Assembly (NCBI GenBank): GCA_963748215.1
Contig: CAVVHS010000002.1
Span: forward strand, 32,001 to 96,000
Length of the DNA stretch: 64,000 nucleotides
Direction of reading: 5' to 3'
DNA from: an uncultured Gammaproteobacteria bacterium
GTDB taxonomy: Bacteria > Pseudomonadota > Gammaproteobacteria > UBA9214
The position numbers and the translations under genes are program-made. Below, in pieces: positions 1 through 64,000 of this stretch (position 1 is the first letter of the stretch; the number at the start of each line of letters is the position of its first letter). Below the pieces are notes generated by a model. It was not told where the DNA came from, did no database searches, and saw only the letters and a list, made by a program, of their open reading frames with translations.

Positions 1-435
1 GCTCCGGCTTGCCTGCGGTACTCAGCGCGGCCAACGGGACCGGGGATGGCAGTATCAAGCCCCGTCAGGCGCTGCCGAGAATCGCAGCCAAATCCTGCGT
101 AGCGGGATTTCAGTATCAGCGCGAGCCGCCCTGTCGAGCTGGATTTGCTAGCCGGAAGGCGCGGCAAATCCTGACGAGCAAGCCTGCGTAGCGGGCTTGT
201 AGGAATGGGCCCAAAATGGCGAGAAGCGCATGGGCAAGGCTGCGCAGCGGCCTTGTCTATTCGGATGTTTTGGCAACCAAGCCTTCGGGTCCGCCTTTCT
301 TTTGGGTACTATATGCGAAGTCCTTCCCTGGACTTCGCCCTGCGGGCCAGCCTGCGGCTGTGCCAATTCGCTCCAGGCGAATTGGTCTTTGGTGGAGCAA
401 AGAAAAGTACCTCGCCCGATAGGGCGAAACCTGCA
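1..435. repeat. Composite palindromic intergenic repeat (REP/MITE-like, apparently nested)
   Basis: Repeated CCTGCGTAGCGGG hairpins (~94-106, ~183-195); CTTTCTTTTGGGTACT ... CTTTGGTGGAGCAAAGAAAAGTACCTCGCC element split by a second hairpin-rich unit (~311-385); no credible ORF. Confidence 0.55.
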
Positions 436-498
436 ATTTGCCCATACAATTGGGCTTGCAAGTTACTCCTGCAGCAATAATAGGAACGACATACAACA

Positions 499-1563
499 AT
501 GCAACCACTACAAAACGACCGCTTCCTCCGCGCATTGCTGCGCGAGCCCGTCGACGTCACCCCGATCTGGATGATGCGCCAGGCCGGGCGCTACCTGCCG
601 GAATACCGCAGGGTGCGCAAGCAGGCGGGCAGCTTCATGGACCTGTGCACGAACCCGGAACTGGCCTGCGAAGTGACGATGCAGCCGCTCGACCGCTACC
701 CGCTCGATGCCGCCATCCTGTTTTCCGACATCCTCACCATCCCGGATGCCATGGGACTGGGCCTGTACTTCGAGGAAGGCGAAGGTCCGCGCTTCAGCAA
801 GCCGGTACGCAGCGCGGCGGACATCAAGGCGCTCGGACGGCCCGACCCGGAAAACGAGCTGCGCTATGTCATGGATGCCGTCCGCCTGATCCGCAGCACG
901 CTCGCCGGCCGCGTACCGCTGATCGGCTTTTCAGGCAGCCCGTGGACGCTGGCCACTTACATGGTCGAGGGCGCTTCCACCAAGACCTACTCGAAGGTCA
1001 AGGGCATGCTCTACGGCGAACCGCGGCTGATGCACCAGTTGCTGGATACCATCGCCCTGTCCGTTACTGACTACCTCAACGCACAGATCGCCGCCGGCGT
1101 GCAGGCGGTGATGGTCTTCGATACCTGGGGTGGCGTGCTGACACCGGACGACTACCGCGATTTCTCGCTGCACTACATGCAGCAGATCGTGGACGGCCTG
1201 ACGCGCGAGGCGGACGGCCGCAAGGTCCCCGTTATTCTGTTCACCAAGGGCGGCGTCCAGTGGCTGGAGCAGATGGCCGACACCGGCGCCGATGCGCTCG
1301 GCATCGACTGGTCCACAGACCTTGCGCAGGCACGCAGGCGTGTCGGCGACCGCGTTGCCCTGCAGGGCAACCTCGACCCGGCCGTGCTGTATGCGCCCCC
1401 GGAGATCATTCGCGAACGCGTCGCCGGCGTGCTGGCCGCGTTCGGCCACGGCCCCGGTCATGTGTTCAACCTGGGCCATGGCATCAACCCGGACGTCGAT
1501 CCGGAGCACGCCGGCGCGCTGGTCAGCGCCGTGCACGAGCTGAGCGTGCAATATCACAGGTAA
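499..1563 (+). CDS. hemE: Uroporphyrinogen decarboxylase
   Basis: [34 protein letters not shown] and HVFNLGHG motifs. Confidence 0.98.
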
Positions 1564-1599
1564 CGGTAACCCGTGCCGAGCTGCGACAACAACAGAACC

Positions 1600-1940
1600 G
1601 CCATACTTTGCCGGATGTCTTTCACCCTGCAATGTAGCAATTGATTCCGGTTGTGGCGGGTCACCACCTGGCTTTGTCCTGACTGATCGAACAGCATCCG
1701 CAGAAAATGCGTCTCGTCCCGATGAGCATCCCGCACACCTTGCACCGTCTCTGCCTCCGGGTGACTACCCGTCCGCACGGAGTCCTCATCAAAAACACAC
1801 CAGGGTCGCTGCCTCACCATCGATGACACCCCGAAGGCCAGGTGCGAGGGCGTAAACATGAAGTGTTCGCCGGAAAACCCGGCACTTAGGCAACCACTTG
1901 GAACCCGGGGCGGCAAGTGCCTGCACTACCGGCACCCCCG
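1600..1940 (-). ncRNA. Candidate structured ncRNA (GGA-rich, CsrB/Rsm-like?)
   Basis: Hairpin-rich intergenic segment; 8 GGA motifs on the minus strand within 1646-1785; TATAGT -10-like hexamer just upstream (~1950-1955). Confidence 0.3.
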
Positions 1941-2184
1941 AAAATAAAAACTATAAGGTATCAGCTCTCTTTACGTGATTGCATACCAGGCTGTACAGGT
2001 TATTTACCGGAGTCAGTGGAAGCCGGGTGCATAACACGCGTATGATTTCTCCCGATTCCCGTGCCGCCTGGTGAACGGGATGGCGATTTCCGGCAGTGTA
2101 CAGCCTTCGCCGAGCGGTTGAGATGGCGATGAGGAAAACGTCACCCTCTCTTGATATTCACCCTTAAATGAAGTTTCATCCCGT

Positions 2185-3630
2185 ATGCACTGGCGCGCGA
2201 TAACACGGCTGTTCGGAATCCTGCTCATTTTCTACAGCCTGGGTTTTCTGCCCTCGCTCGGCATCGCCCTGCTGTACCAGGACGGCCAGTGGTCACTGTT
2301 CGCTGTCTCCCTGTTCTTGACCAGCGCGGCCGGCCTGGCGCTGTGGCTGCCAAACATCAACCAGCACAGCGAGCTGTCCGTGCGCGACGGCTTCCTCTTC
2401 GTCACCCTGTTCTGGGCAATACTGGGCATCGTCGGCTCGCTGCCTTTCATCCTCGGGCTGCATCTCGGAATTACCGATGCCATTTTCGAATCCATCTCGG
2501 GATTCACTACCACCGGCGCCACGGTCATTGTCGGACTGGACAGGCTGCCGCCATCCATCCTCTATCACCGACAACAGATCCAGTGGCTCGGCGGCATGGG
2601 CATCATTGTCCTGGCGGTTGCCATCCTGCCGCTGCTCGGCGTGGGCGGCATGTCATTGTACCGGGCCGAGGCCTCGGGGGTGTCCAAGCAGGAAAAGATC
2701 ACGCCCCGCATCGCGGAAACAGCGCGCGTATTATGGATTATCTATTTCACCCTGACCCTGGCCTGCACTCTGGCATTCTGGATCGCCGGCATGACACTCT
2801 TCGATGCCGTGGGACACGCCTTCGCAACCGTTGCAACTGGCGGCTTTTCAACCCACGATGCCAGCCTCGGCTACTACAACAGCCCGCTGATCGAGTCCAT
2901 AGCCATCGTCTTCATGCTGGCCGGTGGCGTGAATTTCGCCATCCATTTCATGGCCTGGCGACGATTGTCGATTGCACCGTACGGTACCGATCCGGAAGTA
3001 CGCGTTTATGGCCTGATCTTCCTGCTATCGACCCTGTTCGTTGCGGCGAGCCTGTACTGGGCCGGCGCCTACACCGGCACCTGGGAGTCGCTACGCTACG
3101 CGGCCTTTCAGGTGGCGTCGATCCTCTCCAGTACCGGCTTTGGTACTGCCACCTTTGCCGACTGGCCGCTGCACATCCCGCTGATCCTGGTGATACTTTC
3201 GTTCACCGGGGGATGTGCAGGGTCGACAGCGGGCGGAATCAAGGTCTTGCGCATCATGCTGCTCGCCAAGCTCGGCCTGCGCCAGCTGGAGCAGCTGGCC
3301 CATCCCCAGGCTGTGTACCTGGTCAAGCTGGGCAGGCGGCCGGTATCGGAAGATGTGGTCCTGTCCGTATGGGGTTTCTATGTCCTGTATATCGTCACCT
3401 CGCTGCTGCTTACCGTGGCGATGATGGCGGCCGGACTGGACCTCGATTCGGCCTTCGGTGCGGTGGTGGCCACCATCAATCTGCTGGGACCCGGCCTGGG
3501 CGAGGTGGCGACCAACTTCGCTTCCGTCAGTCCGGTGGTGAAATGGCTGAGTATATTCAGCATGCTGGTCGGACGGCTGGAAGTCTTCACCCTGCTGATC
3601 CTGTTCCTGCCGTCCTACTGGCGGCACTGA
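2185..3630 (+). CDS. trkH: Trk K+ uptake membrane protein
   Basis: FESISGFTTTGAT, QWLGGMG, TVATGGFS, GGCAGSTAGGIK and GRLE pore-loop motifs. Confidence 0.96.
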   Translation: MHWRAITRLFGILLIFYSLGFLPSLGIALLYQDGQWSLFAVSLFLTSAAGLALWLPNINQHSELSVRDGFLFVTLFWAILGIVGSLPFILGLHLGITDAIFESISGFTTTGATVIVGLDRLPPSILYHRQQIQWLGGMGIIVLAVAILPLLGVGGMSLYRAEASGVSKQEKITPRIAETARVLWIIYFTLTLACTLAFWIAGMTLFDAVGHAFATVATGGFSTHDASLGYYNSPLIESIAIVFMLAGGVNFAIHFMAWRRLSIAPYGTDPEVRVYGLIFLLSTLFVAASLYWAGAYTGTWESLRYAAFQVASILSSTGFGTATFADWPLHIPLILVILSFTGGCAGSTAGGIKVLRIMLLAKLGLRQLEQLAHPQAVYLVKLGRRPVSEDVVLSVWGFYVLYIVTSLLLTVAMMAAGLDLDSAFGAVVATINLLGPGLGEVATNFASVSPVVKWLSIFSMLVGRLEVFTLLILFLPSYWRH

Positions 3631-3655
3631 GCATGCCTGTAAATCCGGAGTCAGT

Positions 3656-5029
3656 ATGAAAATCGTTATCCTTGGGGCCGGTCAGGTCGGCAGCACCGTC
3701 GCTCAGGCACTTGCGAACGAGGCCAATGACATCACCGTAATCGACCAGAATGCACATCTGCTGACGGCGCTCCAGGAACGCAGTGACATCCGCACTATCA
3801 CGGGCCATGCCTCGCACCCCGACGTGCTGCAGCAGGCCGGTATCGAGGATGCGGACATGATACTGGCCGTCACAAACAGCGATGAGATAAACATGGTTGC
3901 CTGCCAGGTTGCCCACTCACTGTTTCATACGCCGCTGCGACTGGCGCGCGTGCGATCCCGGGACTACCTGGCTTACCCAAAGCTGTTTTCGCCGGATGCG
4001 GTGCCGATCAATTTCATCATCAGCCCCGAGCAGCTGGTTACCACCTTCATCCAGCACCTGATCGAATCGCCCGGCGTCCTGCAGATCCTGGATTTTGCCG
4101 ACGGCAAGGCCCAGCTCGCGGCCGTCCAGGCCCATCATGGGGGTGCGCTGGTCGGACAGGAGCTGCGCGCCCTGCCGGAGAAGATGCCCGGCGTGGAAAC
4201 CCGGGTGGTCGCCATCTTCAGGCGCGAACGGGCCATCATCCCAGAGGGCGACACCGTGATAGAGGCCGGCGACGAGATCTTCTTCCTCGCTGCGCACCGT
4301 GATATCAAGTCTGTGGTGGCGGCGTTTCGCCACTCCGACAAACGTAACCGCCGGATCATCATCGCCGGTGGCGGCAATATCGGCCAGCGCCTGGCAGAGA
4401 TGATCGAGCGCGACTATCACGTCAAGCTCGTCGAGCTGGACATCGGGCGCTGCCGGGAACTGGCCGAATCTCTGCACCGGACCATCGTGCTGCACGGCGA
4501 TGCAGCGGACCAGGACCTGCTGAAGCAGGAGGATATCGAGGATACCGACCTGTTCTGCGCCTTGACCAATGACGACGAGGCGAACATCCTTTCCGCCATG
4601 CTCGCCAAGCGGCTTGGCGCGCGCAAGGTGATGTCCATCATCAACCGGTCAAGCTACGTGGACCTTGCCCAGGGAACGGCCGTAGATATTGCACTGTCAC
4701 CCGCGCAGGTTACCATCGGCGCACTGCTGGCCCACATACGGCGCGGTGACGTGGTGGCCGTGCATTCACTGCGGCGGGGTGCGGCCGAGGCCATCGAAAT
4801 CGTTACGCACGGCGACCGCGATACGTCGCAGGTCGTCGGTCGGCGCATTGACGAGCTGCCGCTTCCCGACGGCACGTCCTTAGGCGCCATTGTCCGCGGA
4901 GACAAACTGATATTCCCGCACCGGGAAACCGTAATCGAACCGCAGGACCACGTCATCCTGTTCCTCGCTGACAAGCGCAAGATTATTGATGTTGAACGGC
5001 TGTTCCAGGTCTCGATATCGTTCGTTTGA
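3656..5029 (+). CDS. trkA: Trk K+ uptake NAD-binding protein
   Basis: MKIVILGAGQVG start, two RCK_N/RCK_C pairs (IIIAGGGNIG), adjacent to trkH. Confidence 0.97.
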   Translation: MKIVILGAGQVGSTVAQALANEANDITVIDQNAHLLTALQERSDIRTITGHASHPDVLQQAGIEDADMILAVTNSDEINMVACQVAHSLFHTPLRLARVRSRDYLAYPKLFSPDAVPINFIISPEQLVTTFIQHLIESPGVLQILDFADGKAQLAAVQAHHGGALVGQELRALPEKMPGVETRVVAIFRRERAIIPEGDTVIEAGDEIFFLAAHRDIKSVVAAFRHSDKRNRRIIIAGGGNIGQRLAEMIERDYHVKLVELDIGRCRELAESLHRTIVLHGDAADQDLLKQEDIEDTDLFCALTNDDEANILSAMLAKRLGARKVMSIINRSSYVDLAQGTAVDIALSPAQVTIGALLAHIRRGDVVAVHSLRRGAAEAIEIVTHGDRDTSQVVGRRIDELPLPDGTSLGAIVRGDKLIFPHRETVIEPQDHVILFLADKRKIIDVERLFQVSISFV

Positions 5030-5169
5030 ACAACAGGGAATTCTCTTGATCCTGCTGCAGACACCCGTAACGGGAATGCAGTGCCTGTTTTCGCCGCGAC
5101 TAACGGATCAGCGCAGTTGCAGTGACCATCACAACCCGTCGCCCAACACATGGGATTGGCATAACGACC

Positions 5170-5382
5170 GTGAAAGAGTTGAACGAACACGAACTTGAGT
5201 GCCTGCGCAAGATCGCAACAGGGAGGACTGACTTTATCTCGCCCTGTGCGACGCACATTCTGGAACAGCTTATAAAAGCCGGGCTTGTCGAGCGGGCGCC
5301 GCATATCTGGCTGCCGGCGCAGGTGATCCGCATGTCATACCGGCTCACGTCCGCGGGCGAAGCGGAGCTTTTCCGTCGCTAG
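5170..5382 (+). CDS. Small hypothetical protein, winged-helix-like
   Basis: GTG start; LEQLIKAGLVE...YRLTSAG pattern typical of wHTH wings. Confidence 0.5.
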   Translation: MKELNEHELECLRKIATGRTDFISPCATHILEQLIKAGLVERAPHIWLPAQVIRMSYRLTSAGEAELFRR

Positions 5383-5776
5383 ACCGCATTTCTCAACGGG
5401 CAGAAGCAAGACAACGTGAATCAACAATCTGAAAGCAACTGGCACCTTGCCACCGGGCAACGCAGCCTTTGAGGGACGCATCGACAATCTCTATCACGAT
5501 ATCGCACGGGCGCGCCGCTGGCACCGATGCCTGAGCAGGCGGGCGGTCGCCCGCACTCCGGTTATGACGCACAACTGGCATCAGTCTGGTTCAACCGCAT
5601 GAACCGGTGCTGCGCACGCTGGCACATTGTCATGATAACAATGGTGATTTGCTGTCGAGGTGCAGAACAGCAGTGTATCGTGGGATTCTGGCGACCTGAT
5701 GCTGCGCTTTGATTCGGGGAACGCACGCAACGGCCGCCGGCGGGACAGTATGTATTCTTCGTCTGAACAGGCAGGG

Positions 5777-6925
5777 TCAGGCCACGCAGGCGGCGTGGAT
5801 CAGCGCGGCATAAAGACGCGCCGCGTCGCAGGTTTCCTGCAGCGAGACATGCTCGTGACGCGTATGCGCCACTTCCAGCCGCCCCGGCCCGCAGATCACC
5901 GGCACTGAACCCTTCTGGTGAAACAGGCTGCCATCGGAGTGCGAACGAAAAGCCGCCGGCGACCAGTCCAGTCCCGTGGCATGGTACGCCTGTCGCACCG
6001 GGTCGAGCAGCGGGTCGTCCGGCGCGTTGGCATAGCCTGTCGCCCAGTACAGGTTCTCGAACTCCAGCTCGCAGCGCGGATGAGTAGCCTGTGCCTTGTC
6101 ACGCGCCTGCTCGATCAGCCGGTCGATGACCGTGTGATCTACGCCGGGCGGCGCGTGGATGTCGATGGCCGCCTCGCATTCCTGCGCCACCATGAACAGG
6201 CCGGCGCCGCCGCGAATCTCGCGCGGGTTGATGGTCAGCCCGTGCGTGGCCTCGCCGCCCGCCTCCATAATCTGCTGCATCCAGGCAAGCATGGCATGGA
6301 TGGCGCTGGCGCCCATTTCCGGCAGTGCGGCATGCGCACGCGCGCCCTGCACCGTCATCCTGCACTCATAGTAGCCGTAGTGATCCACACACGGTACGAG
6401 CCCGGTCGGCTCGCCGATCACGGTAAGCGGCGCGGTACGCCAGTCGAGCAGGGCCTCTGAACCGTCACCGTACTCTTCCTCACCGACCACCAGTGCCACG
6501 ATCAGGCCACGCCTGAGTTCCGCCCCCGACCTGACTACCGCGATCACCGCCTCGACGATGGCCGCGCAGCCCGATTTCATATCCGCCGTGCCCAGCCCGT
6601 GCAGGATGTCGCCCTCGCGGTGCAGGCGCTGCTCCTCCTCGTCGATAAGCGGCACGGTATCGACGTGCCCGACCCACATCAGCGCGGCGGGCTGCGGTCC
6701 GAGCTCGATGATCAGGTTGGCCCGGGTATCCGCTACCGGACCACCGCCCGGCGGCAGTGGCTGGCGCATGTAGCGCACGCCGCACTCACCGAGCCGTTCG
6801 GCGAACACCTCCATGGCCGGCTCCTCGGCATAGGACGGACTGTACTGCTCGACGGCGTCGGTCAGCAGCGTCACCAGCTGCGCATCGTCGATCAGGGCGA
6901 GTATGTCTTTCAGTTCGCTAGTCAT
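5777..6925 (-). CDS. M20/M25/M40 metallopeptidase (ArgE/DapE-like deacylase)
   Basis: GHVDTVP, GLGTADMKSG, GEEEYG, IGEPT and AHTRHEHV metal-binding motifs. Confidence 0.9.
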   Translation of the reverse strand: MTSELKDILALIDDAQLVTLLTDAVEQYSPSYAEEPAMEVFAERLGECGVRYMRQPLPPGGGPVADTRANLIIELGPQPAALMWVGHVDTVPLIDEEEQRLHREGDILHGLGTADMKSGCAAIVEAVIAVVRSGAELRRGLIVALVVGEEEYGDGSEALLDWRTAPLTVIGEPTGLVPCVDHYGYYECRMTVQGARAHAALPEMGASAIHAMLAWMQQIMEAGGEATHGLTINPREIRGGAGLFMVAQECEAAIDIHAPPGVDHTVIDRLIEQARDKAQATHPRCELEFENLYWATGYANAPDDPLLDPVRQAYHATGLDWSPAAFRSHSDGSLFHQKGSVPVICGPGRLEVAHTRHEHVSLQETCDAARLYAALIHAACVA

Positions 6926-7454
6926 CCTGCTTCCTGCTGCGACGCACTACCTGTTTCTGGCTGCGCAATCGCTGGTAGTCGGGGTGGTAGGTCAGGTTCT
7001 TGCTGAGGTAGACGTGACGGTCCTCACTCAGGAAGTCATGCTTGCGGAACAGCTTGATAGCCGGCTTGTTGTCGGCGTCGGTGTCGACGATCATCATGCG
7101 CGCTCCGGCGCGGATAAAGGCCTCGGTGATGCCCTCGATCAGCAGGCTGGCAATGCCGCTGCGTTTCAGTTCCGGATCGACCGCCAGCCAGGTCAGGTAG
7201 CCATAGCTCCAGGCGCTGTTGCGCTTGTCGATGAGTGAGCCCAGCGCAAAGCCCACCAGCCGGTCCTGGTACTCGGCGACGAGGCAGAACTCGCCATCCG
7301 AGTGGAACAGGCCAACGGCCTCGTATTCATCCCAGGTCCGGTACAGGCTGGGCCACTTGTCAGCCGTGAATACGCGCTCACCCAGCGCATAGACGGCCGA
7401 CAGGTCCTCCAGCTCCATTTCGCGCACCTCGACGCCTTTTTGAACGGCACTCAT
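6918..7454 (-). CDS. GNAT N-acetyltransferase
   Basis: LAVDPELKRSGIASLL acetyl-CoA motif A, NKPAIKLFRK; overlaps the M20 start by 8 bp. Confidence 0.88.
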   Translation of the reverse strand: MSAVQKGVEVREMELEDLSAVYALGERVFTADKWPSLYRTWDEYEAVGLFHSDGEFCLVAEYQDRLVGFALGSLIDKRNSAWSYGYLTWLAVDPELKRSGIASLLIEGITEAFIRAGARMMIVDTDADNKPAIKLFRKHDFLSEDRHVYLSKNLTYHPDYQRLRSQKQVVRRSRKQDD

Positions 7455-7592
7455 CACAGCTTCACCACGGCCTGTATCGACCGGAAAAGTATACCTGCAT
7501 TTATGGTCAATGCGATTCACAAAACGCCGACTGGATTCCCGGGAAACGCCTGGAGTATGCTAGGCTCGTTCCCATTCCCGACCCGCCCCGCC

Positions 7593-9371
7593 ATGCCCAA
7601 CCCCCGCATCCTGCGCCTCCTGCTGCCCATCCTGTCCACTGCGCTGTTCTACGCCCTGTATTACGCGATCAGCGCCATGGGTTTCGATGTCGTCATCGTG
7701 CCCAAGGCCATCCCGCGCGATTACCTGCTGAACCTGGTGCTGGCCTATGCGCTCATTGCATTGTCACGGCGTCTCTGGGTCTTCCTGCTGCTGCAGGGTC
7801 TGCTGATGGCCTTGCTGTACATAGGCAATGCCGTCAAGGTCAGCTTCTTCGGCGGCCCGATCATGCCGGATGATGTATATGCCCTGCGCACGCTGTTGCT
7901 GCTGCTGGAAGGCTGGCAGTTCTATCTTGCTGCGCTGCCGCTGGTCGGCATCGCCAGCCTGCTGATCTTCAATTTCAGCCTGCGTAACTGGGGTTCCTGG
8001 CTGGCACTTGCCGCATTGCTGTTGCTTGGTGTCACGCTGGTATACCAGCCGCGAAACATCATCAAGCCGCTCGATCACTACGTCGGCAACGTGGTCTGGG
8101 ACCAGCGCTCCAACTACCTGCAGCGCGGCGCCATGCTCTACTCGCTGATGGAAGGTGCACGTTACTTCGCCGACCGCGTACCGCCGCCCGACCGCGAGGC
8201 CGTGCGTGCGTCGCTTGCGCGCCTGCGGGCGGGCCTGCCGCCACACCACTTGCCGGCCGGGGAATTCACGCCGCGGAACGTGCATATTATATTGCTCGAG
8301 TCGTTCTGGGACCCGTCGCCGCTGAAAGCCGGCCACTACTCGCGTGACCCGTTGCCGAAGGACTTCCGTGCGCTATGGAAGCAGGCCGGTAACAGTCGCA
8401 TCCTGTCGCCGGTGTTCGGCGGCTATACCGCCAATGCCGAGTTCGAGGCGCTATGCGGCTTCCCGGTACTGCAGGATGCCGTCAAATTCGAGCGCGATCT
8501 CAAGAATGACGCGCCCTGCCTGCCGCGCATCCTGGCACAGCAGGGTTACACCACGATCGCCTCGCACCCCAACGTACCGGTGTTCTGGAACCGCGTGAAC
8601 GCCTATCGCCGGCTCGGCTTCGGGACCTACTGGTCGCTGGACGATTTCGAGAAAGTCGACATGGTGCGCAACTTCATGAGCGACGCCTCGCTCTACCGCC
8701 AGGTGCTGGACAAGATCGAACCCTGGCTCGACAGCGGCAAGCCGCTGCTGAACTACATCGTCACCTACTTTGGTCACTGGGACTATCCGCTGCGCGGCGA
8801 GCGTACTCGCGTCATCGATGATGCATCAGGCGTGCCCGAGGTCGGCAGCTTCGCCAACACGGCGTACTACAAGGCGAAGGAGTTGATGGAATTTCTCAAG
8901 GAACTCACCGGGCACGACCCGGACGCGCTGATTGTCATATTCGGCGATCATCCACCCTACCTCGGCTCGAACTTCTCCGGCTATGCCGAATCCGGTGTGC
9001 TGGCGGACAACCGCAGCAAGTTCACGGCGGAAATGTTCGGCGTCTACAATGCGGCACCGCTGATCGTCATCGACGGCAAACGCGGCGCCCGGAAATTTGG
9101 CACGCTGGCGCTGTATGAGCTGCCGGCCCTGCTGCTGCAACTGCTGCACCTCGACAACGCCGGGCCGATCGGACTGACCGCCCCGGAGACCGGGATGCAT
9201 GTACGCCCGATCCCGGGCCTGCATTACCTGGTCAGCGACACGGGCGACGTCGACGTGTGCAAGGAACCACCCTGGTCGGAGGACTGCAGCCGCAGCGCCG
9301 CCTGGCTAAAGGATGTCGTCACCGTCGGTGACGATTTATTTGTCGGGGGGCAGTTTACGCTCGGTGAATAG
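7593..9371 (+). CDS. LTA synthase/MdoB-like sulfatase-fold membrane phosphotransferase
   Basis: N-terminal TM helices, then NVHIILLESF, GGYTANAEFE (catalytic Thr) and FGDH motifs. Confidence 0.88.
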   Translation: MPNPRILRLLLPILSTALFYALYYAISAMGFDVVIVPKAIPRDYLLNLVLAYALIALSRRLWVFLLLQGLLMALLYIGNAVKVSFFGGPIMPDDVYALRTLLLLLEGWQFYLAALPLVGIASLLIFNFSLRNWGSWLALAALLLLGVTLVYQPRNIIKPLDHYVGNVVWDQRSNYLQRGAMLYSLMEGARYFADRVPPPDREAVRASLARLRAGLPPHHLPAGEFTPRNVHIILLESFWDPSPLKAGHYSRDPLPKDFRALWKQAGNSRILSPVFGGYTANAEFEALCGFPVLQDAVKFERDLKNDAPCLPRILAQQGYTTIASHPNVPVFWNRVNAYRRLGFGTYWSLDDFEKVDMVRNFMSDASLYRQVLDKIEPWLDSGKPLLNYIVTYFGHWDYPLRGERTRVIDDASGVPEVGSFANTAYYKAKELMEFLKELTGHDPDALIVIFGDHPPYLGSNFSGYAESGVLADNRSKFTAEMFGVYNAAPLIVIDGKRGARKFGTLALYELPALLLQLLHLDNAGPIGLTAPETGMHVRPIPGLHYLVSDTGDVDVCKEPPWSEDCSRSAAWLKDVVTVGDDLFVGGQFTLGE

Positions 9372-9449
9372 AAATACGGCATACCGTCCTGCCGGCAGTC
9401 CGCAGCTTCTATTCAGGCCGGAAGCAATCGAAAATTTCCTGAAACAGCC

Positions 9450-9767
9450 TCATACGTCCGGCTTGACCATATGCAGACCGGGCCCCGAACGCAGACGTTT
9501 CGCAGCCGCGTATTCCTCGTCCGTCATCTGGCTACCGACGACATTGCGCAGCAGTTCCGCATCCTTGTCACCCTGATCAACTGCCCGTGAAAGCCAGTAA
9601 TGGGCCTGCGCCATGTCTATGGAAACGCCCCGCCCCTCTGCATACACCAGGCCAAGCGCGTACTGCGCATCCACCTCGCCACGTTGTGCCGCTTCCAGAA
9701 TGGCAGGCACCTTGGAGGGATCGTTGCGCAGCAGGACCAGGTCCTTGAGATAGCCGTTATCGCTCAT
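9450..9767 (-). CDS. Sel1-repeat protein
   Basis: AQYALGLVYAEGRGV...AHYWLSRAVDQG Sel1 consensus. Confidence 0.85.
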   Translation of the reverse strand: MSDNGYLKDLVLLRNDPSKVPAILEAAQRGEVDAQYALGLVYAEGRGVSIDMAQAHYWLSRAVDQGDKDAELLRNVVGSQMTDEEYAAAKRLRSGPGLHMVKPDV

Positions 9768-10077
9768 GACTGGGATTGCCCGGGACGAGAGAGATACGAT
9801 TGTACGGTATGCGGCAGGACGGCGCGAACCCGTTATGGCACGAGTACGCACGGAGTTCCTCGACAACATGAGGTGCCGGCAACACGCGGCATGCGTTATG
9901 GGTCACCTTCCCCTTGATAATTCACTGGAATATTTTGCAGATATTGCGCACCAGCCGAATATCCATCGGCGCAGGCGCTTATGAGCGACACCACCGGACG
10001 GATCCTGTCAGCAGACCTGCATCGGAACGGCACGTGCCGGGAAACCCCTGGCCATATGTAGCGCAACCTGCGCTGAT

Positions 10078-11340
10078 TCAGGTAGCCGCACTCACACCAG
10101 CGACCCGGGCCATCACCTGCCGGTATTCATCACCCAGGCGCAGCAGCGTCACCAGCCACGCCAGGCATACGGCAAGCACCAGCCAGCTCAACTCGCCGGC
10201 GCTGATGCTCCACGGCAGCCACTGTGTCAGCAACAGGATCAGCACCGAGCCCAGCACCTTGAACAGCCGGTAGCCAAACATGTCGATCCAGGCCTTGGCC
10301 TGGAAAATCAACAGCGGATCGATCGGCACATACAACAGTTCCTTGGAGGCACGGTTGATGGAATACGACAGGCCGCGATCGGAGATCTTGAGGAAGGCAC
10401 CGGCCTGCAGAGTGGCATGCGACATGTACCAGAAACTGCCCGCCAGCACGGCCAGCGGCTGGGCGAACATGCCACCGAGCGCACCCAGCCAGCGGTGCAC
10501 CAGCGGCGTGATCAGCAGGTTGATGCCGATGGCGACGCCGCTCAGCAGGCTGAAGAAACCGCCCAGGTAGGCGGTGCGCGCCTCGCGATCGCTGATGGTC
10601 GCTTCCACCACCTTCATGAACTGGAATTCCACCAGCGGTTCGACCATCTGTGCCAACAGCAGTATCAACGCAATCAGGAACAGGTAGCGATGCCTGAGGA
10701 TGTCGCGCCAGTGACCGCTGTTTGCGTCGTTGTGATTGCGTACGCCGGCATGCTCGGTATACAGACCGAGCCGTCCCATCAGGAGAGTCAGCAGCACGAG
10801 CACACCGATGATGCCGGCGGCGACCAGCAGCAGGTCGGTGGTGTCGAGTTGAAATTGCGTGATGAGCACACTCGACAGGCTGCCGCCGGCCACACCGCCC
10901 AGCAGCCCGCCGGTCGCGATCAGCCCGTACCAACGCTTGCCGGCCTGCGTGTCGTAGATGGTATTGGTGAGACTCCAGAACTGCTCAACCAGGATCACAC
11001 TCAGCATGTCGACAAACATGTAAAACATGAACGCCTCAACGAATCCGCCGTTGTTGAGCTGCGGATAGAACGCCAGCAGGCAGACGATGATGATGGCACA
11101 GGTCCCGAGCACAACATTGATGCGTGAATGACGCGCGACGAGTCGGTTATAGAGGCTGATGATCAGGGCCAGCGCGACGGCGGTCGCTATCCACACATAC
11201 GGCAGGTTCGCACTGCCCAGCGAACTGATGAACAGGGAACGGCTCGCCGGCTTGAGGTGATACAGCGCCGTGATAATAAGAAAGAAATTTGTGAACAGGA
11301 GCACACAACGGCCGATATGTTCAGTGCGAAGATATGACAT
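10078..11340 (-). CDS. TLC/Npt family nucleotide (ATP/ADP) transporter-like protein
   Basis: About 12 TM segments; FWSLTN..DTQAGKRWYG and YSINRASKELLYVP...AKAWIDMFGYR match NTT/TLC motifs. Confidence 0.82.
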   Translation of the reverse strand: MSYLRTEHIGRCVLLFTNFFLIITALYHLKPASRSLFISSLGSANLPYVWIATAVALALIISLYNRLVARHSRINVVLGTCAIIIVCLLAFYPQLNNGGFVEAFMFYMFVDMLSVILVEQFWSLTNTIYDTQAGKRWYGLIATGGLLGGVAGGSLSSVLITQFQLDTTDLLLVAAGIIGVLVLLTLLMGRLGLYTEHAGVRNHNDANSGHWRDILRHRYLFLIALILLLAQMVEPLVEFQFMKVVEATISDREARTAYLGGFFSLLSGVAIGINLLITPLVHRWLGALGGMFAQPLAVLAGSFWYMSHATLQAGAFLKISDRGLSYSINRASKELLYVPIDPLLIFQAKAWIDMFGYRLFKVLGSVLILLLTQWLPWSISAGELSWLVLAVCLAWLVTLLRLGDEYRQVMARVAGVSAAT

Positions 11341-11447
11341 GAGTTGTAATTGAGCAGCGTGAGAAATGAATGAGCAGTAATAAAGCTTTGACTTATATAC
11401 GTTAATCGGTTAGCATCGTTGGAATTTTTTGGGTTCAGGAGGTCGTA

Positions 11448-12365
11448 ATGCTATCGGGACTGTTAAAGGCAATTGGACTCTCTCTGGGAATAATCGTTAC
11501 CCTTCAGACAGCTTCCGCGCAAAGCTCCTTCCCCGTCCTGCGTGAAGCCAAGAATCCGTCTCTACAGGCACAGCTCGAAAACCGTCTAAAACGCCTGAAA
11601 CTTGACGGCGCTGTGCGCAGCGGCGACCTTGCCGTGGCTCTGGTCGATGTCACCGATCCCCAGCATCCACAGCTTGCCCAGGTCAACGGCGACGATATGG
11701 TGTATGCCGCGAGCCTGCCGAAGATCGCCATCCTGCTGGCGGCCTTCGAGCGTGTGCATGAAGGCAAACTGCCGCTCGATGACGAAACGCGCCAGTTGAT
11801 GACGGACATGATCCGCCATTCTTCCAACAGCGCGGCAACGACCCTCATCCAGAAGGTCGGACGCAAGTATATCAACAATGTTTTACGCTCGCCGAAATAT
11901 CGCCTGTACGACCCGGCCCACAACGGCGGCCTGTGGGTAGGCAAGGAGTATGCACAGGGCGTGGCCTATCAGCGTGACCCGCTGCATAACCTGTCGCACG
12001 GTGCCACAGCCATCCAGGTGGCGCGCTTCTATTACCTGCTTGAAACCGGTCAACTGGTAACGCCGGAGCTCTCCAGGGAGATGAAGGCGATTCTGGGGAA
12101 TCCGGGTATCCACCATAAATTCGTGAAAGGACTGGAAGCCAACTTCCCCGATGCACAGATCTACCGCAAGTCCGGCAGCTGGCGCAACTGGCACGCCGAC
12201 AGCGCCATTGTCGAGCACGCGGGCCGCACCTATATCGCCGTTGCGCTGGCGCAAAGCCCGCAGGGCGGCGAATGGCTGAAGAACCTGATCTGCGAACTGG
12301 ATGGCATCATTTTGCAGCAGCCGGTGCGGACCGCCAGTCTGTCAAGAGCCGGTGCAGCCGAGTAG
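11448..12365 (+). CDS. Exported serine hydrolase, class A beta-lactamase/PBP fold
   Basis: Signal peptide; SxxK (ASLPK), SxN (SSN), KSG. Confidence 0.88.
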   Translation: MLSGLLKAIGLSLGIIVTLQTASAQSSFPVLREAKNPSLQAQLENRLKRLKLDGAVRSGDLAVALVDVTDPQHPQLAQVNGDDMVYAASLPKIAILLAAFERVHEGKLPLDDETRQLMTDMIRHSSNSAATTLIQKVGRKYINNVLRSPKYRLYDPAHNGGLWVGKEYAQGVAYQRDPLHNLSHGATAIQVARFYYLLETGQLVTPELSREMKAILGNPGIHHKFVKGLEANFPDAQIYRKSGSWRNWHADSAIVEHAGRTYIAVALAQSPQGGEWLKNLICELDGIILQQPVRTASLSRAGAAE

Positions 12366-13617
12366 CGAACGTCTGGTGCTCGACCGCCGAGTTTTTCTTC
12401 AGCACATTCGAAGTCAGCGAAACCATGTAGAACATCCGCGGCTCGCCCGCGGGTGATTCCACAATCGCAACCGAGTTCATCAGGTTATCCCGGTTCCCCA
12501 TATATTTCTTGCACACATAGCCTTCCTCCGCCTGGCAGCGGTACAGCGATCCCGACTTGAAATACAGCGCCGCGTCGTTCAGTGCCGGCGACGAGGCATA
12601 GCGTATGCGACGCTGGGTGATATACATCAGGCGCTTGATCTGCAGGCTCGACCAGGCATCGACCAGCCGACCCTGTTCCAGCAGCAGCAGGTAATGCATC
12701 AGCTCGCGCGTGGTGGCAATGCTGTTGGTGCCCGGCACACGGCGCTTGCCTTCTGACGTGAAGAAACTGCCCTGACGCAGGCTCTCAATGTCCAGCCCGT
12801 TGCGTGTCAACGGCGTCAGCAAACTATCGACCAGCAACTCACCGAGCGCCTTGCGCCCGGTGTCACGAAAGAACGCCGCTTCCTGCTCGGCAGACACCGG
12901 GTAGGCGGCGCCAAAGTGGCGCAACAGCAGCAACTGCTTGATCACCATGCTCGCGGCCGCATTGGAACTGGCCGACAGCATCCAGTCCAGGTAGGTCCAC
13001 AGATTTCCGGTATCGCCCGTGCGCAATTCACGGCGCGGCATGCGATTCAGCTCCGGTTTCCAGAACGGCACCTCGTGGTGATCGGTGCGGATGAAGGCAT
13101 CGGCAGTGACCTGCGTGTCCCTGAGCACGCGTATTCGCGCCTCGATGTCATCGGGATATATGTCAGCCAGTGCCTGGAACACCGCCAGTGCCACCATCAG
13201 CTTGCCGACACTGCCGGGATTGCGACGCGTGAGCCCGTTGTGTTCCGCAAAAACGGGATGGTCCGGATCGCTGAGATCCAGCACGCTGACACTGTAGTGC
13301 TTCGCCTCGGCACCGAGCAATGCGACGATCCTGCGTGTCAGGTCGGGATCGGCTTCAGGCAGTCGTAAATCCGCTTGCTGCTGCAGGCGCAGCTGGATCT
13401 GACCGGTATTCAGCAACGCCCCTGGCCGCAAGCGGTTTCCCGCCACCTTGCCTTCACTGGCGAGGCGGTAACCTTCCAGCCGGGCGATCCCCGTCTCGGC
13501 GTAACCGTCGACGGGGTAGGCCCAGGCCTGACCCGTGACGCCAGCCAGCACGGCAGCTGCCATCAGCCAGCGATTGAAACAGTCCCTTGAAATTATAGTC
13601 ATCTGAATTTTACACAT
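12307..13617 (-). CDS. Exported serine hydrolase, beta-lactamase/PBP fold with insertions
   Basis: Signal peptide (AAAVLAGVTGQAWA); SxxK (GSVGK), SxN (SSN), KSG; start may be a downstream Met. Confidence 0.82.
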   Translation of the reverse strand: MCKIQMTIISRDCFNRWLMAAAVLAGVTGQAWAYPVDGYAETGIARLEGYRLASEGKVAGNRLRPGALLNTGQIQLRLQQQADLRLPEADPDLTRRIVALLGAEAKHYSVSVLDLSDPDHPVFAEHNGLTRRNPGSVGKLMVALAVFQALADIYPDDIEARIRVLRDTQVTADAFIRTDHHEVPFWKPELNRMPRRELRTGDTGNLWTYLDWMLSASSNAAASMVIKQLLLLRHFGAAYPVSAEQEAAFFRDTGRKALGELLVDSLLTPLTRNGLDIESLRQGSFFTSEGKRRVPGTNSIATTRELMHYLLLLEQGRLVDAWSSLQIKRLMYITQRRIRYASSPALNDAALYFKSGSLYRCQAEEGYVCKKYMGNRDNLMNSVAIVESPAGEPRMFYMVSLTSNVLKKNSAVEHQTFATRLHRLLTDWRSAPAAAK

Positions 13618-13781
13618 CGTTCCTTATCACCTGACATTCTCCCGTGTCGTCATAGCGTGGTACGAAGTGAGCAGGAAATCCACCATCGGCGTGCCCTTGC
13701 ACAGAGAGCAGTCTCGCACCAGGAATTGCCTGGCTGTATTTGCAATGACGAGGTTCATGAACGTCCGGAGCCAACCTGATA

Positions 13782-16763
13782 CTAGTCCGCAACGGGGGGC
13801 AGTGGCGACTGACGCAGGTCAACCACGGCATCCGGTCCACTGTCGCCGCTGCGATCGATGTCAATCAGGTACTGGCTGCGCCGCGCACGCTGGCTTTCAA
13901 CGAAGGGGCGGATCTGGAACAGGGCGAGTTTGCCATCGCGAAATCCGAACTCGATATCCGCCGGCGCCGGCAACGCGCCCTTGCCCTGAGCAACCGGCAT
14001 CGGGAAGCGCCGCTCCACGTCATCCGACAGCCTCCGCAGCTGCTCGATCTCGTCCGGCTCCAGCACCTGCGCCCGACCGCTGGCCGGCACCTTGCGCATG
14101 CCACCGGCAGCTTCGGGTTCGGCACGCAACGGTGCCGTGGCCTGCGCCAGCAATCGTACCTCGCCGGCGGTGCGTCGCACCCGCAGTTCCTCGGCCGCCT
14201 GCCCTTCAACCGCACCGCCAACGCCTTCGCTGACCGCAATCGACAACCACTGGCGATCGCCGTTTTCCACGTCCGCCGTCACCAGCACGCCGGATTTATC
14301 CGAGGCAAAAGTCTTGAGGAGCAGCACCGCCGGGTAAACATGCTCCGGCTGCTCCATGTGCGCCTGGCGCCAGGCGTAGGCACGCTCCGTGAACGGCGAG
14401 GCCCATACCTTTTGAATGGCCTGCACGACGGCATCGAAGCCGACCACGTTGGGAACGGTGAGATTCAGGCCGGCACCGGTGAAACCGGGCAGGTCCTCGA
14501 CATTGGTGTCGCTGCGCACGAAGACACCGACCGTCTCGGCATCACCGAAGGCCTGCTGCATGGCAGCGCGCAGCTGTTCGCGGAACGCCGTTCCCGGCTC
14601 GGCACTGCTGATCCACTGGCGCAACCGTTCCAGAAACTGGCGCGTCTCGGCCTGGCGCTGCGCACCGTCCGGCAACGCGCGTAACCGCGTGTATTGCGCA
14701 CGCAGCCAGTCAAAGGCGGAGGATCCACCCGCCTCGATCGGCTGGTCCAGCAGGGCACGGAACACACCGAACGGTATGACCACGCCGGGATTCACCGCGT
14801 CCGGATAATGATGCAGCAACTCACCGAGATTGGCGGCCTTGGGACCGACGATGCGTCCGGAATCCGTGGCACGGATGGCGTCCAGCAGCAGCGGGGCGGT
14901 ATACGCAAGATCGAGCTTCTGCAGGTCCGGCCGGATCACCACATCGGCATCAAGCGCCTCGCGGCCGAAAATCCGGTCCCAGTGCGGGCCGTCGGTGGAG
15001 ATCTGTACCGTGCCGCGCGGGCTGACCGCAAGCACGATGCGCTCGCCGATGTGCGGCTGGAATTGCTCGACCAGCCGGTCGTCCACCACGACATTCGGGA
15101 TACCGAGATTGCGCGCCAGCAATTGCACGTGCGACAGCGAGCTGCCCTCGCCGCGGGTAAGAATGCCGGCAATCGGCGGCAACTCCGGCGTAGTCGATGG
15201 CAACAGATAGATACCATCCTTGCGAAAGTCCTCACCTTCCCGCGGCGCGGCAAGCAGTACGCCGCGCCGCAGGCCTGGATTGAGTGCGCGCAGTCCGCCG
15301 GCAAGCTTGCGCTCGAACAGGTATTGCCGGGTGCCGACCAGCTGGGCAGCGTCCTGCATCAGGACGTCCAGCACGCGTGTATAGGCAAGCAGCGGACTGC
15401 CACGCAGCCGATCCGGGACGTAGTGCGCCGCCGACGGCGTCAGGTCGAGCCACTGCTCGACCGTTGGTTCGAAATGGAATTCCAGCGCACGCTGCGCCCA
15501 TTGCGGCACGCGTGCCAGGTAGCTCAGCGTACTGTAGTAGTCCTCGGTGCCGGGCATGTCGCTGGCCTCGATGGCACCAAGCCGCTCGTCCAGGAAGCCC
15601 CACTGCCGGTCTGACAGGAACCCGCTGGCCTGCAGCGATACCGCCAGGCTGCGCAGCCACTGCAGGCGCGTGAGACGATCGACAGCGGGCATCTGCTCCA
15701 GCAACTGGTTGGCAGCGGCATAGACTTCCTGCTCCAGGGCAAGATTTGCCTGCAGCAGCCGTAGCTGGTTGGGTGGACTGAAACGATTGGTCTGCGGCAT
15801 CAGCCTGCGCAGCTGTAATGCAGCTTCCGCGGCGCTGCGCAGACGCACCTGCAGGTCCGGTGCGTCACGCAGGCTGGCGATGATTTCATTCAGGATTGGC
15901 GCGATCGGCTTGCTGCCACGTTCGGAGATCAGCGCTTCCAGCTGCAGGACGGCCGTGCGCGGCGCATACAGCGTATCGAGTTCGGCCGCGAGGCGCCGGT
16001 ACTGCCCCGCCAGTTTCGACAGGCCTTGCCTGGCGGCATAATCACGCACCCGCTGCGGATCGCTGGCATCCGGAAGGCCGTGCAGCTTCACGCGTAACGT
16101 CTGGAAATCCGGATCGGCATCGGCGATCTCGATCGCGAGCTGGCGCACGGTGACGGCAGTGGGCGGTTCCGTGCCGACAGGCAGCAGGCGCGCGGCCTCG
16201 CGCAGCAGCAGGTAGCGCGCCGGATCCAGCCAGTCCGGATCCTGCACCATGGCCAGCAGCAACAGGCGGGCCGCGGCGCGCTCGTCCTCGACCTGCAGGG
16301 CACCGCGATAGAAACGGGCCTGGCGGAACACCCAGCCGTCATCGTTCAGGATCAGAAACTGCTCCAGCAGCACCTGGCGCAGCACGTCAAGCTGCGGATA
16401 GGCACCGACGAACTTCAAGGCATTCAGGTCCGTCAGCAGGGTGGCGATCAGATAGCCCTGGTCGCGAATGGCAAGGGTATGCGCATTCCACTCGCCATGC
16501 TGCACACCCCCGCCGTGCTCGACGCAGGCGCCCTCTTTCGGTGGCAAGATACTGCCGTCGAAGCAGAACCAGCGGATGCGCTCGAACGGACCGCGCGAGG
16601 CCGCCTTCATCTGACTGATCCAGCTCCGCATCTGCTGCAGGTCGGGCACGGGCGGAGTGGCGTCGGCCGCGACCGGGAGCGAGGCAAACACACATACTGC
16701 CAGCACCAGTGCCGGCAGCAGACGACGGGGAGACAGATGAGATTGTATGTACAGGATTGGCAT
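13782..16763 (-). CDS. Exported PEP-utilising-family dikinase (phospho-His domain + C-terminal PPDK ATP-grasp), glucan-water-dikinase-like architecture
   Basis: Signal peptide RRLLPALVLAVCVFASLPVAA; SSLSHVQLLARNLGIP; VGPKAANLG, VRSDTNVEDLPGFTGAG, DIEF..FQIRP. Confidence 0.85.
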   Translation of the reverse strand: MPILYIQSHLSPRRLLPALVLAVCVFASLPVAADATPPVPDLQQMRSWISQMKAASRGPFERIRWFCFDGSILPPKEGACVEHGGGVQHGEWNAHTLAIRDQGYLIATLLTDLNALKFVGAYPQLDVLRQVLLEQFLILNDDGWVFRQARFYRGALQVEDERAAARLLLLAMVQDPDWLDPARYLLLREAARLLPVGTEPPTAVTVRQLAIEIADADPDFQTLRVKLHGLPDASDPQRVRDYAARQGLSKLAGQYRRLAAELDTLYAPRTAVLQLEALISERGSKPIAPILNEIIASLRDAPDLQVRLRSAAEAALQLRRLMPQTNRFSPPNQLRLLQANLALEQEVYAAANQLLEQMPAVDRLTRLQWLRSLAVSLQASGFLSDRQWGFLDERLGAIEASDMPGTEDYYSTLSYLARVPQWAQRALEFHFEPTVEQWLDLTPSAAHYVPDRLRGSPLLAYTRVLDVLMQDAAQLVGTRQYLFERKLAGGLRALNPGLRRGVLLAAPREGEDFRKDGIYLLPSTTPELPPIAGILTRGEGSSLSHVQLLARNLGIPNVVVDDRLVEQFQPHIGERIVLAVSPRGTVQISTDGPHWDRIFGREALDADVVIRPDLQKLDLAYTAPLLLDAIRATDSGRIVGPKAANLGELLHHYPDAVNPGVVIPFGVFRALLDQPIEAGGSSAFDWLRAQYTRLRALPDGAQRQAETRQFLERLRQWISSAEPGTAFREQLRAAMQQAFGDAETVGVFVRSDTNVEDLPGFTGAGLNLTVPNVVGFDAVVQAIQKVWASPFTERAYAWRQAHMEQPEHVYPAVLLLKTFASDKSGVLVTADVENGDRQWLSIAVSEGVGGAVEGQAAEELRVRRTAGEVRLLAQATAPLRAEPEAAGGMRKVPASGRAQVLEPDEIEQLRRLSDDVERRFPMPVAQGKGALPAPADIEFGFRDGKLALFQIRPFVESQRARRSQYLIDIDRSGDSGPDAVVDLRQSPLPPVAD

Positions 16764-17109
16764 ATTCAGGGGACCGGCCGTTCCGGACAGTACCGGGCAG
16801 GTTCGCGGTCAGACGAAGATAAAACCGGCGTCAGGCGTAATATCGAAACAATGCTGTCGGGTGACTCATAATAAACAACACTTTAGCGGGTCGTGCCGTG
16901 CAGTTGCAACCTCCATACCCGGCGACGGACAGCCAGAGTTACCGAAAGCGACGATCCGACCCGTCACACAAGCGGCAATTCACGGATTTACATGGATAAT
17001 TAAAGCGTAACGCGCGCGGAACGAAAACCCCCTTGGCCCGGGAAGCACCCTGCATGAGATGCGGGTGTGACACAAACCATCTCAACCCGGCCTTGCCTTC
17101 CCGAATGGG

Positions 17110-17898
17110 TCATTTAACCTCTTCGAAGTAGTCATACTCATAATTCACATCGAAACTGCCATCCCCGTCCGAATCATATTCAGCGGAAACCAGTTTTCCC
17201 ATATGAAATCTCTGGCGTTTTTTACGCCGGTCCCGGCCTTCGCCGAGGATTATGACCTCTTCGAGATTGCCGTACCTGAACGTGGCCCTGAGATCCGTAT
17301 CCCCGTCCTGGTTCAGATCCGACGTCTGGAAACCCGCCTGGCCGTCCACATAGGTATAGCGTGTTTCATAGACTCCGTCGAAATCGTCATCGTGCTCGGC
17401 AGTTTTCACCAGGCCGTGGCGATCGTAGTGATAGACAAGATCGGTTTTAGCGTCGTAATTCCTGTCGACTTCCAGCCGGCTCATCCGCTTGTCCCGGTAA
17501 ATCCACTTCTCATCCGGCACCCCGTCGCCGTTTACATCGATACCTTCCTCGGTAACCGGGGTGTTATACGCCCAGAACATTACACCGCCGCCAACCACAA
17601 GGCCGGCGATGAATCCGGCAATACCGCTGGCCGGCTTGCGGGCTGCCGTTGCTGATTCCTGTTCGACCTGGATCGACTCCCAGTCACTGATTATCTGCCG
17701 CGCCCGCGGATAATCCGGCTCGTCGACCATGACCCGTACCAGGTTGATCGCCTGCAGCTCGCCCACACCGCCCGGCAGGTACTCGCCGTCCACCCTGCCG
17801 GTGATGCCTTCCTGCTCCAGCAAATTCAGGATCATGTGCGCGTCCAGCGCGGTCGCGGCCTCGTAAACGCTTTTCACTTGCTGCCCGGCCCGACGCAT
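17110..17898 (-). CDS. DUF2007-like N-terminal domain + TM + acidic DxNxDG repeats
   Basis: VYEAATALDAHMILNLLEQEGI N-terminus; one TM; repeats DVNGDG, DRNYDA, DDDFDG, DLNQDG, DSDGDG; true start may be the GTG near 17877. Confidence 0.7.
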   Translation of the reverse strand: MRRAGQQVKSVYEAATALDAHMILNLLEQEGITGRVDGEYLPGGVGELQAINLVRVMVDEPDYPRARQIISDWESIQVEQESATAARKPASGIAGFIAGLVVGGGVMFWAYNTPVTEEGIDVNGDGVPDEKWIYRDKRMSRLEVDRNYDAKTDLVYHYDRHGLVKTAEHDDDFDGVYETRYTYVDGQAGFQTSDLNQDGDTDLRATFRYGNLEEVIILGEGRDRRKKRQRFHMGKLVSAEYDSDGDGSFDVNYEYDYFEEVK

Positions 17899-17932
17899 TC
17901 ATCGACAGATGGCACGGCACGGCGTTGCTGTC

Positions 17933-19513
17933 TCATTCGCCCTTCCAGAACACGTGGTACAGATCATGCCGCCGGTCGCGCAGGTTCTTCACCGTGCCAT
18001 TGTTGCGGGCATCGAGCAGGGTTGCCGGACGCAGGTCGGCTATCGCTACCATTTCCGTGTTGGGTGTCGTGTCAGCGGCAATGCCGTCACGCGCGAACGG
18101 CAGGTCGCATGGGGTCAGGATGCAGCTCTGGGCATACTGGATGTCCATGTTCGCCACGTTCGGCAGGTTGCCGCAGTTGCCTGCCATGACCACGTACACC
18201 TGGTTTTCCACGGCGCGGGACTGGCAGCAGTAACGCACCCGCAGGTAGCTCTGGCGCTCGTCGGTGCAAAACGGCACGAACAGGATCTGCGCGCCCTGGT
18301 CGGTCAGGTGGCGCGCCAGTTCCGGAAACTCCGCATCGTAGCAGATCAGCACACCGATCGGCCCGCAATCGGTCTGGATCACATCCAGCTCGCTGCCGCC
18401 CTCGATGTTCCACCACCAGGCCTCGTTCGGCGTCGGATGGATTTTCGCCTGCGTGTGGATGCTGCCGTCGCGCAGGAACACGTAGCAGATGTTTTCCACC
18501 CGCCCGTTCGGCATATGCGTCGGGTGCGAGCCACCGATGATATTGATGTTGTAGCGCAGGGCGAGGTCGCGCATGGCCTCGGTGAACTGCGGGGTATACC
18601 GGGTCAGCGCGTCGATGGCCTGCACCGGTGTCAGTTGCTGCGATTCCATGGACAGCAGCTGCAAGCTGAAGAGCTCGGGAAAGACCACGAAGTCACCCTT
18701 GTAATCGGCGACCACGTCGACGAAGTAACGCACGATATCGATGAATTCCTCGAACGACTTCACGCGCCGCTGCTTGTACTGCACGGCGCCGATCCGCACG
18801 CAGTCAGGCAAGCGTCCACCATAGGACTTTTCCTGCGTCCCGGCCTCCTCCTGCCGGACCTTCGGATTGCGCCAGGCCATGTGGATGCCGTAGCCGAGCG
18901 ATTGCGTATCCACGTCCAGGTAGTGCGGAATGATGCCGATGACTTCAAAGCCGTTGCGCAACTGGAAGGACAGCACCGGGTCGCGCTGTGATTTGTCCTT
19001 TATCGCATCGATGTAGGCCTCCACTGTGCCGAAACGCTTGATGCGCCGCGCCAGAGTGGGCAGTCGCCCGGCGAACACGATGCCTTTCAGGCCCAGGTCC
19101 TGCGCCAGCCGCTTGCGCGCGTTATACAGGCGCTGCCCGATACGGTAGCCGCGGAAATCCGGGTCGACGCACACCTCCATGCCATACAGCCACTCGCCCG
19201 CAGGGTCGTGGGTGGAGGCATAGCCGTTACCGGTGATCGCACCCCAGGTGTGCGTCTTCATGCACACCTGCTCGCTGACCCGCAGGGTGGCGCAGTAGCC
19301 GACGATCCGCTCGCCGGCCGTCACCACGAACTGGCCGGCGGGAAAGTGGTTGAGCTGGCCGGTCAGCATCGGTTCCGAATGACCGTACATGCCGGTGTCG
19401 CGATAGACGCGCGAGGACAGCGCAGCGATCTGCGGGATGTCCTCCATCACAGCATTGCGCACCTGCAGCTGGAGTTTCTGGTTCGCGAGTGGACTGGCGG
19501 TTTTTTTACTCAT
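17933..19513 (-). CDS. Bifunctional GNAT acetyltransferase / carbon-nitrogen hydrolase
   Basis: VDPDFRGYRIG GNAT motif; nitrilase triad FPE, AKIH, ICYD. Confidence 0.93.
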   Translation of the reverse strand: MSKKTASPLANQKLQLQVRNAVMEDIPQIAALSSRVYRDTGMYGHSEPMLTGQLNHFPAGQFVVTAGERIVGYCATLRVSEQVCMKTHTWGAITGNGYASTHDPAGEWLYGMEVCVDPDFRGYRIGQRLYNARKRLAQDLGLKGIVFAGRLPTLARRIKRFGTVEAYIDAIKDKSQRDPVLSFQLRNGFEVIGIIPHYLDVDTQSLGYGIHMAWRNPKVRQEEAGTQEKSYGGRLPDCVRIGAVQYKQRRVKSFEEFIDIVRYFVDVVADYKGDFVVFPELFSLQLLSMESQQLTPVQAIDALTRYTPQFTEAMRDLALRYNINIIGGSHPTHMPNGRVENICYVFLRDGSIHTQAKIHPTPNEAWWWNIEGGSELDVIQTDCGPIGVLICYDAEFPELARHLTDQGAQILFVPFCTDERQSYLRVRYCCQSRAVENQVYVVMAGNCGNLPNVANMDIQYAQSCILTPCDLPFARDGIAADTTPNTEMVAIADLRPATLLDARNNGTVKNLRDRRHDLYHVFWKGE

Positions 19514-19641
19514 ATCCCGGGCACCGTGAATTCATGGTGTGACTAAAGTAGTGAACCGGGTTTCCGTTTACAAGCGCAGATTGTGCCGGAAACATCACCT
19601 GCACAAAGAGCCGCGCCCTGGCGGTCCATGCAGGGTCGACA

Positions 19642-20520
19642 TCACCGCAGCTCGGCCAGCAGGCTGTCAATCATGCCCTGCGCCTGGCCAAGATAACCGC
19701 CGCCGAACAGGTTAAGGTGATTGAGTACGTGGTAGAGGTTGTACAGCGGCTTGCGTGCACGATAGCCGGGATCCAGCGGCCAGGCCTCTTCGTAGGCGGC
19801 ATAGAAGCCGCTGCCGAAGCCGCCGAACAGTTCGGTCATGGCGATATCGGTCTCGCGGTCGCCATAGTATACCGCCGGGTCGAAGATGGCCGGCTCGCCG
19901 GCCTGCGTCCAGGCATGGTTGCCTGACCACAGGTCGCCGTGCAGCAGCGAGGCAGCCGGGGTGTAGCCATCGAACAGCTGCTGCAAGCCGTCCAGCAATA
20001 ATTCACCCTGCGCCTGCAGGCGCCCGCCGTGACCGTGCTGTGCCGCCAGCTCGAGCTGAAAACGCAGGCGCTGTTCGCGCCAGAACCCGATCCAGTCGTC
20101 AGTCAGCGGGTTGAGCTGCGGCGTCGAGCCGATGGTGTTGTCGCGCTCCCAGCCGTAGCGGTCCTGCGTGATACGGTGCATGGCGGCCAGGCCCGCACCC
20201 AGCGCACGGGCGTTGCCATGCCCGCCGAGTGGCAGGTATTCCAGTACCAGCCAGGCCGACTGCACATCGTTGCCAAAACATACCGGTGCGGGAATCCTCA
20301 ACTCACTGCACTGGCGCAGCGCCGCCAGCCCGGCCGCCTCGGCGGCAAACATGTCCGCCTTTCGCGCATTATTGAGCTTGACGAAGTAATCGGTATCGCC
20401 GTAGCGGATACGGCTTGCCTCGTTGATGCAACCGCCACCGATCGCGCCCTGCTGCTGCAGCTGGGCTGTGACACCGGTCGTCGCGGCGATGTCGTGTGCG
20501 ATGTTTTCCCAGAGAGACAT
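19642..20520 (-). CDS. Fructosamine kinase family protein
   Basis: GGGCIN, DNTIGSTPQ, LLHGDLWSGN, FDPAVYYGDRE. Confidence 0.93.
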   Translation of the reverse strand: MSLWENIAHDIAATTGVTAQLQQQGAIGGGCINEASRIRYGDTDYFVKLNNARKADMFAAEAAGLAALRQCSELRIPAPVCFGNDVQSAWLVLEYLPLGGHGNARALGAGLAAMHRITQDRYGWERDNTIGSTPQLNPLTDDWIGFWREQRLRFQLELAAQHGHGGRLQAQGELLLDGLQQLFDGYTPAASLLHGDLWSGNHAWTQAGEPAIFDPAVYYGDRETDIAMTELFGGFGSGFYAAYEEAWPLDPGYRARKPLYNLYHVLNHLNLFGGGYLGQAQGMIDSLLAELR

Positions 20521-20538
20521 AGTTGACTAACAAATTAA

Positions 20539-20737
20539 GCCACAGAGATCACGGAGGACACAGGGAAAATCCTTGCTGCGGACTCAATCCCGCTGTTAGT
20601 TTCCAACAATATACCTCACCGAGGCATGAATCATCTGTCTCGCGAAGTGACGGGCCAAACGGAAAACCGGCAACCACGGAACGGGCTTAAAAGCTGAAAA
20701 TAATTTGTTTCTCTGTGCATTCCGTGACCTCTGCGGC
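20539..20737. repeat. MITE/REP-like element with ~30-bp imperfect terminal inverted repeats
   Basis: GCCACAGAGATCACGGAGGACACAGGGAAA (20539-20568) vs TTTCTCTGTGCATTCCGTGACCTCTGCGGC (20708-20737). Confidence 0.6.
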
Positions 20738-20793
20738 AAGTATTTGGATTTTCTTTGCGCCTTGGTGTCTAAGCGCGAGACTGTTTTCAGCAC

Positions 20794-21687
20794 CTACAGT
20801 GTACGCACCAGCCGCGCCGCGGTCATGCGCCCCAGGCCAAGCCGTTCACACGCTACTGCGACATCCTCCGCATTCACCTTGCGTCGCCGCACGTCACGCA
20901 CGCCGGCACTGAGATCGGGATCGGTCGCGATACCGGTCAGCTTGCGCGCCAGCAATGCCGCCTCGCGATGCTCGCCGAGCAGGCGCTGCACGCGCGCGGC
21001 ACCACGCAGTTTCATATCCGCCACGCGTTCCAGGCCATCGAACAGTGCGTCCAGCGAACCGAATTCCGCCAGCAGCGCCGCGGCGGTCTTGGCACCGATA
21101 CCAGGCACACCGGGAATATTGTCCACCGCGTCACCGGTCAGGGCCAGCCAGTCCGCGACCTGCCCGGCATGCACGCCCAGCCATTCGATAACCTTTTCAT
21201 GGTGATGTTTGCGATTGCGCGAGTAGTCCCACAACAGGTCGCCCGGCGCAAGCAGCTGCGCAAGGTCCTTGTCGGCACTCAGGATTACCACGGAAAACTC
21301 ATGCCGGCGCAGGCGCGCAGCGAGCGTTCCGATCAGGTCATCGGCCTCGAAGCGCGGACTGGAAAACGCTGCAATGCCGAGCACGTCCACCAGCGAGCGG
21401 CAAAAGGCGAACTGCCGTTTCAGTTCCGCCGGCGGTGTTTCGCGGTTGGCCTTGTAGGGCGGGTAGATCTCGTTGCGAAACGAGGTGGTGAGACTTTCGT
21501 CGAATACCACGGCCAGGTGTTCCGGTTTGGCCTCGTCGAGCAGACCGCCCAGGAAACCGGCAAAGCCGTGCAGGGCGTTGATCGGTTCGCCGTCCGCATT
21601 GGTCAGCGTATCGGGGACCGAGTACCAGGCGCGGAAGATGTAGATGCTGGCGTCGACCAGGTAGACGCGCCGCTGGCTGCCTGACAC
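20794..21687 (-). CDS. 5'-3' exonuclease / flap endonuclease (stand-alone PolI N-terminal-like)
   Basis: LVDAS, FRNEIYPPYKANR, EADDLIG, DKD, LTGDAVDNIPGVPGIGAKTA (H3TH). Confidence 0.93.
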   Translation of the reverse strand: MSGSQRRVYLVDASIYIFRAWYSVPDTLTNADGEPINALHGFAGFLGGLLDEAKPEHLAVVFDESLTTSFRNEIYPPYKANRETPPAELKRQFAFCRSLVDVLGIAAFSSPRFEADDLIGTLAARLRRHEFSVVILSADKDLAQLLAPGDLLWDYSRNRKHHHEKVIEWLGVHAGQVADWLALTGDAVDNIPGVPGIGAKTAAALLAEFGSLDALFDGLERVADMKLRGAARVQRLLGEHREAALLARKLTGIATDPDLSAGVRDVRRRKVNAEDVAVACERLGLGRMTAARLVRTL

Positions 21688-21694
21688 GTCTCCG

Positions 21695-22294
21695 TCAGCC
21701 GCTCAGCGCCAGCCGTTCGTGCAACGGACTGCTGCGCGGAAAGTGCGCACGCAGGAATTCCATCTGGTCGGCAAGCACGCGCCGACCCTGCAGGTAAATA
21801 TACTCGGCGTGCGTCGGCGTGAATGGCACGGCCAGCAACTGCATGCCGGCCTGTTCCGGTGTGTGTCCGGCCTTGTGATTGTTGCAGCGCCGGCAGGCGG
21901 TGACGACGTTGTTCCAGGCATCCTGTCCACCCTGGATCACCGGCGTCACATGATCGCGCGACAGGTCGCGTACGTGAAAGGTCTCGCCGCAATACAGACA
22001 GAGGCTGGAATCGCGGCGGAACAGCGCCGGGTTGTTGAGTGGCGGCACGTAGGCCGAGCGCAGCTTGAGCAGCTCGCGGTTGCGGCCGTGGGTGGCGATG
22101 ATGGAATTGACCTCGATCACGCTCTGCCTCCCGGTCCTGGCGCAGATCCCGCCATGCACCCGGTACAGCAGCGTGCCGCAGGTATAGGCCACCTGCTCGA
22201 GATGGTAGAGACGAACCGCATCCTGGTAGCCGATCCATTCCAGCGGCATACCGGACACATCGGTGCGCAACACCTGATGACTTAAATCAACCAT
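21695..22294 (-). CDS. HNH endonuclease family protein
   Basis: CLYCG...DHVTP..GG..WNNVVTACRRCNNHK. Confidence 0.92.
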   Translation of the reverse strand: MVDLSHQVLRTDVSGMPLEWIGYQDAVRLYHLEQVAYTCGTLLYRVHGGICARTGRQSVIEVNSIIATHGRNRELLKLRSAYVPPLNNPALFRRDSSLCLYCGETFHVRDLSRDHVTPVIQGGQDAWNNVVTACRRCNNHKAGHTPEQAGMQLLAVPFTPTHAEYIYLQGRRVLADQMEFLRAHFPRSSPLHERLALSG

Positions 22295-22498
22295 GCCACT
22301 ACCTCGCGGACCGCATCAGGCAGCTGCCACCTGCAGCCCGCATACCCCTTGTAATTGTGTTTTTTCAGATTTCACCGAAGCCTAGCATGTTCAATAATCG
22401 CGCACCAGACAGGTACCGCGCCGCTACGGATTGTTTTCCTGCACCGCCCGTTACAGTAAGATGAGGCCCATAAAACATAACCGGGGCAGGGACTCACC

Positions 22499-24424
22499 AT
22501 GGCAGACAAGTTGACCTTCCGTCGCTATGCCGACGACGACCACGTCTGGAAGCGCTGGTCCGAGGACATCTTCAACGAAGATACCTCCTACAAGTGCCCG
22601 ACCTACGTCCACCGCACCCCGCCCTGCCAGGGAAGCTGCCCGTCCGGCGAGGACATCCGCGGCTGGCTGCAGATCGTGCGCGGCATCGAGAAACCGCCGG
22701 CCGGCATGCCCTGGCAGGAGTACGCCTTCCGTCGCTCCACCGACGCCAACCCCTTCCCCGCCATCATGGGGCGGGTCTGCCCGGCGCCCTGCCAGGAAGG
22801 CTGCAACCGCAACGAGGTGGAGGACTTCGTCGGCATCAACGCGGTGGAACAGTTCATCGGCGACCATGCCCTGGCCGCCAGGCTCGCCTTTCAGCGCCCG
22901 CCACAGGAGACCGGCAAGCGGGTCGCCATCATCGGCGGCGGCGTGGCGGGCCTGGCAGCCGCCTACCAGCTGCGCCGGCTGGGCCATGGCGCCACCCTCT
23001 TCGACGAGCGCGCGGAACTCGGCGGCATGACCCGCTACGGCATTCCGGGTTACCGCATGCCGCGCGACGTCATGGATGGCGAGATCCAGCGCATTCTCGA
23101 TATGGGCGTGGACGTCCACATGAACACCCGCGTCGGTCGCGACATCAGCTTCGCACAGCTGGAAAAAGACTACGACGCCATCGTGCTGGCCATCGGCGCG
23201 CAGCAGGGTCGCAACCTGGACATCCCCGGCGGCGAGGCACCCAACTGCGTGAGCGGCGTGGCCTTCCTGGCGGCCTTCAACGAGGGCCGCATGCACTTCA
23301 CCGCGGGCAAGGTCGTGGTGATCGGCGGCGGCGACACCGCCATGGACGTGGTCTCGGTGGCACGCCGCCTCGGCCACATCAGCACCACCCACGAAAACGA
23401 TCGCCCGGAGGCAGTCATCCGCAACCATACCGCACATGACGTCGCCGCCACCGCCAGCCGCGAGGGCTCCGAGGTCATGCTGATCTACCGCCGCCCGATC
23501 GAGAACATGCCGGCGGCCGAGCACGAACGCGTAACCGCGAAGAAAGAAGGTATCGAGCTGCGCGGCAATCTGGCGCCGGTGGAACTGGTGCTGGGCGAGG
23601 ACGGCCGCGCCAGGGCGCTGCGCGTCATCGAGGTTGACTGGAGCAGCGGCAGGATGGTCGAGAAGGCCGGCTCGGAATTCGACATCGAGTGCGACCTGGT
23701 CGTACCGGCCGTGGGCCAGTCCGGCGACCTGACCGGCCTGGAGCAGTTCGACAATGGCCGCGGCCTGATCGACGCCGACCAGTTCTTCCAGCTCCCCGAC
23801 AAACCCGGCTACTTCGCCTGCGGCGATATCGTGCGCCCGCACCTGCTGACCACCGCCATCGGCCAGGCAGCTGTCACGGTCGACAGCATCGACCGCTACC
23901 TGCGCGAGGCCGGGACCGGCCGCCGGCCCAAGGTCGACGTGCATCACTTCAACCTGCTGGAGAAACTGCGCGAAACCAGCCTGGCCCCGGCGGAGTATGC
24001 ACACTTCCAGGAGTGGGGCACTGACAGCGCGTCCTATGCGGTGCACAACTACGAGGACCGCTCGCAGAGCGAAATCATCCCGCACGAACTGCTCTACCTG
24101 GGACATTTCCCGTTCACACCGCGCAACCAGCGTCTCGAGACCGGTGTCGGCGCCGACCAGGTGCTGGGCCATTTCGAGGAACGCTTCCGCGGCCTGGGCG
24201 AGGAACAGGCACAGGCCGAAGCCGAACGCTGCATGAGCTGCGGCATGTGCTTCGAGTGCGACAACTGCGTGATCTACTGCCCGCAGGACGCCGTAAAGCG
24301 CACGCCGAAGGACCGCGCGACCATGGGCCGCTACGTATACACCGATTATGACCGCTGCATCGGCTGCCACATCTGCGCCGAGGTCTGCCCGACCGGTTAC
24401 ATCAACATGGGCATGGGTGCCTGA
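22499..24424 (+). CDS. dsrL: DsrL-like iron-sulfur flavoprotein NAD(P)H oxidoreductase
   Basis: KCPTYVHRTPPCQGSCPSGEDIRGWL, GRVCPAPC, two Rossmann folds, C-terminal CMSCGMCFECDNC and CIGCHICAEVCP ferredoxin motifs. Confidence 0.88.
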   Translation: MADKLTFRRYADDDHVWKRWSEDIFNEDTSYKCPTYVHRTPPCQGSCPSGEDIRGWLQIVRGIEKPPAGMPWQEYAFRRSTDANPFPAIMGRVCPAPCQEGCNRNEVEDFVGINAVEQFIGDHALAARLAFQRPPQETGKRVAIIGGGVAGLAAAYQLRRLGHGATLFDERAELGGMTRYGIPGYRMPRDVMDGEIQRILDMGVDVHMNTRVGRDISFAQLEKDYDAIVLAIGAQQGRNLDIPGGEAPNCVSGVAFLAAFNEGRMHFTAGKVVVIGGGDTAMDVVSVARRLGHISTTHENDRPEAVIRNHTAHDVAATASREGSEVMLIYRRPIENMPAAEHERVTAKKEGIELRGNLAPVELVLGEDGRARALRVIEVDWSSGRMVEKAGSEFDIECDLVVPAVGQSGDLTGLEQFDNGRGLIDADQFFQLPDKPGYFACGDIVRPHLLTTAIGQAAVTVDSIDRYLREAGTGRRPKVDVHHFNLLEKLRETSLAPAEYAHFQEWGTDSASYAVHNYEDRSQSEIIPHELLYLGHFPFTPRNQRLETGVGADQVLGHFEERFRGLGEEQAQAEAERCMSCGMCFECDNCVIYCPQDAVKRTPKDRATMGRYVYTDYDRCIGCHICAEVCPTGYINMGMGA

Positions 24425-24684
24425 TTCAAGGGGGGGCGGCCAGCGCCGATAATTCAGCCCGTGACCAGGAATCGAAAAATATATCACCTGCGAACCACTT
24501 GTTTGCGTGCAGCGAGTTAACAGAAACGTGAAACAGAGCACTTTTTTTCTGAATTGAAATGGGCTAATATTCCCAAACCTGTCGGGACGCAGCACCCTCA
24601 AGAACTGCTGACCGGCACCCGTAAACAACCTGACATGTAACTTGCCCCGGGCCGCAGGCACGACAAGTCGCATCGGAGATCGCT

Positions 24685-25818
24685 ATGCCGATACGAATTG
24701 CCGTGCCCGATGAACTGACCCCCGATGAGCGCCGCGTCGCGCTCGTTCCCTCCGTCGCCGAACTGCTGTCGAATCAAGGCTTGCAGGTCCGCATCCAGGC
24801 CGGCGCCGGCTGCGCCGCCTACTACCGTGACCGCGATTACACCACCGCCGAAATCGTGGAGGACCGGGCAACATTGCTCGGCGAGGCGGACATCGTACTG
24901 ACGGTGGACCCGCTTGAGCTGAAAGACATCGCCCTGCTTCGCGAGGGCACCATTGTTATCGGCTTTCTGCACCCGCACGAATTCGACGACCGCATCAGTG
25001 CCCTGCGCGACCACAACATCACCGGCTTTGCCATGGAACTGGTCCCGCGCATCTCGCGCGCCCAGAACATGGATGCGCTCTCGTCGCAGGCCTCGATCGG
25101 CGGCTACAAGGCGGCACTGATGGCGGCGAATCGCACAGCGCGCTTCTTCCCCATGCTGACCACGGCCGCCGGCACCATCCGGCCGGCCAAGGTGCTGATC
25201 ATCGGTGTCGGCGTGGCCGGCCTGCAGGCCATCGCGACGGCAAAACGGCTCGGCGCCAGGGTCGAGGCCTACGACGTACGCCCGGAAACGCGTGAACAGG
25301 TCGAATCGCTGGGCGCGAAGTTCGTCGATGTGAAGGTCAATGCCGTCGGCGAGGGCGGCTATGCCCGCGAGCTGTCCGAGGATGAAAAACGTCAGGAAAT
25401 GGAAGTGCTTGCAGAGCACGTGGCGCAGGCCGATGCCATTATCTCGACCGCCGGCGTGCCCGGGCGACCTGCGCCGAAGATCATCACCACCGCCATGGTC
25501 GAGCAGATGAAGCCCGGCGCGGTCATCATCGACCTGGCCGCCTACAGCGGCGGCAACTGCGAGCTGACCATTCCCGGCGAATCCTTCGGCCATGAACTGG
25601 TCATGATCTACGGTCCGCTCAACGTGCCGGCCATGATGCCGGTGCACGCCAGCGAGATGTACGCCAAGAACCTCTACAACTTCCTGTCGCTGATCGTTCA
25701 CGACGGCGAAATCAAGCCGGACTGGGAGGACGAGATCGTCGCCAGCAGCGTGCTGACCCGCGACCGGAAGATCCAGCATGAACTCACCCGGCAACGGATC
25801 GAAGGAGGTGCCGCATGA
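24685..25818 (+). CDS. pntA: NAD(P) transhydrogenase subunit alpha, part 1
   Basis: ERRVAL, RISRAQNMDALSSQ, GVGVAGLQAIATA, DLAAYSGGNCE. Confidence 0.96.
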   Translation: MPIRIAVPDELTPDERRVALVPSVAELLSNQGLQVRIQAGAGCAAYYRDRDYTTAEIVEDRATLLGEADIVLTVDPLELKDIALLREGTIVIGFLHPHEFDDRISALRDHNITGFAMELVPRISRAQNMDALSSQASIGGYKAALMAANRTARFFPMLTTAAGTIRPAKVLIIGVGVAGLQAIATAKRLGARVEAYDVRPETREQVESLGAKFVDVKVNAVGEGGYARELSEDEKRQEMEVLAEHVAQADAIISTAGVPGRPAPKIITTAMVEQMKPGAVIIDLAAYSGGNCELTIPGESFGHELVMIYGPLNVPAMMPVHASEMYAKNLYNFLSLIVHDGEIKPDWEDEIVASSVLTRDRKIQHELTRQRIEGGAA

Positions 25819-26107
25819 TTGCCGGCATGACAGCACTCTATATCTTCATGCTCGCGGCCTTTACCGGCTACGAGATCATCAGCCGGGTCCCGGTCATCCT
25901 GCACACGCCGCTGATGTCCGGTTCCAACTTCGTGCACGGCATCGTGCTGGTCGGCGCCATGGTCGTCATGGGTCATGCCCACAGCCCGCTGGAGCAGGTC
26001 ATCGGCTTCCTCGGCGTCATGCTGGCGGCCGGCAACGCGGTCGGCGGCTACGTCGTCACGGAACGCATGCTGGACATGTTCAAGAGCAGCAAGAAGGGGG
26101 CAAAATA

Positions 26108-26108
<1 letters not shown>
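25815..26108 (+). CDS. pntA: NAD(P) transhydrogenase subunit alpha, part 2 (membrane)
   Basis: LHTPLMSGSN, GGYVVTERMLDMF. Confidence 0.95.
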
Positions 26109-27478
<1,370 letters not shown>

Positions 27479-27489
27479 GCACCGACCGG

Positions 27490-27528
27490 ACCGACCCGCA
27501 GTCCAGCCACGACGGACTGCGGGTCGGT
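27490..27528 (+). terminator. Hairpin after pntB, likely intrinsic terminator
   Basis: ACCGACCCGCAGTCC-N9-GGACTGCGGGTCGGT perfect 15-bp stem; weak U tract. Confidence 0.6.
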
Positions 27529-27718
27529 TAGTATTTCTCGCCGACATCAATCCCTCTCCGGCAACGCAGTGCTATCATGGCCCGCGCCTTACCCGATCCG
27601 GCGGACCGGGCATTCTGATCGTGGCTCAAAATGGTGCATAAATTCCCCCGTTTATAGCCTGTAAATTGACGCTGAACGACCCGCAAACCACCGCGAACGA
27701 CAATCGCCACGGCTGCGC

Positions 27719-27929
27719 TTATACACAGCGGGCGGTTGACAAGGGAAAATCGCCGTCAATTGATCCGGATCAATATTAGCAGCTTATAATTTATTGCATC
27801 TTATTGATATTATACATAATTATTAAATGGATAAAAATCAGCCAATCTAACATCTGTGCTGAAAATATAGGGGTTTGGCTAGCTTTACCCCAAACAATCC
27901 ACAAAGTTATCCACAGGTTTTGTGGATAA
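27719..27929. promoter_or_regulatory. DnaA-box cluster with AT-rich tract (putative oriC or DnaA regulatory site)
   Basis: TTATACACA 27719-27727, TTATCCACA 27907-27915, TGTGGATAA 27921-27929, degenerate CAATCCACA 27895-27903; AT-rich 27773-27840; GATC sites. Confidence 0.6.
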
Positions 27930-28038
27930 CAAACCCTGCTCAATTGGATGAAGAGCTTAGCTCTCAATAGTGAGAAGTTTTCTCAATCAGTGACTGTAAA
28001 GTGACTTTGTCACCACGCCATTTTCACCTGACCTCGCC

Positions 28039-30234
<2,196 letters not shown>

Positions 30235-30312
30235 CCGGTTGCAAGATATCCGGCGGGCCGGATAATAACCGGCTTGGCCCTGCGCGGCACCGTTCCTGTC
30301 GGAGTGTCTAGG

Positions 30313-30474
30313 TGTAGGAGCGGATCTCATCCGCGATTGACTTTCCGGACAGGTCATCGCGGATGTTATCCGCTCCCGCACAGGTGCATTTATGAATGAA
30401 TATTGTGGTAGGAGCGCTTCTCAAGCGCGATCGTCTTTCCGGACAGCTCATCGCGGATGAGATCCGCTCCTACA
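30313..30474. repeat. Two tandem GTAG-family REP doublets (REPIN/BIME-like)
   Basis: GTAGGAGCGGATCTCATCCGCGAT...ATCGCGGATGTTATCCGCTCCCGC and GTAGGAGCGCTTCTCAAGCGCGAT...ATCGCGGATGAGATCCGCTCCTAC with near-identical spacers. Confidence 0.85.
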
Positions 30475-30550
30475 GATGCAATTGTGGTCGCACGGGTCCG
30501 ACCCAATACCTAATTCGCGCGGCTCGGCCGCGCCCGCATATCAGGATCAC

Positions 30551-32311
30551 GTGAAAGAACATATCTCCAGCATACTGGCCGACGCGGTGTACCGGTTGCA
30601 GCTCGCCGGGTCGCTGCCCTCCGCAGACCTGCCGGACATCCAGGTCGAGCGCACGCGCGAGCGTGCACACGGCGATTTCGCGACCAACTTCGCCATGCTG
30701 CTGGCGAAGCCGGCACGACGCAAGCCGCGTGAACTGGCCGAGCTGCTGGTGGCTGCCATCGAGCCCGGCGCCGGGATCAGCCGCATTGAGATCGCCGGCC
30801 CCGGCTTCATCAACTTCTACCTGGCTGCCAACGCCTGGCACGGCGTGGTACGCGACGCGCTGGAGCACGGCGCCGGGTTCGGTCGCAGCAAGCACGGCAC
30901 GGGCCAGCGCGTGCAGGTCGAATTCGTCTCCGCCAATCCCACCGGGCCGCTGCACGTCGGCCACGGCCGCGGCGCGGCCTACGGCGCCGCCGTCGCCGAC
31001 CTGCTCGAGGCGATCGGGTTCGACGTGCACCGCGAATACTACGTGAACGATGCCGGCCGCCAGATGGACATCCTCGCCGCCAGCGTCTACCTGCGTTACC
31101 TCGAACTGTGTGGCGATACCGTGGTGTTCCCGGCCAACGGCTACCAGGGCGATTACGTGTGGGACATCGCTGCCACGCTGCATCGCGAAGGTGGCGACGT
31201 GCTGCGTCATCCGGCGGACGTGGTGTTCGAGGGCGTACCGCCAGACGCGCCGGCAGGCGGCGACAAGGAAGAACACATCGACGGTCTTATCGAACGCATC
31301 AAGGATCTGCTCGACGCCAGTAACTACCGCCACGTCTTCGACGAGGGACTTGGCGCCATCCTCGACGACATTCGCCGCGACCTCGGGGAATTTGGCGTGA
31401 CCTATGACGAGTGGTTCTCGGAACGCTCGCTGACCGAAAGCAACGCGGTCATGCGCTGCATGGACCGGCTGCGGGACAGCGGCCACGTCTACGAAAAGGA
31501 TGGCGCACAGTGGTTCCGTTCCACTGACTACGGCGACGAAAAAGACCGCGTCATCGTGCGCGACAACGGCCAGACCACCTACTTTGCCTCCGACATCGCC
31601 TACCACGCCAACAAGCTGGAGCGCGGCTACCACCGCGTTATCGACATCTGGGGCGCCGATCACCACGGCTACGTGCCGCGCGTGAAGGCCGCACTCAGCG
31701 CGCTGGGCGACGATCCCGGCCGGCTCGATGTGCTGCTGGTGCAGTTCGCGATCCTCTACCGCCATGGCGAGAAGGTGCAGATGTCGACGCGCTCCGGCGA
31801 ATTCGTCACGCTGCGCGAACTGCGCCACGAGGTCGGCAACGATGCCGCGCGCTTCTTCTACGTCATGCGCAAGTGCGAACAGCACATGGACTTCGACCTG
31901 GACCTCGCCAAGTCAGAGTCCAACGACAACCCGGTGTACTACATCCAGTATGCGCATGCGCGCGTGCGCAGCGTGTTTCGCCAGCTCGCCGAAAAACAGC
32001 TGCACTGGGACCAGGCCGCGGGCCTGGCCGCGCTGGACACCCTTGTCGAGGCGCACGAGGACGCATTGCTGGTCAATCTGTCGCGCTACCCCGAAGTCCT
32101 GGAAAGCGCGGCGCTCAACCACGAACCGCACCAGCTGACGCACTACCTGCGCGAACTGGCGAACGATTTCCACACCTATTACAACGCGCACAAGTTCATC
32201 ATCGATGACGATGCGCTGCGCAACGCGCGCCTGGCGTTGATCGAGGCGACCCGGCAGGTGATCGAAAACGGGCTGCGGCTGCTGGGCGTGTCCGCGCCGG
32301 ACAGCATGTAG
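30551..32311 (+). CDS. argS: Arginine--tRNA ligase
   Basis: [42 protein letters not shown]; GTG start after AGGA. Confidence 0.98.
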
Positions 32312-32322
32312 GCCGGCGCACC

Positions 32323-32910
32323 ATGGCACGCGACTACAAGCACCGCGCCCGCGACCGCAGGAAGAAATCCGGGCTCTCTCCCTGGGTGGGCGTGGTCTCC
32401 GGCCTGCTGATCGGCCTGTTCGTCGCCTTCCTGGTCTACATCAGGATGCAGGCCGCACCGGTACAGCAGGTGTTCGTCAAGGAGACCCTTCCGCCACCGC
32501 AGCAGCAGCCGGCCGAAGCGGTACGCAAGGCGGCCGAAGGCAAGCAGGCACCCGAACCGCCGCCCAAGCCACGCTTCGATTTCTACACCCTGCTGCCGGA
32601 AATGGAGGTGCTCGTGCCGGAGCAGGAAATTACCGGCAAGCCCGAACAGGGCGTGCCGCAGGTCGAGGCGCCAGGCACCTATTTCCTGCAGGTCGGTTCA
32701 TTCCGCAACAGTGAACAGGCCGACCGCTTCAAGGCGGAACTGGCCCTGCTCGGGCTGGAGACCGGCATCCAGAAAGTCACCATCGACAACAAGACCACGT
32801 GGCACCGCGTGCGCGTCGGCCCGTTCAGCGACCTCGATGACCTGAACAAGACCCGCCGCCTGCTCAAGCAACGCGGCGTGGAGAGCACGCTGGTCAAGGT
32901 CACCGGCTAG
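32323..32910 (+). CDS. SPOR-domain cell division protein (FtsN-like)
   Basis: MARDY start, one TM, FDFYTLLP, YFLQVGSF...WHRVRVGP; priA-argS-SPOR synteny. Confidence 0.9.
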   Translation: MARDYKHRARDRRKKSGLSPWVGVVSGLLIGLFVAFLVYIRMQAAPVQQVFVKETLPPPQQQPAEAVRKAAEGKQAPEPPPKPRFDFYTLLPEMEVLVPEQEITGKPEQGVPQVEAPGTYFLQVGSFRNSEQADRFKAELALLGLETGIQKVTIDNKTTWHRVRVGPFSDLDDLNKTRRLLKQRGVESTLVKVTG

Positions 32911-33146
32911 CAACGGTCGTGGTCTTGCACGTCAGCAACCAGAACAAGCACCCGCAGGAGCGGAACGCGTCCACGATCATTTCATCATCCATCGCGCGAC
33001 GCACAGTGATGTGCAAGTGCCGCGAGAGGGCATGGAGCAGGTGAGACCATTTTTACGGGCATAGCCCGGTCCGAGAGACTGGCCTGGGCCATGCCTGTAG
33101 CGGCCTTGTGAAGCGCCCCTACGGCAACAGGTATACCGGGAGGGCG

Positions 33147-33527
33147 TCAGTCATCCTTCTTTTTCAGCAGGTCGGCGAGGCCGGCCAGCGCCTTGTGCGA
33201 CGTCTGCAGGCCATCACTGCCCGCGCCACCCGCGGCCGGGTCCAGCTGTTCCAGGTAGCGCGCGTGTTCGTTGTCGTGACAATACAGGCACAGCAACTCC
33301 CAGTTGCTGCCATCGGACGGGTTGTTGTCGTGGTTGTGATCGCGGTGATGCACGGTCAGTTCGTGCAGGTTGGCGCGGGTGAACTCGCGCGAGCAGCGTC
33401 CGCACACCCAGGGATAGAGTTTGAGCGCCTGTTCCCGGTACCCGGCCTCGCGTTGCGCACGGCTTTGCCGCGCCCTTGCCACGACCGAGTCCAGCTTGCC
33501 GTTACCGGGTTTTCTGTCCCGCGTCAT
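33147..33527 (-). CDS. yajD: YajD-family HNH nuclease
   Basis: YREQALKLYPWVCGRCSREF..LTVHHRDHNHDNNPSDGSNWELLCLYCHDNEH. Confidence 0.9.
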   Translation of the reverse strand: MTRDRKPGNGKLDSVVARARQSRAQREAGYREQALKLYPWVCGRCSREFTRANLHELTVHHRDHNHDNNPSDGSNWELLCLYCHDNEHARYLEQLDPAAGGAGSDGLQTSHKALAGLADLLKKKDD

Positions 33528-33537
33528 ACACTGTGCT

Positions 33538-33960
33538 TCATTTGAGCGGTTTGCAGTTGTCCACGCGCAGCCAGAGCGCACTGCAATCGTCGCCGACAGG
33601 CAGGGCCTTGATGTCTTCCGCTATCAGGCACACCGATTCACCCTTTTTTACGACCGTATTGCCGTCCCAGCTGATGTCTTCCCTGAAGGTATGCACCTCG
33701 ATGACGCCCACCGGTATGGTGTAATCCTGGTACCTGACGGTATCTCCGAGCTTGATGATATCGCCCTCGTGCTCCACCACGCCGACCATCCCCGATTTGC
33801 AGGACTGGTCCTTTCCCTGGCGCGCGTGTCTCAGCAGCACGATCTTGCCCCCGGAAACGTTAACCTCGTGTGCCGCCGCTGTGTCGTATTCGATGGCGGA
33901 TACGGACTGGCCAAGCAGCAGACCGGCCAGCAGGGCAGCACCCGGAATCTTGCCTGTCAT
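33538..33960 (-). CDS. Exported hypothetical protein
   Basis: Signal peptide, 4 Cys, RBS GGAG. Confidence 0.7.
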   Translation of the reverse strand: MTGKIPGAALLAGLLLGQSVSAIEYDTAAAHEVNVSGGKIVLLRHARQGKDQSCKSGMVGVVEHEGDIIKLGDTVRYQDYTIPVGVIEVHTFREDISWDGNTVVKKGESVCLIAEDIKALPVGDDCSALWLRVDNCKPLK

Positions 33961-34053
33961 TATTATCTCTCCTGGTCTTTTCTGTCTGACACCGGATCAC
34001 CCTGGCATGCCCCGGCGCGTATTGCACCCGGCAAGGTGGCCGGGCGTCCAACA

Positions 34054-34554
34054 CTAGGGCAATGCGGCGGGATGCGTGAACACGTAGTCGTTGTCTTTCA
34101 CCGGGGTATGACAGCCGAAACATTCCTGCACAAAACCGGCGTCCTTGCCATAGGGTACCTGCTCAATCCCCTTCCAGCGCGCAAAGCCCCAACCGCCGGT
34201 CTCCCGGTACTTGTTCGCATCCTTGACCATGAATTCGGCGTGCACGAACTCACCGGGCACCGTCGCCTGTGGCCAGGCCGTGTGCGCGGCATCCTTCCAC
34301 ACCAGCTTGCCGAGGATGGCGCCGTCCGGCCACGGCCTGGTCTGGCCGGCACGGGCCGCCGCCACGGCCGCGTCATTACCGAGGATCACGCGCAGGGTAT
34401 TGTTGTCGGTACGGTGTGACGAGCCGATCACGCGCCAGTCCCGGTAGCCTTCCGGCAGCTGGATACCGTTCGGCGCCGGTGCGGGCACCCCGCCGGCGCA
34501 CACGACGCCTGCCAGCAGCATCGCCGGCAACACACTGATATTCTTCATATTCAT
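34054..34554 (-). CDS. Cytochrome P460 family protein
   Basis: LPEGYRDW, WPDGAILGK, MVKD, GGWGFA, C-terminal CFGCH heme motif. Confidence 0.9.
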   Translation of the reverse strand: MNMKNISVLPAMLLAGVVCAGGVPAPAPNGIQLPEGYRDWRVIGSSHRTDNNTLRVILGNDAAVAAARAGQTRPWPDGAILGKLVWKDAAHTAWPQATVPGEFVHAEFMVKDANKYRETGGWGFARWKGIEQVPYGKDAGFVQECFGCHTPVKDNDYVFTHPAALP

Positions 34555-34687
34555 CGCTTATCTCCCACTGTTGTCACCTGCCGCGCACGCCGGCAGGATA
34601 GCATCGCCAGCCGCCTCGGCATCCGCCTGCACGTGTCAGTTATGACCGGCAATGCCCGGTAAAAATCCACGCCCCTGCCGGCCGCGC

Positions 34688-35434
34688 TCAATCCTCAAGC
34701 TTCTTGTGCAGCCGCACCGGCTCTGCCAGGCGCTTGCGCATGCGCAGGTTGAGCATTTCAACGGCGACCGAGAACGCCATGGCGAAATAGATATAGCCCT
34801 TCGGCACGTGCACGTCGAAGCCCTCCACCATCAGGGTTACACCCACCATGATCAGGAACGACAGGGCGAGGATCTTGATAGTCGGGTGTTCATCGACGAA
34901 ATCGCCGATCGGTTTGGCGGCGAACAGCATAACGGCCACGGACAGGATGATAGCGATCGCCATAATCGAGACATGGCTGGCCAGGCCCACGGCGGTAATC
35001 ACCGAGTCCAGCGAAAAGATGATATCGAGCACCGCGATCTGGAACAGCACCGCGCCCATGCCCGCTACGGCGCCACCGGCTTGTGTGTGTTCGGTTTCGC
35101 CCTCCAGGCTGTTGTGGATTTCGAAGGTGGCCTTGGCCAGCAGGAACAGACCGCCGCCGATCAGGATGATATCGCGCCCGGAGATCGCCTCGCCGAGTAC
35201 GGTGAACCAGGGCTCGGTCAGGCCGACCACCCAGGCAATCGAGAACAGCAGGCCCAGTCGCGTAAGCATGGCCAGCGCCAGCCCGATTGTGCGCGCAAAG
35301 TTGCGCTGGTGCATCGGCAGCCGCCCCACCAGGATCGAGATAAAGATGATGTTGTCGATCCCGAGCACAATTTCCAGGGCCGTGAGTGTGCCCAGTGCAA
35401 TCCATGCCTCGGGACTGGAAAACCATTCAAACAT
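34688..35434 (-). CDS. TerC family membrane protein
   Basis: LEIVLGIDN, DIIFSLDSVITAVG, KGYIYFAMAFS. Confidence 0.95.
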   Translation of the reverse strand: MFEWFSSPEAWIALGTLTALEIVLGIDNIIFISILVGRLPMHQRNFARTIGLALAMLTRLGLLFSIAWVVGLTEPWFTVLGEAISGRDIILIGGGLFLLAKATFEIHNSLEGETEHTQAGGAVAGMGAVLFQIAVLDIIFSLDSVITAVGLASHVSIMAIAIILSVAVMLFAAKPIGDFVDEHPTIKILALSFLIMVGVTLMVEGFDVHVPKGYIYFAMAFSVAVEMLNLRMRKRLAEPVRLHKKLED

Positions 35435-35469
35435 CCGCTGACTCCCTCGTCTTGCTGGTTAGCGGCGCT

Positions 35470-36057
35470 TTACGATACGCCGTTCTTTACTGCCGGCATG
35501 CCCGTACCGAACAGTACCGGCGCGGCGGCGATGCGCGCGCACAGCCTGCCCTGGCGGTGGTGCGGCGCCCAGTTGAGCAGGAACGTGGCCAGCGCATTCC
35601 ACAGCGCCACCCAGGCGGCGACGGTCAGCCCCTCGGCAAACACCCGCGCGACGACCGATTCGCTGTGCTCGATGTACAGGTTTGTCCTGACCGCGAGGGT
35701 CAGGATCGCCAGGCCCGCCAGCAACAGGATAAACGAAGCCCGGAACATACGCTTGATTTCACGTGTTTCCAGGTGCCCGAGATAGTTAAAATAGGTGCTG
35801 ATACTCTGGCACACGCGCGACGTGCCTTCATCGTCGACCGGTTTTGCGAAACTGAAACGGATGCCGAACGGCTCCTTGCCGATCTCGCGCACCGACTCGA
35901 CCAGGTACTCGACCAGGTCCGGCTCCAGGTCCTTTTTCAGGAAGTGCGCGGTGTTGTCAAAATCGCTGTACAGTTCCTCGACCCGGTTGGCGGCGATATC
36001 GATGATCAGCATGCCCTCGTCGGAGCGTGAGTAGCGATCGAGAATGTGCGTATCCAT
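35470..36057 (-). CDS. Hypothetical membrane protein
   Basis: Soluble N-terminus plus two C-terminal TMs (EGLTVAAWVALW). Confidence 0.7.
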   Translation of the reverse strand: MDTHILDRYSRSDEGMLIIDIAANRVEELYSDFDNTAHFLKKDLEPDLVEYLVESVREIGKEPFGIRFSFAKPVDDEGTSRVCQSISTYFNYLGHLETREIKRMFRASFILLLAGLAILTLAVRTNLYIEHSESVVARVFAEGLTVAAWVALWNALATFLLNWAPHHRQGRLCARIAAAPVLFGTGMPAVKNGVS

Positions 36058-36169
36058 GCCGGCTCATCCAGTCTGCTCAACAGTGCGCAGATAGTAAACC
36101 GGATGAAAGGCATAGTACATTGGCGCAACGGCCTGCAGGTGGCACTGCAGGACAACCGGCGGGTCTGCG

Positions 36170-36796
36170 TTAATGTGTTGTCAGCAGCAGCTTCACCGCC
36201 AGGCCGCCCAGCACTACCCCCGCAACACGCTGCATCAGCAATTGTGCCGCGGGCGTTCGGCCAAGCCACACGCCCAACCGGCCTGCCAGCAATGCAATCA
36301 CACCGAATACCAGCAACGTCGCCAGCATGAACAGGGCACCCAGCAGCACGATCTGGCCGGCGACCGGCCCGTGTGCCGGACTCGCGAATTGCGGCAGGAA
36401 GGCGAGAAAGAACACGGCCACCTTGGGATTGCTCACGTTCATGATGATGCCGCACCGGTAATACCCGGCGGCCGTCAGGCGTGCGGCCGGGCGCGCGCCG
36501 TCGCCTTGCGTATCAGCACGAAATGCCCGCCAGGCAAGGTACAACAGGTACAGCGCACCGAGTATTTTCAGGATATTGAAGGCGGTGGTCGATGCCAGCA
36601 CCAGCGCAGCGATACCGAACGCGACCGCGGCGGTATGCACCAGCAGACCGGTGCACAGCCCGAGGGTGATGCAAAGGCCGGCGTTGCGGCCATACAGCGC
36701 CGACTGGGCCAGCACGAACAGGTTGTCCGGGCCGGGAGCCAGCGCCAGCAGCACGGAGGCAATGAAAAACGTCAGCAGCGCGTCGACGGGTGGCAT
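36170..36796 (-). CDS. LysE family translocator
   Basis: LAPGPDN, GALYLLYLAW, NPKVAVFFLAFLPQF. Confidence 0.93.
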   Translation of the reverse strand: MPPVDALLTFFIASVLLALAPGPDNLFVLAQSALYGRNAGLCITLGLCTGLLVHTAAVAFGIAALVLASTTAFNILKILGALYLLYLAWRAFRADTQGDGARPAARLTAAGYYRCGIIMNVSNPKVAVFFLAFLPQFASPAHGPVAGQIVLLGALFMLATLLVFGVIALLAGRLGVWLGRTPAAQLLMQRVAGVVLGGLAVKLLLTTH

Positions 36797-36813
36797 GCGT
36801 GCCCTACCTGCCG

Positions 36814-37134
36814 CTACGGAAGGTAGTCGGCATCCGGCCAGGCCGACTGGATTTCTCCCGCCTGCTGTTCGGCAGTAAAACGCTCCCAGGCAATGCCATT
36901 GACATCGGTTTCCACCGTGAACGCCTCGCACGCCGCGTCTTCCCAGCCCAGGTGCCTGAGCTGGCCGGCCATGCCAGCGGCAACCCGGCGTATGGACAGG
37001 TTGATCGTGTCCGTGCGCCACAACGCATAGTCACCGGATACCACGACGACCGGCGGCGCCCCGAGCCGCCGGGTATAGTCCGTCACCGAGGCGGCGATAT
37101 CGATCACGCCGATGGCAATGTGGATTCTGCGCAT
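36814..37134 (-). CDS. VOC/glyoxalase-like protein
   Basis: IHIAIGV, LRHLGWE, DVNGIAWE. Confidence 0.7.
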   Translation of the reverse strand: MRRIHIAIGVIDIAASVTDYTRRLGAPPVVVVSGDYALWRTDTINLSIRRVAAGMAGQLRHLGWEDAACEAFTVETDVNGIAWERFTAEQQAGEIQSAWPDADYLP

Positions 37135-37179
37135 ATGTCAGCCAGGGTTCTTGTCACGGGGAATCCGCATGATTCATCT

Positions 37180-37540
37180 TTTGTCATTCCGGCGCAAGCG
37201 GCATGGCGAATGGCCAGGGATTTTTGCTGCTTGTTGAAATAGCCACGGAAAAACACGGCAAGATAAGAATTCATGAGGGGGCGCAGGGTGCGTTTTACGC
37301 GCCGGCAACGGTGCACGGAGTGCACCCTACACTATCTATTGGGTGTAGGAGCGCATCTCATGCGCGATGATAATGGCCACGGAAGCACACGGAACTACAC
37401 AGGATTCGTTTGTTCCTTTCCGCGCACATCCCTGGCCTGTTCTGTCACGCAGCCTGACTCGATTCGATATCATCCTCACGCTCAGCGTGACAAAGGCAAT
37501 GCCTTATTTTTCCGTGCTCCTCCGTGTGCTTCCGTGGCTA
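37180..37540. repeat. Cluster of several REP/MITE types
   Basis: GTCATTCCGGCGCAAGCGGG; GCAGGGTGCG...GTGCACCCTAC; GTAGGAGCGCATCTCATGCGCGAT; inverted pair GCCACGGAAGCACACGGA (37376) / TCCGTGTGCTTCCGTGGC (37538). Confidence 0.7.
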
Positions 37541-37613
37541 TTATATTGAGTGCAGGTGATCGGGACACAGGCGACTCATAGCAAGCGCCTCCGCTATTTG
37601 TTGACACACAGCA

Positions 37614-37925
37614 TCAGTAGCCCAGGAACAGCAGTGTACCGGCCAGTCCGGCGAGCATGATCAGCGCCGGCGCGATGCCGCAGACGCGGGCCGGCGCTGA
37701 CAGCACATCGAACACGTGGATGGTCTGCGCCAGCAGGTAGAGCGCCAGCAGGGTCGTGAACAGCAGCATGGCAAGAAACACCAGCGAGGCAGTTGCCGCG
37801 GCCGCGAAGCCTTCGTCAGGCGGCACGAAGCGCGGCACGACAAAGGCGGCCAGCAACAGGATGCCGCACCACCCGGCCAGACGGTAGATCGGTCTTTCGA
37901 TGTCGTTTTGCGTCGGGCGTTTCAT
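37614..37925 (-). CDS. Small hypothetical membrane protein
   Basis: Three hydrophobic segments; last gene of a 4-gene cluster. Confidence 0.65.
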   Translation of the reverse strand: MKRPTQNDIERPIYRLAGWCGILLLAAFVVPRFVPPDEGFAAAATASLVFLAMLLFTTLLALYLLAQTIHVFDVLSAPARVCGIAPALIMLAGLAGTLLFLGY

Positions 37926-37929
37926 GGTG

Positions 37930-38235
37930 TTAAAAGATGATCAGTGCCAGCCCGATCAGGAACCCCGGCACTGGAAACACCCATATCAGGATCCGTTCGG
38001 GAAATGCCTTCCTGCCGGTCAATACGCTGCCCCGGACATTCTGTATCCTGACCAGTACACCCAGCAAATAGAAAGCCAGCAGGGTAACAGCCAGCACCAC
38101 GACTGGGTTGGCGGAAGCGAAGGTGCCGAAGTGCCTGAACAGCAGCCATTGCAGCAGCCCGGACAGGCCCGCCATGGCCATCCAGGACAGCTCGTCCTTC
38201 CAGTTCATGCGGTCGGTCGTTTCATCGAAGCTCAT
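37930..38235 (-). CDS. Small hypothetical membrane protein
   Basis: Three TMs; ATGA coupling with the upstream gene. Confidence 0.6.
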   Translation of the reverse strand: MSFDETTDRMNWKDELSWMAMAGLSGLLQWLLFRHFGTFASANPVVVLAVTLLAFYLLGVLVRIQNVRGSVLTGRKAFPERILIWVFPVPGFLIGLALIIF

Positions 38236-38603
38236 GACCCGAACAGGCGCTCGCCGATCTCCATTCCCGCAGCGGCCAGCACCAGCCACGCCAGCGACGC
38301 CAGCAGGAACAGCCCGAATGCACGCAGCCCGCGCCGAGCGCCCCTGGAACGGAACAGATACCAGGGAATGGCGAAGACTCCCGCGGCCACGACCATCGCG
38401 TTCAGCAGTGGCGTGCGCCGGTACGTATGTTCGTCCGAATCGATGTAATACCAGGTAAACACCAGGATTGCACAGAACAGCGACAGCGCCAGGTTAAACC
38501 ACATGAAGCCGCTGTCCGGGGTGCCGAACAGCGGATCCACCAACCCGGCAAGCAGCGCAGACAGCCCGAGCACTACCAGCACCAGAGTCTTGCCACGCAT
38601 CAT
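38232..38603 (-). CDS. Small hypothetical membrane protein
   Basis: Four TMs, PWYLFRSRG motif; ATGA coupling. Confidence 0.7.
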   Translation of the reverse strand: MMRGKTLVLVVLGLSALLAGLVDPLFGTPDSGFMWFNLALSLFCAILVFTWYYIDSDEHTYRRTPLLNAMVVAAGVFAIPWYLFRSRGARRGLRAFGLFLLASLAWLVLAAAGMEIGERLFGS

Positions 38604-38980
38604 CTCTTGCCCGTAATTCTATCGACTGCGCCGGCACCGGTCGCAGGCTGGCACAGGTTCCGGATGATGAACTGGTAGCGCCGTTCGTTCCTGATACTCT
38701 GGTGCAGGAACAGCAGCATGACGGCGAGGACGAAAAACAGCACGCTGATCACAATGGGGAGAAACACGGCCGAGAGTTGCATGATATCGGCGGACAGCGT
38801 GTCAGCACTGACGGCATCGATGACGAAGGAGGCATTGGCCAGCGCAGGATGTTTCAGGAACAGGAACAACCAGGTGCCCGCCAGCAGGAGCAGCGTGAAC
38901 AGGAGCACCAGCGGCCACCAGCGGACCAGCTGGCGGCGCCTGTCGATGAAGTCCATTTCAGCTTCGTTCAGTTGTTTCAT
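38600..38980 (-). CDS. Small hypothetical membrane protein
   Basis: Two TMs; RBS AGGGG. Confidence 0.65.
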   Translation of the reverse strand: MKQLNEAEMDFIDRRRQLVRWWPLVLLFTLLLLAGTWLFLFLKHPALANASFVIDAVSADTLSADIMQLSAVFLPIVISVLFFVLAVMLLFLHQSIRNERRYQFIIRNLCQPATGAGAVDRITGKR

Positions 38981-39098
38981 GGCAATAGCCCCTGACGGTG
39001 TGATCGAATGACTGCAAAGCTCATGTCGAATAGTACCGGCCGGCAATCAATCTGAAAACAGCAGCAGCATTCCACATCTGCGTGGCAGCATGTCATGA

Positions 39099-39130
39099 CC
39101 CCGGGTTTCGCTACGCTCAACCCGGGCTGC
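39099..39130. repeat. REP-like palindrome
   Basis: CCCCGGGTTTCGCTACGCTCAACCCGGGCTGC hairpin, intergenic. Confidence 0.55.
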
Positions 39131-39279
39131 ATGGAACTGAAGCATGATTTCTCTGGGTACCCGGCATGATCTGTGACGAGCATGTCACCGCCTTTCTACT
39201 TGCCTTTGCGTCTGCGCGCAAAATTTGTAATGTAGCTCACGAACCTGCCCGCCAGCCGCGTGGCGGTGGATTGCGCCGG

Positions 39280-40551
39280 TCATTGCCGGCCGCCCTGATC
39301 GCTTGCCCCGGCGCTATGCGTGGCATTCGTACCGGGACGGTACAGCAACAAACCTGCCACCGCGGCGGCGGCAAATACTGCGCCTGCGACAAACGTGGCC
39401 ACAGCACCGTACACGCTCCATAACAGGCCCGCGATCAGGCTGGCCAGCAGCAGCGCACCGCCGCTGACCAGATTGAAAATACCGAACGCCGTGCCGCGCA
39501 GCCCGGCCGGCGCGGTGTCGGCCACCAGCTTGGAAAGCAGGCCCTGGGTGAAGGCCATGTGCAGCCCCCACAACGCCGCGCCGATGAAGGCCTGCACGGG
39601 CGATGCAGCCAGTGCCAGCACCGCGTCGGCGGCAATCAAAACGACAAGCCCGGACACGAGCAGCGTGCGCGGTGCCAGCGCATCGGCGGCAGCGCCGGCG
39701 GGATAGGCGAACACGGCATAGACGGCATTCATGACGACCATGATCAGCGGCACATAGCCGATGGCCAGCCCGACATCCTGCGCGCGCAGGATCAGGAACG
39801 CCTCGCTGAAACGGGCCAGCGTAAATACCGCGCCCAGCGCGACCACCAGCCAGTAGCGCAGCGACAGCTGCCGTACGGCGACCAGTGACAGGCCATTGCG
39901 CGCCGCGACTTCGTGCGGCGCGGCCGCAGGCTCGCGCACCGCGAGCACCAGCACCGTGACGGCCAGCACTGCCGGAATTACCGCAAGCCACAACACCGCC
40001 TTGATATCGCCCGCCAGCCAGATCATGAACAGTACGGCCAGCAATGGCCCGATGAAAGCACCCAGCGTATCGAGCGCCTGGCGCAGGCCGTAGGCCGCCC
40101 CGCGCAGACGTGACGGCACGATATCCGCGACCAGCGCATCGCGCGGCGCACCGCGAATGCCCTTGCCGACGCGGTCGACAAAGCGGGCCGCAAATACCCA
40201 GCCGATCGTTGTCGCCAGCGGAAACACCGGCTTGGTAATCGCAGCCAGGCCGTAGCCGATAACAAGCAGCAACTTGCGCCTGCCGAGGTAGTCGCTGAGT
40301 GCACCGGAGAATACCCGGGTGACCGAGGCCGTGGCCTCGGCGATGCCCTCGATCATGCCGATTGTCAGCATGGAGGCGCCCAGCACGCTGCTCATGAACA
40401 CCGGCAGCAGGCTGTGGATCAGCTCCGAGGAAATATCCATCAGCAGCGAGACGCAGCCCAGCGCCCAGATACTGCCGGGCAAGGCGCGCAGACTGCGCAT
40501 GCCCGATGGCGGGCTGACGGGATCCTGTTGCGACGGTGCGTTCATGGACAC
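39280..40551 (-). CDS. MFS transporter
   Basis: GALSDYLGRRK motif A, DRVGKGIRGAPRDAL, 12 TMs. Confidence 0.93.
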   Translation of the reverse strand: MSMNAPSQQDPVSPPSGMRSLRALPGSIWALGCVSLLMDISSELIHSLLPVFMSSVLGASMLTIGMIEGIAEATASVTRVFSGALSDYLGRRKLLLVIGYGLAAITKPVFPLATTIGWVFAARFVDRVGKGIRGAPRDALVADIVPSRLRGAAYGLRQALDTLGAFIGPLLAVLFMIWLAGDIKAVLWLAVIPAVLAVTVLVLAVREPAAAPHEVAARNGLSLVAVRQLSLRYWLVVALGAVFTLARFSEAFLILRAQDVGLAIGYVPLIMVVMNAVYAVFAYPAGAAADALAPRTLLVSGLVVLIAADAVLALAASPVQAFIGAALWGLHMAFTQGLLSKLVADTAPAGLRGTAFGIFNLVSGGALLLASLIAGLLWSVYGAVATFVAGAVFAAAAVAGLLLYRPGTNATHSAGASDQGGRQ

Positions 40552-40662
40552 TCGCGGCCGCGACTACGCCGACGGCAATGCCGGCGGGTCAGCGTTGGCA
40601 GCGGAAAAGTTGCCGGTGCAAACAGCCGGGTACACATGTCAACGCCAGCGGGAGACTCACCG

Positions 40663-41016
40663 TTATGCCGTATTGCTCTTCTCGCTCTGCCACGGCCAGC
40701 GGCCTTCCACCTCGAGGTGCAGCGTCACGCTCAGGAAAGAACGGATCAGGATAATCAGGCCTAGAATGGCAATGTTTTCCAGCGTGTCGGCGACCACTAC
40801 GGTGCGGATGATATCGCCGGCGATGAGAAACTCGAGCCCGAGGATAATGGAACGTCCCAGCTCCCGCCGGTAGCTTCGGTATGCCACCCCTTCCTCCTGC
40901 CGGCGAAATGTGCGCAGGAAAGTCACCGTGGACACGCACGAGCCGAGAATGATCACCAGCACGCCGACCGCCTCGACGGCATAACCTGCAAACGAGATCA
41001 AATCGGTGAATTGCAT
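40663..41016 (-). CDS. DUF1622 membrane protein
   Basis: RRELGRSIILGLEFLIAGDIIRTV...EGRWPWQ. Confidence 0.85.
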   Translation of the reverse strand: MQFTDLISFAGYAVEAVGVLVIILGSCVSTVTFLRTFRRQEEGVAYRSYRRELGRSIILGLEFLIAGDIIRTVVVADTLENIAILGLIILIRSFLSVTLHLEVEGRWPWQSEKSNTA

Positions 41017-41211
41017 GGTGTGTCTTCCCCTGCCTGTGTGTACTACCGGACCTGCGCGGAACGGTCAGCGGCGAATCCTGAATGTCGAGCCGTTGAAGCG
41101 TGGCCCTTGCAGCACATTAATCGCATAACTCGCGGCACGGTTCAATGATGCAGGGCAATACTGACAGCCAGGCAATGACTACGGAGCCTGCGAACAGGGC
41201 CGGGACCTGCC

Positions 41212-41913
41212 TCACGTCTGCTGCAGGTGCTGCAGGCGTATGGAAAACACGATGCCGGAAGTGACTTCCGCCCGGCTCAGCAGATGGCGTCCTGCACCCT
41301 GTTGCTGCACGCGCAGGAAATGAAAACCCGCGGCGGGTATGGCGATATCGTGAACATACTCGTCCTGGTCTAGATACAGGGTACCCGACAGGACACAGGC
41401 CCTGTCGAAATACATGAGGATCAGGTGCTCCCGGGTAGTGGCGTCGATAAAGCCGCCTTCGCCCAGCGGTTCGAGCGTTTTCGCATCGAAGGGAAAGGTG
41501 CCTATTCTCGCAAGCCGGGCCTGGGCCGGCCTGATGGTCAGCCCGGCTGTTTTCGCAACCGTCTGCAGGAGGGTCGCCCCGTCCTGCAGGCCCGGCAGGG
41601 CATTTCCCAGCTCCAGCTGCAGCTCACTCCGGGGGGTAAGCAGGTGGGTGAACAGCAACTCGCTGCCGGGGCTGCCGAATATCTGCCCGGGGACATAGGG
41701 AAATACCAGGACGATGTGCCTGGGCTGGAATCGCGCGTCAACCAGTAGATTGTTCTCGTCGACATACTCAACGGTTGCCCGCACCACAGTCAGGCTTCCG
41801 GCATGCCGCAGGACCGGACCGCCCGCACAACCGCACAGCAGGGCTGACAGCAACAGCACTGCGATGATCCCTGCATGAACAGGCTGAAACAGCAGTACAT
41901 TTCCGCTTTTCAC
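41212..41913 (-). CDS. Hypothetical lipoprotein
   Basis: LCGC lipobox after a hydrophobic stretch. Confidence 0.65.
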   Translation of the reverse strand: MKSGNVLLFQPVHAGIIAVLLLSALLCGCAGGPVLRHAGSLTVVRATVEYVDENNLLVDARFQPRHIVLVFPYVPGQIFGSPGSELLFTHLLTPRSELQLELGNALPGLQDGATLLQTVAKTAGLTIRPAQARLARIGTFPFDAKTLEPLGEGGFIDATTREHLILMYFDRACVLSGTLYLDQDEYVHDIAIPAAGFHFLRVQQQGAGRHLLSRAEVTSGIVFSIRLQHLQQT

Positions 41914-42190
41914 GTCAATGCCCCCCGGTTCAGGCTGTTCCCGGTCACAGCGGGTCGCAGCACGGAAACAGCACGACCGCCCCGGCCCGGCAGCAAGCCG
42001 GCCAGCACCGCCGGAATCAGGATCGCGTAGATAGCTTTCATTTCGCGTGTTTGATCACATGCCCGGCATGCGGGCGTACCATGCTGAAAGACGACGCTAT
42101 CCCTGCAGCTATCGTAAGGCGCACGGGACGGTACCAACAGGCCACCCCGGCAGAACACGATCCGGGCCTGCCGTCACATCACCCCTGGCA

Positions 42191-42688
42191 TCAGGCTAGC
42201 AACAGCGGGTTGAGCCTCCAGACGGCAAGAGTGAGCAGCGCGGCAAAGCTCACCCAGGCCAGGTACGGAAGCAGCAGGATTCCGGCAAGCGGACGCACGC
42301 GCCAGAAGGTGATAATCGTGCCGACGATAAGCACCCAGAGCAGAATGATTTCGGCAAATGCCAGCGCGCCCTTGCGCCAGGCGAAAAACAGCCAGGTCCA
42401 AAGCGAATTCGCGGCCAGCTGTATGATAAACAGCCAGAGCGCGATCCGCGCGCCACGGAAGCCTTCCGCCCGCCAGACCAGCCAGGCGGCAATACCCATG
42501 GACAGGTAGAGCAGGCTCCACACCGGGGCGAACAACCCTGCGGGCGGCGCCCATGCGGGACGGACCAGTTGTCCATAAAAGTCACCGGCAGTTGCGGACG
42601 CGAGACCACCGCTTGCGGCGGCCGCGAAGACCAGCGCAAGCCACGCCAGGAGACCGTAGATTTGCCTGTTCAGTGCACGATTGGTCAC
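42191..42688 (-). CDS. tspO: TspO/MBR tryptophan-rich sensory protein
   Basis: LVRPAWAPP..FAPVW..LY, WTWLFF, PYLAWVSFA. Confidence 0.92.
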   Translation of the reverse strand: MTNRALNRQIYGLLAWLALVFAAAASGGLASATAGDFYGQLVRPAWAPPAGLFAPVWSLLYLSMGIAAWLVWRAEGFRGARIALWLFIIQLAANSLWTWLFFAWRKGALAFAEIILLWVLIVGTIITFWRVRPLAGILLLPYLAWVSFAALLTLAVWRLNPLLLA

Positions 42689-42920
42689 AGGGAATCTCTG
42701 TGCAGGTCGTCATTGAGACGGCTGCAGGGAAGCAGAGCACCGGCGCCCGGAGTACAGCAGAAGCACCCGTCCGGGCATGGAGCAGTTAGCGGAGGGTGCG
42801 ATGAGTTACGACGTGACCCGATGAAAGGGTCCTCAGGTTTGCGGTCGAATATCGAGTAGTTGTGAATGCGCATGTGCAGGCTGTTCATAACAGGCTGCAC
42901 ATGCAGCCGCGTTGCCTTTG

Positions 42921-43046
42921 GACTAACCGCTTTGACAGTGACGCGCAATTACCGTCACTGGGTATCTGCATGACAGACAAGCGATGTTAGATTGTTTCCG
43001 TGGGTGAGCAAGCGGTCAAGCGTCAGTGTAATGCGCGTTGTTATGT
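42921..43046 (-). other. Relic attC-like sites downstream of the cold-shock gene
   Basis: GACTAAC...GTTAGAT (42921-42992) with internal CAGTGACG/CGTCACTG stem; TTGTTATGT half-site at 43038-43046. Confidence 0.35.
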
Positions 43047-43078
43047 ACCGACACTTGACCGCCAGGTCTCGATACAAA

Positions 43079-43285
43079 TTACACTGGCACAACCTTGTTG
43101 GCACATGGACCCTTCTGTCCCTGGCCTACTTCATACTCTACAGTCTGACCTTCATTGAGGGATGCATAGCCGCCCCCGCTCTTGATTTCTGAATGATGCA
43201 CGAAGAGATCCTTTCCACCGTCTTCCGGCGTGATAAAACCATATCCCTTGTCTGCGTTGAACCACTTTACTGTACCTTTACTCAT
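43079..43285 (-). CDS. Cold-shock protein (CspA family)
   Basis: GTVKWFN.KGYGFI, DLFVHHS. Confidence 0.96.
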
Positions 43286-43599
43286 TTAACTTTTCCTGTC
43301 GCAATTAAGGTGGATGCTGCTTTTCAATGATAACGCTTCTGGACGACAACGTCTGTAGTGGACTTTACTAGATAAAACTTGCGTCTGTTACCGGTAAATA
43401 AGGCCCTGATCGAAGAACTGCAGCATCTGGCACGGCCTGCCTGCACCAAACCGGACAAGCATGCCAAAATGCATAATGCGTGATTCTGCACTGTTGGCTG
43501 CGCGCCCGGCGGTAGCTTGCAGCCTCATGCCAGGCACGGCCGCGGACATCCCCTGCTCTCGCAAACCCTTTAATAAACAAGGGATACTCATCACGGCAA

Positions 43600-44314
43600 T
43601 CACCGTAACCGGCTCCAGCAGGCGATCAGGGTCAAGCGATGCGACATAGGACGGGGCGGGGCCTGTACCCCCGAGCAGGGGATCCCAATAGTCATCGAAG
43701 CTGGCAAACTCTGTTGTAATCTCGATCGACTCGCAGCATACCTCGCACAGGCGACTCGCGCGGAACAGATCTGCAAGCGTCCCGGGGCGGCAGATCGGGA
43801 AGCGCTTGCCTTCATCCAGATCCCGGGCATTCGAATCCTTCGCCACGGCGGCATCCCGGAAATAGCGAAGCAATTCCATCTTGCCTGCATAGTCCCAGAC
43901 GCAGGCCGAGATGATCCCCCGGCCAGCGCTGAGAGAGCGCATCTCTTCGATCGCGGCCTTCGGACCCGCAAAGGAGTTAAGGGCGAGTAACGAGGTAATG
44001 CTGCCATAGCCGTCTTAGTGGCCGGGAAGCGAGCCCACTCCAGCGACAACAAACAAAGCCCGGGCGTCACGGGATTGCCGACCCGCGTACGCCATGAACG
44101 GATCGGCCGGATCGCAACCCAGGACCGATGCGGGATCGACCTGACAGCAGATTGCCTCCGTGAGGGCGCCCGTTCCGCAGCCCACATCCAGCCAGTGAAT
44201 ATTGCCGGGCGGGCGCTACCAGGAAACAAACCGGGGCACGAGCTGTCGGCTCCACCGGCCCATGAAGTCCTCATAATCAAGGCCGGCAGCCCATTGATCG
44301 CGTACATCAGGCAT
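43600..44314 (-). pseudogene. Degraded class I SAM-dependent methyltransferase
   Basis: YEDFMGRWSR then a stop; WLDVGCGTG in another frame; ACVWDYAG...LLGGTGPAPSYV in a further fragment. Confidence 0.75.
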
Positions 44315-44464
44315 GCGCTTGTCTTCTTCGCCCTGTCTGACGACTGCCATGAACGGCCGGGGCACCGCCACCAGGCGGAGACCTGGTCCGGTTGCATATG
44401 GCGCACGGATCGATGGCCTTCTCAGGTGCACACCTAACGACCCTGTACATTGTCTCTCCTTGAA

Positions 44465-44695
44465 TCACCACGATCTATATACAACCAAACCACTTATAAC
44501 AACCAACACCAGGTAGGTGGCCAAATAGCACCATTCCGCGGGCCCGGAGTGCCCGACCGCTTCAATTGAAAAGGTGCCTTCAACCCACGTCCAAAACGGC
44601 ATCGTCAACAGGGTTGTAACGACAGCAATCGGTGCACAGACAATCACGACGACCAGTCCGATTGCAGCTCCCTTCAAGCGCTCGAGAAATGTCAC
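44465..44695 (-). CDS. Cassette: small membrane protein
   Basis: Two TMs, GHSGPAEWC motif; bounded by degenerate attC-like sites. Confidence 0.55.
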   Translation of the reverse strand: MTFLERLKGAAIGLVVVIVCAPIAVVTTLLTMPFWTWVEGTFSIEAVGHSGPAEWCYLATYLVLVVISGLVVYRSW

Positions 44696-44716
44696 GTTAA
44701 AAACTGCACAGTGTGC

Positions 44717-44770
44717 GCTTAGCTGTCGGGCGGCGACGCCGTCCGGTCGGCTGCAGCGTGTTGTTGGGCA
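44717..44770 (-). other. Degenerate attC
   Basis: TTGTTGGGC end intact; other end decayed (GCTTAGC). Confidence 0.55.
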
Positions 44771-45165
44771 GAAGTTCTCGACTCGATTCCCAGGCGCATA
44801 AACCTGGAAAAGCGAGGCATTATCCAGATCGACACGCATATCGCCACGAGATGGCGGCCGATGGCATAGGTCGATAGCCACTGTCGCGGGTACTCGAATA
44901 CTCCCCATGAGGAAAGGTCCGTGACCACGAACCATAGTGTGTCTATAACCTCGAGCACACCAAGTGGCAGGAGTAGCAGTACGAGGTAGAGCTGCAGCTT
45001 GCAAGGTGCCCGTCTCAAGAAGAAGAGAGGCAATACAAACGGCCAAATTCGAGAAAGGCCCTGAAATACTCCGAAATAGGCCAGTGCTTCCCAGCCTGCA
45101 GCGGCGGCCACGCCCGGCAGCACGAAGAACAGCACAACGAGTGCGACATATGCGAGTCGATTCAT
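44719..45165 (-). CDS. Cassette: hypothetical membrane protein
   Basis: Hydrophobic ORF reading into the attC. Confidence 0.6.
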   Translation of the reverse strand: MNRLAYVALVVLFFVLPGVAAAAGWEALAYFGVFQGLSRIWPFVLPLFFLRRAPCKLQLYLVLLLLPLGVLEVIDTLWFVVTDLSSWGVFEYPRQWLSTYAIGRHLVAICVSIWIMPRFSRFMRLGIESRTSAQQHAAADRTASPPDS

Positions 45166-45174
45166 TTCTTCACC

Positions 45175-45235
45175 CGACTATTGAACTCAAGCGAGCCGTG
45201 TAAACAGTGCCGCCTGGAGCGACTGGTCATACGTA
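45175..45235 (-). other. Degenerate attC
   Basis: CGACTATTGAACTCAAGCG...CTGGAGCGACTGGTCATAC; cores mutated. Confidence 0.45.
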
Positions 45236-45435
45236 GATCGCCTATTTTGAGCCTGCCATAGGTTGGTACATATCCTGATTTATAAACCAGAATACGCTGC
45301 CTGTATCAATGAAAAGAGCAAACAGCCCTGAATAGAGAACAAATGGTCTGTCCGAGCCATCTGACACCAGCGCAACAACAATGGAAACCGTGCCCACCAA
45401 CGGAAAACCTGATACCCATTTGTAATCGTCCCTCG

Positions 45436-45497
45436 TCTGAGCTCACACGCTAGCGGTGCGCCAGCATCGCGAGTAAGGTGGGGCGATTAGTTAGACG
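45436..45497 (-). other. Degenerate attC
   Basis: GTCTGAG...GTTAGAC. Confidence 0.5.
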
Positions 45498-45498
45498 T

Positions 45499-45849
45499 TC
45501 AATTAACAATAGCGACAACACCTTTCAGTACGATGATAAAAAGCAACAGCAGGGCCGAGATTAACAGCCCTACCCAGGTGGCCTTCTCCAGGTATTCGTC
45601 TCTCGCACGGAATGCACTCACCTCTGGTCCCGATATCCGTCCTTTACTGATGAGGACCTCGACGCCTGCCCAGGCGTTTCGTTTGGCAAGCCAATGGAGG
45701 CCATTCCATTCCTCTCTATGGGTTGCTTTTACCCATGCCGCTGTTCTTTGAGCATTGATGATCCGGCGAACCCAACAGAGAAACCCGTATATGCCGGGTG
45801 ATGAAGCAGCCACAAGAACAATGTTTTCAACTACTGTAGCCATCGGCAA
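45499..45849 (-). CDS. Cassette: hypothetical two-TM protein
   Basis: ORF between attC sites. Confidence 0.65.
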   Translation of the reverse strand: MPMATVVENIVLVAASSPGIYGFLCWVRRIINAQRTAAWVKATHREEWNGLHWLAKRNAWAGVEVLISKGRISGPEVSAFRARDEYLEKATWVGLLISALLLLFIIVLKGVVAIVN

Positions 45850-45850
45850 C

Positions 45851-45922
45851 GTCTAACGCCAAGCCAGGAGGCGGGCAAACCGCGAAGCAGGTTGGCCGTC
45901 CGACTTGAGCACCGTGTTATGT
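45851..45922 (-). other. attC
   Basis: GTCTAAC...GTTATGT with internal stem. Confidence 0.85.
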
Positions 45923-46462
45923 GTTGAGCACATTCCGCCAGTATCCCCGTATCTGCTCGGCCAGCAGGGCAGGTTCGACGGGCAACAACGGCCCCCTCAA
46001 GGCTACAGCCGGATACCCGAAACGAGCGCTTCGATTAAGCCTTTCCAGCCAGTTGAACCGCTGTAGAAAACGCTCACGATTTTTCGGTACCAACTCGACA
46101 CAAGGGAGACCCTGGTATTTGGAGAGACGGACATCGGCAATCTCACTCCAATCGATCCAACCCGCTCCAGACCAGCTACCAGAGGCGTTATCATAGACAC
46201 CACGAGGACTGATTACTAAATATGGCTGTCTGGAGTATAGCCTGCGGAGGAACATAAGACCCAGAATGCCGAAGAGTACGATACCGCCAATTCCGGCGAT
46301 GTGAACAAGAACCTTGGTCGCAGAAGGCAAGTCCGTTTCCCCTAAATTGGGTGAGACATAAATGTAGGAGAGAAGGAAGGTGAGCAACAGAACCAGGCAG
46401 AAGATTACTGTTCTCCTGGTGCCCCTGCGATTGACGTAGAATACGATTTCTTCCGGGTACAA
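45917..46462 (-). CDS. Cassette: hypothetical membrane protein (STM3941-like)
   Basis: Two TMs then LVISPRGVYDN..GWIDWSEI; TTG start; stop lies in the attC. Confidence 0.65.
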   Translation of the reverse strand: MYPEEIVFYVNRRGTRRTVIFCLVLLLTFLLSYIYVSPNLGETDLPSATKVLVHIAGIGGIVLFGILGLMFLRRLYSRQPYLVISPRGVYDNASGSWSGAGWIDWSEIADVRLSKYQGLPCVELVPKNRERFLQRFNWLERLNRSARFGYPAVALRGPLLPVEPALLAEQIRGYWRNVLNT

Positions 46463-46476
46463 TTCCCTACTCTGAC

Positions 46477-46557
46477 AAATAACGTTGAGCGCCAGGGACA
46501 TTGCGCTGTTTGCGCAGTCCCGGCCGCGTAGCGGCGAACTGGGCGCCGTTGTTAGAA
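46477..46557 (-). other. attC
   Basis: AAATAAC...GTTAGAA. Confidence 0.8.
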
Positions 46558-46573
46558 GAAAATGTCGCCATGT

Positions 46574-46882
46574 TTAGTCGCCGACAAACTTCAGGAAAGT
46601 ATGAGCCTGACCGTTTGCCTTCTCTGCAAGGCAGATCTGTTTCCTGCCATGGACTTTAGCGCTGGAGTCAGCGGCCCCTTCTATAGCCAATGATAACTCC
46701 TGTATAAATACAGGCAACTGACCCTGGTTGAATATCGTATCGCCGTATGGATCAACAAAACGCAGGCAAATCGAAGTTTCGTCGTTGTAATCGGACAGAA
46801 GTCTTTCGAGCAGGTTTTCTATATCGAGCAACTCTTCAATAAGTTCACCCGATTCCGTTTCTATTCGCGCGTCGATTCCCAT
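46574..46882 (-). CDS. Cassette: hypothetical protein
   Basis: MGIDARIE...VDPYGDTIFN...FLKFVGD. Confidence 0.7.
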   Translation of the reverse strand: MGIDARIETESGELIEELLDIENLLERLLSDYNDETSICLRFVDPYGDTIFNQGQLPVFIQELSLAIEGAADSSAKVHGRKQICLAEKANGQAHTFLKFVGD

Positions 46883-46910
46883 ACAGGTATCTTTTGTCTT
46901 CTGACGGCAT

Positions 46911-46970
46911 CCATAACGGACTGTGAAAGCGCAGCACTGTAGCAGATCCGAGCTCATGGCGTTGTTAGCG
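46911..46970 (-). other. attC
   Basis: CCATAAC...GTTAGCG. Confidence 0.75.
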
Positions 46971-47603
46971 TTCAACTTTTTCAATTATCGGGCTCTTATC
47001 CGTGCCAATATGACGAAAGACTGCCACAGCTCTTTCTCTATTTAAAGCATCGTTAAGCGGATCGTATAATTCGCGTGGCACAAAATAATACTGAACATCC
47101 AATGTTACATATTGGCTGTTTTCCCAGGTCTTTTTCGTATATGTTTTCCTTGCATAGTTGTCTATTTCTTTCTGTTCTTCGATTGAACCTGTATAGCTAT
47201 TTACTACGAAAATAGATTCGTATGTGCCATCCCCAACCGGCCCACTTCCAGCTACTTGAATGTTTTCTTCCTGCCTTGGGAAATAGGGTCTAATGGTGTG
47301 ATCCCACATGCCAGTGTAATAGATAAGAATGGCAACCAGAAAGCATGAAGGCAGAATCATGCTTCTGAAGATATAAGAAAACTTATCCGTCATATGTCCC
47401 GGTAAAACCAGTAAATTACCGACAAGTGTGATGGGTATGGCGACGATTAACATGATGACGACAAGGATTCCGGCGAACCCTTCTGCAGAGGCCCCAGAGT
47501 CGGGAACGATCACAGCGAATGCCGCTATCACCTCGACCAGTACTGGCAGGGCGAACCCGAAAAAAAGCCGGCTTAGTCTATTTTTTGTTAAATCAGATGA
47601 CAT
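46965..47603 (-). CDS. Cassette: three-TM protein with soluble C-terminal domain
   Basis: ORF between attC sites; stop lies in the attC. Confidence 0.7.
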   Translation of the reverse strand: MSSDLTKNRLSRLFFGFALPVLVEVIAAFAVIVPDSGASAEGFAGILVVIMLIVAIPITLVGNLLVLPGHMTDKFSYIFRSMILPSCFLVAILIYYTGMWDHTIRPYFPRQEENIQVAGSGPVGDGTYESIFVVNSYTGSIEEQKEIDNYARKTYTKKTWENSQYVTLDVQYYFVPRELYDPLNDALNRERAVAVFRHIGTDKSPIIEKVER

Positions 47604-47614
47604 TTCGTCATAGA

Positions 47615-47687
47615 CGCAAACGCTCAGCATCAGCGGCCAACAAAACGCGTAGCGGCTTTTTGGTTCGCCTGCATGCGCTTGTTAGGC
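47615..47687 (-). other. attC
   Basis: CGCAAAC...GTTAGGC. Confidence 0.75.
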
Positions 47688-47699
47688 GGTATTGTCAGA

Positions 47700-48041
47700 T
47701 TATGCTCGAGTTGAATACCAACCAGTCAGAAAGAAGGGTAATCCTCCCCAGTCTATAACTAATGGTATCCAAAACCACTTCCAGCTCTCACTAATCGGCA
47801 AGATCACAATTCCTGCTGCTGCGAAGACTCCACCAAAAATAGGTGCTACGGAAGATGCGTGCTCCTTTCGAATAACGGTAAGCCAAAATATCATTGCGTT
47901 AAATGCAATGAAGGTACTTCCAATAATCAGCAATGTACCAGCTAATGTAATTTGCGGCCAGATTACAAAGACAATAAGCCAGGTCACTGTCGACAGTAGT
48001 CGTAGCCAATCCAGAGCGGCAAAAGAATCCTTGTCTGTCAT
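47700..48041 (-). CDS. Cassette: hypothetical membrane protein
   Basis: SVAPIFGG...WIPLVIDWG. Confidence 0.7.
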   Translation of the reverse strand: MTDKDSFAALDWLRLLSTVTWLIVFVIWPQITLAGTLLIIGSTFIAFNAMIFWLTVIRKEHASSVAPIFGGVFAAAGIVILPISESWKWFWIPLVIDWGGLPFFLTGWYSTRA

Positions 48042-48050
48042 TGCTTCACC

Positions 48051-48137
48051 ACCTGACTACAAAGCTTAGCGGCACGGACGGAACGCCAAAGAAAGAAGCT
48101 CGCGTCTAATCCGCGTCCGCTCCAGCGCCTTGCCAGG
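48051..48137 (-). other. Degenerate attC
   Basis: ACCTGAC...GCCAGGC (both cores mutated); GGACGG/CCGCGTCC stem. Confidence 0.5.
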
Positions 48138-48633
48138 CTACCGCTTCAAGGTACTTCACCGCGTCGTTCGAACCAAGCATTCGCGCTTCCTCAAGGGGGG
48201 TAGCATAGTTATCGATTCTCGTCTTCGCCGTCGAGTCCGCCCCGTAATCCAGGAGCAGCTTCAGTGCCTTTACGTCATTTCTCGCCGCTGCCATATGTAG
48301 CGAAGTCCAGTCGTTAATGCCACGTATGTCTGTTGGTGCCCCATGCTCAAGCAGCATCTCCAGAATCTCATACCTATCATAGCGTTCTGATACGATAGCA
48401 GATAGCAGCGCGGGATAGCCCTCGTCGTCGGAGAAAGCCAGATCCACCTTCTTCTCCAGCATCCAGGCAATGGCCACACTTGAACCGAAGTCGATTGCGT
48501 TTCGTATCCAGCGCCTTCCTGTGAAGTCATCTTCACCATTAGGAAAGTCATCCACCAGCTCGGCAAGTTCTTCGAGTTGTTCCGTGGTTCCGGTCTTCAG
48601 CACACCACTAACGTAATCGTAGTCCTTAGACAT
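48106..48633 (-). CDS. Cassette: ankyrin-repeat protein
   Basis: EMLLEHGAP, WTSLHMAA..LKLLLDYGAD, TPLEEA. Confidence 0.85.
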   Translation of the reverse strand: MSKDYDYVSGVLKTGTTEQLEELAELVDDFPNGEDDFTGRRWIRNAIDFGSSVAIAWMLEKKVDLAFSDDEGYPALLSAIVSERYDRYEILEMLLEHGAPTDIRGINDWTSLHMAAARNDVKALKLLLDYGADSTAKTRIDNYATPLEEARMLGSNDAVKYLEAVAWQGAGADAD

Positions 48634-48644
48634 ATAGTCAGGTC

Positions 48645-48729
48645 ACCGAACACCGCGCGTTAAAGACCGAGCTTAAAACGAGGTCCTGGCCCACCTGAAA
48701 GGCGGGCGCACTCGATGCTCTTGTTATGT
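48645..48729 (-). other. attC
   Basis: ACCGAAC...GTTATGT. Confidence 0.7.
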
Positions 48730-48750
48730 AATTTCTGCAACTTCTTTTCC

Positions 48751-49161
48751 CTACGCAAAACCCTGTTTGACACTTCCTCTGACGGGACGCGAAAGGAACG
48801 TTCGCTTCACCAAAGCAACCGAGACCGACTCATCGCTATTCCTCGGGAATATTGAAACAAACCGAGCCATTGCGCAGTAACCGAATATTATCTGCGCCCA
48901 CGTTCCTATGGTAGGAATCCAATATATCAGCCGAACCGGCTCAGGTAGTGCAACAATAAGAAGCATCAGGTACCAAAAACGTACTTGAACAGGGAATGCA
49001 GTAATGCCACGCTCTCGAATTACAAAGTGGCACATTTGAAATACTGTAAGCCCGATAGCAAACATGAAGCCGTCTGGATACCCAGACACGCCAACCGTGA
49101 GCAGACATGCTGTTACCAACCAATACCACTAGCCAATATCCCTATAATCGATCATAAACAT
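48751..49161 (-). pseudogene. Cassette: membrane protein with premature stop
   Basis: MFMIDYRDIG*WYWLVTAC...; in-frame TAG at 49129-49131; FPVQVR motif downstream. Confidence 0.65.
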
Positions 49162-49186
49162 GTTAACGTCCTCTGACTGGTTATAA

Positions 49187-49287
49187 ACATAACTGAGAGT
49201 TCAGCCGCCCTTGACGGCTGCCGACTGGAGCGATTGCAAAGAAGGTCGCGGTCAGGGTCAGGGGGCTTCTGCAACGACTCGTTATGT
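49187..49287 (-). other. attC
   Basis: ACATAAC...GTTATGT. Confidence 0.85.
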
Positions 49288-49659
49288 GTTCTCATCGGGT
49301 CGCTCAGCGAAATGGAGTAGAACGCCTGCCGGATCCCAAACGTGGGTTATTAGCAATCCCCATGGTTTCAGATCTGGAGGTGCGACTTTCGTGCCTTTGA
49401 ATTTCTCCATAAGCTTTATGCTCTCGAAATGGTCGTACCACTCCTGTGCAGAGTTAACCATAAAATGTAGCATCAGGCTGTGTGCGTAGTTATTGTGATT
49501 CTTTGGCAAGAGAAGAAATCTATAACCAAAATTCGTGTCAATTTCACAGACTTCCCCATCGTCCCAATTGACGGTGAACCCCATGCATTCATAGAACGCC
49601 TTCGATACTTCGAAATCATTCGAAGGAACAAACGGCTTGAAGTCAGTTATCTCACGCAT
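49282..49659 (-). CDS. Cassette: VOC/glyoxalase family protein
   Basis: PFVPSNDFEVSKAFY, PWG...DPAGVLLHF. Confidence 0.85.
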   Translation of the reverse strand: MREITDFKPFVPSNDFEVSKAFYECMGFTVNWDDGEVCEIDTNFGYRFLLLPKNHNNYAHSLMLHFMVNSAQEWYDHFESIKLMEKFKGTKVAPPDLKPWGLLITHVWDPAGVLLHFAERPDENT

Positions 49660-49677
49660 GATTCACGGTCCCGGAAC

Positions 49678-49744
49678 ACATAACGACCAAGCTGCGCGGC
49701 GTGAACGGAGCATAGTGAACATCCGAACAAGCGCCTTGTTAGCC
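49678..49744 (-). other. attC
   Basis: ACATAAC...GTTAGCC. Confidence 0.85.
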
Positions 49745-49765
49745 ATTTCTTGCCTACCACCATCG

Positions 49766-50524
49766 TCAATGACTTTTCCCGGCTGGTTTATGCTTAAAAA
49801 TGATAAGGCAGGCGACTATAAAAATTAAAAGCGCTGCTGATGCGGAGTATCTGCTCAAAGCCAAACCACCGGAAGCAGTCGGCTTGTCTAGAAAGTCACC
49901 AACCACAGCTCCGAGCGGTCGGGTAAGCACGAAAGCAGCCCAGAAAAGAAGTGTGCGGGAAATTGTTGTCCAGTAGTAGGCTGCAACTACTAAAGCGAGC
50001 AACCCACTGAACACCGCCGCGCCACCAGTGTAACCTAACCCTGCGGTATCTGCTGTCCAGTCACCCAATGCAGTGCCGAGTGTTTGTGAAAACATAATTG
50101 TAACCCAGTAAAAGACTTCTGCTTTGGGGCTGCTTACAGACTCTACTGACACCGTACCAAGCGTACGGTACCACAGTACAAGCGAAGCGATTAGCAAGGT
50201 GAATAGCAGAGAAGTGCCGCCAGCGTAACCAATCCCGAGTGAACGATCTGCGTAATCAGCAAGCGTTGTTCCAACCGTTGTGGTAGCTATGATGGTTGTC
50301 CAGTACACATAAGGATGGAAGCGCTTGGCAGCAATTTGCACACCAACGGCTGCAATGAAGATCGCGGCGAAGATGGCTGTGGCTGTGAGGTAACCAAGAT
50401 TCATCGACATCGATACAGCGTCGCCGCCTGTTTCGCCGAGTGTAGTGGCCGCGACTTTTATAACCCAGAATAGCAGGGTAACTTCTGGTACTTTGGCAAT
50501 GATCTTTTCTGTCGTATTATTCAT
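49766..50524 (-). CDS. Cassette: COG4705/DUF347 membrane protein
   Basis: KVPEVTLLFWVIK..TTLGETGGD, LGTALGD, LTRPLGA. Confidence 0.88.
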   Translation of the reverse strand: MNNTTEKIIAKVPEVTLLFWVIKVAATTLGETGGDAVSMSMNLGYLTATAIFAAIFIAAVGVQIAAKRFHPYVYWTTIIATTTVGTTLADYADRSLGIGYAGGTSLLFTLLIASLVLWYRTLGTVSVESVSSPKAEVFYWVTIMFSQTLGTALGDWTADTAGLGYTGGAAVFSGLLALVVAAYYWTTISRTLLFWAAFVLTRPLGAVVGDFLDKPTASGGLALSRYSASAALLIFIVACLIIFKHKPAGKSH

Positions 50525-50552
50525 GCTATTTCCTGTGATTCTCGAATTTGAT

Positions 50553-50629
50553 AGCTGACGTCACAATAAGGCGCGCCGCATGGTGGCGTCGCAGTGAGCG
50601 AGGCGAACGACTTGATTGAGTTGTTATGT
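50553..50629 (-). other. attC
   Basis: AGCTGAC...GTTATGT. Confidence 0.7.
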
Positions 50630-50643
50630 GTAAGCTCTCGCAT

Positions 50644-50925
50644 TTATCCTTTGACTTCGACACCTTTCCAAAACGCCACACGCCCTTTTATATTCGATGC
50701 TGCCTCCTTTGGCTCTGGGTAGTACCACACCGCATCGACGTTCATTTCTCCGCCAACTTCAATTGAGTAATAACTGGCTTCCCCCTTCCATGGACATGTT
50801 GTATGGGTATCGCTTGGCGTCATGTACTTCATCTTCACGGATTCGATGGGAAAATAATGGTTACCCTCTACCACTACGGTATCAGTGCTCTCGGCAATAA
50901 CTTCGCCGTTCCAAATTGCTTGCAT
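50644..50925 (-). CDS. Cassette: DUF427 protein
   Basis: WNGEVIAES..VEGNHYFP, TTCPWKGEASYY, VAFWKGV. Confidence 0.92.
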   Translation of the reverse strand: MQAIWNGEVIAESTDTVVVEGNHYFPIESVKMKYMTPSDTHTTCPWKGEASYYSIEVGGEMNVDAVWYYPEPKEAASNIKGRVAFWKGVEVKG

Positions 50926-50947
50926 CGACGTGGCACTCCTTATTTAC

Positions 50948-51053
50948 ACATAACGCCACAAATCACCGGCGAATTGTAGCAACGTATGGCTTGCGGCAAT
51001 CGCCACAAACGAACGTTGCGGTAATTTGTCCATGTGAATTTGCCTTGTTAGCC
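50948..51053 (-). other. attC
   Basis: ACATAAC...GTTAGCC with long stem. Confidence 0.85.
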
Positions 51054-51560
51054 ATTAGCCTTGAATCCTTCGTGGAAAGTTACTGTACCTTGAGGAATAT
51101 GCCCGTCGAAAGACAGGGCAAAGAAGACCTCCTGGGGTACTCCCTCACACACAAGTCCGGACACATTCTTGAATCCGAATTGCCTGTAGTACTCTGGATG
51201 CCCAACGAGGCAACACCCTTGAGCAACCATATCTTTAAGCCTTTTCAGCCCTTCTTCTATCAGGGCTTTACCGATACCCTGTCGTTGATATTCCGGCAAC
51301 ACCGAAACAGGCCCCAGGCCGTACCAGTTTTGTGTGCCGTCCGAATTCTTCAGGTGTGAAAACGCAATATGTCCAACCACACGTCTACCTATTTCTGCAA
51401 CGAGCGATATCGTAAGTGCGGCTGCGACCCGTAGCGCCTCTATGATAAATTGCTCAGTGTGATCACTAATATCAAGGGTCTTAAATGCAGCTACAGTCAC
51501 CTCGGTTATTGCGCTCACATCGGCATCTGTTGCATTCATAATCAAGACCTCCAGATCCAT
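51048..51560 (-). CDS. Cassette: GNAT acetyltransferase (YhbS-like)
   Basis: LGPVSVLPEYQRQGIGKAL, LVGHPEYYRQFGF. Confidence 0.9.
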   Translation of the reverse strand: MDLEVLIMNATDADVSAITEVTVAAFKTLDISDHTEQFIIEALRVAAALTISLVAEIGRRVVGHIAFSHLKNSDGTQNWYGLGPVSVLPEYQRQGIGKALIEEGLKRLKDMVAQGCCLVGHPEYYRQFGFKNVSGLVCEGVPQEVFFALSFDGHIPQGTVTFHEGFKANG

Positions 51561-51709
51561 GAGTTTCTTCTTTCTCCTCCTTGATGGCTAGACATAATGA
51601 CTTCCCGTTAAAGAGCCGACCTCCGTCCTACGTGGATTAGCAGCGGTGCTGCCAGCGCCGTACTATTCAGGGTCGTTACACCAGCTAAATAACAGGATCG
51701 GAGGTCGAC

Positions 51710-52836
51710 ATGGGAAAATCTAGCATACTTTTTGTCGGAATGGATGTGCACAAGGAGTCCATTGAAATCGCCATTGCGAAGATGGAGCAAACAGCGAAAT
51801 CCGGCGTTATGAAAAGATCGGCGGAACCTTTGATGCCCTCAAGAAAGCCCTGCGCAAGCTGGTCTCGCAGGGTCGTACACTGCATTTTTGTTACGAAGCG
51901 GGACCGTGCGGATATGAGCTGTATCGTTATCTGACGGGCGAGGGGCATGTTTGCGTCGTCGTGGCACCGTCCCTGATCCCGAAGAAACCTGGGGACAAGG
52001 TCAAGACGGATAAACGGGTTGCCGTCCAGCTGGCACGCCAGTTCCGTGCCGGCGAGTTGACGGCCGTGTATGTGCCAGCGCGTGAAGACGAAGCCATCCG
52101 TGATCTGAGCCGGGCACGTGAAGATGCCATGCTGGTCCAGAAGTCGGCACGACAACGGCTCAAATCCTTTCTGCTGCGTCACAATATCCGTTATCAGGGC
52201 AGAGCCAACAGGAAGGAAAAACACCTGCGCTGGCTGGCCGATGAAGTGCGCCTGCCGGACCCGGCCCAACAAGTGGTCTTCCAGGAATACGTCAATACCG
52301 TTACCGATGCGGCGCACCGCATGGCGCGTCTGGTCGGCGAGATCCACCACTACGTCGAAGGCTGGCGCCTCTACCCGGTGGTTAAAGCGTTAATGGCCTT
52401 GCGTGGTGTGCAAATGATCGTCGCCGTTACGGTGATCGCGGAACTCGGCGATCTGACCCGCTTTGAAAACCCGAAACAGCTCATGAACTACCTGGGTCTG
52501 ACGCCGTGCGAATACTCCAGTGGTGAACGGCAACGCCGCGGGGCGATTACCAAGACCGGAAACCGGCATGCCCGGCGTATCCTGATCGAGGCCGCCTGGT
52601 TCTATCGCTACCTGCCGAAGGTGAGTCCTGAAATCCAGAAACGCCAGGAAGACCTGCCCCTGCCAATCCGCGACATCGCCTGGAAGGCGCAGCTGCGGTT
52701 AACAAAACGCTATCGGATCATGAGTCAGCGCGGCAAATCACCCAATGTCACGGTCGTGGCCATTGCACGGGAACTGGCCGGGTTTATGTGGGCCATTGCC
52801 AAGGCCGCTCCACTGTCGAAAGCATCACCGGCCTGA
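51710..52836 (+). pseudogene. IS110/IS1111 DEDD transposase (frameshifted)
   Basis: GMDVHK in one frame; CYEAGPCG, KTDKR, ELGDLTRF, GLTPCEYSSG in another; 1-nt deletion near 51778. Confidence 0.85.
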
Positions 52837-53150
52837 CCGGTTGAAAACACCGACTCAACAACAAGGAGAGGCCTTTCCATGCATTGAGTAACAGACCGAC
52901 AGAGTGATTGAGTGTGGGAGTGCGGCCACGGTAAGAAGAACCCTCGAAAACGTTATGTGCCATTCAACGCATCAGCGAATGACGCTCGCACCTAGACCGA
53001 GGCAGCTTCACGGCGTACACAAGTAAGGCGGTATACAACCCGCGCATATCAGCATGACAACCGTCGTTATACTGGCTCCGCTCCCACACCCAATCGCTTT
53101 GGCGATGCCGCCATGCCAGTTTGCTCAGGATCGAGTTCGTGTGCCTGCTT
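52837..53150 (+). ncRNA. Putative seekRNA/bridge RNA region of the IS
   Basis: Long downstream non-coding end with AACGTTA (complement of target TAACGTT) and CATATCAG (IS circle junction). Confidence 0.6.
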
Positions 53151-53169
53151 GACAACGGGAAGTCATATC

Positions 53170-53240
53170 AACGTTGGAACACTGCCGTCGCCGGAGGAGC
53201 GAAAGCGACGGTGGCGATCGGCAGGAGTGATTTGTTATGC
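53170..53240 (-). other. attC (IS-interrupted; TA-associated family)
   Basis: (GGCT)AACGTTGGAAC...GGCAGGAGTGATTTGTTATGC. Confidence 0.85.
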
Positions 53241-53450
53241 GGCGTTAACTTCAATGAATTCGCTGACTGAGGAGGGATGAGGAGCTGGTTCACCAGCTTC
53301 AATTAGACCCTCAATATGAAACTCCATGGCGTCCTTAATCAGCTCCATAACTTCTTCGCGGGTTTCGGCCGCGGCAATACAGCGAGGTAAATCCGGCACA
53401 TGCGCACCATACCCGGATTCGCCATTTTCGATAACTACCATATATTTCAT
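53235..53450 (-). CDS. hicB: Cassette: HicB-family antitoxin
   Basis: MKYMVVIE..YGAHVPDLP.C.AAAETREE..HIEGL. Confidence 0.88.
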   Translation of the reverse strand: MKYMVVIENGESGYGAHVPDLPRCIAAAETREEVMELIKDAMEFHIEGLIEAGEPAPHPSSVSEFIEVNAA

Positions 53451-53467
53451 GATATTTTCCCTCGCAT

Positions 53468-53652
53468 CTATTTTAGACCAGCCTGCTTGAGGATGCTCGA
53501 TAATGTACCTGGTGGTATGCCGGCACTTGGCTTTCCCGATACAGTGAACGTCACTTCTATCTCAGGATGCCGGTATTGACGATGGCTCCCGTTCATCCTG
53601 GTCTGCTTCCAGACATCCTTTTCAATCAGTTTATCAGTTCCTTGACCTTCAC
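53468..53652 (-). pseudogene. hicA: Cassette: HicA toxin, frameshifted
   Basis: VKVKELI/LIEKDVW..GSHRQYRHP...IPPGTLSSILKQAGL; 185 bp with 1-nt loss near the 5' end. Confidence 0.8.
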
Positions 53653-53673
53653 CAAATGTTCCCTATCTAAGCC

Positions 53674-53729
53674 GCAGAACGGCGCGGTTCACACGCCGGA
53701 GTAGCCGGTGTGTGAACCGTTTGTTCGAC
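53674..53729 (-). other. attC (short)
   Basis: GCAGAAC...GTTCGAC with CGGTTCACAC/GTGTGAACCG stem. Confidence 0.7.
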
Positions 53730-53753
53730 CACAATTCAAGTATGTACCATTGG

Positions 53754-54419
53754 TCAGAAAACCAGTGTTTTCCACGTCTTTCCAAAGTCCATGCTTTCGA
53801 CTCGTACAGCCTTGCCATTCCGCAACGCCTTGGAGTTGACCACAAACGATACATGGCCATCTGAATTCACTCGGATATCCTTGAAGTGCGGTTCGCGCCC
53901 ACCCAGGTAATCGTACTGGCGGCAGTCCACATTTCCTTTAGGTTTACAGTGATCCGGCTTGTCGGCTGGAACAATCAAATCCTCCGGAAGAGAAGTGGGA
54001 TACCATCCTCGAAAACTGCCACAGGAATCGAAGCTCACATTCACTCCGTTCCCGATCCAGACCAGGATACGATCATCAACGACAAGGTAGTTTCGGCGTT
54101 CACGCTCTGCCAATTCGGCGGCACTCTTGGAACCAATCGCACCGCCGTTTCCGAGCGAGACCCATCCCGCATCTTGTGTCTTGTGTGCGGGAGAGTTGCG
54201 AGTTTGTAACGAGGAGCATTGGACGCGAAACACCTCGCCGGTGTAATGAAGAGGAAGATTCTCAAAATACCGAACAAGTTTGAGTCGGAGTTGAGCATTC
54301 TCATAAATCATGGCTTCGTCGAGTTTCCGCGTGCTCGGGCTACACGCGAAAACCACCACAACCGCAAGCATTCCACCTACCAACCAGAGCAACTTTCGTA
54401 TTGACACCGACTTTTCCAA
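53754..54419 (-). CDS. Cassette: hypothetical lipoprotein
   Basis: VFAC lipobox; Cys pairs; SMDFGKTW Asp-box. Confidence 0.7.
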   Translation of the reverse strand: MEKSVSIRKLLWLVGGMLAVVVVFACSPSTRKLDEAMIYENAQLRLKLVRYFENLPLHYTGEVFRVQCSSLQTRNSPAHKTQDAGWVSLGNGGAIGSKSAAELAERERRNYLVVDDRILVWIGNGVNVSFDSCGSFRGWYPTSLPEDLIVPADKPDHCKPKGNVDCRQYDYLGGREPHFKDIRVNSDGHVSFVVNSKALRNGKAVRVESMDFGKTWKTLVF

Positions 54420-54437
54420 AACTGTTACCTCAGTGGG

Positions 54438-54489
54438 GCTGAACGCCTGATTTCAGCTGCATTAGACCCGCTGCAACGTCTTGTTGGAT
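54438..54489 (-). other. attC (short)
   Basis: GCTGAAC...GTTGGAT. Confidence 0.6.
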
Positions 54490-54506
54490 GTCAATTGCAC
54501 CAGTGT

Positions 54507-55166
54507 TTACTCAATGTCCGGGGGTCTCTCAACGGGCACTAAGATTTCATTCCGCCTCAAAAACCACGGCATGAATGGAGGGTTATATCTGGCCCATATA
54601 GGGTCTCCAGCAACGTTCAGGTTTTGTTTCTCGATCCAAGCATTCAGCTTATCCAAATTACGACGATAACCTTTTTCACTCCAGAAGCCAGAGTACCGGA
54701 CGGCCGCAATGTATCGCGCAGGAACTTGACGCAAGATTACGTTCGGATCTTTGGGTTCCGGGAGTGTTTCCAGCGAATAGGATGAGGGCATCATAAAGCT
54801 CACGGCCCACCTGCCATTCATACGCTGTTGGCCAACGGGCGAAGTCATGTCGATATTCTCGCTTACAGGTCCTTGGGTAACGGGTGCAGTCATTTCGACT
54901 TTACGCTGGGACTTGTTGTTGCCGGAAATGTATTTGAACAGCCGGCTAAAGGCTTTGTTTCCCGCGTCTTCAAGATCTCCGTCAACCATGGTTTCGGCAA
55001 TAACATGCGGCTCATACTGGCGCACCTCGAAGCCCTGCTCCTTGAACACGACTGTGTATACGGCTTCCTCTATCGCCATAACGTTTCCCGCTCCAGGAAC
55101 CGCAACAAGAACCACAACAAGAACCGCAACAAGAAAAGACCAGCCAACCCGTTTTATCCCAGCCAT
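54507..55166 (-). CDS. Cassette: SOUL heme-binding protein
   Basis: FEVRQY, AFSRLFKYISG.N, MTAPV, SFMMPS, ARYNPPFMPWFLRRNEI. Confidence 0.92.
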   Translation of the reverse strand: MAGIKRVGWSFLVAVLVVVLVAVPGAGNVMAIEEAVYTVVFKEQGFEVRQYEPHVIAETMVDGDLEDAGNKAFSRLFKYISGNNKSQRKVEMTAPVTQGPVSENIDMTSPVGQQRMNGRWAVSFMMPSSYSLETLPEPKDPNVILRQVPARYIAAVRYSGFWSEKGYRRNLDKLNAWIEKQNLNVAGDPIWARYNPPFMPWFLRRNEILVPVERPPDIE

Positions 55167-55268
55167 GAAACCCCTCCTTCGAATCCCCGACAAACACGCG
55201 CACCAACACACCCCGGACTCTCCGCCATTCTGATGACCGCCGTCTTTGCAAAACGGCTCGCTTTTGAT

Positions 55269-55345
55269 GCCCAACGCTTGAATCAAGCGGCGCGCGTTAG
55301 CGCATCCGGCCCCGAAGGGGGGCGAGCTTGAATGATTTGTTATAT
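55269..55345 (-). other. attC
   Basis: GCCCAAC...GTTATAT. Confidence 0.85.
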
Positions 55346-55733
55346 TTCTTTGCACCAAGAATGCAGCTCCGCCTAAAAGTAATGATATAGCCAACCAATT
55401 AATTACCATACCTATAATTGATTCGGCTATACCAGGCAAAACGATCCGAGTTAATATTTCAAGCACAAGACTCATTGCTATGGTAGTTGCGATAGTCGTA
55501 TTCGTAAACTCCAAACCGACCGCCTTGTTCAATGCAATGTATGCAGCCAGAACAGAGAGCGAAGATGCGAATCCATTAATACCAAGAATAAATGCACCGA
55601 ATCGAATGCCTCCAAAACAATCGAATTTGGGATCACAGTTTCCGAGCACGAATATATCAAACGTGTATCAAGCCAGCATTGGCATCACTACCGATGCAAA
55701 TGACATGCTCAATATGGTAGTCGCTTTCTTCAT
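55340..55733 (-). pseudogene. Cassette: membrane protein with internal stop and no terminal stop
   Basis: MKKATT...MLA*YTF; TGA at 55668-55670; frame stays open through the attC into SOUL. Confidence 0.55.
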
Positions 55734-55745
55734 GTCTTCTTAGAA

Positions 55746-55822
55746 ATATAACGTCTGAATTGAGCTGCGCGCGAAAGGAGGCGAAGCCGACTGAAGCGCT
55801 TTCGGTTGATCGCATGTTAGGC
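55746..55822 (-). other. attC
   Basis: ATATAAC...GTTAGGC. Confidence 0.8.
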
Positions 55823-55850
55823 CCGACCGTGTTAGATGTTCGGCCTGGGC

Positions 55851-56195
55851 TTACTCTTGCCTGACTATATCGATCGGGATCTCCACCACCCGAATCGTTC
55901 CTCTGTTCTCAAGCCAGTGTGTGGTATTTCTATCCTCGGGCCAGCCCACTCCCGGCCCATAGTCCGTAGCGACTCCATTTCGATGGTCAGTGATGGTTCC
56001 TTGCAGTATGTAGACGGTGCCCGGTCTGCCTTTATGGTCGTGAATCGGGCCAAAGGCGCCTCCAGGCTCGATGGTCACCATACGCATTCGAAGTTTGCGC
56101 CCTGCCATGCCCTCGATCTCAGTGCCAAGGTCAACCGTTGCAGGTAACTTCACCGTAACACCTTTTGTCTCAGGTGCAACCTGTTCGTTGCTCAT
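55851..56195 (-). CDS. Cassette: cupin-domain protein
   Basis: IEPGG..HDH..PGTVYILQG...HWLENRG. Confidence 0.88.
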   Translation of the reverse strand: MSNEQVAPETKGVTVKLPATVDLGTEIEGMAGRKLRMRMVTIEPGGAFGPIHDHKGRPGTVYILQGTITDHRNGVATDYGPGVGWPEDRNTTHWLENRGTIRVVEIPIDIVRQE

Positions 56196-56219
56196 CGTGC
56201 TCCTCTCTGTACTTCCAGG

Positions 56220-56309
56220 GCCTAACGGGGCAAGCCAGCCGCGCTGCTACGGGCAGGACCGCGAAGCACCACAATACTTTCCAGCTTCGGCCTCGGTGAC
56301 TGGTTGAAA
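56220..56309 (-). other. attC
   Basis: GCCTAAC...GTTGAAA; same family as 61740 and 63838. Confidence 0.75.
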
Positions 56310-56332
56310 CGCTACTTCGGCGGTTCGACACA

Positions 56333-56803
56333 TCAACCTTCTCCAGTGCCAAGCCCAGCAGCGAGCAGAACAATAGAAACTACTCCAATGCAGGTCCTAA
56401 AGTGATTCCAGTACAGCCACTTTTTTTGATAGACGGGCCACACATCATCAGCTACTGATTGCTCAGCTTCAGCTAATTTGTTGTTTAGTGGAACGTTGAA
56501 TAACACCGTAATCCCAAATGGGCCTATAAAATAGGCCAGCGCACCTATGAATAGTAATAGACTGCCAGACGAATCAAGTTGCTGGGCGGATTTAAACGCG
56601 ATCAGGGCACAAAGTGTCGGGGTTCCAAGAAACAGAATAAGGAAAACAGGATTAAGTATTCTTTCGTTCACGCGTTGCATCGCAAACATCCCCTTATCAT
56701 TCGGCAGGTCGGCAAGCGCTCGCATAACGAAGTTCGAGAATGCGAATAGCAACCCCGTTATAATCGCAGCACCTGTTATTGCCATGACAACGATACTCGT
56801 CAT
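56333..56803 (-). CDS. Cassette: DUF1772 (anthrone oxygenase-like) membrane protein
   Basis: FAFSNFVMRAL, AMQRVN, NVPLNNKL, WNHFRT. Confidence 0.88.
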   Translation of the reverse strand: MTSIVVMAITGAAIITGLLFAFSNFVMRALADLPNDKGMFAMQRVNERILNPVFLILFLGTPTLCALIAFKSAQQLDSSGSLLLFIGALAYFIGPFGITVLFNVPLNNKLAEAEQSVADDVWPVYQKKWLYWNHFRTCIGVVSIVLLAAGLGTGEG

Positions 56804-56832
56804 TTCGCCTCACTAATGTCCGTCTCGTTGGC

Positions 56833-56930
56833 GACTATCGCTTGAGTTCAGCGGCGTTTGAGGCGTCGGCCCTTTTACGGCAGCAAAAATGGGCGACGGG
56901 TCAAACGTCCGCTGCAACGATATGTTGGGC
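56833..56930 (-). other. attC
   Basis: GACTATC...GTTGGGC with CAGCGG/CCGCTG stem. Confidence 0.7.
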
Positions 56931-56934
56931 GCCA

Positions 56935-57327
56935 TTATTGCCACGTTTCGAATTGCGGCGCTGAACTACAAATGTGATCCCAAGGTGCCTTCGAGCCGAC
57001 AAAGATATGGGCTTCGATCTCGACGCCAGGGTCTCCGTTGACCGTTCCCAAAGCGACACCGTGCACACGGCCTTTATGCGTTCCACAAATTGTGGTGCCG
57101 CATGTTTTGCAAAAGACCAACCCCCAATCCTGCTGGGAGGAGTAATTCTGCAAGTTTTCTGAGCCGCTTACCCAGGCGAATAATTCGGTGTCTACCAACT
57201 CTGCATAGGCTGACGAAGCTCCGCTGAACGCCTTTCGGCAGCGTGAACAGTGGCATGACCGAGCACGCATGAGGTCGCAATCGATACGGTACTGCACGGT
57301 GCCGCAGAAGCATTCACCTTCGATCAA
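56935..57327 (-). CDS. Cassette: GFA family protein
   Basis: GECFCG, CHCSRCRK, FCKTCG, HIFVGSKAPW. Confidence 0.92.
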   Translation of the reverse strand: MIEGECFCGTVQYRIDCDLMRARSCHCSRCRKAFSGASSAYAELVDTELFAWVSGSENLQNYSSQQDWGLVFCKTCGTTICGTHKGRVHGVALGTVNGDPGVEIEAHIFVGSKAPWDHICSSAPQFETWQ

Positions 57328-57351
57328 ATCATTCGCTCCCGTTCAAATGGC

Positions 57352-57426
57352 GCCCAACGTTGGAACTCTGCCGTCGCCGGAGGAGTGAAAGCGACGGAGG
57401 CAATCGGCAGGAGTGATTGGTTATGC
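57352..57426 (-). other. attC (TA-associated family)
   Basis: GCCCAAC...GTTATGC. Confidence 0.9.
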
Positions 57427-57681
57427 CGCAGATTCTTGATGTACATCCCATCCAGGAAAGACAAGAACTGCGGGATGACACTTCAGCACCCTTGCAAGAA
57501 CCTTGGCTCTCTCTACACCCAGATTTACCCGATCGTTTTCAATGGCCGAGATGGTAGATTGAGGAATACCGGTTAAATCAGATAGCTTATTCTGGCTCAT
57601 CTCCTGCAATTCCCGAAGAATCCGAACCGACTCCCCAACAGAGACATCTACCAACTTCTTAGCTTTTCTATAATCTTTCAT
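57421..57681 (-). CDS. Cassette: XRE/HTH antitoxin (HigA-like)
   Basis: LRELQEMSQNKLSDLTGIPQSTISAIEN. Confidence 0.88.
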   Translation of the reverse strand: MKDYRKAKKLVDVSVGESVRILRELQEMSQNKLSDLTGIPQSTISAIENDRVNLGVERAKVLARVLKCHPAVLVFPGWDVHQESAA

Positions 57682-57682
57682 A

Positions 57683-57964
57683 TCATTTTCTCCGATAATC
57701 GTGCGGAGTCACTTTAACCACTTGAACTAAAACAAGATCCTTTTGAATTTTATAGATGACACGATACTGTATGTTGAGACGGGATGACCGGTGTCCCTTC
57801 CATTCACCACGAAGAGCCTCATCTCTGAATCCATTAATTTGCCTTAACCCATCAGGACCACTTATCGAGACGATATCTTTCCACTTCTCATATCGCTTGA
57901 GCACATCAATCGGTAATGACTCAAGCTGTTTAACAGCCCTCCTGTGCTCATATATCTCCCACAT
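57683..57964 (-). CDS. Cassette: RelE/HigB-family mRNA interferase toxin
   Basis: DEALRGEWKGHRSSRLNIQYRVIY...HDYR; toxin-first order. Confidence 0.88.
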   Translation of the reverse strand: MWEIYEHRRAVKQLESLPIDVLKRYEKWKDIVSISGPDGLRQINGFRDEALRGEWKGHRSSRLNIQYRVIYKIQKDLVLVQVVKVTPHDYRRK

Positions 57965-57973
57965 ACATTAATT

Positions 57974-58001
57974 AGTATATATACGTAATATGGTATGTCA
58001 A
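57974..58001 (-). promoter_or_regulatory. Sigma70 promoter of the TA cassette
   Basis: TTGACA-16nt-TATACT, 9 nt before the ATG. Confidence 0.7.
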
Positions 58002-58008
58002 CCCTGAG

Positions 58009-58069
58009 GCATAACGCCTCGCATCAGCGACATGGTGCAACCAAGTCCGACTGCATGCGTTTGTTATGT
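58009..58069 (-). other. attC
   Basis: GCATAAC...GTTATGT. Confidence 0.85.
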
Positions 58070-58098
58070 CGCGCTGTGTGAATGTATTCATGCAACAT

Positions 58099-58578
58099 TT
58101 AATCCTCGTTGTTTTTATCAACATCAACAATAAAATCTCCATGCAGCCAATTTCTTCCTAACAGGAGACGGTACTCCATCTTCGTGCGATCGTTCAGGGT
58201 TACGAGAATACTTTTTTTAGAGTCATTCCATTTCATTAGCAACGGAACTACATACCTATGTTCTGCCGTTTCTGAAGTTCTTACCTTAATGACTGAGGAT
58301 ACGCGAGTCTCGATCTTTCTAGACAGGCCTTCCTTGGTAACCAGATCAAATGAAATAGGTTTACCCCGTGGGTCACCTGATATATCTACTTCAATATTTT
58401 CGGCATGAATACTAGAAGTCTTCGCACCAGTGTCTACCCGGGCCTTAAAGCTTAGGTTAGCTTCTTCAACAAAAACCACTTCGGTGGCACCAACAATCTG
58501 CTTAAGTGAATCGGCATCTACATCTATTGAAACTAAAAGTACAAGAGTCAGAAGGAACGGGTACCATAATATTTTCAC
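58099..58578 (-). CDS. Cassette: exported retropepsin-like (RimK/LysX-associated) putative protease
   Basis: Signal peptide, ARVDTGAKTSSI, LTLNDR-like motif, LLGRNWL. Confidence 0.85.
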   Translation of the reverse strand: MKILWYPFLLTLVLLVSIDVDADSLKQIVGATEVVFVEEANLSFKARVDTGAKTSSIHAENIEVDISGDPRGKPISFDLVTKEGLSRKIETRVSSVIKVRTSETAEHRYVVPLLMKWNDSKKSILVTLNDRTKMEYRLLLGRNWLHGDFIVDVDKNNED

Positions 58579-58606
58579 CTCCGGTCCCCGAGCAGGCTAG
58601 TAAGCG

Positions 58607-58681
58607 ACATAACGTTGGAAGCCAGCCGCGCGCATCAGCGCGTCCGGCCCCGCAGGGGCGTACTCGAATGACTTGTTAGGC
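58607..58681 (-). other. attC
   Basis: ACATAAC...GTTAGGC. Confidence 0.85.
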
Positions 58682-58687
58682 ATTTGT

Positions 58688-58999
58688 CTACCTTGGCTCC
58701 GTAGCTTTAAGCAACTCATCGGACATGCCCTCCAACCCATGATTTTCCACCAGGCCCTCACTTCGAAATAGTGTTAACTGAAGCTGCGCCCTTGATCTAC
58801 TGTGACCATCAAAAAGCAGGCTCATTCGCTTATCCGCGTTCTCTACCAACTTATAAAGATTCAAGTATTTTTCGTGATTTGATGTATCTTCTTTTTGTAC
58901 AGCTTCCTCAAAATCTGACATGGCTTCCGCACAAAACCTTTCTAGCGCAATCTCTTTAACCTTTTTGAAAAGTTTCCAATCGGATTCTTTCATCATCAA
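58688..58999 (-). CDS. Cassette: hypothetical protein
   Basis: MKESDWKLFKK..ALERFC; fills the cassette. Confidence 0.75.
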   Translation of the reverse strand: MMMKESDWKLFKKVKEIALERFCAEAMSDFEEAVQKEDTSNHEKYLNLYKLVENADKRMSLLFDGHSRSRAQLQLTLFRSEGLVENHGLEGMSDELLKATEPR

Positions 59000-59012
59000 T
59001 GTTCTGTTATAT

Positions 59013-59084
59013 GCCTAACGTGGCCATCACTGGCGGGAATGGAGCGCAGCAGAATTCACGTCCGAGTGAATGGCATGGTTAGCC
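59013..59084 (-). other. attC
   Basis: GCCTAAC...GTTAGCC. Confidence 0.88.
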
Positions 59085-59921
59085 ATCAGTCGGATTTCCG
59101 TGCGGAATGACTTCTGTGACCGATCCTTCCTTTGTGAACATATTCTTGCGGTTCCCCCAAACGATTAGAAAGGCGGCGACAATCAGCAGGTACGTGTCGT
59201 AGGGCTGCGCGTCAGGAAAGATCGGGTTCATGAGCGAGAAATGGAAGAACGCCGACAGCAGAATGCTACCACGCGATCTATTGAAAAGCGCAGTTGCAAT
59301 GACGCTTATCGCCAAGCACCCAGTAAAGAATGCCGTGAACGACCACTCGCTATGCTGGGTTCCGCTCAAGAGGAAAGCAGGCAAATGCCACAGCCCCCAT
59401 ATGGCTCCAAGAATCAGCCCGGCCCAGATTGGAGCGAACTTCCTTTGCAGAAGAGGAAGTGCAAGCCCCCGCCAGCCGAACTCCTCGATCGGCCCTTTAA
59501 TGGCCGCGAGGCCCAACGCCACGAGCAGTGCCTGAAGGGTCGCAAATGGGAACGGTTCCGCGAAAAGGTTCCCTCTAAGCGTGGAAGCGCCAATGAAGAT
59601 CAACGGAATGCCAATGATCAGAAAAGCATACCAAGCTGCGCCGCATCGCCAGAGCAAAGCCCGTCCGAGGAAGCGCCGCAGACCGGCGACGCCGCCGTTG
59701 CGGGCAACAAGAGAGAACGCCGCGATTGCAGGTGCGTACACGGCCAGGAAGAAGAGCGGATGGTTGCCGGTGAGCTGGCCAAACGCTGGCCCCATAAGTT
59801 CCGGGAGGAAGATGTACAGTCCAAGGATACCCCAAGCTATGCCAAACGAGATCAGCAGAAAGGGAGTAAATGAACGGAACTGCACTCCACACGTTTCAGG
59901 CACTGAGATGGTTGAAGGCAT
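59079..59921 (-). CDS. Cassette: CPBP (Abi/CAAX) intramembrane metalloprotease
   Basis: EEFGWRG, WGLWHLP, FFH. Confidence 0.92.
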   Translation of the reverse strand: MPSTISVPETCGVQFRSFTPFLLISFGIAWGILGLYIFLPELMGPAFGQLTGNHPLFFLAVYAPAIAAFSLVARNGGVAGLRRFLGRALLWRCGAAWYAFLIIGIPLIFIGASTLRGNLFAEPFPFATLQALLVALGLAAIKGPIEEFGWRGLALPLLQRKFAPIWAGLILGAIWGLWHLPAFLLSGTQHSEWSFTAFFTGCLAISVIATALFNRSRGSILLSAFFHFSLMNPIFPDAQPYDTYLLIVAAFLIVWGNRKNMFTKEGSVTEVIPHGNPTDG

Positions 59922-59930
59922 GTCTTTCTT

Positions 59931-60035
59931 GGCTAACGGCTGAACTCTGCCGCGCCGAGCACAGCGAGGGAACCCTTGACTCCGCGAGCGCATGCGAGCG
60001 GTGTCAAGGGCGTCGGCAGGAGTGATTTGTTATGC
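59931..60035 (-). other. attC (long variant of the TA-associated family)
   Basis: GGCTAAC GGCTGAACTCTGCCG...CGGCAGGAGTGATTTGTTATGC. Confidence 0.88.
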
Positions 60036-60227
60036 TGCAATGCCTTCAACAGACAGATGGCTTATATCAGTCCGTTGACTGGCATGTTCAAATGTAATGG
60101 CGCATACATTGCCTTCTGCATCTACGTCCAGCACTGTATTTTCATCGAGGTCTTTTGACTCGGTGATCTCTTCATCACGGAATTCAATATATAAAGTATC
60201 CGTATCTTCGAAGTATTTAACCTTCAT
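60030..60227 (-). CDS. Cassette: DUF2283 putative antitoxin
   Basis: MKVKYFEDTDTLYIEF...LDVDAEG..ITFEHAS. Confidence 0.85.
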   Translation of the reverse strand: MKVKYFEDTDTLYIEFRDEEITESKDLDENTVLDVDAEGNVCAITFEHASQRTDISHLSVEGIAA

Positions 60228-60460
60228 GATTTATAACCCCGATCAAAAAATGCGTTGTGTACAGTTTCAGCATCTTGTAGCAAGATGACTCGCAGGTATT
60301 TCCCCTGCATAGCGTCGATTTTAGCCCATCGGCGAATACGCCCATCTGCTTGAATTTGCTCACTTTCAGGATTATCCATAACATGCTGTATCCATTCATT
60401 TTTTATTACAGAGCGGTCCTTCCTGCTGCGGATTGTCTGGAAGTACTTTGTAGTTTTCAC
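60224..60460 (-). CDS. Cassette: putative toxin (DUF4258/RelE-like)
   Basis: QADGRIRRW...YLRVILL.D.ETVHNAFFDR; ATGA-coupled to DUF2283. Confidence 0.75.
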   Translation of the reverse strand: MKTTKYFQTIRSRKDRSVIKNEWIQHVMDNPESEQIQADGRIRRWAKIDAMQGKYLRVILLQDAETVHNAFFDRGYKS

Positions 60461-60479
60461 AGGATCTCGCCCTTATGCA

Positions 60480-60554
60480 GCATAACGGTTGAACTCTGCC
60501 GTTACCGAGGGAGCGCCAGCGACGGAGGTAGTCGGCAGTAGTGATTTGTTATAT
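60480..60554 (-). other. attC (TA-associated family)
   Basis: GCATAAC...GTTATAT. Confidence 0.9.
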
Positions 60555-60560
60555 GCCGCT

Positions 60561-60893
60561 TTATTCATGTGTTGAGCGCTTGAGAATTTCTGACACCCAC
60601 TGATTGATGCTTTTACCAGCAGCTGTTGCTCTCGCCGCAATTTCACTATGCAACCGGGGTGGTATCCTCAGGTTAAACTTACCCGAGTACTCTTTCATTG
60701 GGGCAATACCCTTCTCTTCGCAAACTTCCAGATACACCTTCAATGAGTTTTTAAATTCCTTTCGTAGATTTGCAGGGCTTTTACCATAGAAGTCTGCGCT
60801 TCCATTCAACCCGAGAATCTCCCCTCGAAATTGATCAAGCTCAGGATCGTACTCAATCTTTGCCTTGTAACCATCAACTTCCATGATATTCAT
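60561..60893 (-). CDS. hicB: Cassette: HicB antitoxin (RHH type)
   Basis: GYKAKIEYD, ADFYG, YSGKFNLRIPP.LH...SINQW. Confidence 0.92.
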   Translation of the reverse strand: MNIMEVDGYKAKIEYDPELDQFRGEILGLNGSADFYGKSPANLRKEFKNSLKVYLEVCEEKGIAPMKEYSGKFNLRIPPRLHSEIAARATAAGKSINQWVSEILKRSTHE

Positions 60894-61144
60894 GGCTTCA
60901 CCTCATAAAACTCTAACCATTTGCGAATACTGGCTATCGCTCCTTTATCAGTATTCGGTGATGGGTGTGGCCTATGAAATACGCGGACTTCGCTGAATAG
61001 CACAACGGCTACCCTGGATCCTGCTCTTTCTGATACATCCGCACCCAGCGCTTTGAACAGAGACTCAATATCCGTCCATGGGATATTGCCGCTAGTAGGT
61101 CGTTTGTAGATTTGTTCTAGCGTTTTCTGATGCTTGCGCTTCAT
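60890..61144 (-). CDS. hicA: Cassette: HicA toxin
   Basis: MKRKHQKTL, GSRVAV, FHRPHP. Confidence 0.92.
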   Translation of the reverse strand: MKRKHQKTLEQIYKRPTSGNIPWTDIESLFKALGADVSERAGSRVAVVLFSEVRVFHRPHPSPNTDKGAIASIRKWLEFYEVKP

Positions 61145-61150
61145 AGAAGG

Positions 61151-61178
61151 ATGGTACCATATAGTGGTACCATGTCAA
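61151..61178 (-). promoter_or_regulatory. hicAB promoter with tandem palindromic operators
   Basis: TTGACA-16nt-TACCAT, 6 nt before the ATG; ATGGTACCAT (61151-61160) and GTGGTACCAT (61164-61173). Confidence 0.75.
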
Positions 61179-61187
61179 GCTCAAGGC

Positions 61188-61262
61188 ATATAACGTTGGA
61201 ACTCTGCCGTCGCCGAAGGAGCGCCAGCGACGGAGGCGATCTGCAGGAGTGACTTGTTATAC
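61188..61262 (-). other. attC (TA-associated family)
   Basis: ATATAAC...GTTATAC. Confidence 0.9.
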
Positions 61263-61263
61263 G

Positions 61264-61539
61264 TCACTTAGCTTTTAGCGGGAATTTTTCGGGATTCTCG
61301 ATGGTATCTAAACCCAAGTCGACATCGAGATCGGGCCAATAGAAATGCCCTGGGCTAGGCTCTTCCACATTCAACACTTTTCCAACCGGTGCATCCTTGA
61401 ACCAGGGAAAGTCATCATAAGACATAAATAGCTCTCGGTCCCCGACCAGTATCCATACGCCGTGGCCAGAGATATTTGTAACCTCAATTCCCGAAGTGGC
61501 TATTCCATGCGGCCTTGAACTCATCATAGTGTCCTTCAA
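61264..61539 (-). CDS. Cassette: DUF2442 putative antitoxin
   Basis: EVTNISGHGVW, FPWFKDA, YWPDLDVDL. Confidence 0.85.
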   Translation of the reverse strand: MKDTMMSSRPHGIATSGIEVTNISGHGVWILVGDRELFMSYDDFPWFKDAPVGKVLNVEEPSPGHFYWPDLDVDLGLDTIENPEKFPLKAK

Positions 61540-61723
61540 TGATTCTTTCGATTTCTTTCAACTGTATCTTAGTCAATCTGTAGTTTTTAGCCAACTCCAG
61601 CTTCGGGTCTAACCAGTATTTCGCTTCTCCATCAGCACTATAGATATGCACATGTGGTCGTGATTCTTCCCGGGAAAAGAAAAAGAACCTGTATCCACCT
61701 TCCCTGTGTATCGTCGGACTCAT
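61484..61723 (-). CDS. Cassette: DUF4160 putative toxin
   Basis: MSPTI..GGYRFFFFSREE..PHVHI..EAKYWL. Confidence 0.88.
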   Translation of the reverse strand: MSPTIHREGGYRFFFFSREESRPHVHIYSADGEAKYWLDPKLELAKNYRLTKIQLKEIERIIEGHYDEFKAAWNSHFGN

Positions 61724-61739
61724 TCATTTCCCTTGTGAC

Positions 61740-61829
61740 GTATAACGTTTGAGCCAAGCTGCGCCACCACGGACGGAACCGCGAAGCGCCAAAATACTTT
61801 CCAGCGTCGGCTTGGGCGATTTGTTAGCG
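61740..61829 (-). other. attC
   Basis: GTATAAC...GTTAGCG. Confidence 0.88.
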
Positions 61830-62120
61830 GTCATTTCTACCCTGCCAATAACCAGGTCGACGTCGATGATGAGCAACGGCCACGACCAAAATATAATCTG
61901 GCTCAATCCTATAAATTAGGGAATACGGAAATCTGGCAAGAATGATTCGCCGAAACTCTCCTGCAACTCTCTGGCCGATTTCCGGCTGGTCGCTTAGAAC
62001 TCCAATTATTTTCTCCACCTCTGTAATGAAACCATCGCCGAGTCCGGGTACTTCACCTTCATAATATGCAGTAGTTTCTACAATTTCATCAGATGCAGCT
62101 GGATGAAATACTGCATTCAT
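61824..62120 (-). CDS. Cassette: RelE/ParE-family toxin
   Basis: FHPAA..E...YYE...GLG.F, RFPYSLIY, VAVAHHRRRPGYW. Confidence 0.9.
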   Translation of the reverse strand: MNAVFHPAASDEIVETTAYYEGEVPGLGDGFITEVEKIIGVLSDQPEIGQRVAGEFRRIILARFPYSLIYRIEPDYILVVAVAHHRRRPGYWQGRNDR

Positions 62121-62350
62121 TTGTTGAGCCTTGCCCTCGCCCGCGCAAATACTTCTTCGGCTGGAATAATCTCGACATCTCCCACCTTAACTTCCTTATA
62201 CCGTCGTTCAGCTTCTTCTAGCCATGCTTTTTCGACATCTTCGTCCATACTTCCGTCAAGATCAGCAATCAGAGCCCTTAGCAGATGCATACGATCATCG
62301 ACACTTAACGATCGTATTTCGTTTTCGATATCTTCAATTGTCTTGCCCAT
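62117..62350 (-). CDS. Cassette: addiction-module antitoxin (TIGR02574-like)
   Basis: LSVDDRMHL, AWLEEAERRY, IPAEEVF. Confidence 0.88.
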   Translation of the reverse strand: MGKTIEDIENEIRSLSVDDRMHLLRALIADLDGSMDEDVEKAWLEEAERRYKEVKVGDVEIIPAEEVFARARARLNK

Positions 62351-62402
62351 AAGCCTTCTCCGAACTGTTGCTGATTAAATATTACTCTGATGTATCAATG
62401 AC

Positions 62403-62489
62403 CGCTAACGTCTCACATCACCGGCAGCAAAAAACAGAGCGAGGGACGAGCGGCGCTTTTTGCTGTCCGAGTGCATGTAATTGTTAGCC
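62403..62489 (-). other. attC
   Basis: CGCTAAC...GTTAGCC. Confidence 0.88.
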
Positions 62490-62747
62490 GATTTTTGATT
62501 TAAGCTGCTTCTTTTTTTGTTCACCTATTTCATTCCAATGTTTGTCAATCAAGGCCCCTTCAAACGAATACAGGTAATAACAAACCGGCAACGTTTCTTC
62601 TGGGTATTTTTCTTTAATCATCTGGTGTGCGCCAACCGCACCAACATGCCGTAGTTCATCTTCAGAATAAACACCAATTTCATTTAAGCGGCTGGCAATT
62701 TTTTTGCCGATATTTTTTAGCTCAGTAAGACTTCTATTTCGAGACAT
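62484..62747 (-). CDS. Cassette: TfoX/Sxy C-terminal-like protein
   Basis: LTELKNIGK..LNEIGV..DEL..VGAV.A...LYSFEGAL...W. Confidence 0.82.
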   Translation of the reverse strand: MSRNRSLTELKNIGKKIASRLNEIGVYSEDELRHVGAVGAHQMIKEKYPEETLPVCYYLYSFEGALIDKHWNEIGEQKKKQLKSKIG

Positions 62748-63159
62748 AATCACTTTGATACTCTTCGGTTGGCTCAAAAGATTGAACAATGTCCAAATAG
62801 ACTCCGTTCGGGTCCTGAATACAGAAGTGTCGCTGACCCCAGTCCTCAGAACGCAATTCGAGCGCAATATTAAGCAATTTAGATTTAGCTACGGCGAAAG
62901 CGGCATCTGAATCCTCCACTTCCAAGCTGAAGATGACACCTTCGCCAGAGTGTGGTTTTTGGAATATTGGTGGTTGTGTGGGTTGATCTGGCAGCATAAA
63001 ACCAACCTGAACACCCATACTCGAAACTAGGTGAATATACCAATCACCCGAGAAGACAACATCAAAGCCAAGGTTCTCTGTGTAGAAGGATTTTGCCGCA
63101 TCGAGATCCTTAACGATAAACACGGGAAATGAGCTTTTTGGTTCTATCATTTGTGACAC
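62734..63159 (-). CDS. Cassette: VOC/glyoxalase family protein
   Basis: VKDLDAAKSFY, EDWGQRHF..QDPNG. Confidence 0.88.
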   Translation of the reverse strand: MSQMIEPKSSFPVFIVKDLDAAKSFYTENLGFDVVFSGDWYIHLVSSMGVQVGFMLPDQPTQPPIFQKPHSGEGVIFSLEVEDSDAAFAVAKSKLLNIALELRSEDWGQRHFCIQDPNGVYLDIVQSFEPTEEYQSDYVSK

Positions 63160-63171
63160 CTCCTTTTTTAC

Positions 63172-63252
63172 GGCTAACGCCAGCCATAACCGGCGACAAA
63201 AAGCGGAGCGCAGCGTAGCTTTTTGGTGTCCGTGTTTATGGCATTGTTATGT
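63172..63252 (-). other. attC
   Basis: GGCTAAC...GTTATGT. Confidence 0.88.
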
Positions 63253-63261
63253 TCTTTTGTT

Positions 63262-63798
63262 TTACCAGTACACAGGATCATTGAATTCCTTTACGCACAC
63301 AGGACGCTCGTTAATGGTTGGAATTGGCTCATCCGTTAAAGATTGGCCTAACCAGCCAAAAGGCATTGAGAGCTTTAGCGGGGCCTGAATTACATTTTCT
63401 GAAAGCGCCAGAAACCCGACCTTTGAATAAAAGGATGAATCTCCATATGTAACAGCAACATTAGCAGAGCGCCTTTTAAGTTCATTAAGCCCGTAATTGA
63501 TTAATGCCTGACCGATTCCTTTCCCCTGATGTTCAGCGCTTACTGCAACTGGGGCAAGCATGTAAACCTGAATAGGCTTACTAAACTGAAGGCGAGTGAA
63601 GAAAATAGAACCGATGAGTGTTTCATCTTCGTATACGCCGATACAGATTATTTCATTGTTGTCGATGTTTGATGCCAACTGTGAAGAAAGGTTACCAATC
63701 AATTTCCCTTCCTTTTCGCCCTCTGATGAGGTGAATACAGAAGTGAATAGCTCTTCTACCTCTTTTTGTTTTGATTTGTCTAGAATTCGGTGAATCAT
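63262..63798 (-). CDS. Cassette: GNAT acetyltransferase
   Basis: LAPVAVSAEHQGKGIGQALI, TYGD..FYSKVGF. Confidence 0.9.
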   Translation of the reverse strand: MIHRILDKSKQKEVEELFTSVFTSSEGEKEGKLIGNLSSQLASNIDNNEIICIGVYEDETLIGSIFFTRLQFSKPIQVYMLAPVAVSAEHQGKGIGQALINYGLNELKRRSANVAVTYGDSSFYSKVGFLALSENVIQAPLKLSMPFGWLGQSLTDEPIPTINERPVCVKEFNDPVYW

Positions 63799-63837
63799 GC
63801 CTTACCTTTCAAGATTACTGCACTTATCGCTTTTGGA

Positions 63838-63927
63838 ACATAACGGTTGAGGCAAGCCGCGCCGCCACGGTAACTACCGCGTAGCGCCACCGTACATTCC
63901 GGCGTCGGCTTCGGCGATTTGTTATGT
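63838..63927 (-). other. attC
   Basis: ACATAAC...GTTATGT. Confidence 0.88.
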
Positions 63928-64000
63928 TGCCAGAAACACCGAAGCAGGCGACTTGCACACCACAACGAAGTCCGGCGACTGAGGGCAAGAATTTCGCCAA

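Follow-up and report, generated by a model that had tools for sequence, protein, structure and literature searches.

The starch dikinases PWD (EC 2.7.9.5) and GWD1 (EC 2.7.9.4) are enzymes of plants and algae in which a helical central domain is followed by a His domain and a C-terminal ATP-grasp domain. PEP synthase (PpsA) and PPDK also possess an ATP-grasp domain and a swivelling PF00391 His domain, but in the opposite order and together with a PEP/pyruvate TIM barrel. Rifampin phosphotransferase (RPH) and phenolic phosphate synthetase have no pyruvate barrel and phosphorylate a hydroxyl via phospho-His; RPH starts with the ATP-grasp domain, ends with the His domain, is cytoplasmic and carries an unrelated substrate domain. 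NTT/TLC nucleotide transporters, such as ADP/ATP carrier protein 1, belong to plastids and intracellular bacteria, and the periplasm is generally taught to be free of ATP, with known periplasmic phosphotransfers using lipid-linked donors. Small hydroxylated molecules are the substrates of RPH-type dikinases (PMC13553574), and no function is known for the NTTs of free-living bacteria (PMC5381601). The locus described here encodes a dikinase that, judging from its sequence, is probably an exported (periplasmic) enzyme of the GWD/PWD type, paired with the hydrolase BL436 and using a carbohydrate hydroxyl of an envelope polymer as acceptor.

The dikinase gene (P0001) occupies 13782..16763 on the minus strand of the window, the whole 64,000-nucleotide stretch of DNA that was analysed, and encodes 993 aa. 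From the N-terminus, the protein contains a predicted Sec-type signal peptide (residues 1-33, 16665..16763, cleavage site placed by eye), a family-specific subdomain with C67, C80 and the sequence HGGGVQHGEW at 83-92 (residues 34-139, 16347..16664), a helical domain (residues 140-507, 15243..16346), a swivelling phospho-His domain (residues about 493-600, 14964..15287) and an ATP-grasp nucleotide-binding domain (residues 638-962, 13878..14852), all encoded on the minus strand. The helical N-region of ~470 aa was modelled by AlphaFold with a pLDDT of 87.6 as about 22 helices and a small beta hairpin, the latter in the residues 34-139 subdomain, and the helical domain carries the motifs DDGW (141-144), LRVKLHGLPDASD (223-235) and DRLRG (451-455). 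Pfam PEP-utilizers (PF00391) matched residues 520-560 with an E value of 3.8e-6. This segment includes the His motif LSHVQLLARN (residues 543-552), in which H545 (codon 15129..15131, minus strand) is the predicted phospho-carrier histidine of the LSH motif and was kept in 29/30 aligned sequences. PPDK_N matched residues 638-962 (E 1e-33), where VRSDTNVEDLPGFTGAGL at 749-766 is followed by TVPNV at 769-773, and R750, E756, D757, D936, E938, Q950 and R952 were conserved in 28-30 of the 30 aligned sequences. The first-pass annotation had described the same reading frame with a helical N-region of ~500 aa, this His motif, a nucleotide-binding domain at the C-terminus and no pyruvate TIM barrel, and all of these features were confirmed; Pfam detected no PEP-utilizers_C/TIM barrel in the dikinase at E values up to 1. 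The subdomain of residues 34-139 matched nothing in any library searched, and the N-domain profile found nothing in the PDB below an E value of 0.28. In the ESM Atlas, only two unnamed clusters resembled the N-domain; PF00391 was present in a minority of their members, which are possibly fragments of the same family.

Profile comparisons related the protein to PWD along its catalytic core. The His and ATP-grasp domains were collinear with those of 41 PWD-like sequences over 429 columns (hhalign Prob 100, E 6e-41), and the helical region aligned with the PWD-like central domain over 341 columns (Prob 93.6, E 2.1e-7). With the His-domain residues trimmed off, the alignment extended over 353 columns (Prob 90.9, E 1.2e-6), and the reversed controls of this trimmed alignment gave Prob 0.6 and 1.5. 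The bacterial PWD-like subset fused to a TIM barrel was by itself sufficient for a match to the N-region (Prob 91.0, E 1.1e-6), and neither the plant/algal PWD profile alone (Prob 1.0, E 0.057) nor the comparison of the N-domain profile with a single PWD sequence (Prob 0.64) was significant; it is the bacterial PWD-like proteins, and not the plant ones taken by themselves, that give the central-domain signal. These bacterial proteins carry an N-terminal xylose-isomerase-like TIM barrel and come from Nitrospirota/Thermodesulfovibrionales MAGs. The motif K-[IL]-H...P-[DE]-D was common to the central domains of the dikinase and the PWD-like proteins, and R454 of the dikinase aligned with R694 of PWD, the counterpart of R904 of StGWD1, for which a role as stabilising base facing the catalytic His has been proposed (PMC13553574). 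In the ATP-grasp tree, the dikinase family was sister to the PWD-like proteins, with PPS and RPH-like sequences outside (SH-aLRT 85, with a thin outgroup). The plant PWD P0152, 30% identical to the dikinase over 198 aa only, carries LSHLGVRARQ and the ATP-grasp motif much as the first-pass annotation had given them, and the kinship to starch dikinases which that annotation had proposed is supported both by the profile comparison of the N-region (Prob 91-94%, E about 1e-6) and by the phylogeny, two of the checks it had named.

The homology of the central domain, together with the collinear His and ATP-grasp domains, points to a catalytic core of the GWD/PWD type that lacks a starch-binding module. 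The order of the three domains, the LSH motif of the catalytic His, the motif VRS..NVEDL..GAGL...PNV and the Arg opposite the catalytic His are all found in PWD, whereas the signal peptide and the invariant Cys pair are peculiar to the dikinase. It also differs in having a family-specific N-terminal subdomain of 105 aa instead of CBM45, CBM20 or the TIM-barrel module, and Pfam found no CBM in it at E values up to 1. The GWD-specific His-domain family PF22973 (GWD1_pHisD), which matched all 13 PWD-like proteins scanned, did not match the dikinase at E values up to 1, and PF00391 matched in its place. Finally, it is accompanied by PBP-type hydrolases and an NTT-type carrier rather than by amylases and glucan phosphatases.

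The evidence supports the view, also taken in the first-pass annotation, that the dikinase is not a PEP synthase, PPDK or RPH: its domain order is reversed with respect to these enzymes, the pyruvate barrel is absent, and its NCBIfam scores of about 96-105 bits lay far below the cut-offs, which are 598-883 for the PEP synthase and PPDK families and reach 999 in all. The individual values were 95.5 for TIGR01418 (cut-off 739.75), 103.9 for NF005057 (cut-off 598) and 95.9 bits for the rifampin phosphotransferase family NF041857 (cut-off 999). The sequence ARNLGIPNVV nevertheless resembles the AR-x-x-GIP of PEP-utilisers, and the closest solved structure to the ATP-grasp profile was 5hv1 (RPH, E 2e-42); 8a8e (PEP synthase/PPDK group) matched with an E value of 2.8e-42.

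Beside the dikinase gene lie two genes for predicted exported proteins of the class A beta-lactamase/PBP-A fold. BL436 (P0121, 436 aa, 12307..13617, minus strand), encoded downstream of the dikinase, is a putative serine hydrolase with a signal peptide, S136-x-x-K139, S217-x-N219, K354-S-G356 and a Cys361/Cys369 pair; its catalytic motifs were invariant in 19/19 sequences and its Cys pair nearly so. BL305 (P0122, 305 aa, 11448..12365, plus strand) runs towards BL436, the two genes sharing 59 nt at their converging ends, and carries a signal peptide together with S89-x-x-K92, S125-S-N127 and K241-S-G243. PF13354 matched BL436 and BL305 with E values of 7.6e-7 and 1.1e-23, and neither protein matched a sequence in the PDB or NCBIfam. 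In Foldseek, the hydrolase resembled PBP-A (2j8y) and CTX-M (E about 1e-10, TM 0.73-0.75). PBP-A (Tll2115) and CTX-M are likewise exported and have the same fold and the S-x-x-K, S-x-N and K-S-G motifs, but are only 13-16% identical, and BL436 has about 130 extra residues and a Cys pair of its own. An omega-loop Glu was not evident in the hydrolases when they were inspected by eye against the class A consensus.

The association of these genes was surveyed in 401 Pseudomonadota genomes, 28 of which contained a full-length dikinase homologue. BL436 adjoined the dikinase in 27/28 and was found in 0/373 of the others, and a second such hydrolase was usually present alongside. These counts overstate independence because 22 of the 28 genomes belong to one genus; counted by genus, BL436 was present in 6/7 and the carrier described below in 5/7. 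The lone exception (G340, 28% identity) was the most distant full-length homologue, which had lost R750, D757, E938 and R952 and had no Pfam match. All four genes were found in 12/13 testable loci of the homologue set, and they also occurred together in shuffled order at 38-46% identity (G078, G202, G118). The dikinase was present in 7/212 genera sampled, and its family was found in the chemolithoautotroph lineages Mariprofundus, Guyparkeria and Thioalkalivibrio and in Myxococcota-titled MAGs. A promoter/terminator scan of 9900-17200 stayed at chance level (2 versus 2.1 expected and 6 versus 5.6 expected), and nothing about function could be read from the genes around G340 and G090, the most distant homologues. 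A word search of the openly accessible literature yielded no account of either an exported dikinase of the GWD type or this set of genes.

The acceptor class is most likely a carbohydrate hydroxyl of an envelope polymer. Peptidoglycan strands or muropeptides would be the leading candidates because the partners are of the PBP type; the sugar as such is an argument by family only, as Pfam found no carbohydrate-binding module, glycoside hydrolase or phosphatase in the module's genes and the partners have a peptidase/esterase fold. The acceptor could instead be a small molecule, and the module a periplasmic detoxification or resistance unit comparable to RPH or phenolic phosphate synthetase, with the beta-lactamase-fold proteins as companions that also inactivate the molecule. 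This would agree with the chemistry of RPH-type dikinases, with an ATP-grasp domain as similar to RPH/PEPS structures (5hv1) as to PWD, with the two beta-lactamase-family genes next to the dikinase and with the lack of a carbohydrate-binding module. We consider it unlikely, because on the acceptor side the protein shares homology with the PWD central domain and not with the rifampin-binding domain of RPH, and the domains stand in GWD/PWD order. In addition, the strict pairing in chemolithoautotrophs and Myxococcota-titled MAGs, at 7/212 genera, looks like a housekeeping function in the envelope rather than a mobile resistance island, and the hydrolases seem to lack the omega-loop Glu.

The extracytoplasmic location of the dikinase, proposed already in the first-pass annotation together with the signal peptide and the Cys pair (WFC...GAC), is supported as a prediction by three features: a signal peptide that is conserved in position but not in sequence, two invariant Cys and an obligate partner that is itself exported. 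Residues 1-33 contain R13 and R14, a hydrophobic core and V-A-A before D34. The best 120 homologues, 108 of them with a complete N-terminus, were surveyed by crude rules rather than a dedicated predictor: a hydrophobic 12-mer (KD 1.8 or more) preceded the conserved core in 104/108, which by hydrophobicity have a signal-like N-terminus, an AxA-like site was present in 108/108, and the three signal-peptide rules were satisfied together in 84/108. Most of the remaining homologues deviated from the K/R rule, many because their core starts at residues 1-4. The charges before the hydrophobic core and the AxA-like sites after it, in 108/108, suggest an N-in/C-out topology. The Cys pair, W65-F-C67 and G78-A-C80, was invariant in 38/38 aligned homologues; these are the only two Cys of the mature dikinase, exactly two were found in 88/108 homologues, and the subdomain of residues 34-139 is probably disulfide-bonded. 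The homologue P0124 carries, in its protein record, a C-terminal META domain; META domains are typical of exported proteins.

Next to the hydrolase genes in the window lies a gene for a TLC/NTT-family membrane carrier (P0123, 420 aa, 10078..11340, minus strand), which is often but not always part of the module. Over its full length (positions 4-399 of 411), the family profile matched 9j3n, an ADP/ATP carrier of solved structure, with an E value of 6.7e-27, and no other transporter at E values up to 1. Pfam TLC scored 54.5 bits, above its cut-off of 21, and TIGR00769 35.9 bits, below its equivalog cut-off of 387.2. By these profile matches, the carrier is a true member of the TLC/NTT family; it keeps the ...SKE-x-x-Y-x-P-x-D...K-A-x-I-D...R... 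signature of these transporters (PDB 9j3n, 9j3j), but is shorter (420 aa against about 500-600), and its sub-clades show internal identities of 21-28%. Of the 28 dikinase genomes, only 16 yielded a close or adjacent copy; in four genomes from a single genus, all 99% complete (G017, G021, G025, G049), the dikinase, BL436 and BL305 were present with no carrier within 6-9 kb. Either a dedicated ATP supply is therefore not obligatory, or a distant paralogue (21-25% identity) serves from elsewhere. TLC-family matches also occurred in 27 genomes without the dikinase. Since the host is free-living, the carrier would have to export ATP, not import it.

The absence of the carrier from 12/28 dikinase genomes would be easier to explain if no periplasmic ATP were needed, that is, if the hydrophobic segment were an uncleaved anchor or unused, the catalytic domains were cytoplasmic and the carrier had nothing to do with ATP supply; the textbook view of a periplasm lacking ATP agrees with this. 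Such an arrangement has little probability in our assessment, in view of the charges before the hydrophobic core and the AxA-like sites after it in 108/108 homologues, the exactly two invariant Cys of the mature protein, the META domain of P0124, and the signal peptides of BL436 and BL305, whose fold is known from periplasmic enzymes.

The one-to-one adjacency of the dikinase and BL436, with start/stop overlaps of 1-8 nt on the ORF maps of four genomes, would also suit a regulatory pair in which the dikinase phosphorylates BL436 or BL305 to switch the hydrolase activity. To our knowledge, no member of the GWD/PWD, PEPS, PPDK or RPH families phosphorylates proteins other than itself, and the central-domain residues common with PWD argue for a conserved site for a small hydroxyl-bearing group, so that this is very improbable. 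Complex prediction for the N-domain and mature BL436 returned a score of 0.00, which gives no answer either way. That the dikinase has lost its chemistry and persists as a relic or as a binding protein of the same fold, as the losses in G340 might suggest, is scarcely credible given its PPDK_N match and its catalytic His and ATP-grasp residues, which 28-29 of 30 aligned homologues keep as the window's protein does.

The domain architecture, the homology to PWD-type dikinases, the conserved catalytic residues, the export signals and the gene linkage come from the sequences themselves; from them, and by homology with the GWD/PWD family, we infer export, catalysis, acceptor and ATP supply by the carrier as follows. 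The C-terminal ATP-grasp domain would bind ATP, and the beta-phosphate would pass to H545 on the swivelling His domain with release of AMP and Pi. The His domain may then swing across to residues about 140-507, the helical central domain, in which R454 would sit on a helix facing the histidine, and transfer the phosphate to a hydroxyl of the acceptor bound there. The exported BL436 would work with the dikinase as a fixed pair, with BL305 usually travelling along, and the carrier could exchange cytoplasmic ATP for AMP/ADP and Pi from outside. In its most complete form, the proposal is that in some Gram-negative bacteria the dikinase phosphorylates, in the periplasm and at the expense of ATP, sugar hydroxyls of peptidoglycan strands or muropeptides in the cell wall, or of a different envelope glycan, supplied outwards by the NTT-type carrier where present, and that the mark loosens the polymer or flags it for the two PBP-type hydrolases. 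We put this forward tentatively, as it is rather unlikely to hold in every part; if true, it would be an envelope counterpart of the phosphorylation-then-degradation cycle of plant starch.

The pairing of dikinase and hydrolase suggests an ATP-driven phosphorylation of some component of the cell envelope. A predicted exported dikinase with all ATP-grasp and phospho-His residues and a fixed partner, found in several phyla and often near a carrier, challenges the view of an ATP-free periplasm. It would carry the GWD/PWD type, whose study has so far concerned the starch of plants and algae, over into the bacterial envelope, and would give a first function to two orphan groups, the NTT carriers of free-living bacteria and a class-A-beta-lactamase-like clade. 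Should peptidoglycan or some other glycan of the envelope prove to be the acceptor, the module would represent a new pathway of covalent cell-envelope modification.

Some further sequences were set aside. P0136 and P0133, which look like dikinase-hydrolase fusions, contain long Arg/Pro-rich stretches in the wrong frame and were read as frameshifted gene calls rather than Rosetta-stone fusions. Two proteins of 696 and 658 aa with His and ATP-grasp domains (G171, G376) have unrelated N-terminal parts (Prob 0.14) and uninformative neighbours. The genome of the window itself carries other PPDK_N genes, on contigs C7 and C3.

The dikinase is encoded by a single open reading frame of 993 aa on the minus strand (13782-16763), in DNA with a GC content of about 60-66%. 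Pfam assigned residues 638-962 to PPDK_N, the ATP-grasp domain of dikinases (E 1e-33), and residues 520-560 to the PEP-utilizers mobile His domain (E 3.8e-6), and there was no credible Pfam match for residues 1-500. The phospho-carrier histidine was predicted by motif to be H545. The motifs quoted in the first-pass annotation, which had read the gene as a secreted dikinase resembling glucan water dikinase (GWD), were all found where it had placed them, and its view that a pyruvate-binding TIM barrel was lacking agreed with the Pfam search, which detected no PEP/pyruvate barrel. The NCBIfam models of PEP synthase, rifampin phosphotransferase (RPH) and prodigiosin ligase aligned to the dikinase via the ATP-grasp domain only, scoring 50-105 bits against cut-offs of 598-1700, and the solved structures matching it by sequence were PEP synthases and RPH, again via the ATP-grasp domain.

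The N-terminal half was modelled confidently by AlphaFold from an alignment of 38 homologues (pLDDT 87.6, pTM 0.85) as about 22 helices preceded by a small hairpin that bears the Cys pair, and the model had no convincing match among solved structures. In potato GWD1, a 2026 paper describes a 20-helix “central domain” immediately before the His domain, for which its authors report no clear PDB equivalent; they propose that the phosphate-transfer site is formed by the central domain and the His domain, and place E900 and R904 on a helix facing the catalytic His (PMC13553574). This description led us to compare the N-terminal region of the dikinase directly with phosphoglucan water dikinase (PWD). 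With a plant PWD (P0152, from a length-shifted search; CBM20, GWD1_pHisD and PPDK_N domains) as the query, 150 representatives were gathered and 41 aligned. These PWD-like proteins had two architectures: one with CBM20, seen in plants and algae, and another that carries a xylose-isomerase-like TIM barrel at the N-terminus. For the latter, the named records trace to Nitrospirota/Thermodesulfovibrionales MAGs. In the bacterial proteins (P0189, P0193, P0196, P0202, P0213, P0229, P0282 and P0303; about 1150-1310 aa), the barrel (PF01261) takes the place of the starch-binding module, and the named records are titled “hypothetical protein” or, by JGI, “phosphoglucan,water dikinase”.

In profile-profile comparison with the PWD-like set, the His and ATP-grasp half of the dikinase aligned collinearly over 429 columns (Prob 100, E 6e-41), and the N-terminal region aligned over 341 columns (Prob 93.6, E 2.1e-7), with residues about 140-507 lying on PWD 325-737. 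The match persisted when all His-domain residues were removed (Prob 90.9, E 1.2e-6, 353 columns), while the reversed-sequence controls gave Prob 0.6 and 1.5 (E 0.09 and 0.03; 45 and 74 columns). The TIM-barrel subset alone gave Prob 91.0 (E 1.1e-6, 306 columns), the plant/algal subset alone Prob 1.0 (E 0.057, 287 columns) and one PWD sequence Prob 0.64 (E 0.09, 53 columns); therefore, the central-domain signal rests on the bacterial TIM-barrel proteins, which are the closest relatives of this domain. Plant PWD is linked only transitively, through a family in which the homology of the two subsets is plain. Positions conserved in both families include DDGW of the dikinase against EDGG of PWD, and L-R-V-K-[IL]-H...P-D-x-x-D against L-Q-N-K-L-H...P-E-D. 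R454 of the dikinase, kept in 37 of 38 homologues, aligned with PWD R694, which corresponds by spacing to R904 of potato GWD1. Two differences count against full membership in the GWD/PWD family: the His domain of the dikinase matches PF00391 instead of PF22973, and the dikinase has no starch-binding module.

A quick IQ-TREE tree of the ATP-grasp domain (30 rows), rooted on a single long-branched pyruvate, phosphate dikinase and with a thin outgroup, placed the dikinase family next to the PWD-like clade and left one PEP synthase and one RPH-like sequence outside (SH-aLRT 85). Two short proteins (L053:7215-9305 of G171, 696 aa; L054:7443-9419 of G376, 658 aa) grouped with the dikinase family by their His and ATP-grasp half (SH-aLRT 96); their N-terminal 350-400 aa were unrelated, and neither the hydrolase nor the carrier neighbours described below were present. 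The strongest PPDK_N match in the dikinase's own genome, probably a canonical ppsA, was located on contig C7 at about 401128-402116 (L057, L060, L061) and was divided among open frames of 84, 440 and 525 aa, one of which contains an internal TGA; a frameshift, another kind of gene breakage or a faulty assembly may explain this.

Residues 1-33 of the dikinase resemble a Sec-type signal peptide. Its homologues are numerous, with at least 3304 proteins at E ≤0.001 among 8000 candidates scored; the best 120 of these were 52-100% identical and almost all full length, and the sources listed among them include Thioalkalivibrio, Guyparkeria and Mariprofundus. Among the 108 of these 120 with a complete N-terminus, a hydrophobic 12-mer (KD ≥1.8) preceded the conserved core in 104, an AxA-like site was present in all 108, and three crude signal-peptide rules were all satisfied in 84. 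The homologues failing these rules did so mostly on the K/R rule, in many cases because the hydrophobic core starts at residues 1-4. The N-terminal sequences were unconserved, which is usual for signal peptides. The mature dikinase contains only two Cys residues, C67 and C80, each kept in all 38 homologues aligned, and exactly two Cys residues followed the hydrophobic segment in 88 of the 108. Export of the dikinase is thus strongly predicted from these sequence features; the rival location, a less likely one, is the cytoplasm. One homologue, P0124, carried a C-terminal META domain (PF03724) beyond the ATP-grasp domain at the protein level.

Directly downstream of the dikinase lies the gene of BL436 (12307-13617), a 436-aa hydrolase with a signal peptide, in which the motifs S136-x-x-K139, S217-x-N219 and K354-S-G356 were invariant in 19 of 19 sequences and a Cys pair was near-invariant. 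Its model (pLDDT 89.1) resembled PBP-A and CTX-M beta-lactamases (TM 0.73-0.75) at 13-16% identity. BL305 (11448-12365, plus strand) is shorter and belongs to the same Pfam family; it likewise carries a signal peptide and all three motifs. Two database entries appearing as dikinase-beta-lactamase fusions (P0133 and P0136) were rejected owing to long Arg/Pro-rich wrong-frame stretches; error-prone assemblies have probably given rise to frameshifted gene calls here. The fourth gene (10078-11340) encodes P0123, a 420-aa membrane protein with a Pfam TLC match. Its profile, built from 15 orthologues, matched the solved structures of ADP/ATP carrier protein 1 from end to end (E 6.7e-27 for 9j3n, E 5.6e-18 for 9j3j); further transporters were absent from the matches at E up to 1. 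P0123 scored far under the TIGR00769 cut-off. A 2017 survey reports that NTT genes occur in free-living bacteria and that the functionally characterised NTTs are all from parasites; its passages searched do not mention the periplasm, export or gene neighbours (PMC5381601).

Of 16 loci from species-representative genomes, 13 covered enough flanking DNA for all four genes to be tested, and 12 of these 13 contained them all, the exception being L010, in which BL436 is incomplete. The module was kept in shuffled order at 38-46% identity (G078, G202, G118). In an even selection of 401 Pseudomonadota genomes, dikinase matches at E ≤1e-30 were found in 30, comprising 28 full-length and two short forms. 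BL436 homologues occurred in 27 genomes, all within the 28 with a full-length dikinase and always adjoining it, and in none of the other 373. The sole full-length dikinase homologue without BL436 (G340, 28% identity) had lost R750, D757, E938 and R952 and had no Pfam match. A carrier that was close (≥58%) or adjoined the dikinase was present in 16 of the 28 genomes; nine had a paralogue at 21-25% elsewhere and no close one, and three had no TLC-family carrier at E ≤1e-10. TLC-family matches were also found in 27 genomes without the dikinase. Four 99%-complete genomes without the carrier (G017, G021, G025, G049) each encoded the dikinase and BL436, whose genes overlapped at start/stop by 1-8 nt, plus BL305 in one or two copies, and no carrier lay within 6-9 kb. 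These counts overstate independence, a single genus accounting for 22 of the 28; per genus, linkage was 6/7 for BL436 and 5/7 for the carrier. Therefore, the core unit is the dikinase and BL436, usually with BL305, and the carrier is a frequent accessory. In some genomes of the commonest genus, BL305 occurred as tandem pairs (L055 of G009, L064 of G021, L066 of G049); the carrier gene lay between the copies in G009 and was missing in G021 and G049.

Most simply, the gene product would be a GWD/PWD-type dikinase that is exported and acts with PBP-type serine hydrolases on an envelope substrate. The phosphate of ATP would pass via phospho-H545 to a substrate hydroxyl while the substrate is held by the central domain, and the dikinase would work jointly with the hydrolases. 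The history of the family would favour a sugar hydroxyl for the acceptor, and the hydrolase partners would favour peptidoglycan or a muropeptide; the rival acceptors are a small molecule and a protein. That the dikinase is an inactive relic is a further rival. In the account of an exported dikinase, the carrier could send ATP out in exchange for AMP/ADP and Pi; since it is missing from many genomes, either another ATP route exists or the idea of export by the carrier is wrong. Word-based searches of the accessible literature turned up neither an account of an exported GWD-type dikinase nor one of this gene module.

Just past the carrier gene are a 689-aa sulfatase-family protein (PF00884; 7302-9371, plus strand) and a small Sel1-repeat protein (9450-9869, minus strand). 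Their conservation was confined to the closest relatives (the sulfatase at full length in L001, L004 and L006 and as a fragment in L005; the Sel1 protein in L001, L005 and L006), which probably reflects synteny rather than module membership. On the other side of the dikinase, a DUF2007 protein (17110-17898) is preceded upstream by a 526-aa protein in which a GNAT acetyltransferase is fused to a carbon-nitrogen hydrolase domain (17933-19513, minus strand) and which adjoins the dikinase in close relatives only. An open reading frame of 740 aa (22451-24673, minus strand) had no Pfam match at E ≤0.001. The GC content drops from about 0.62 to 0.44-0.55 in the final 20 kb of the window (44001-64000), which may be a horizontally acquired island.
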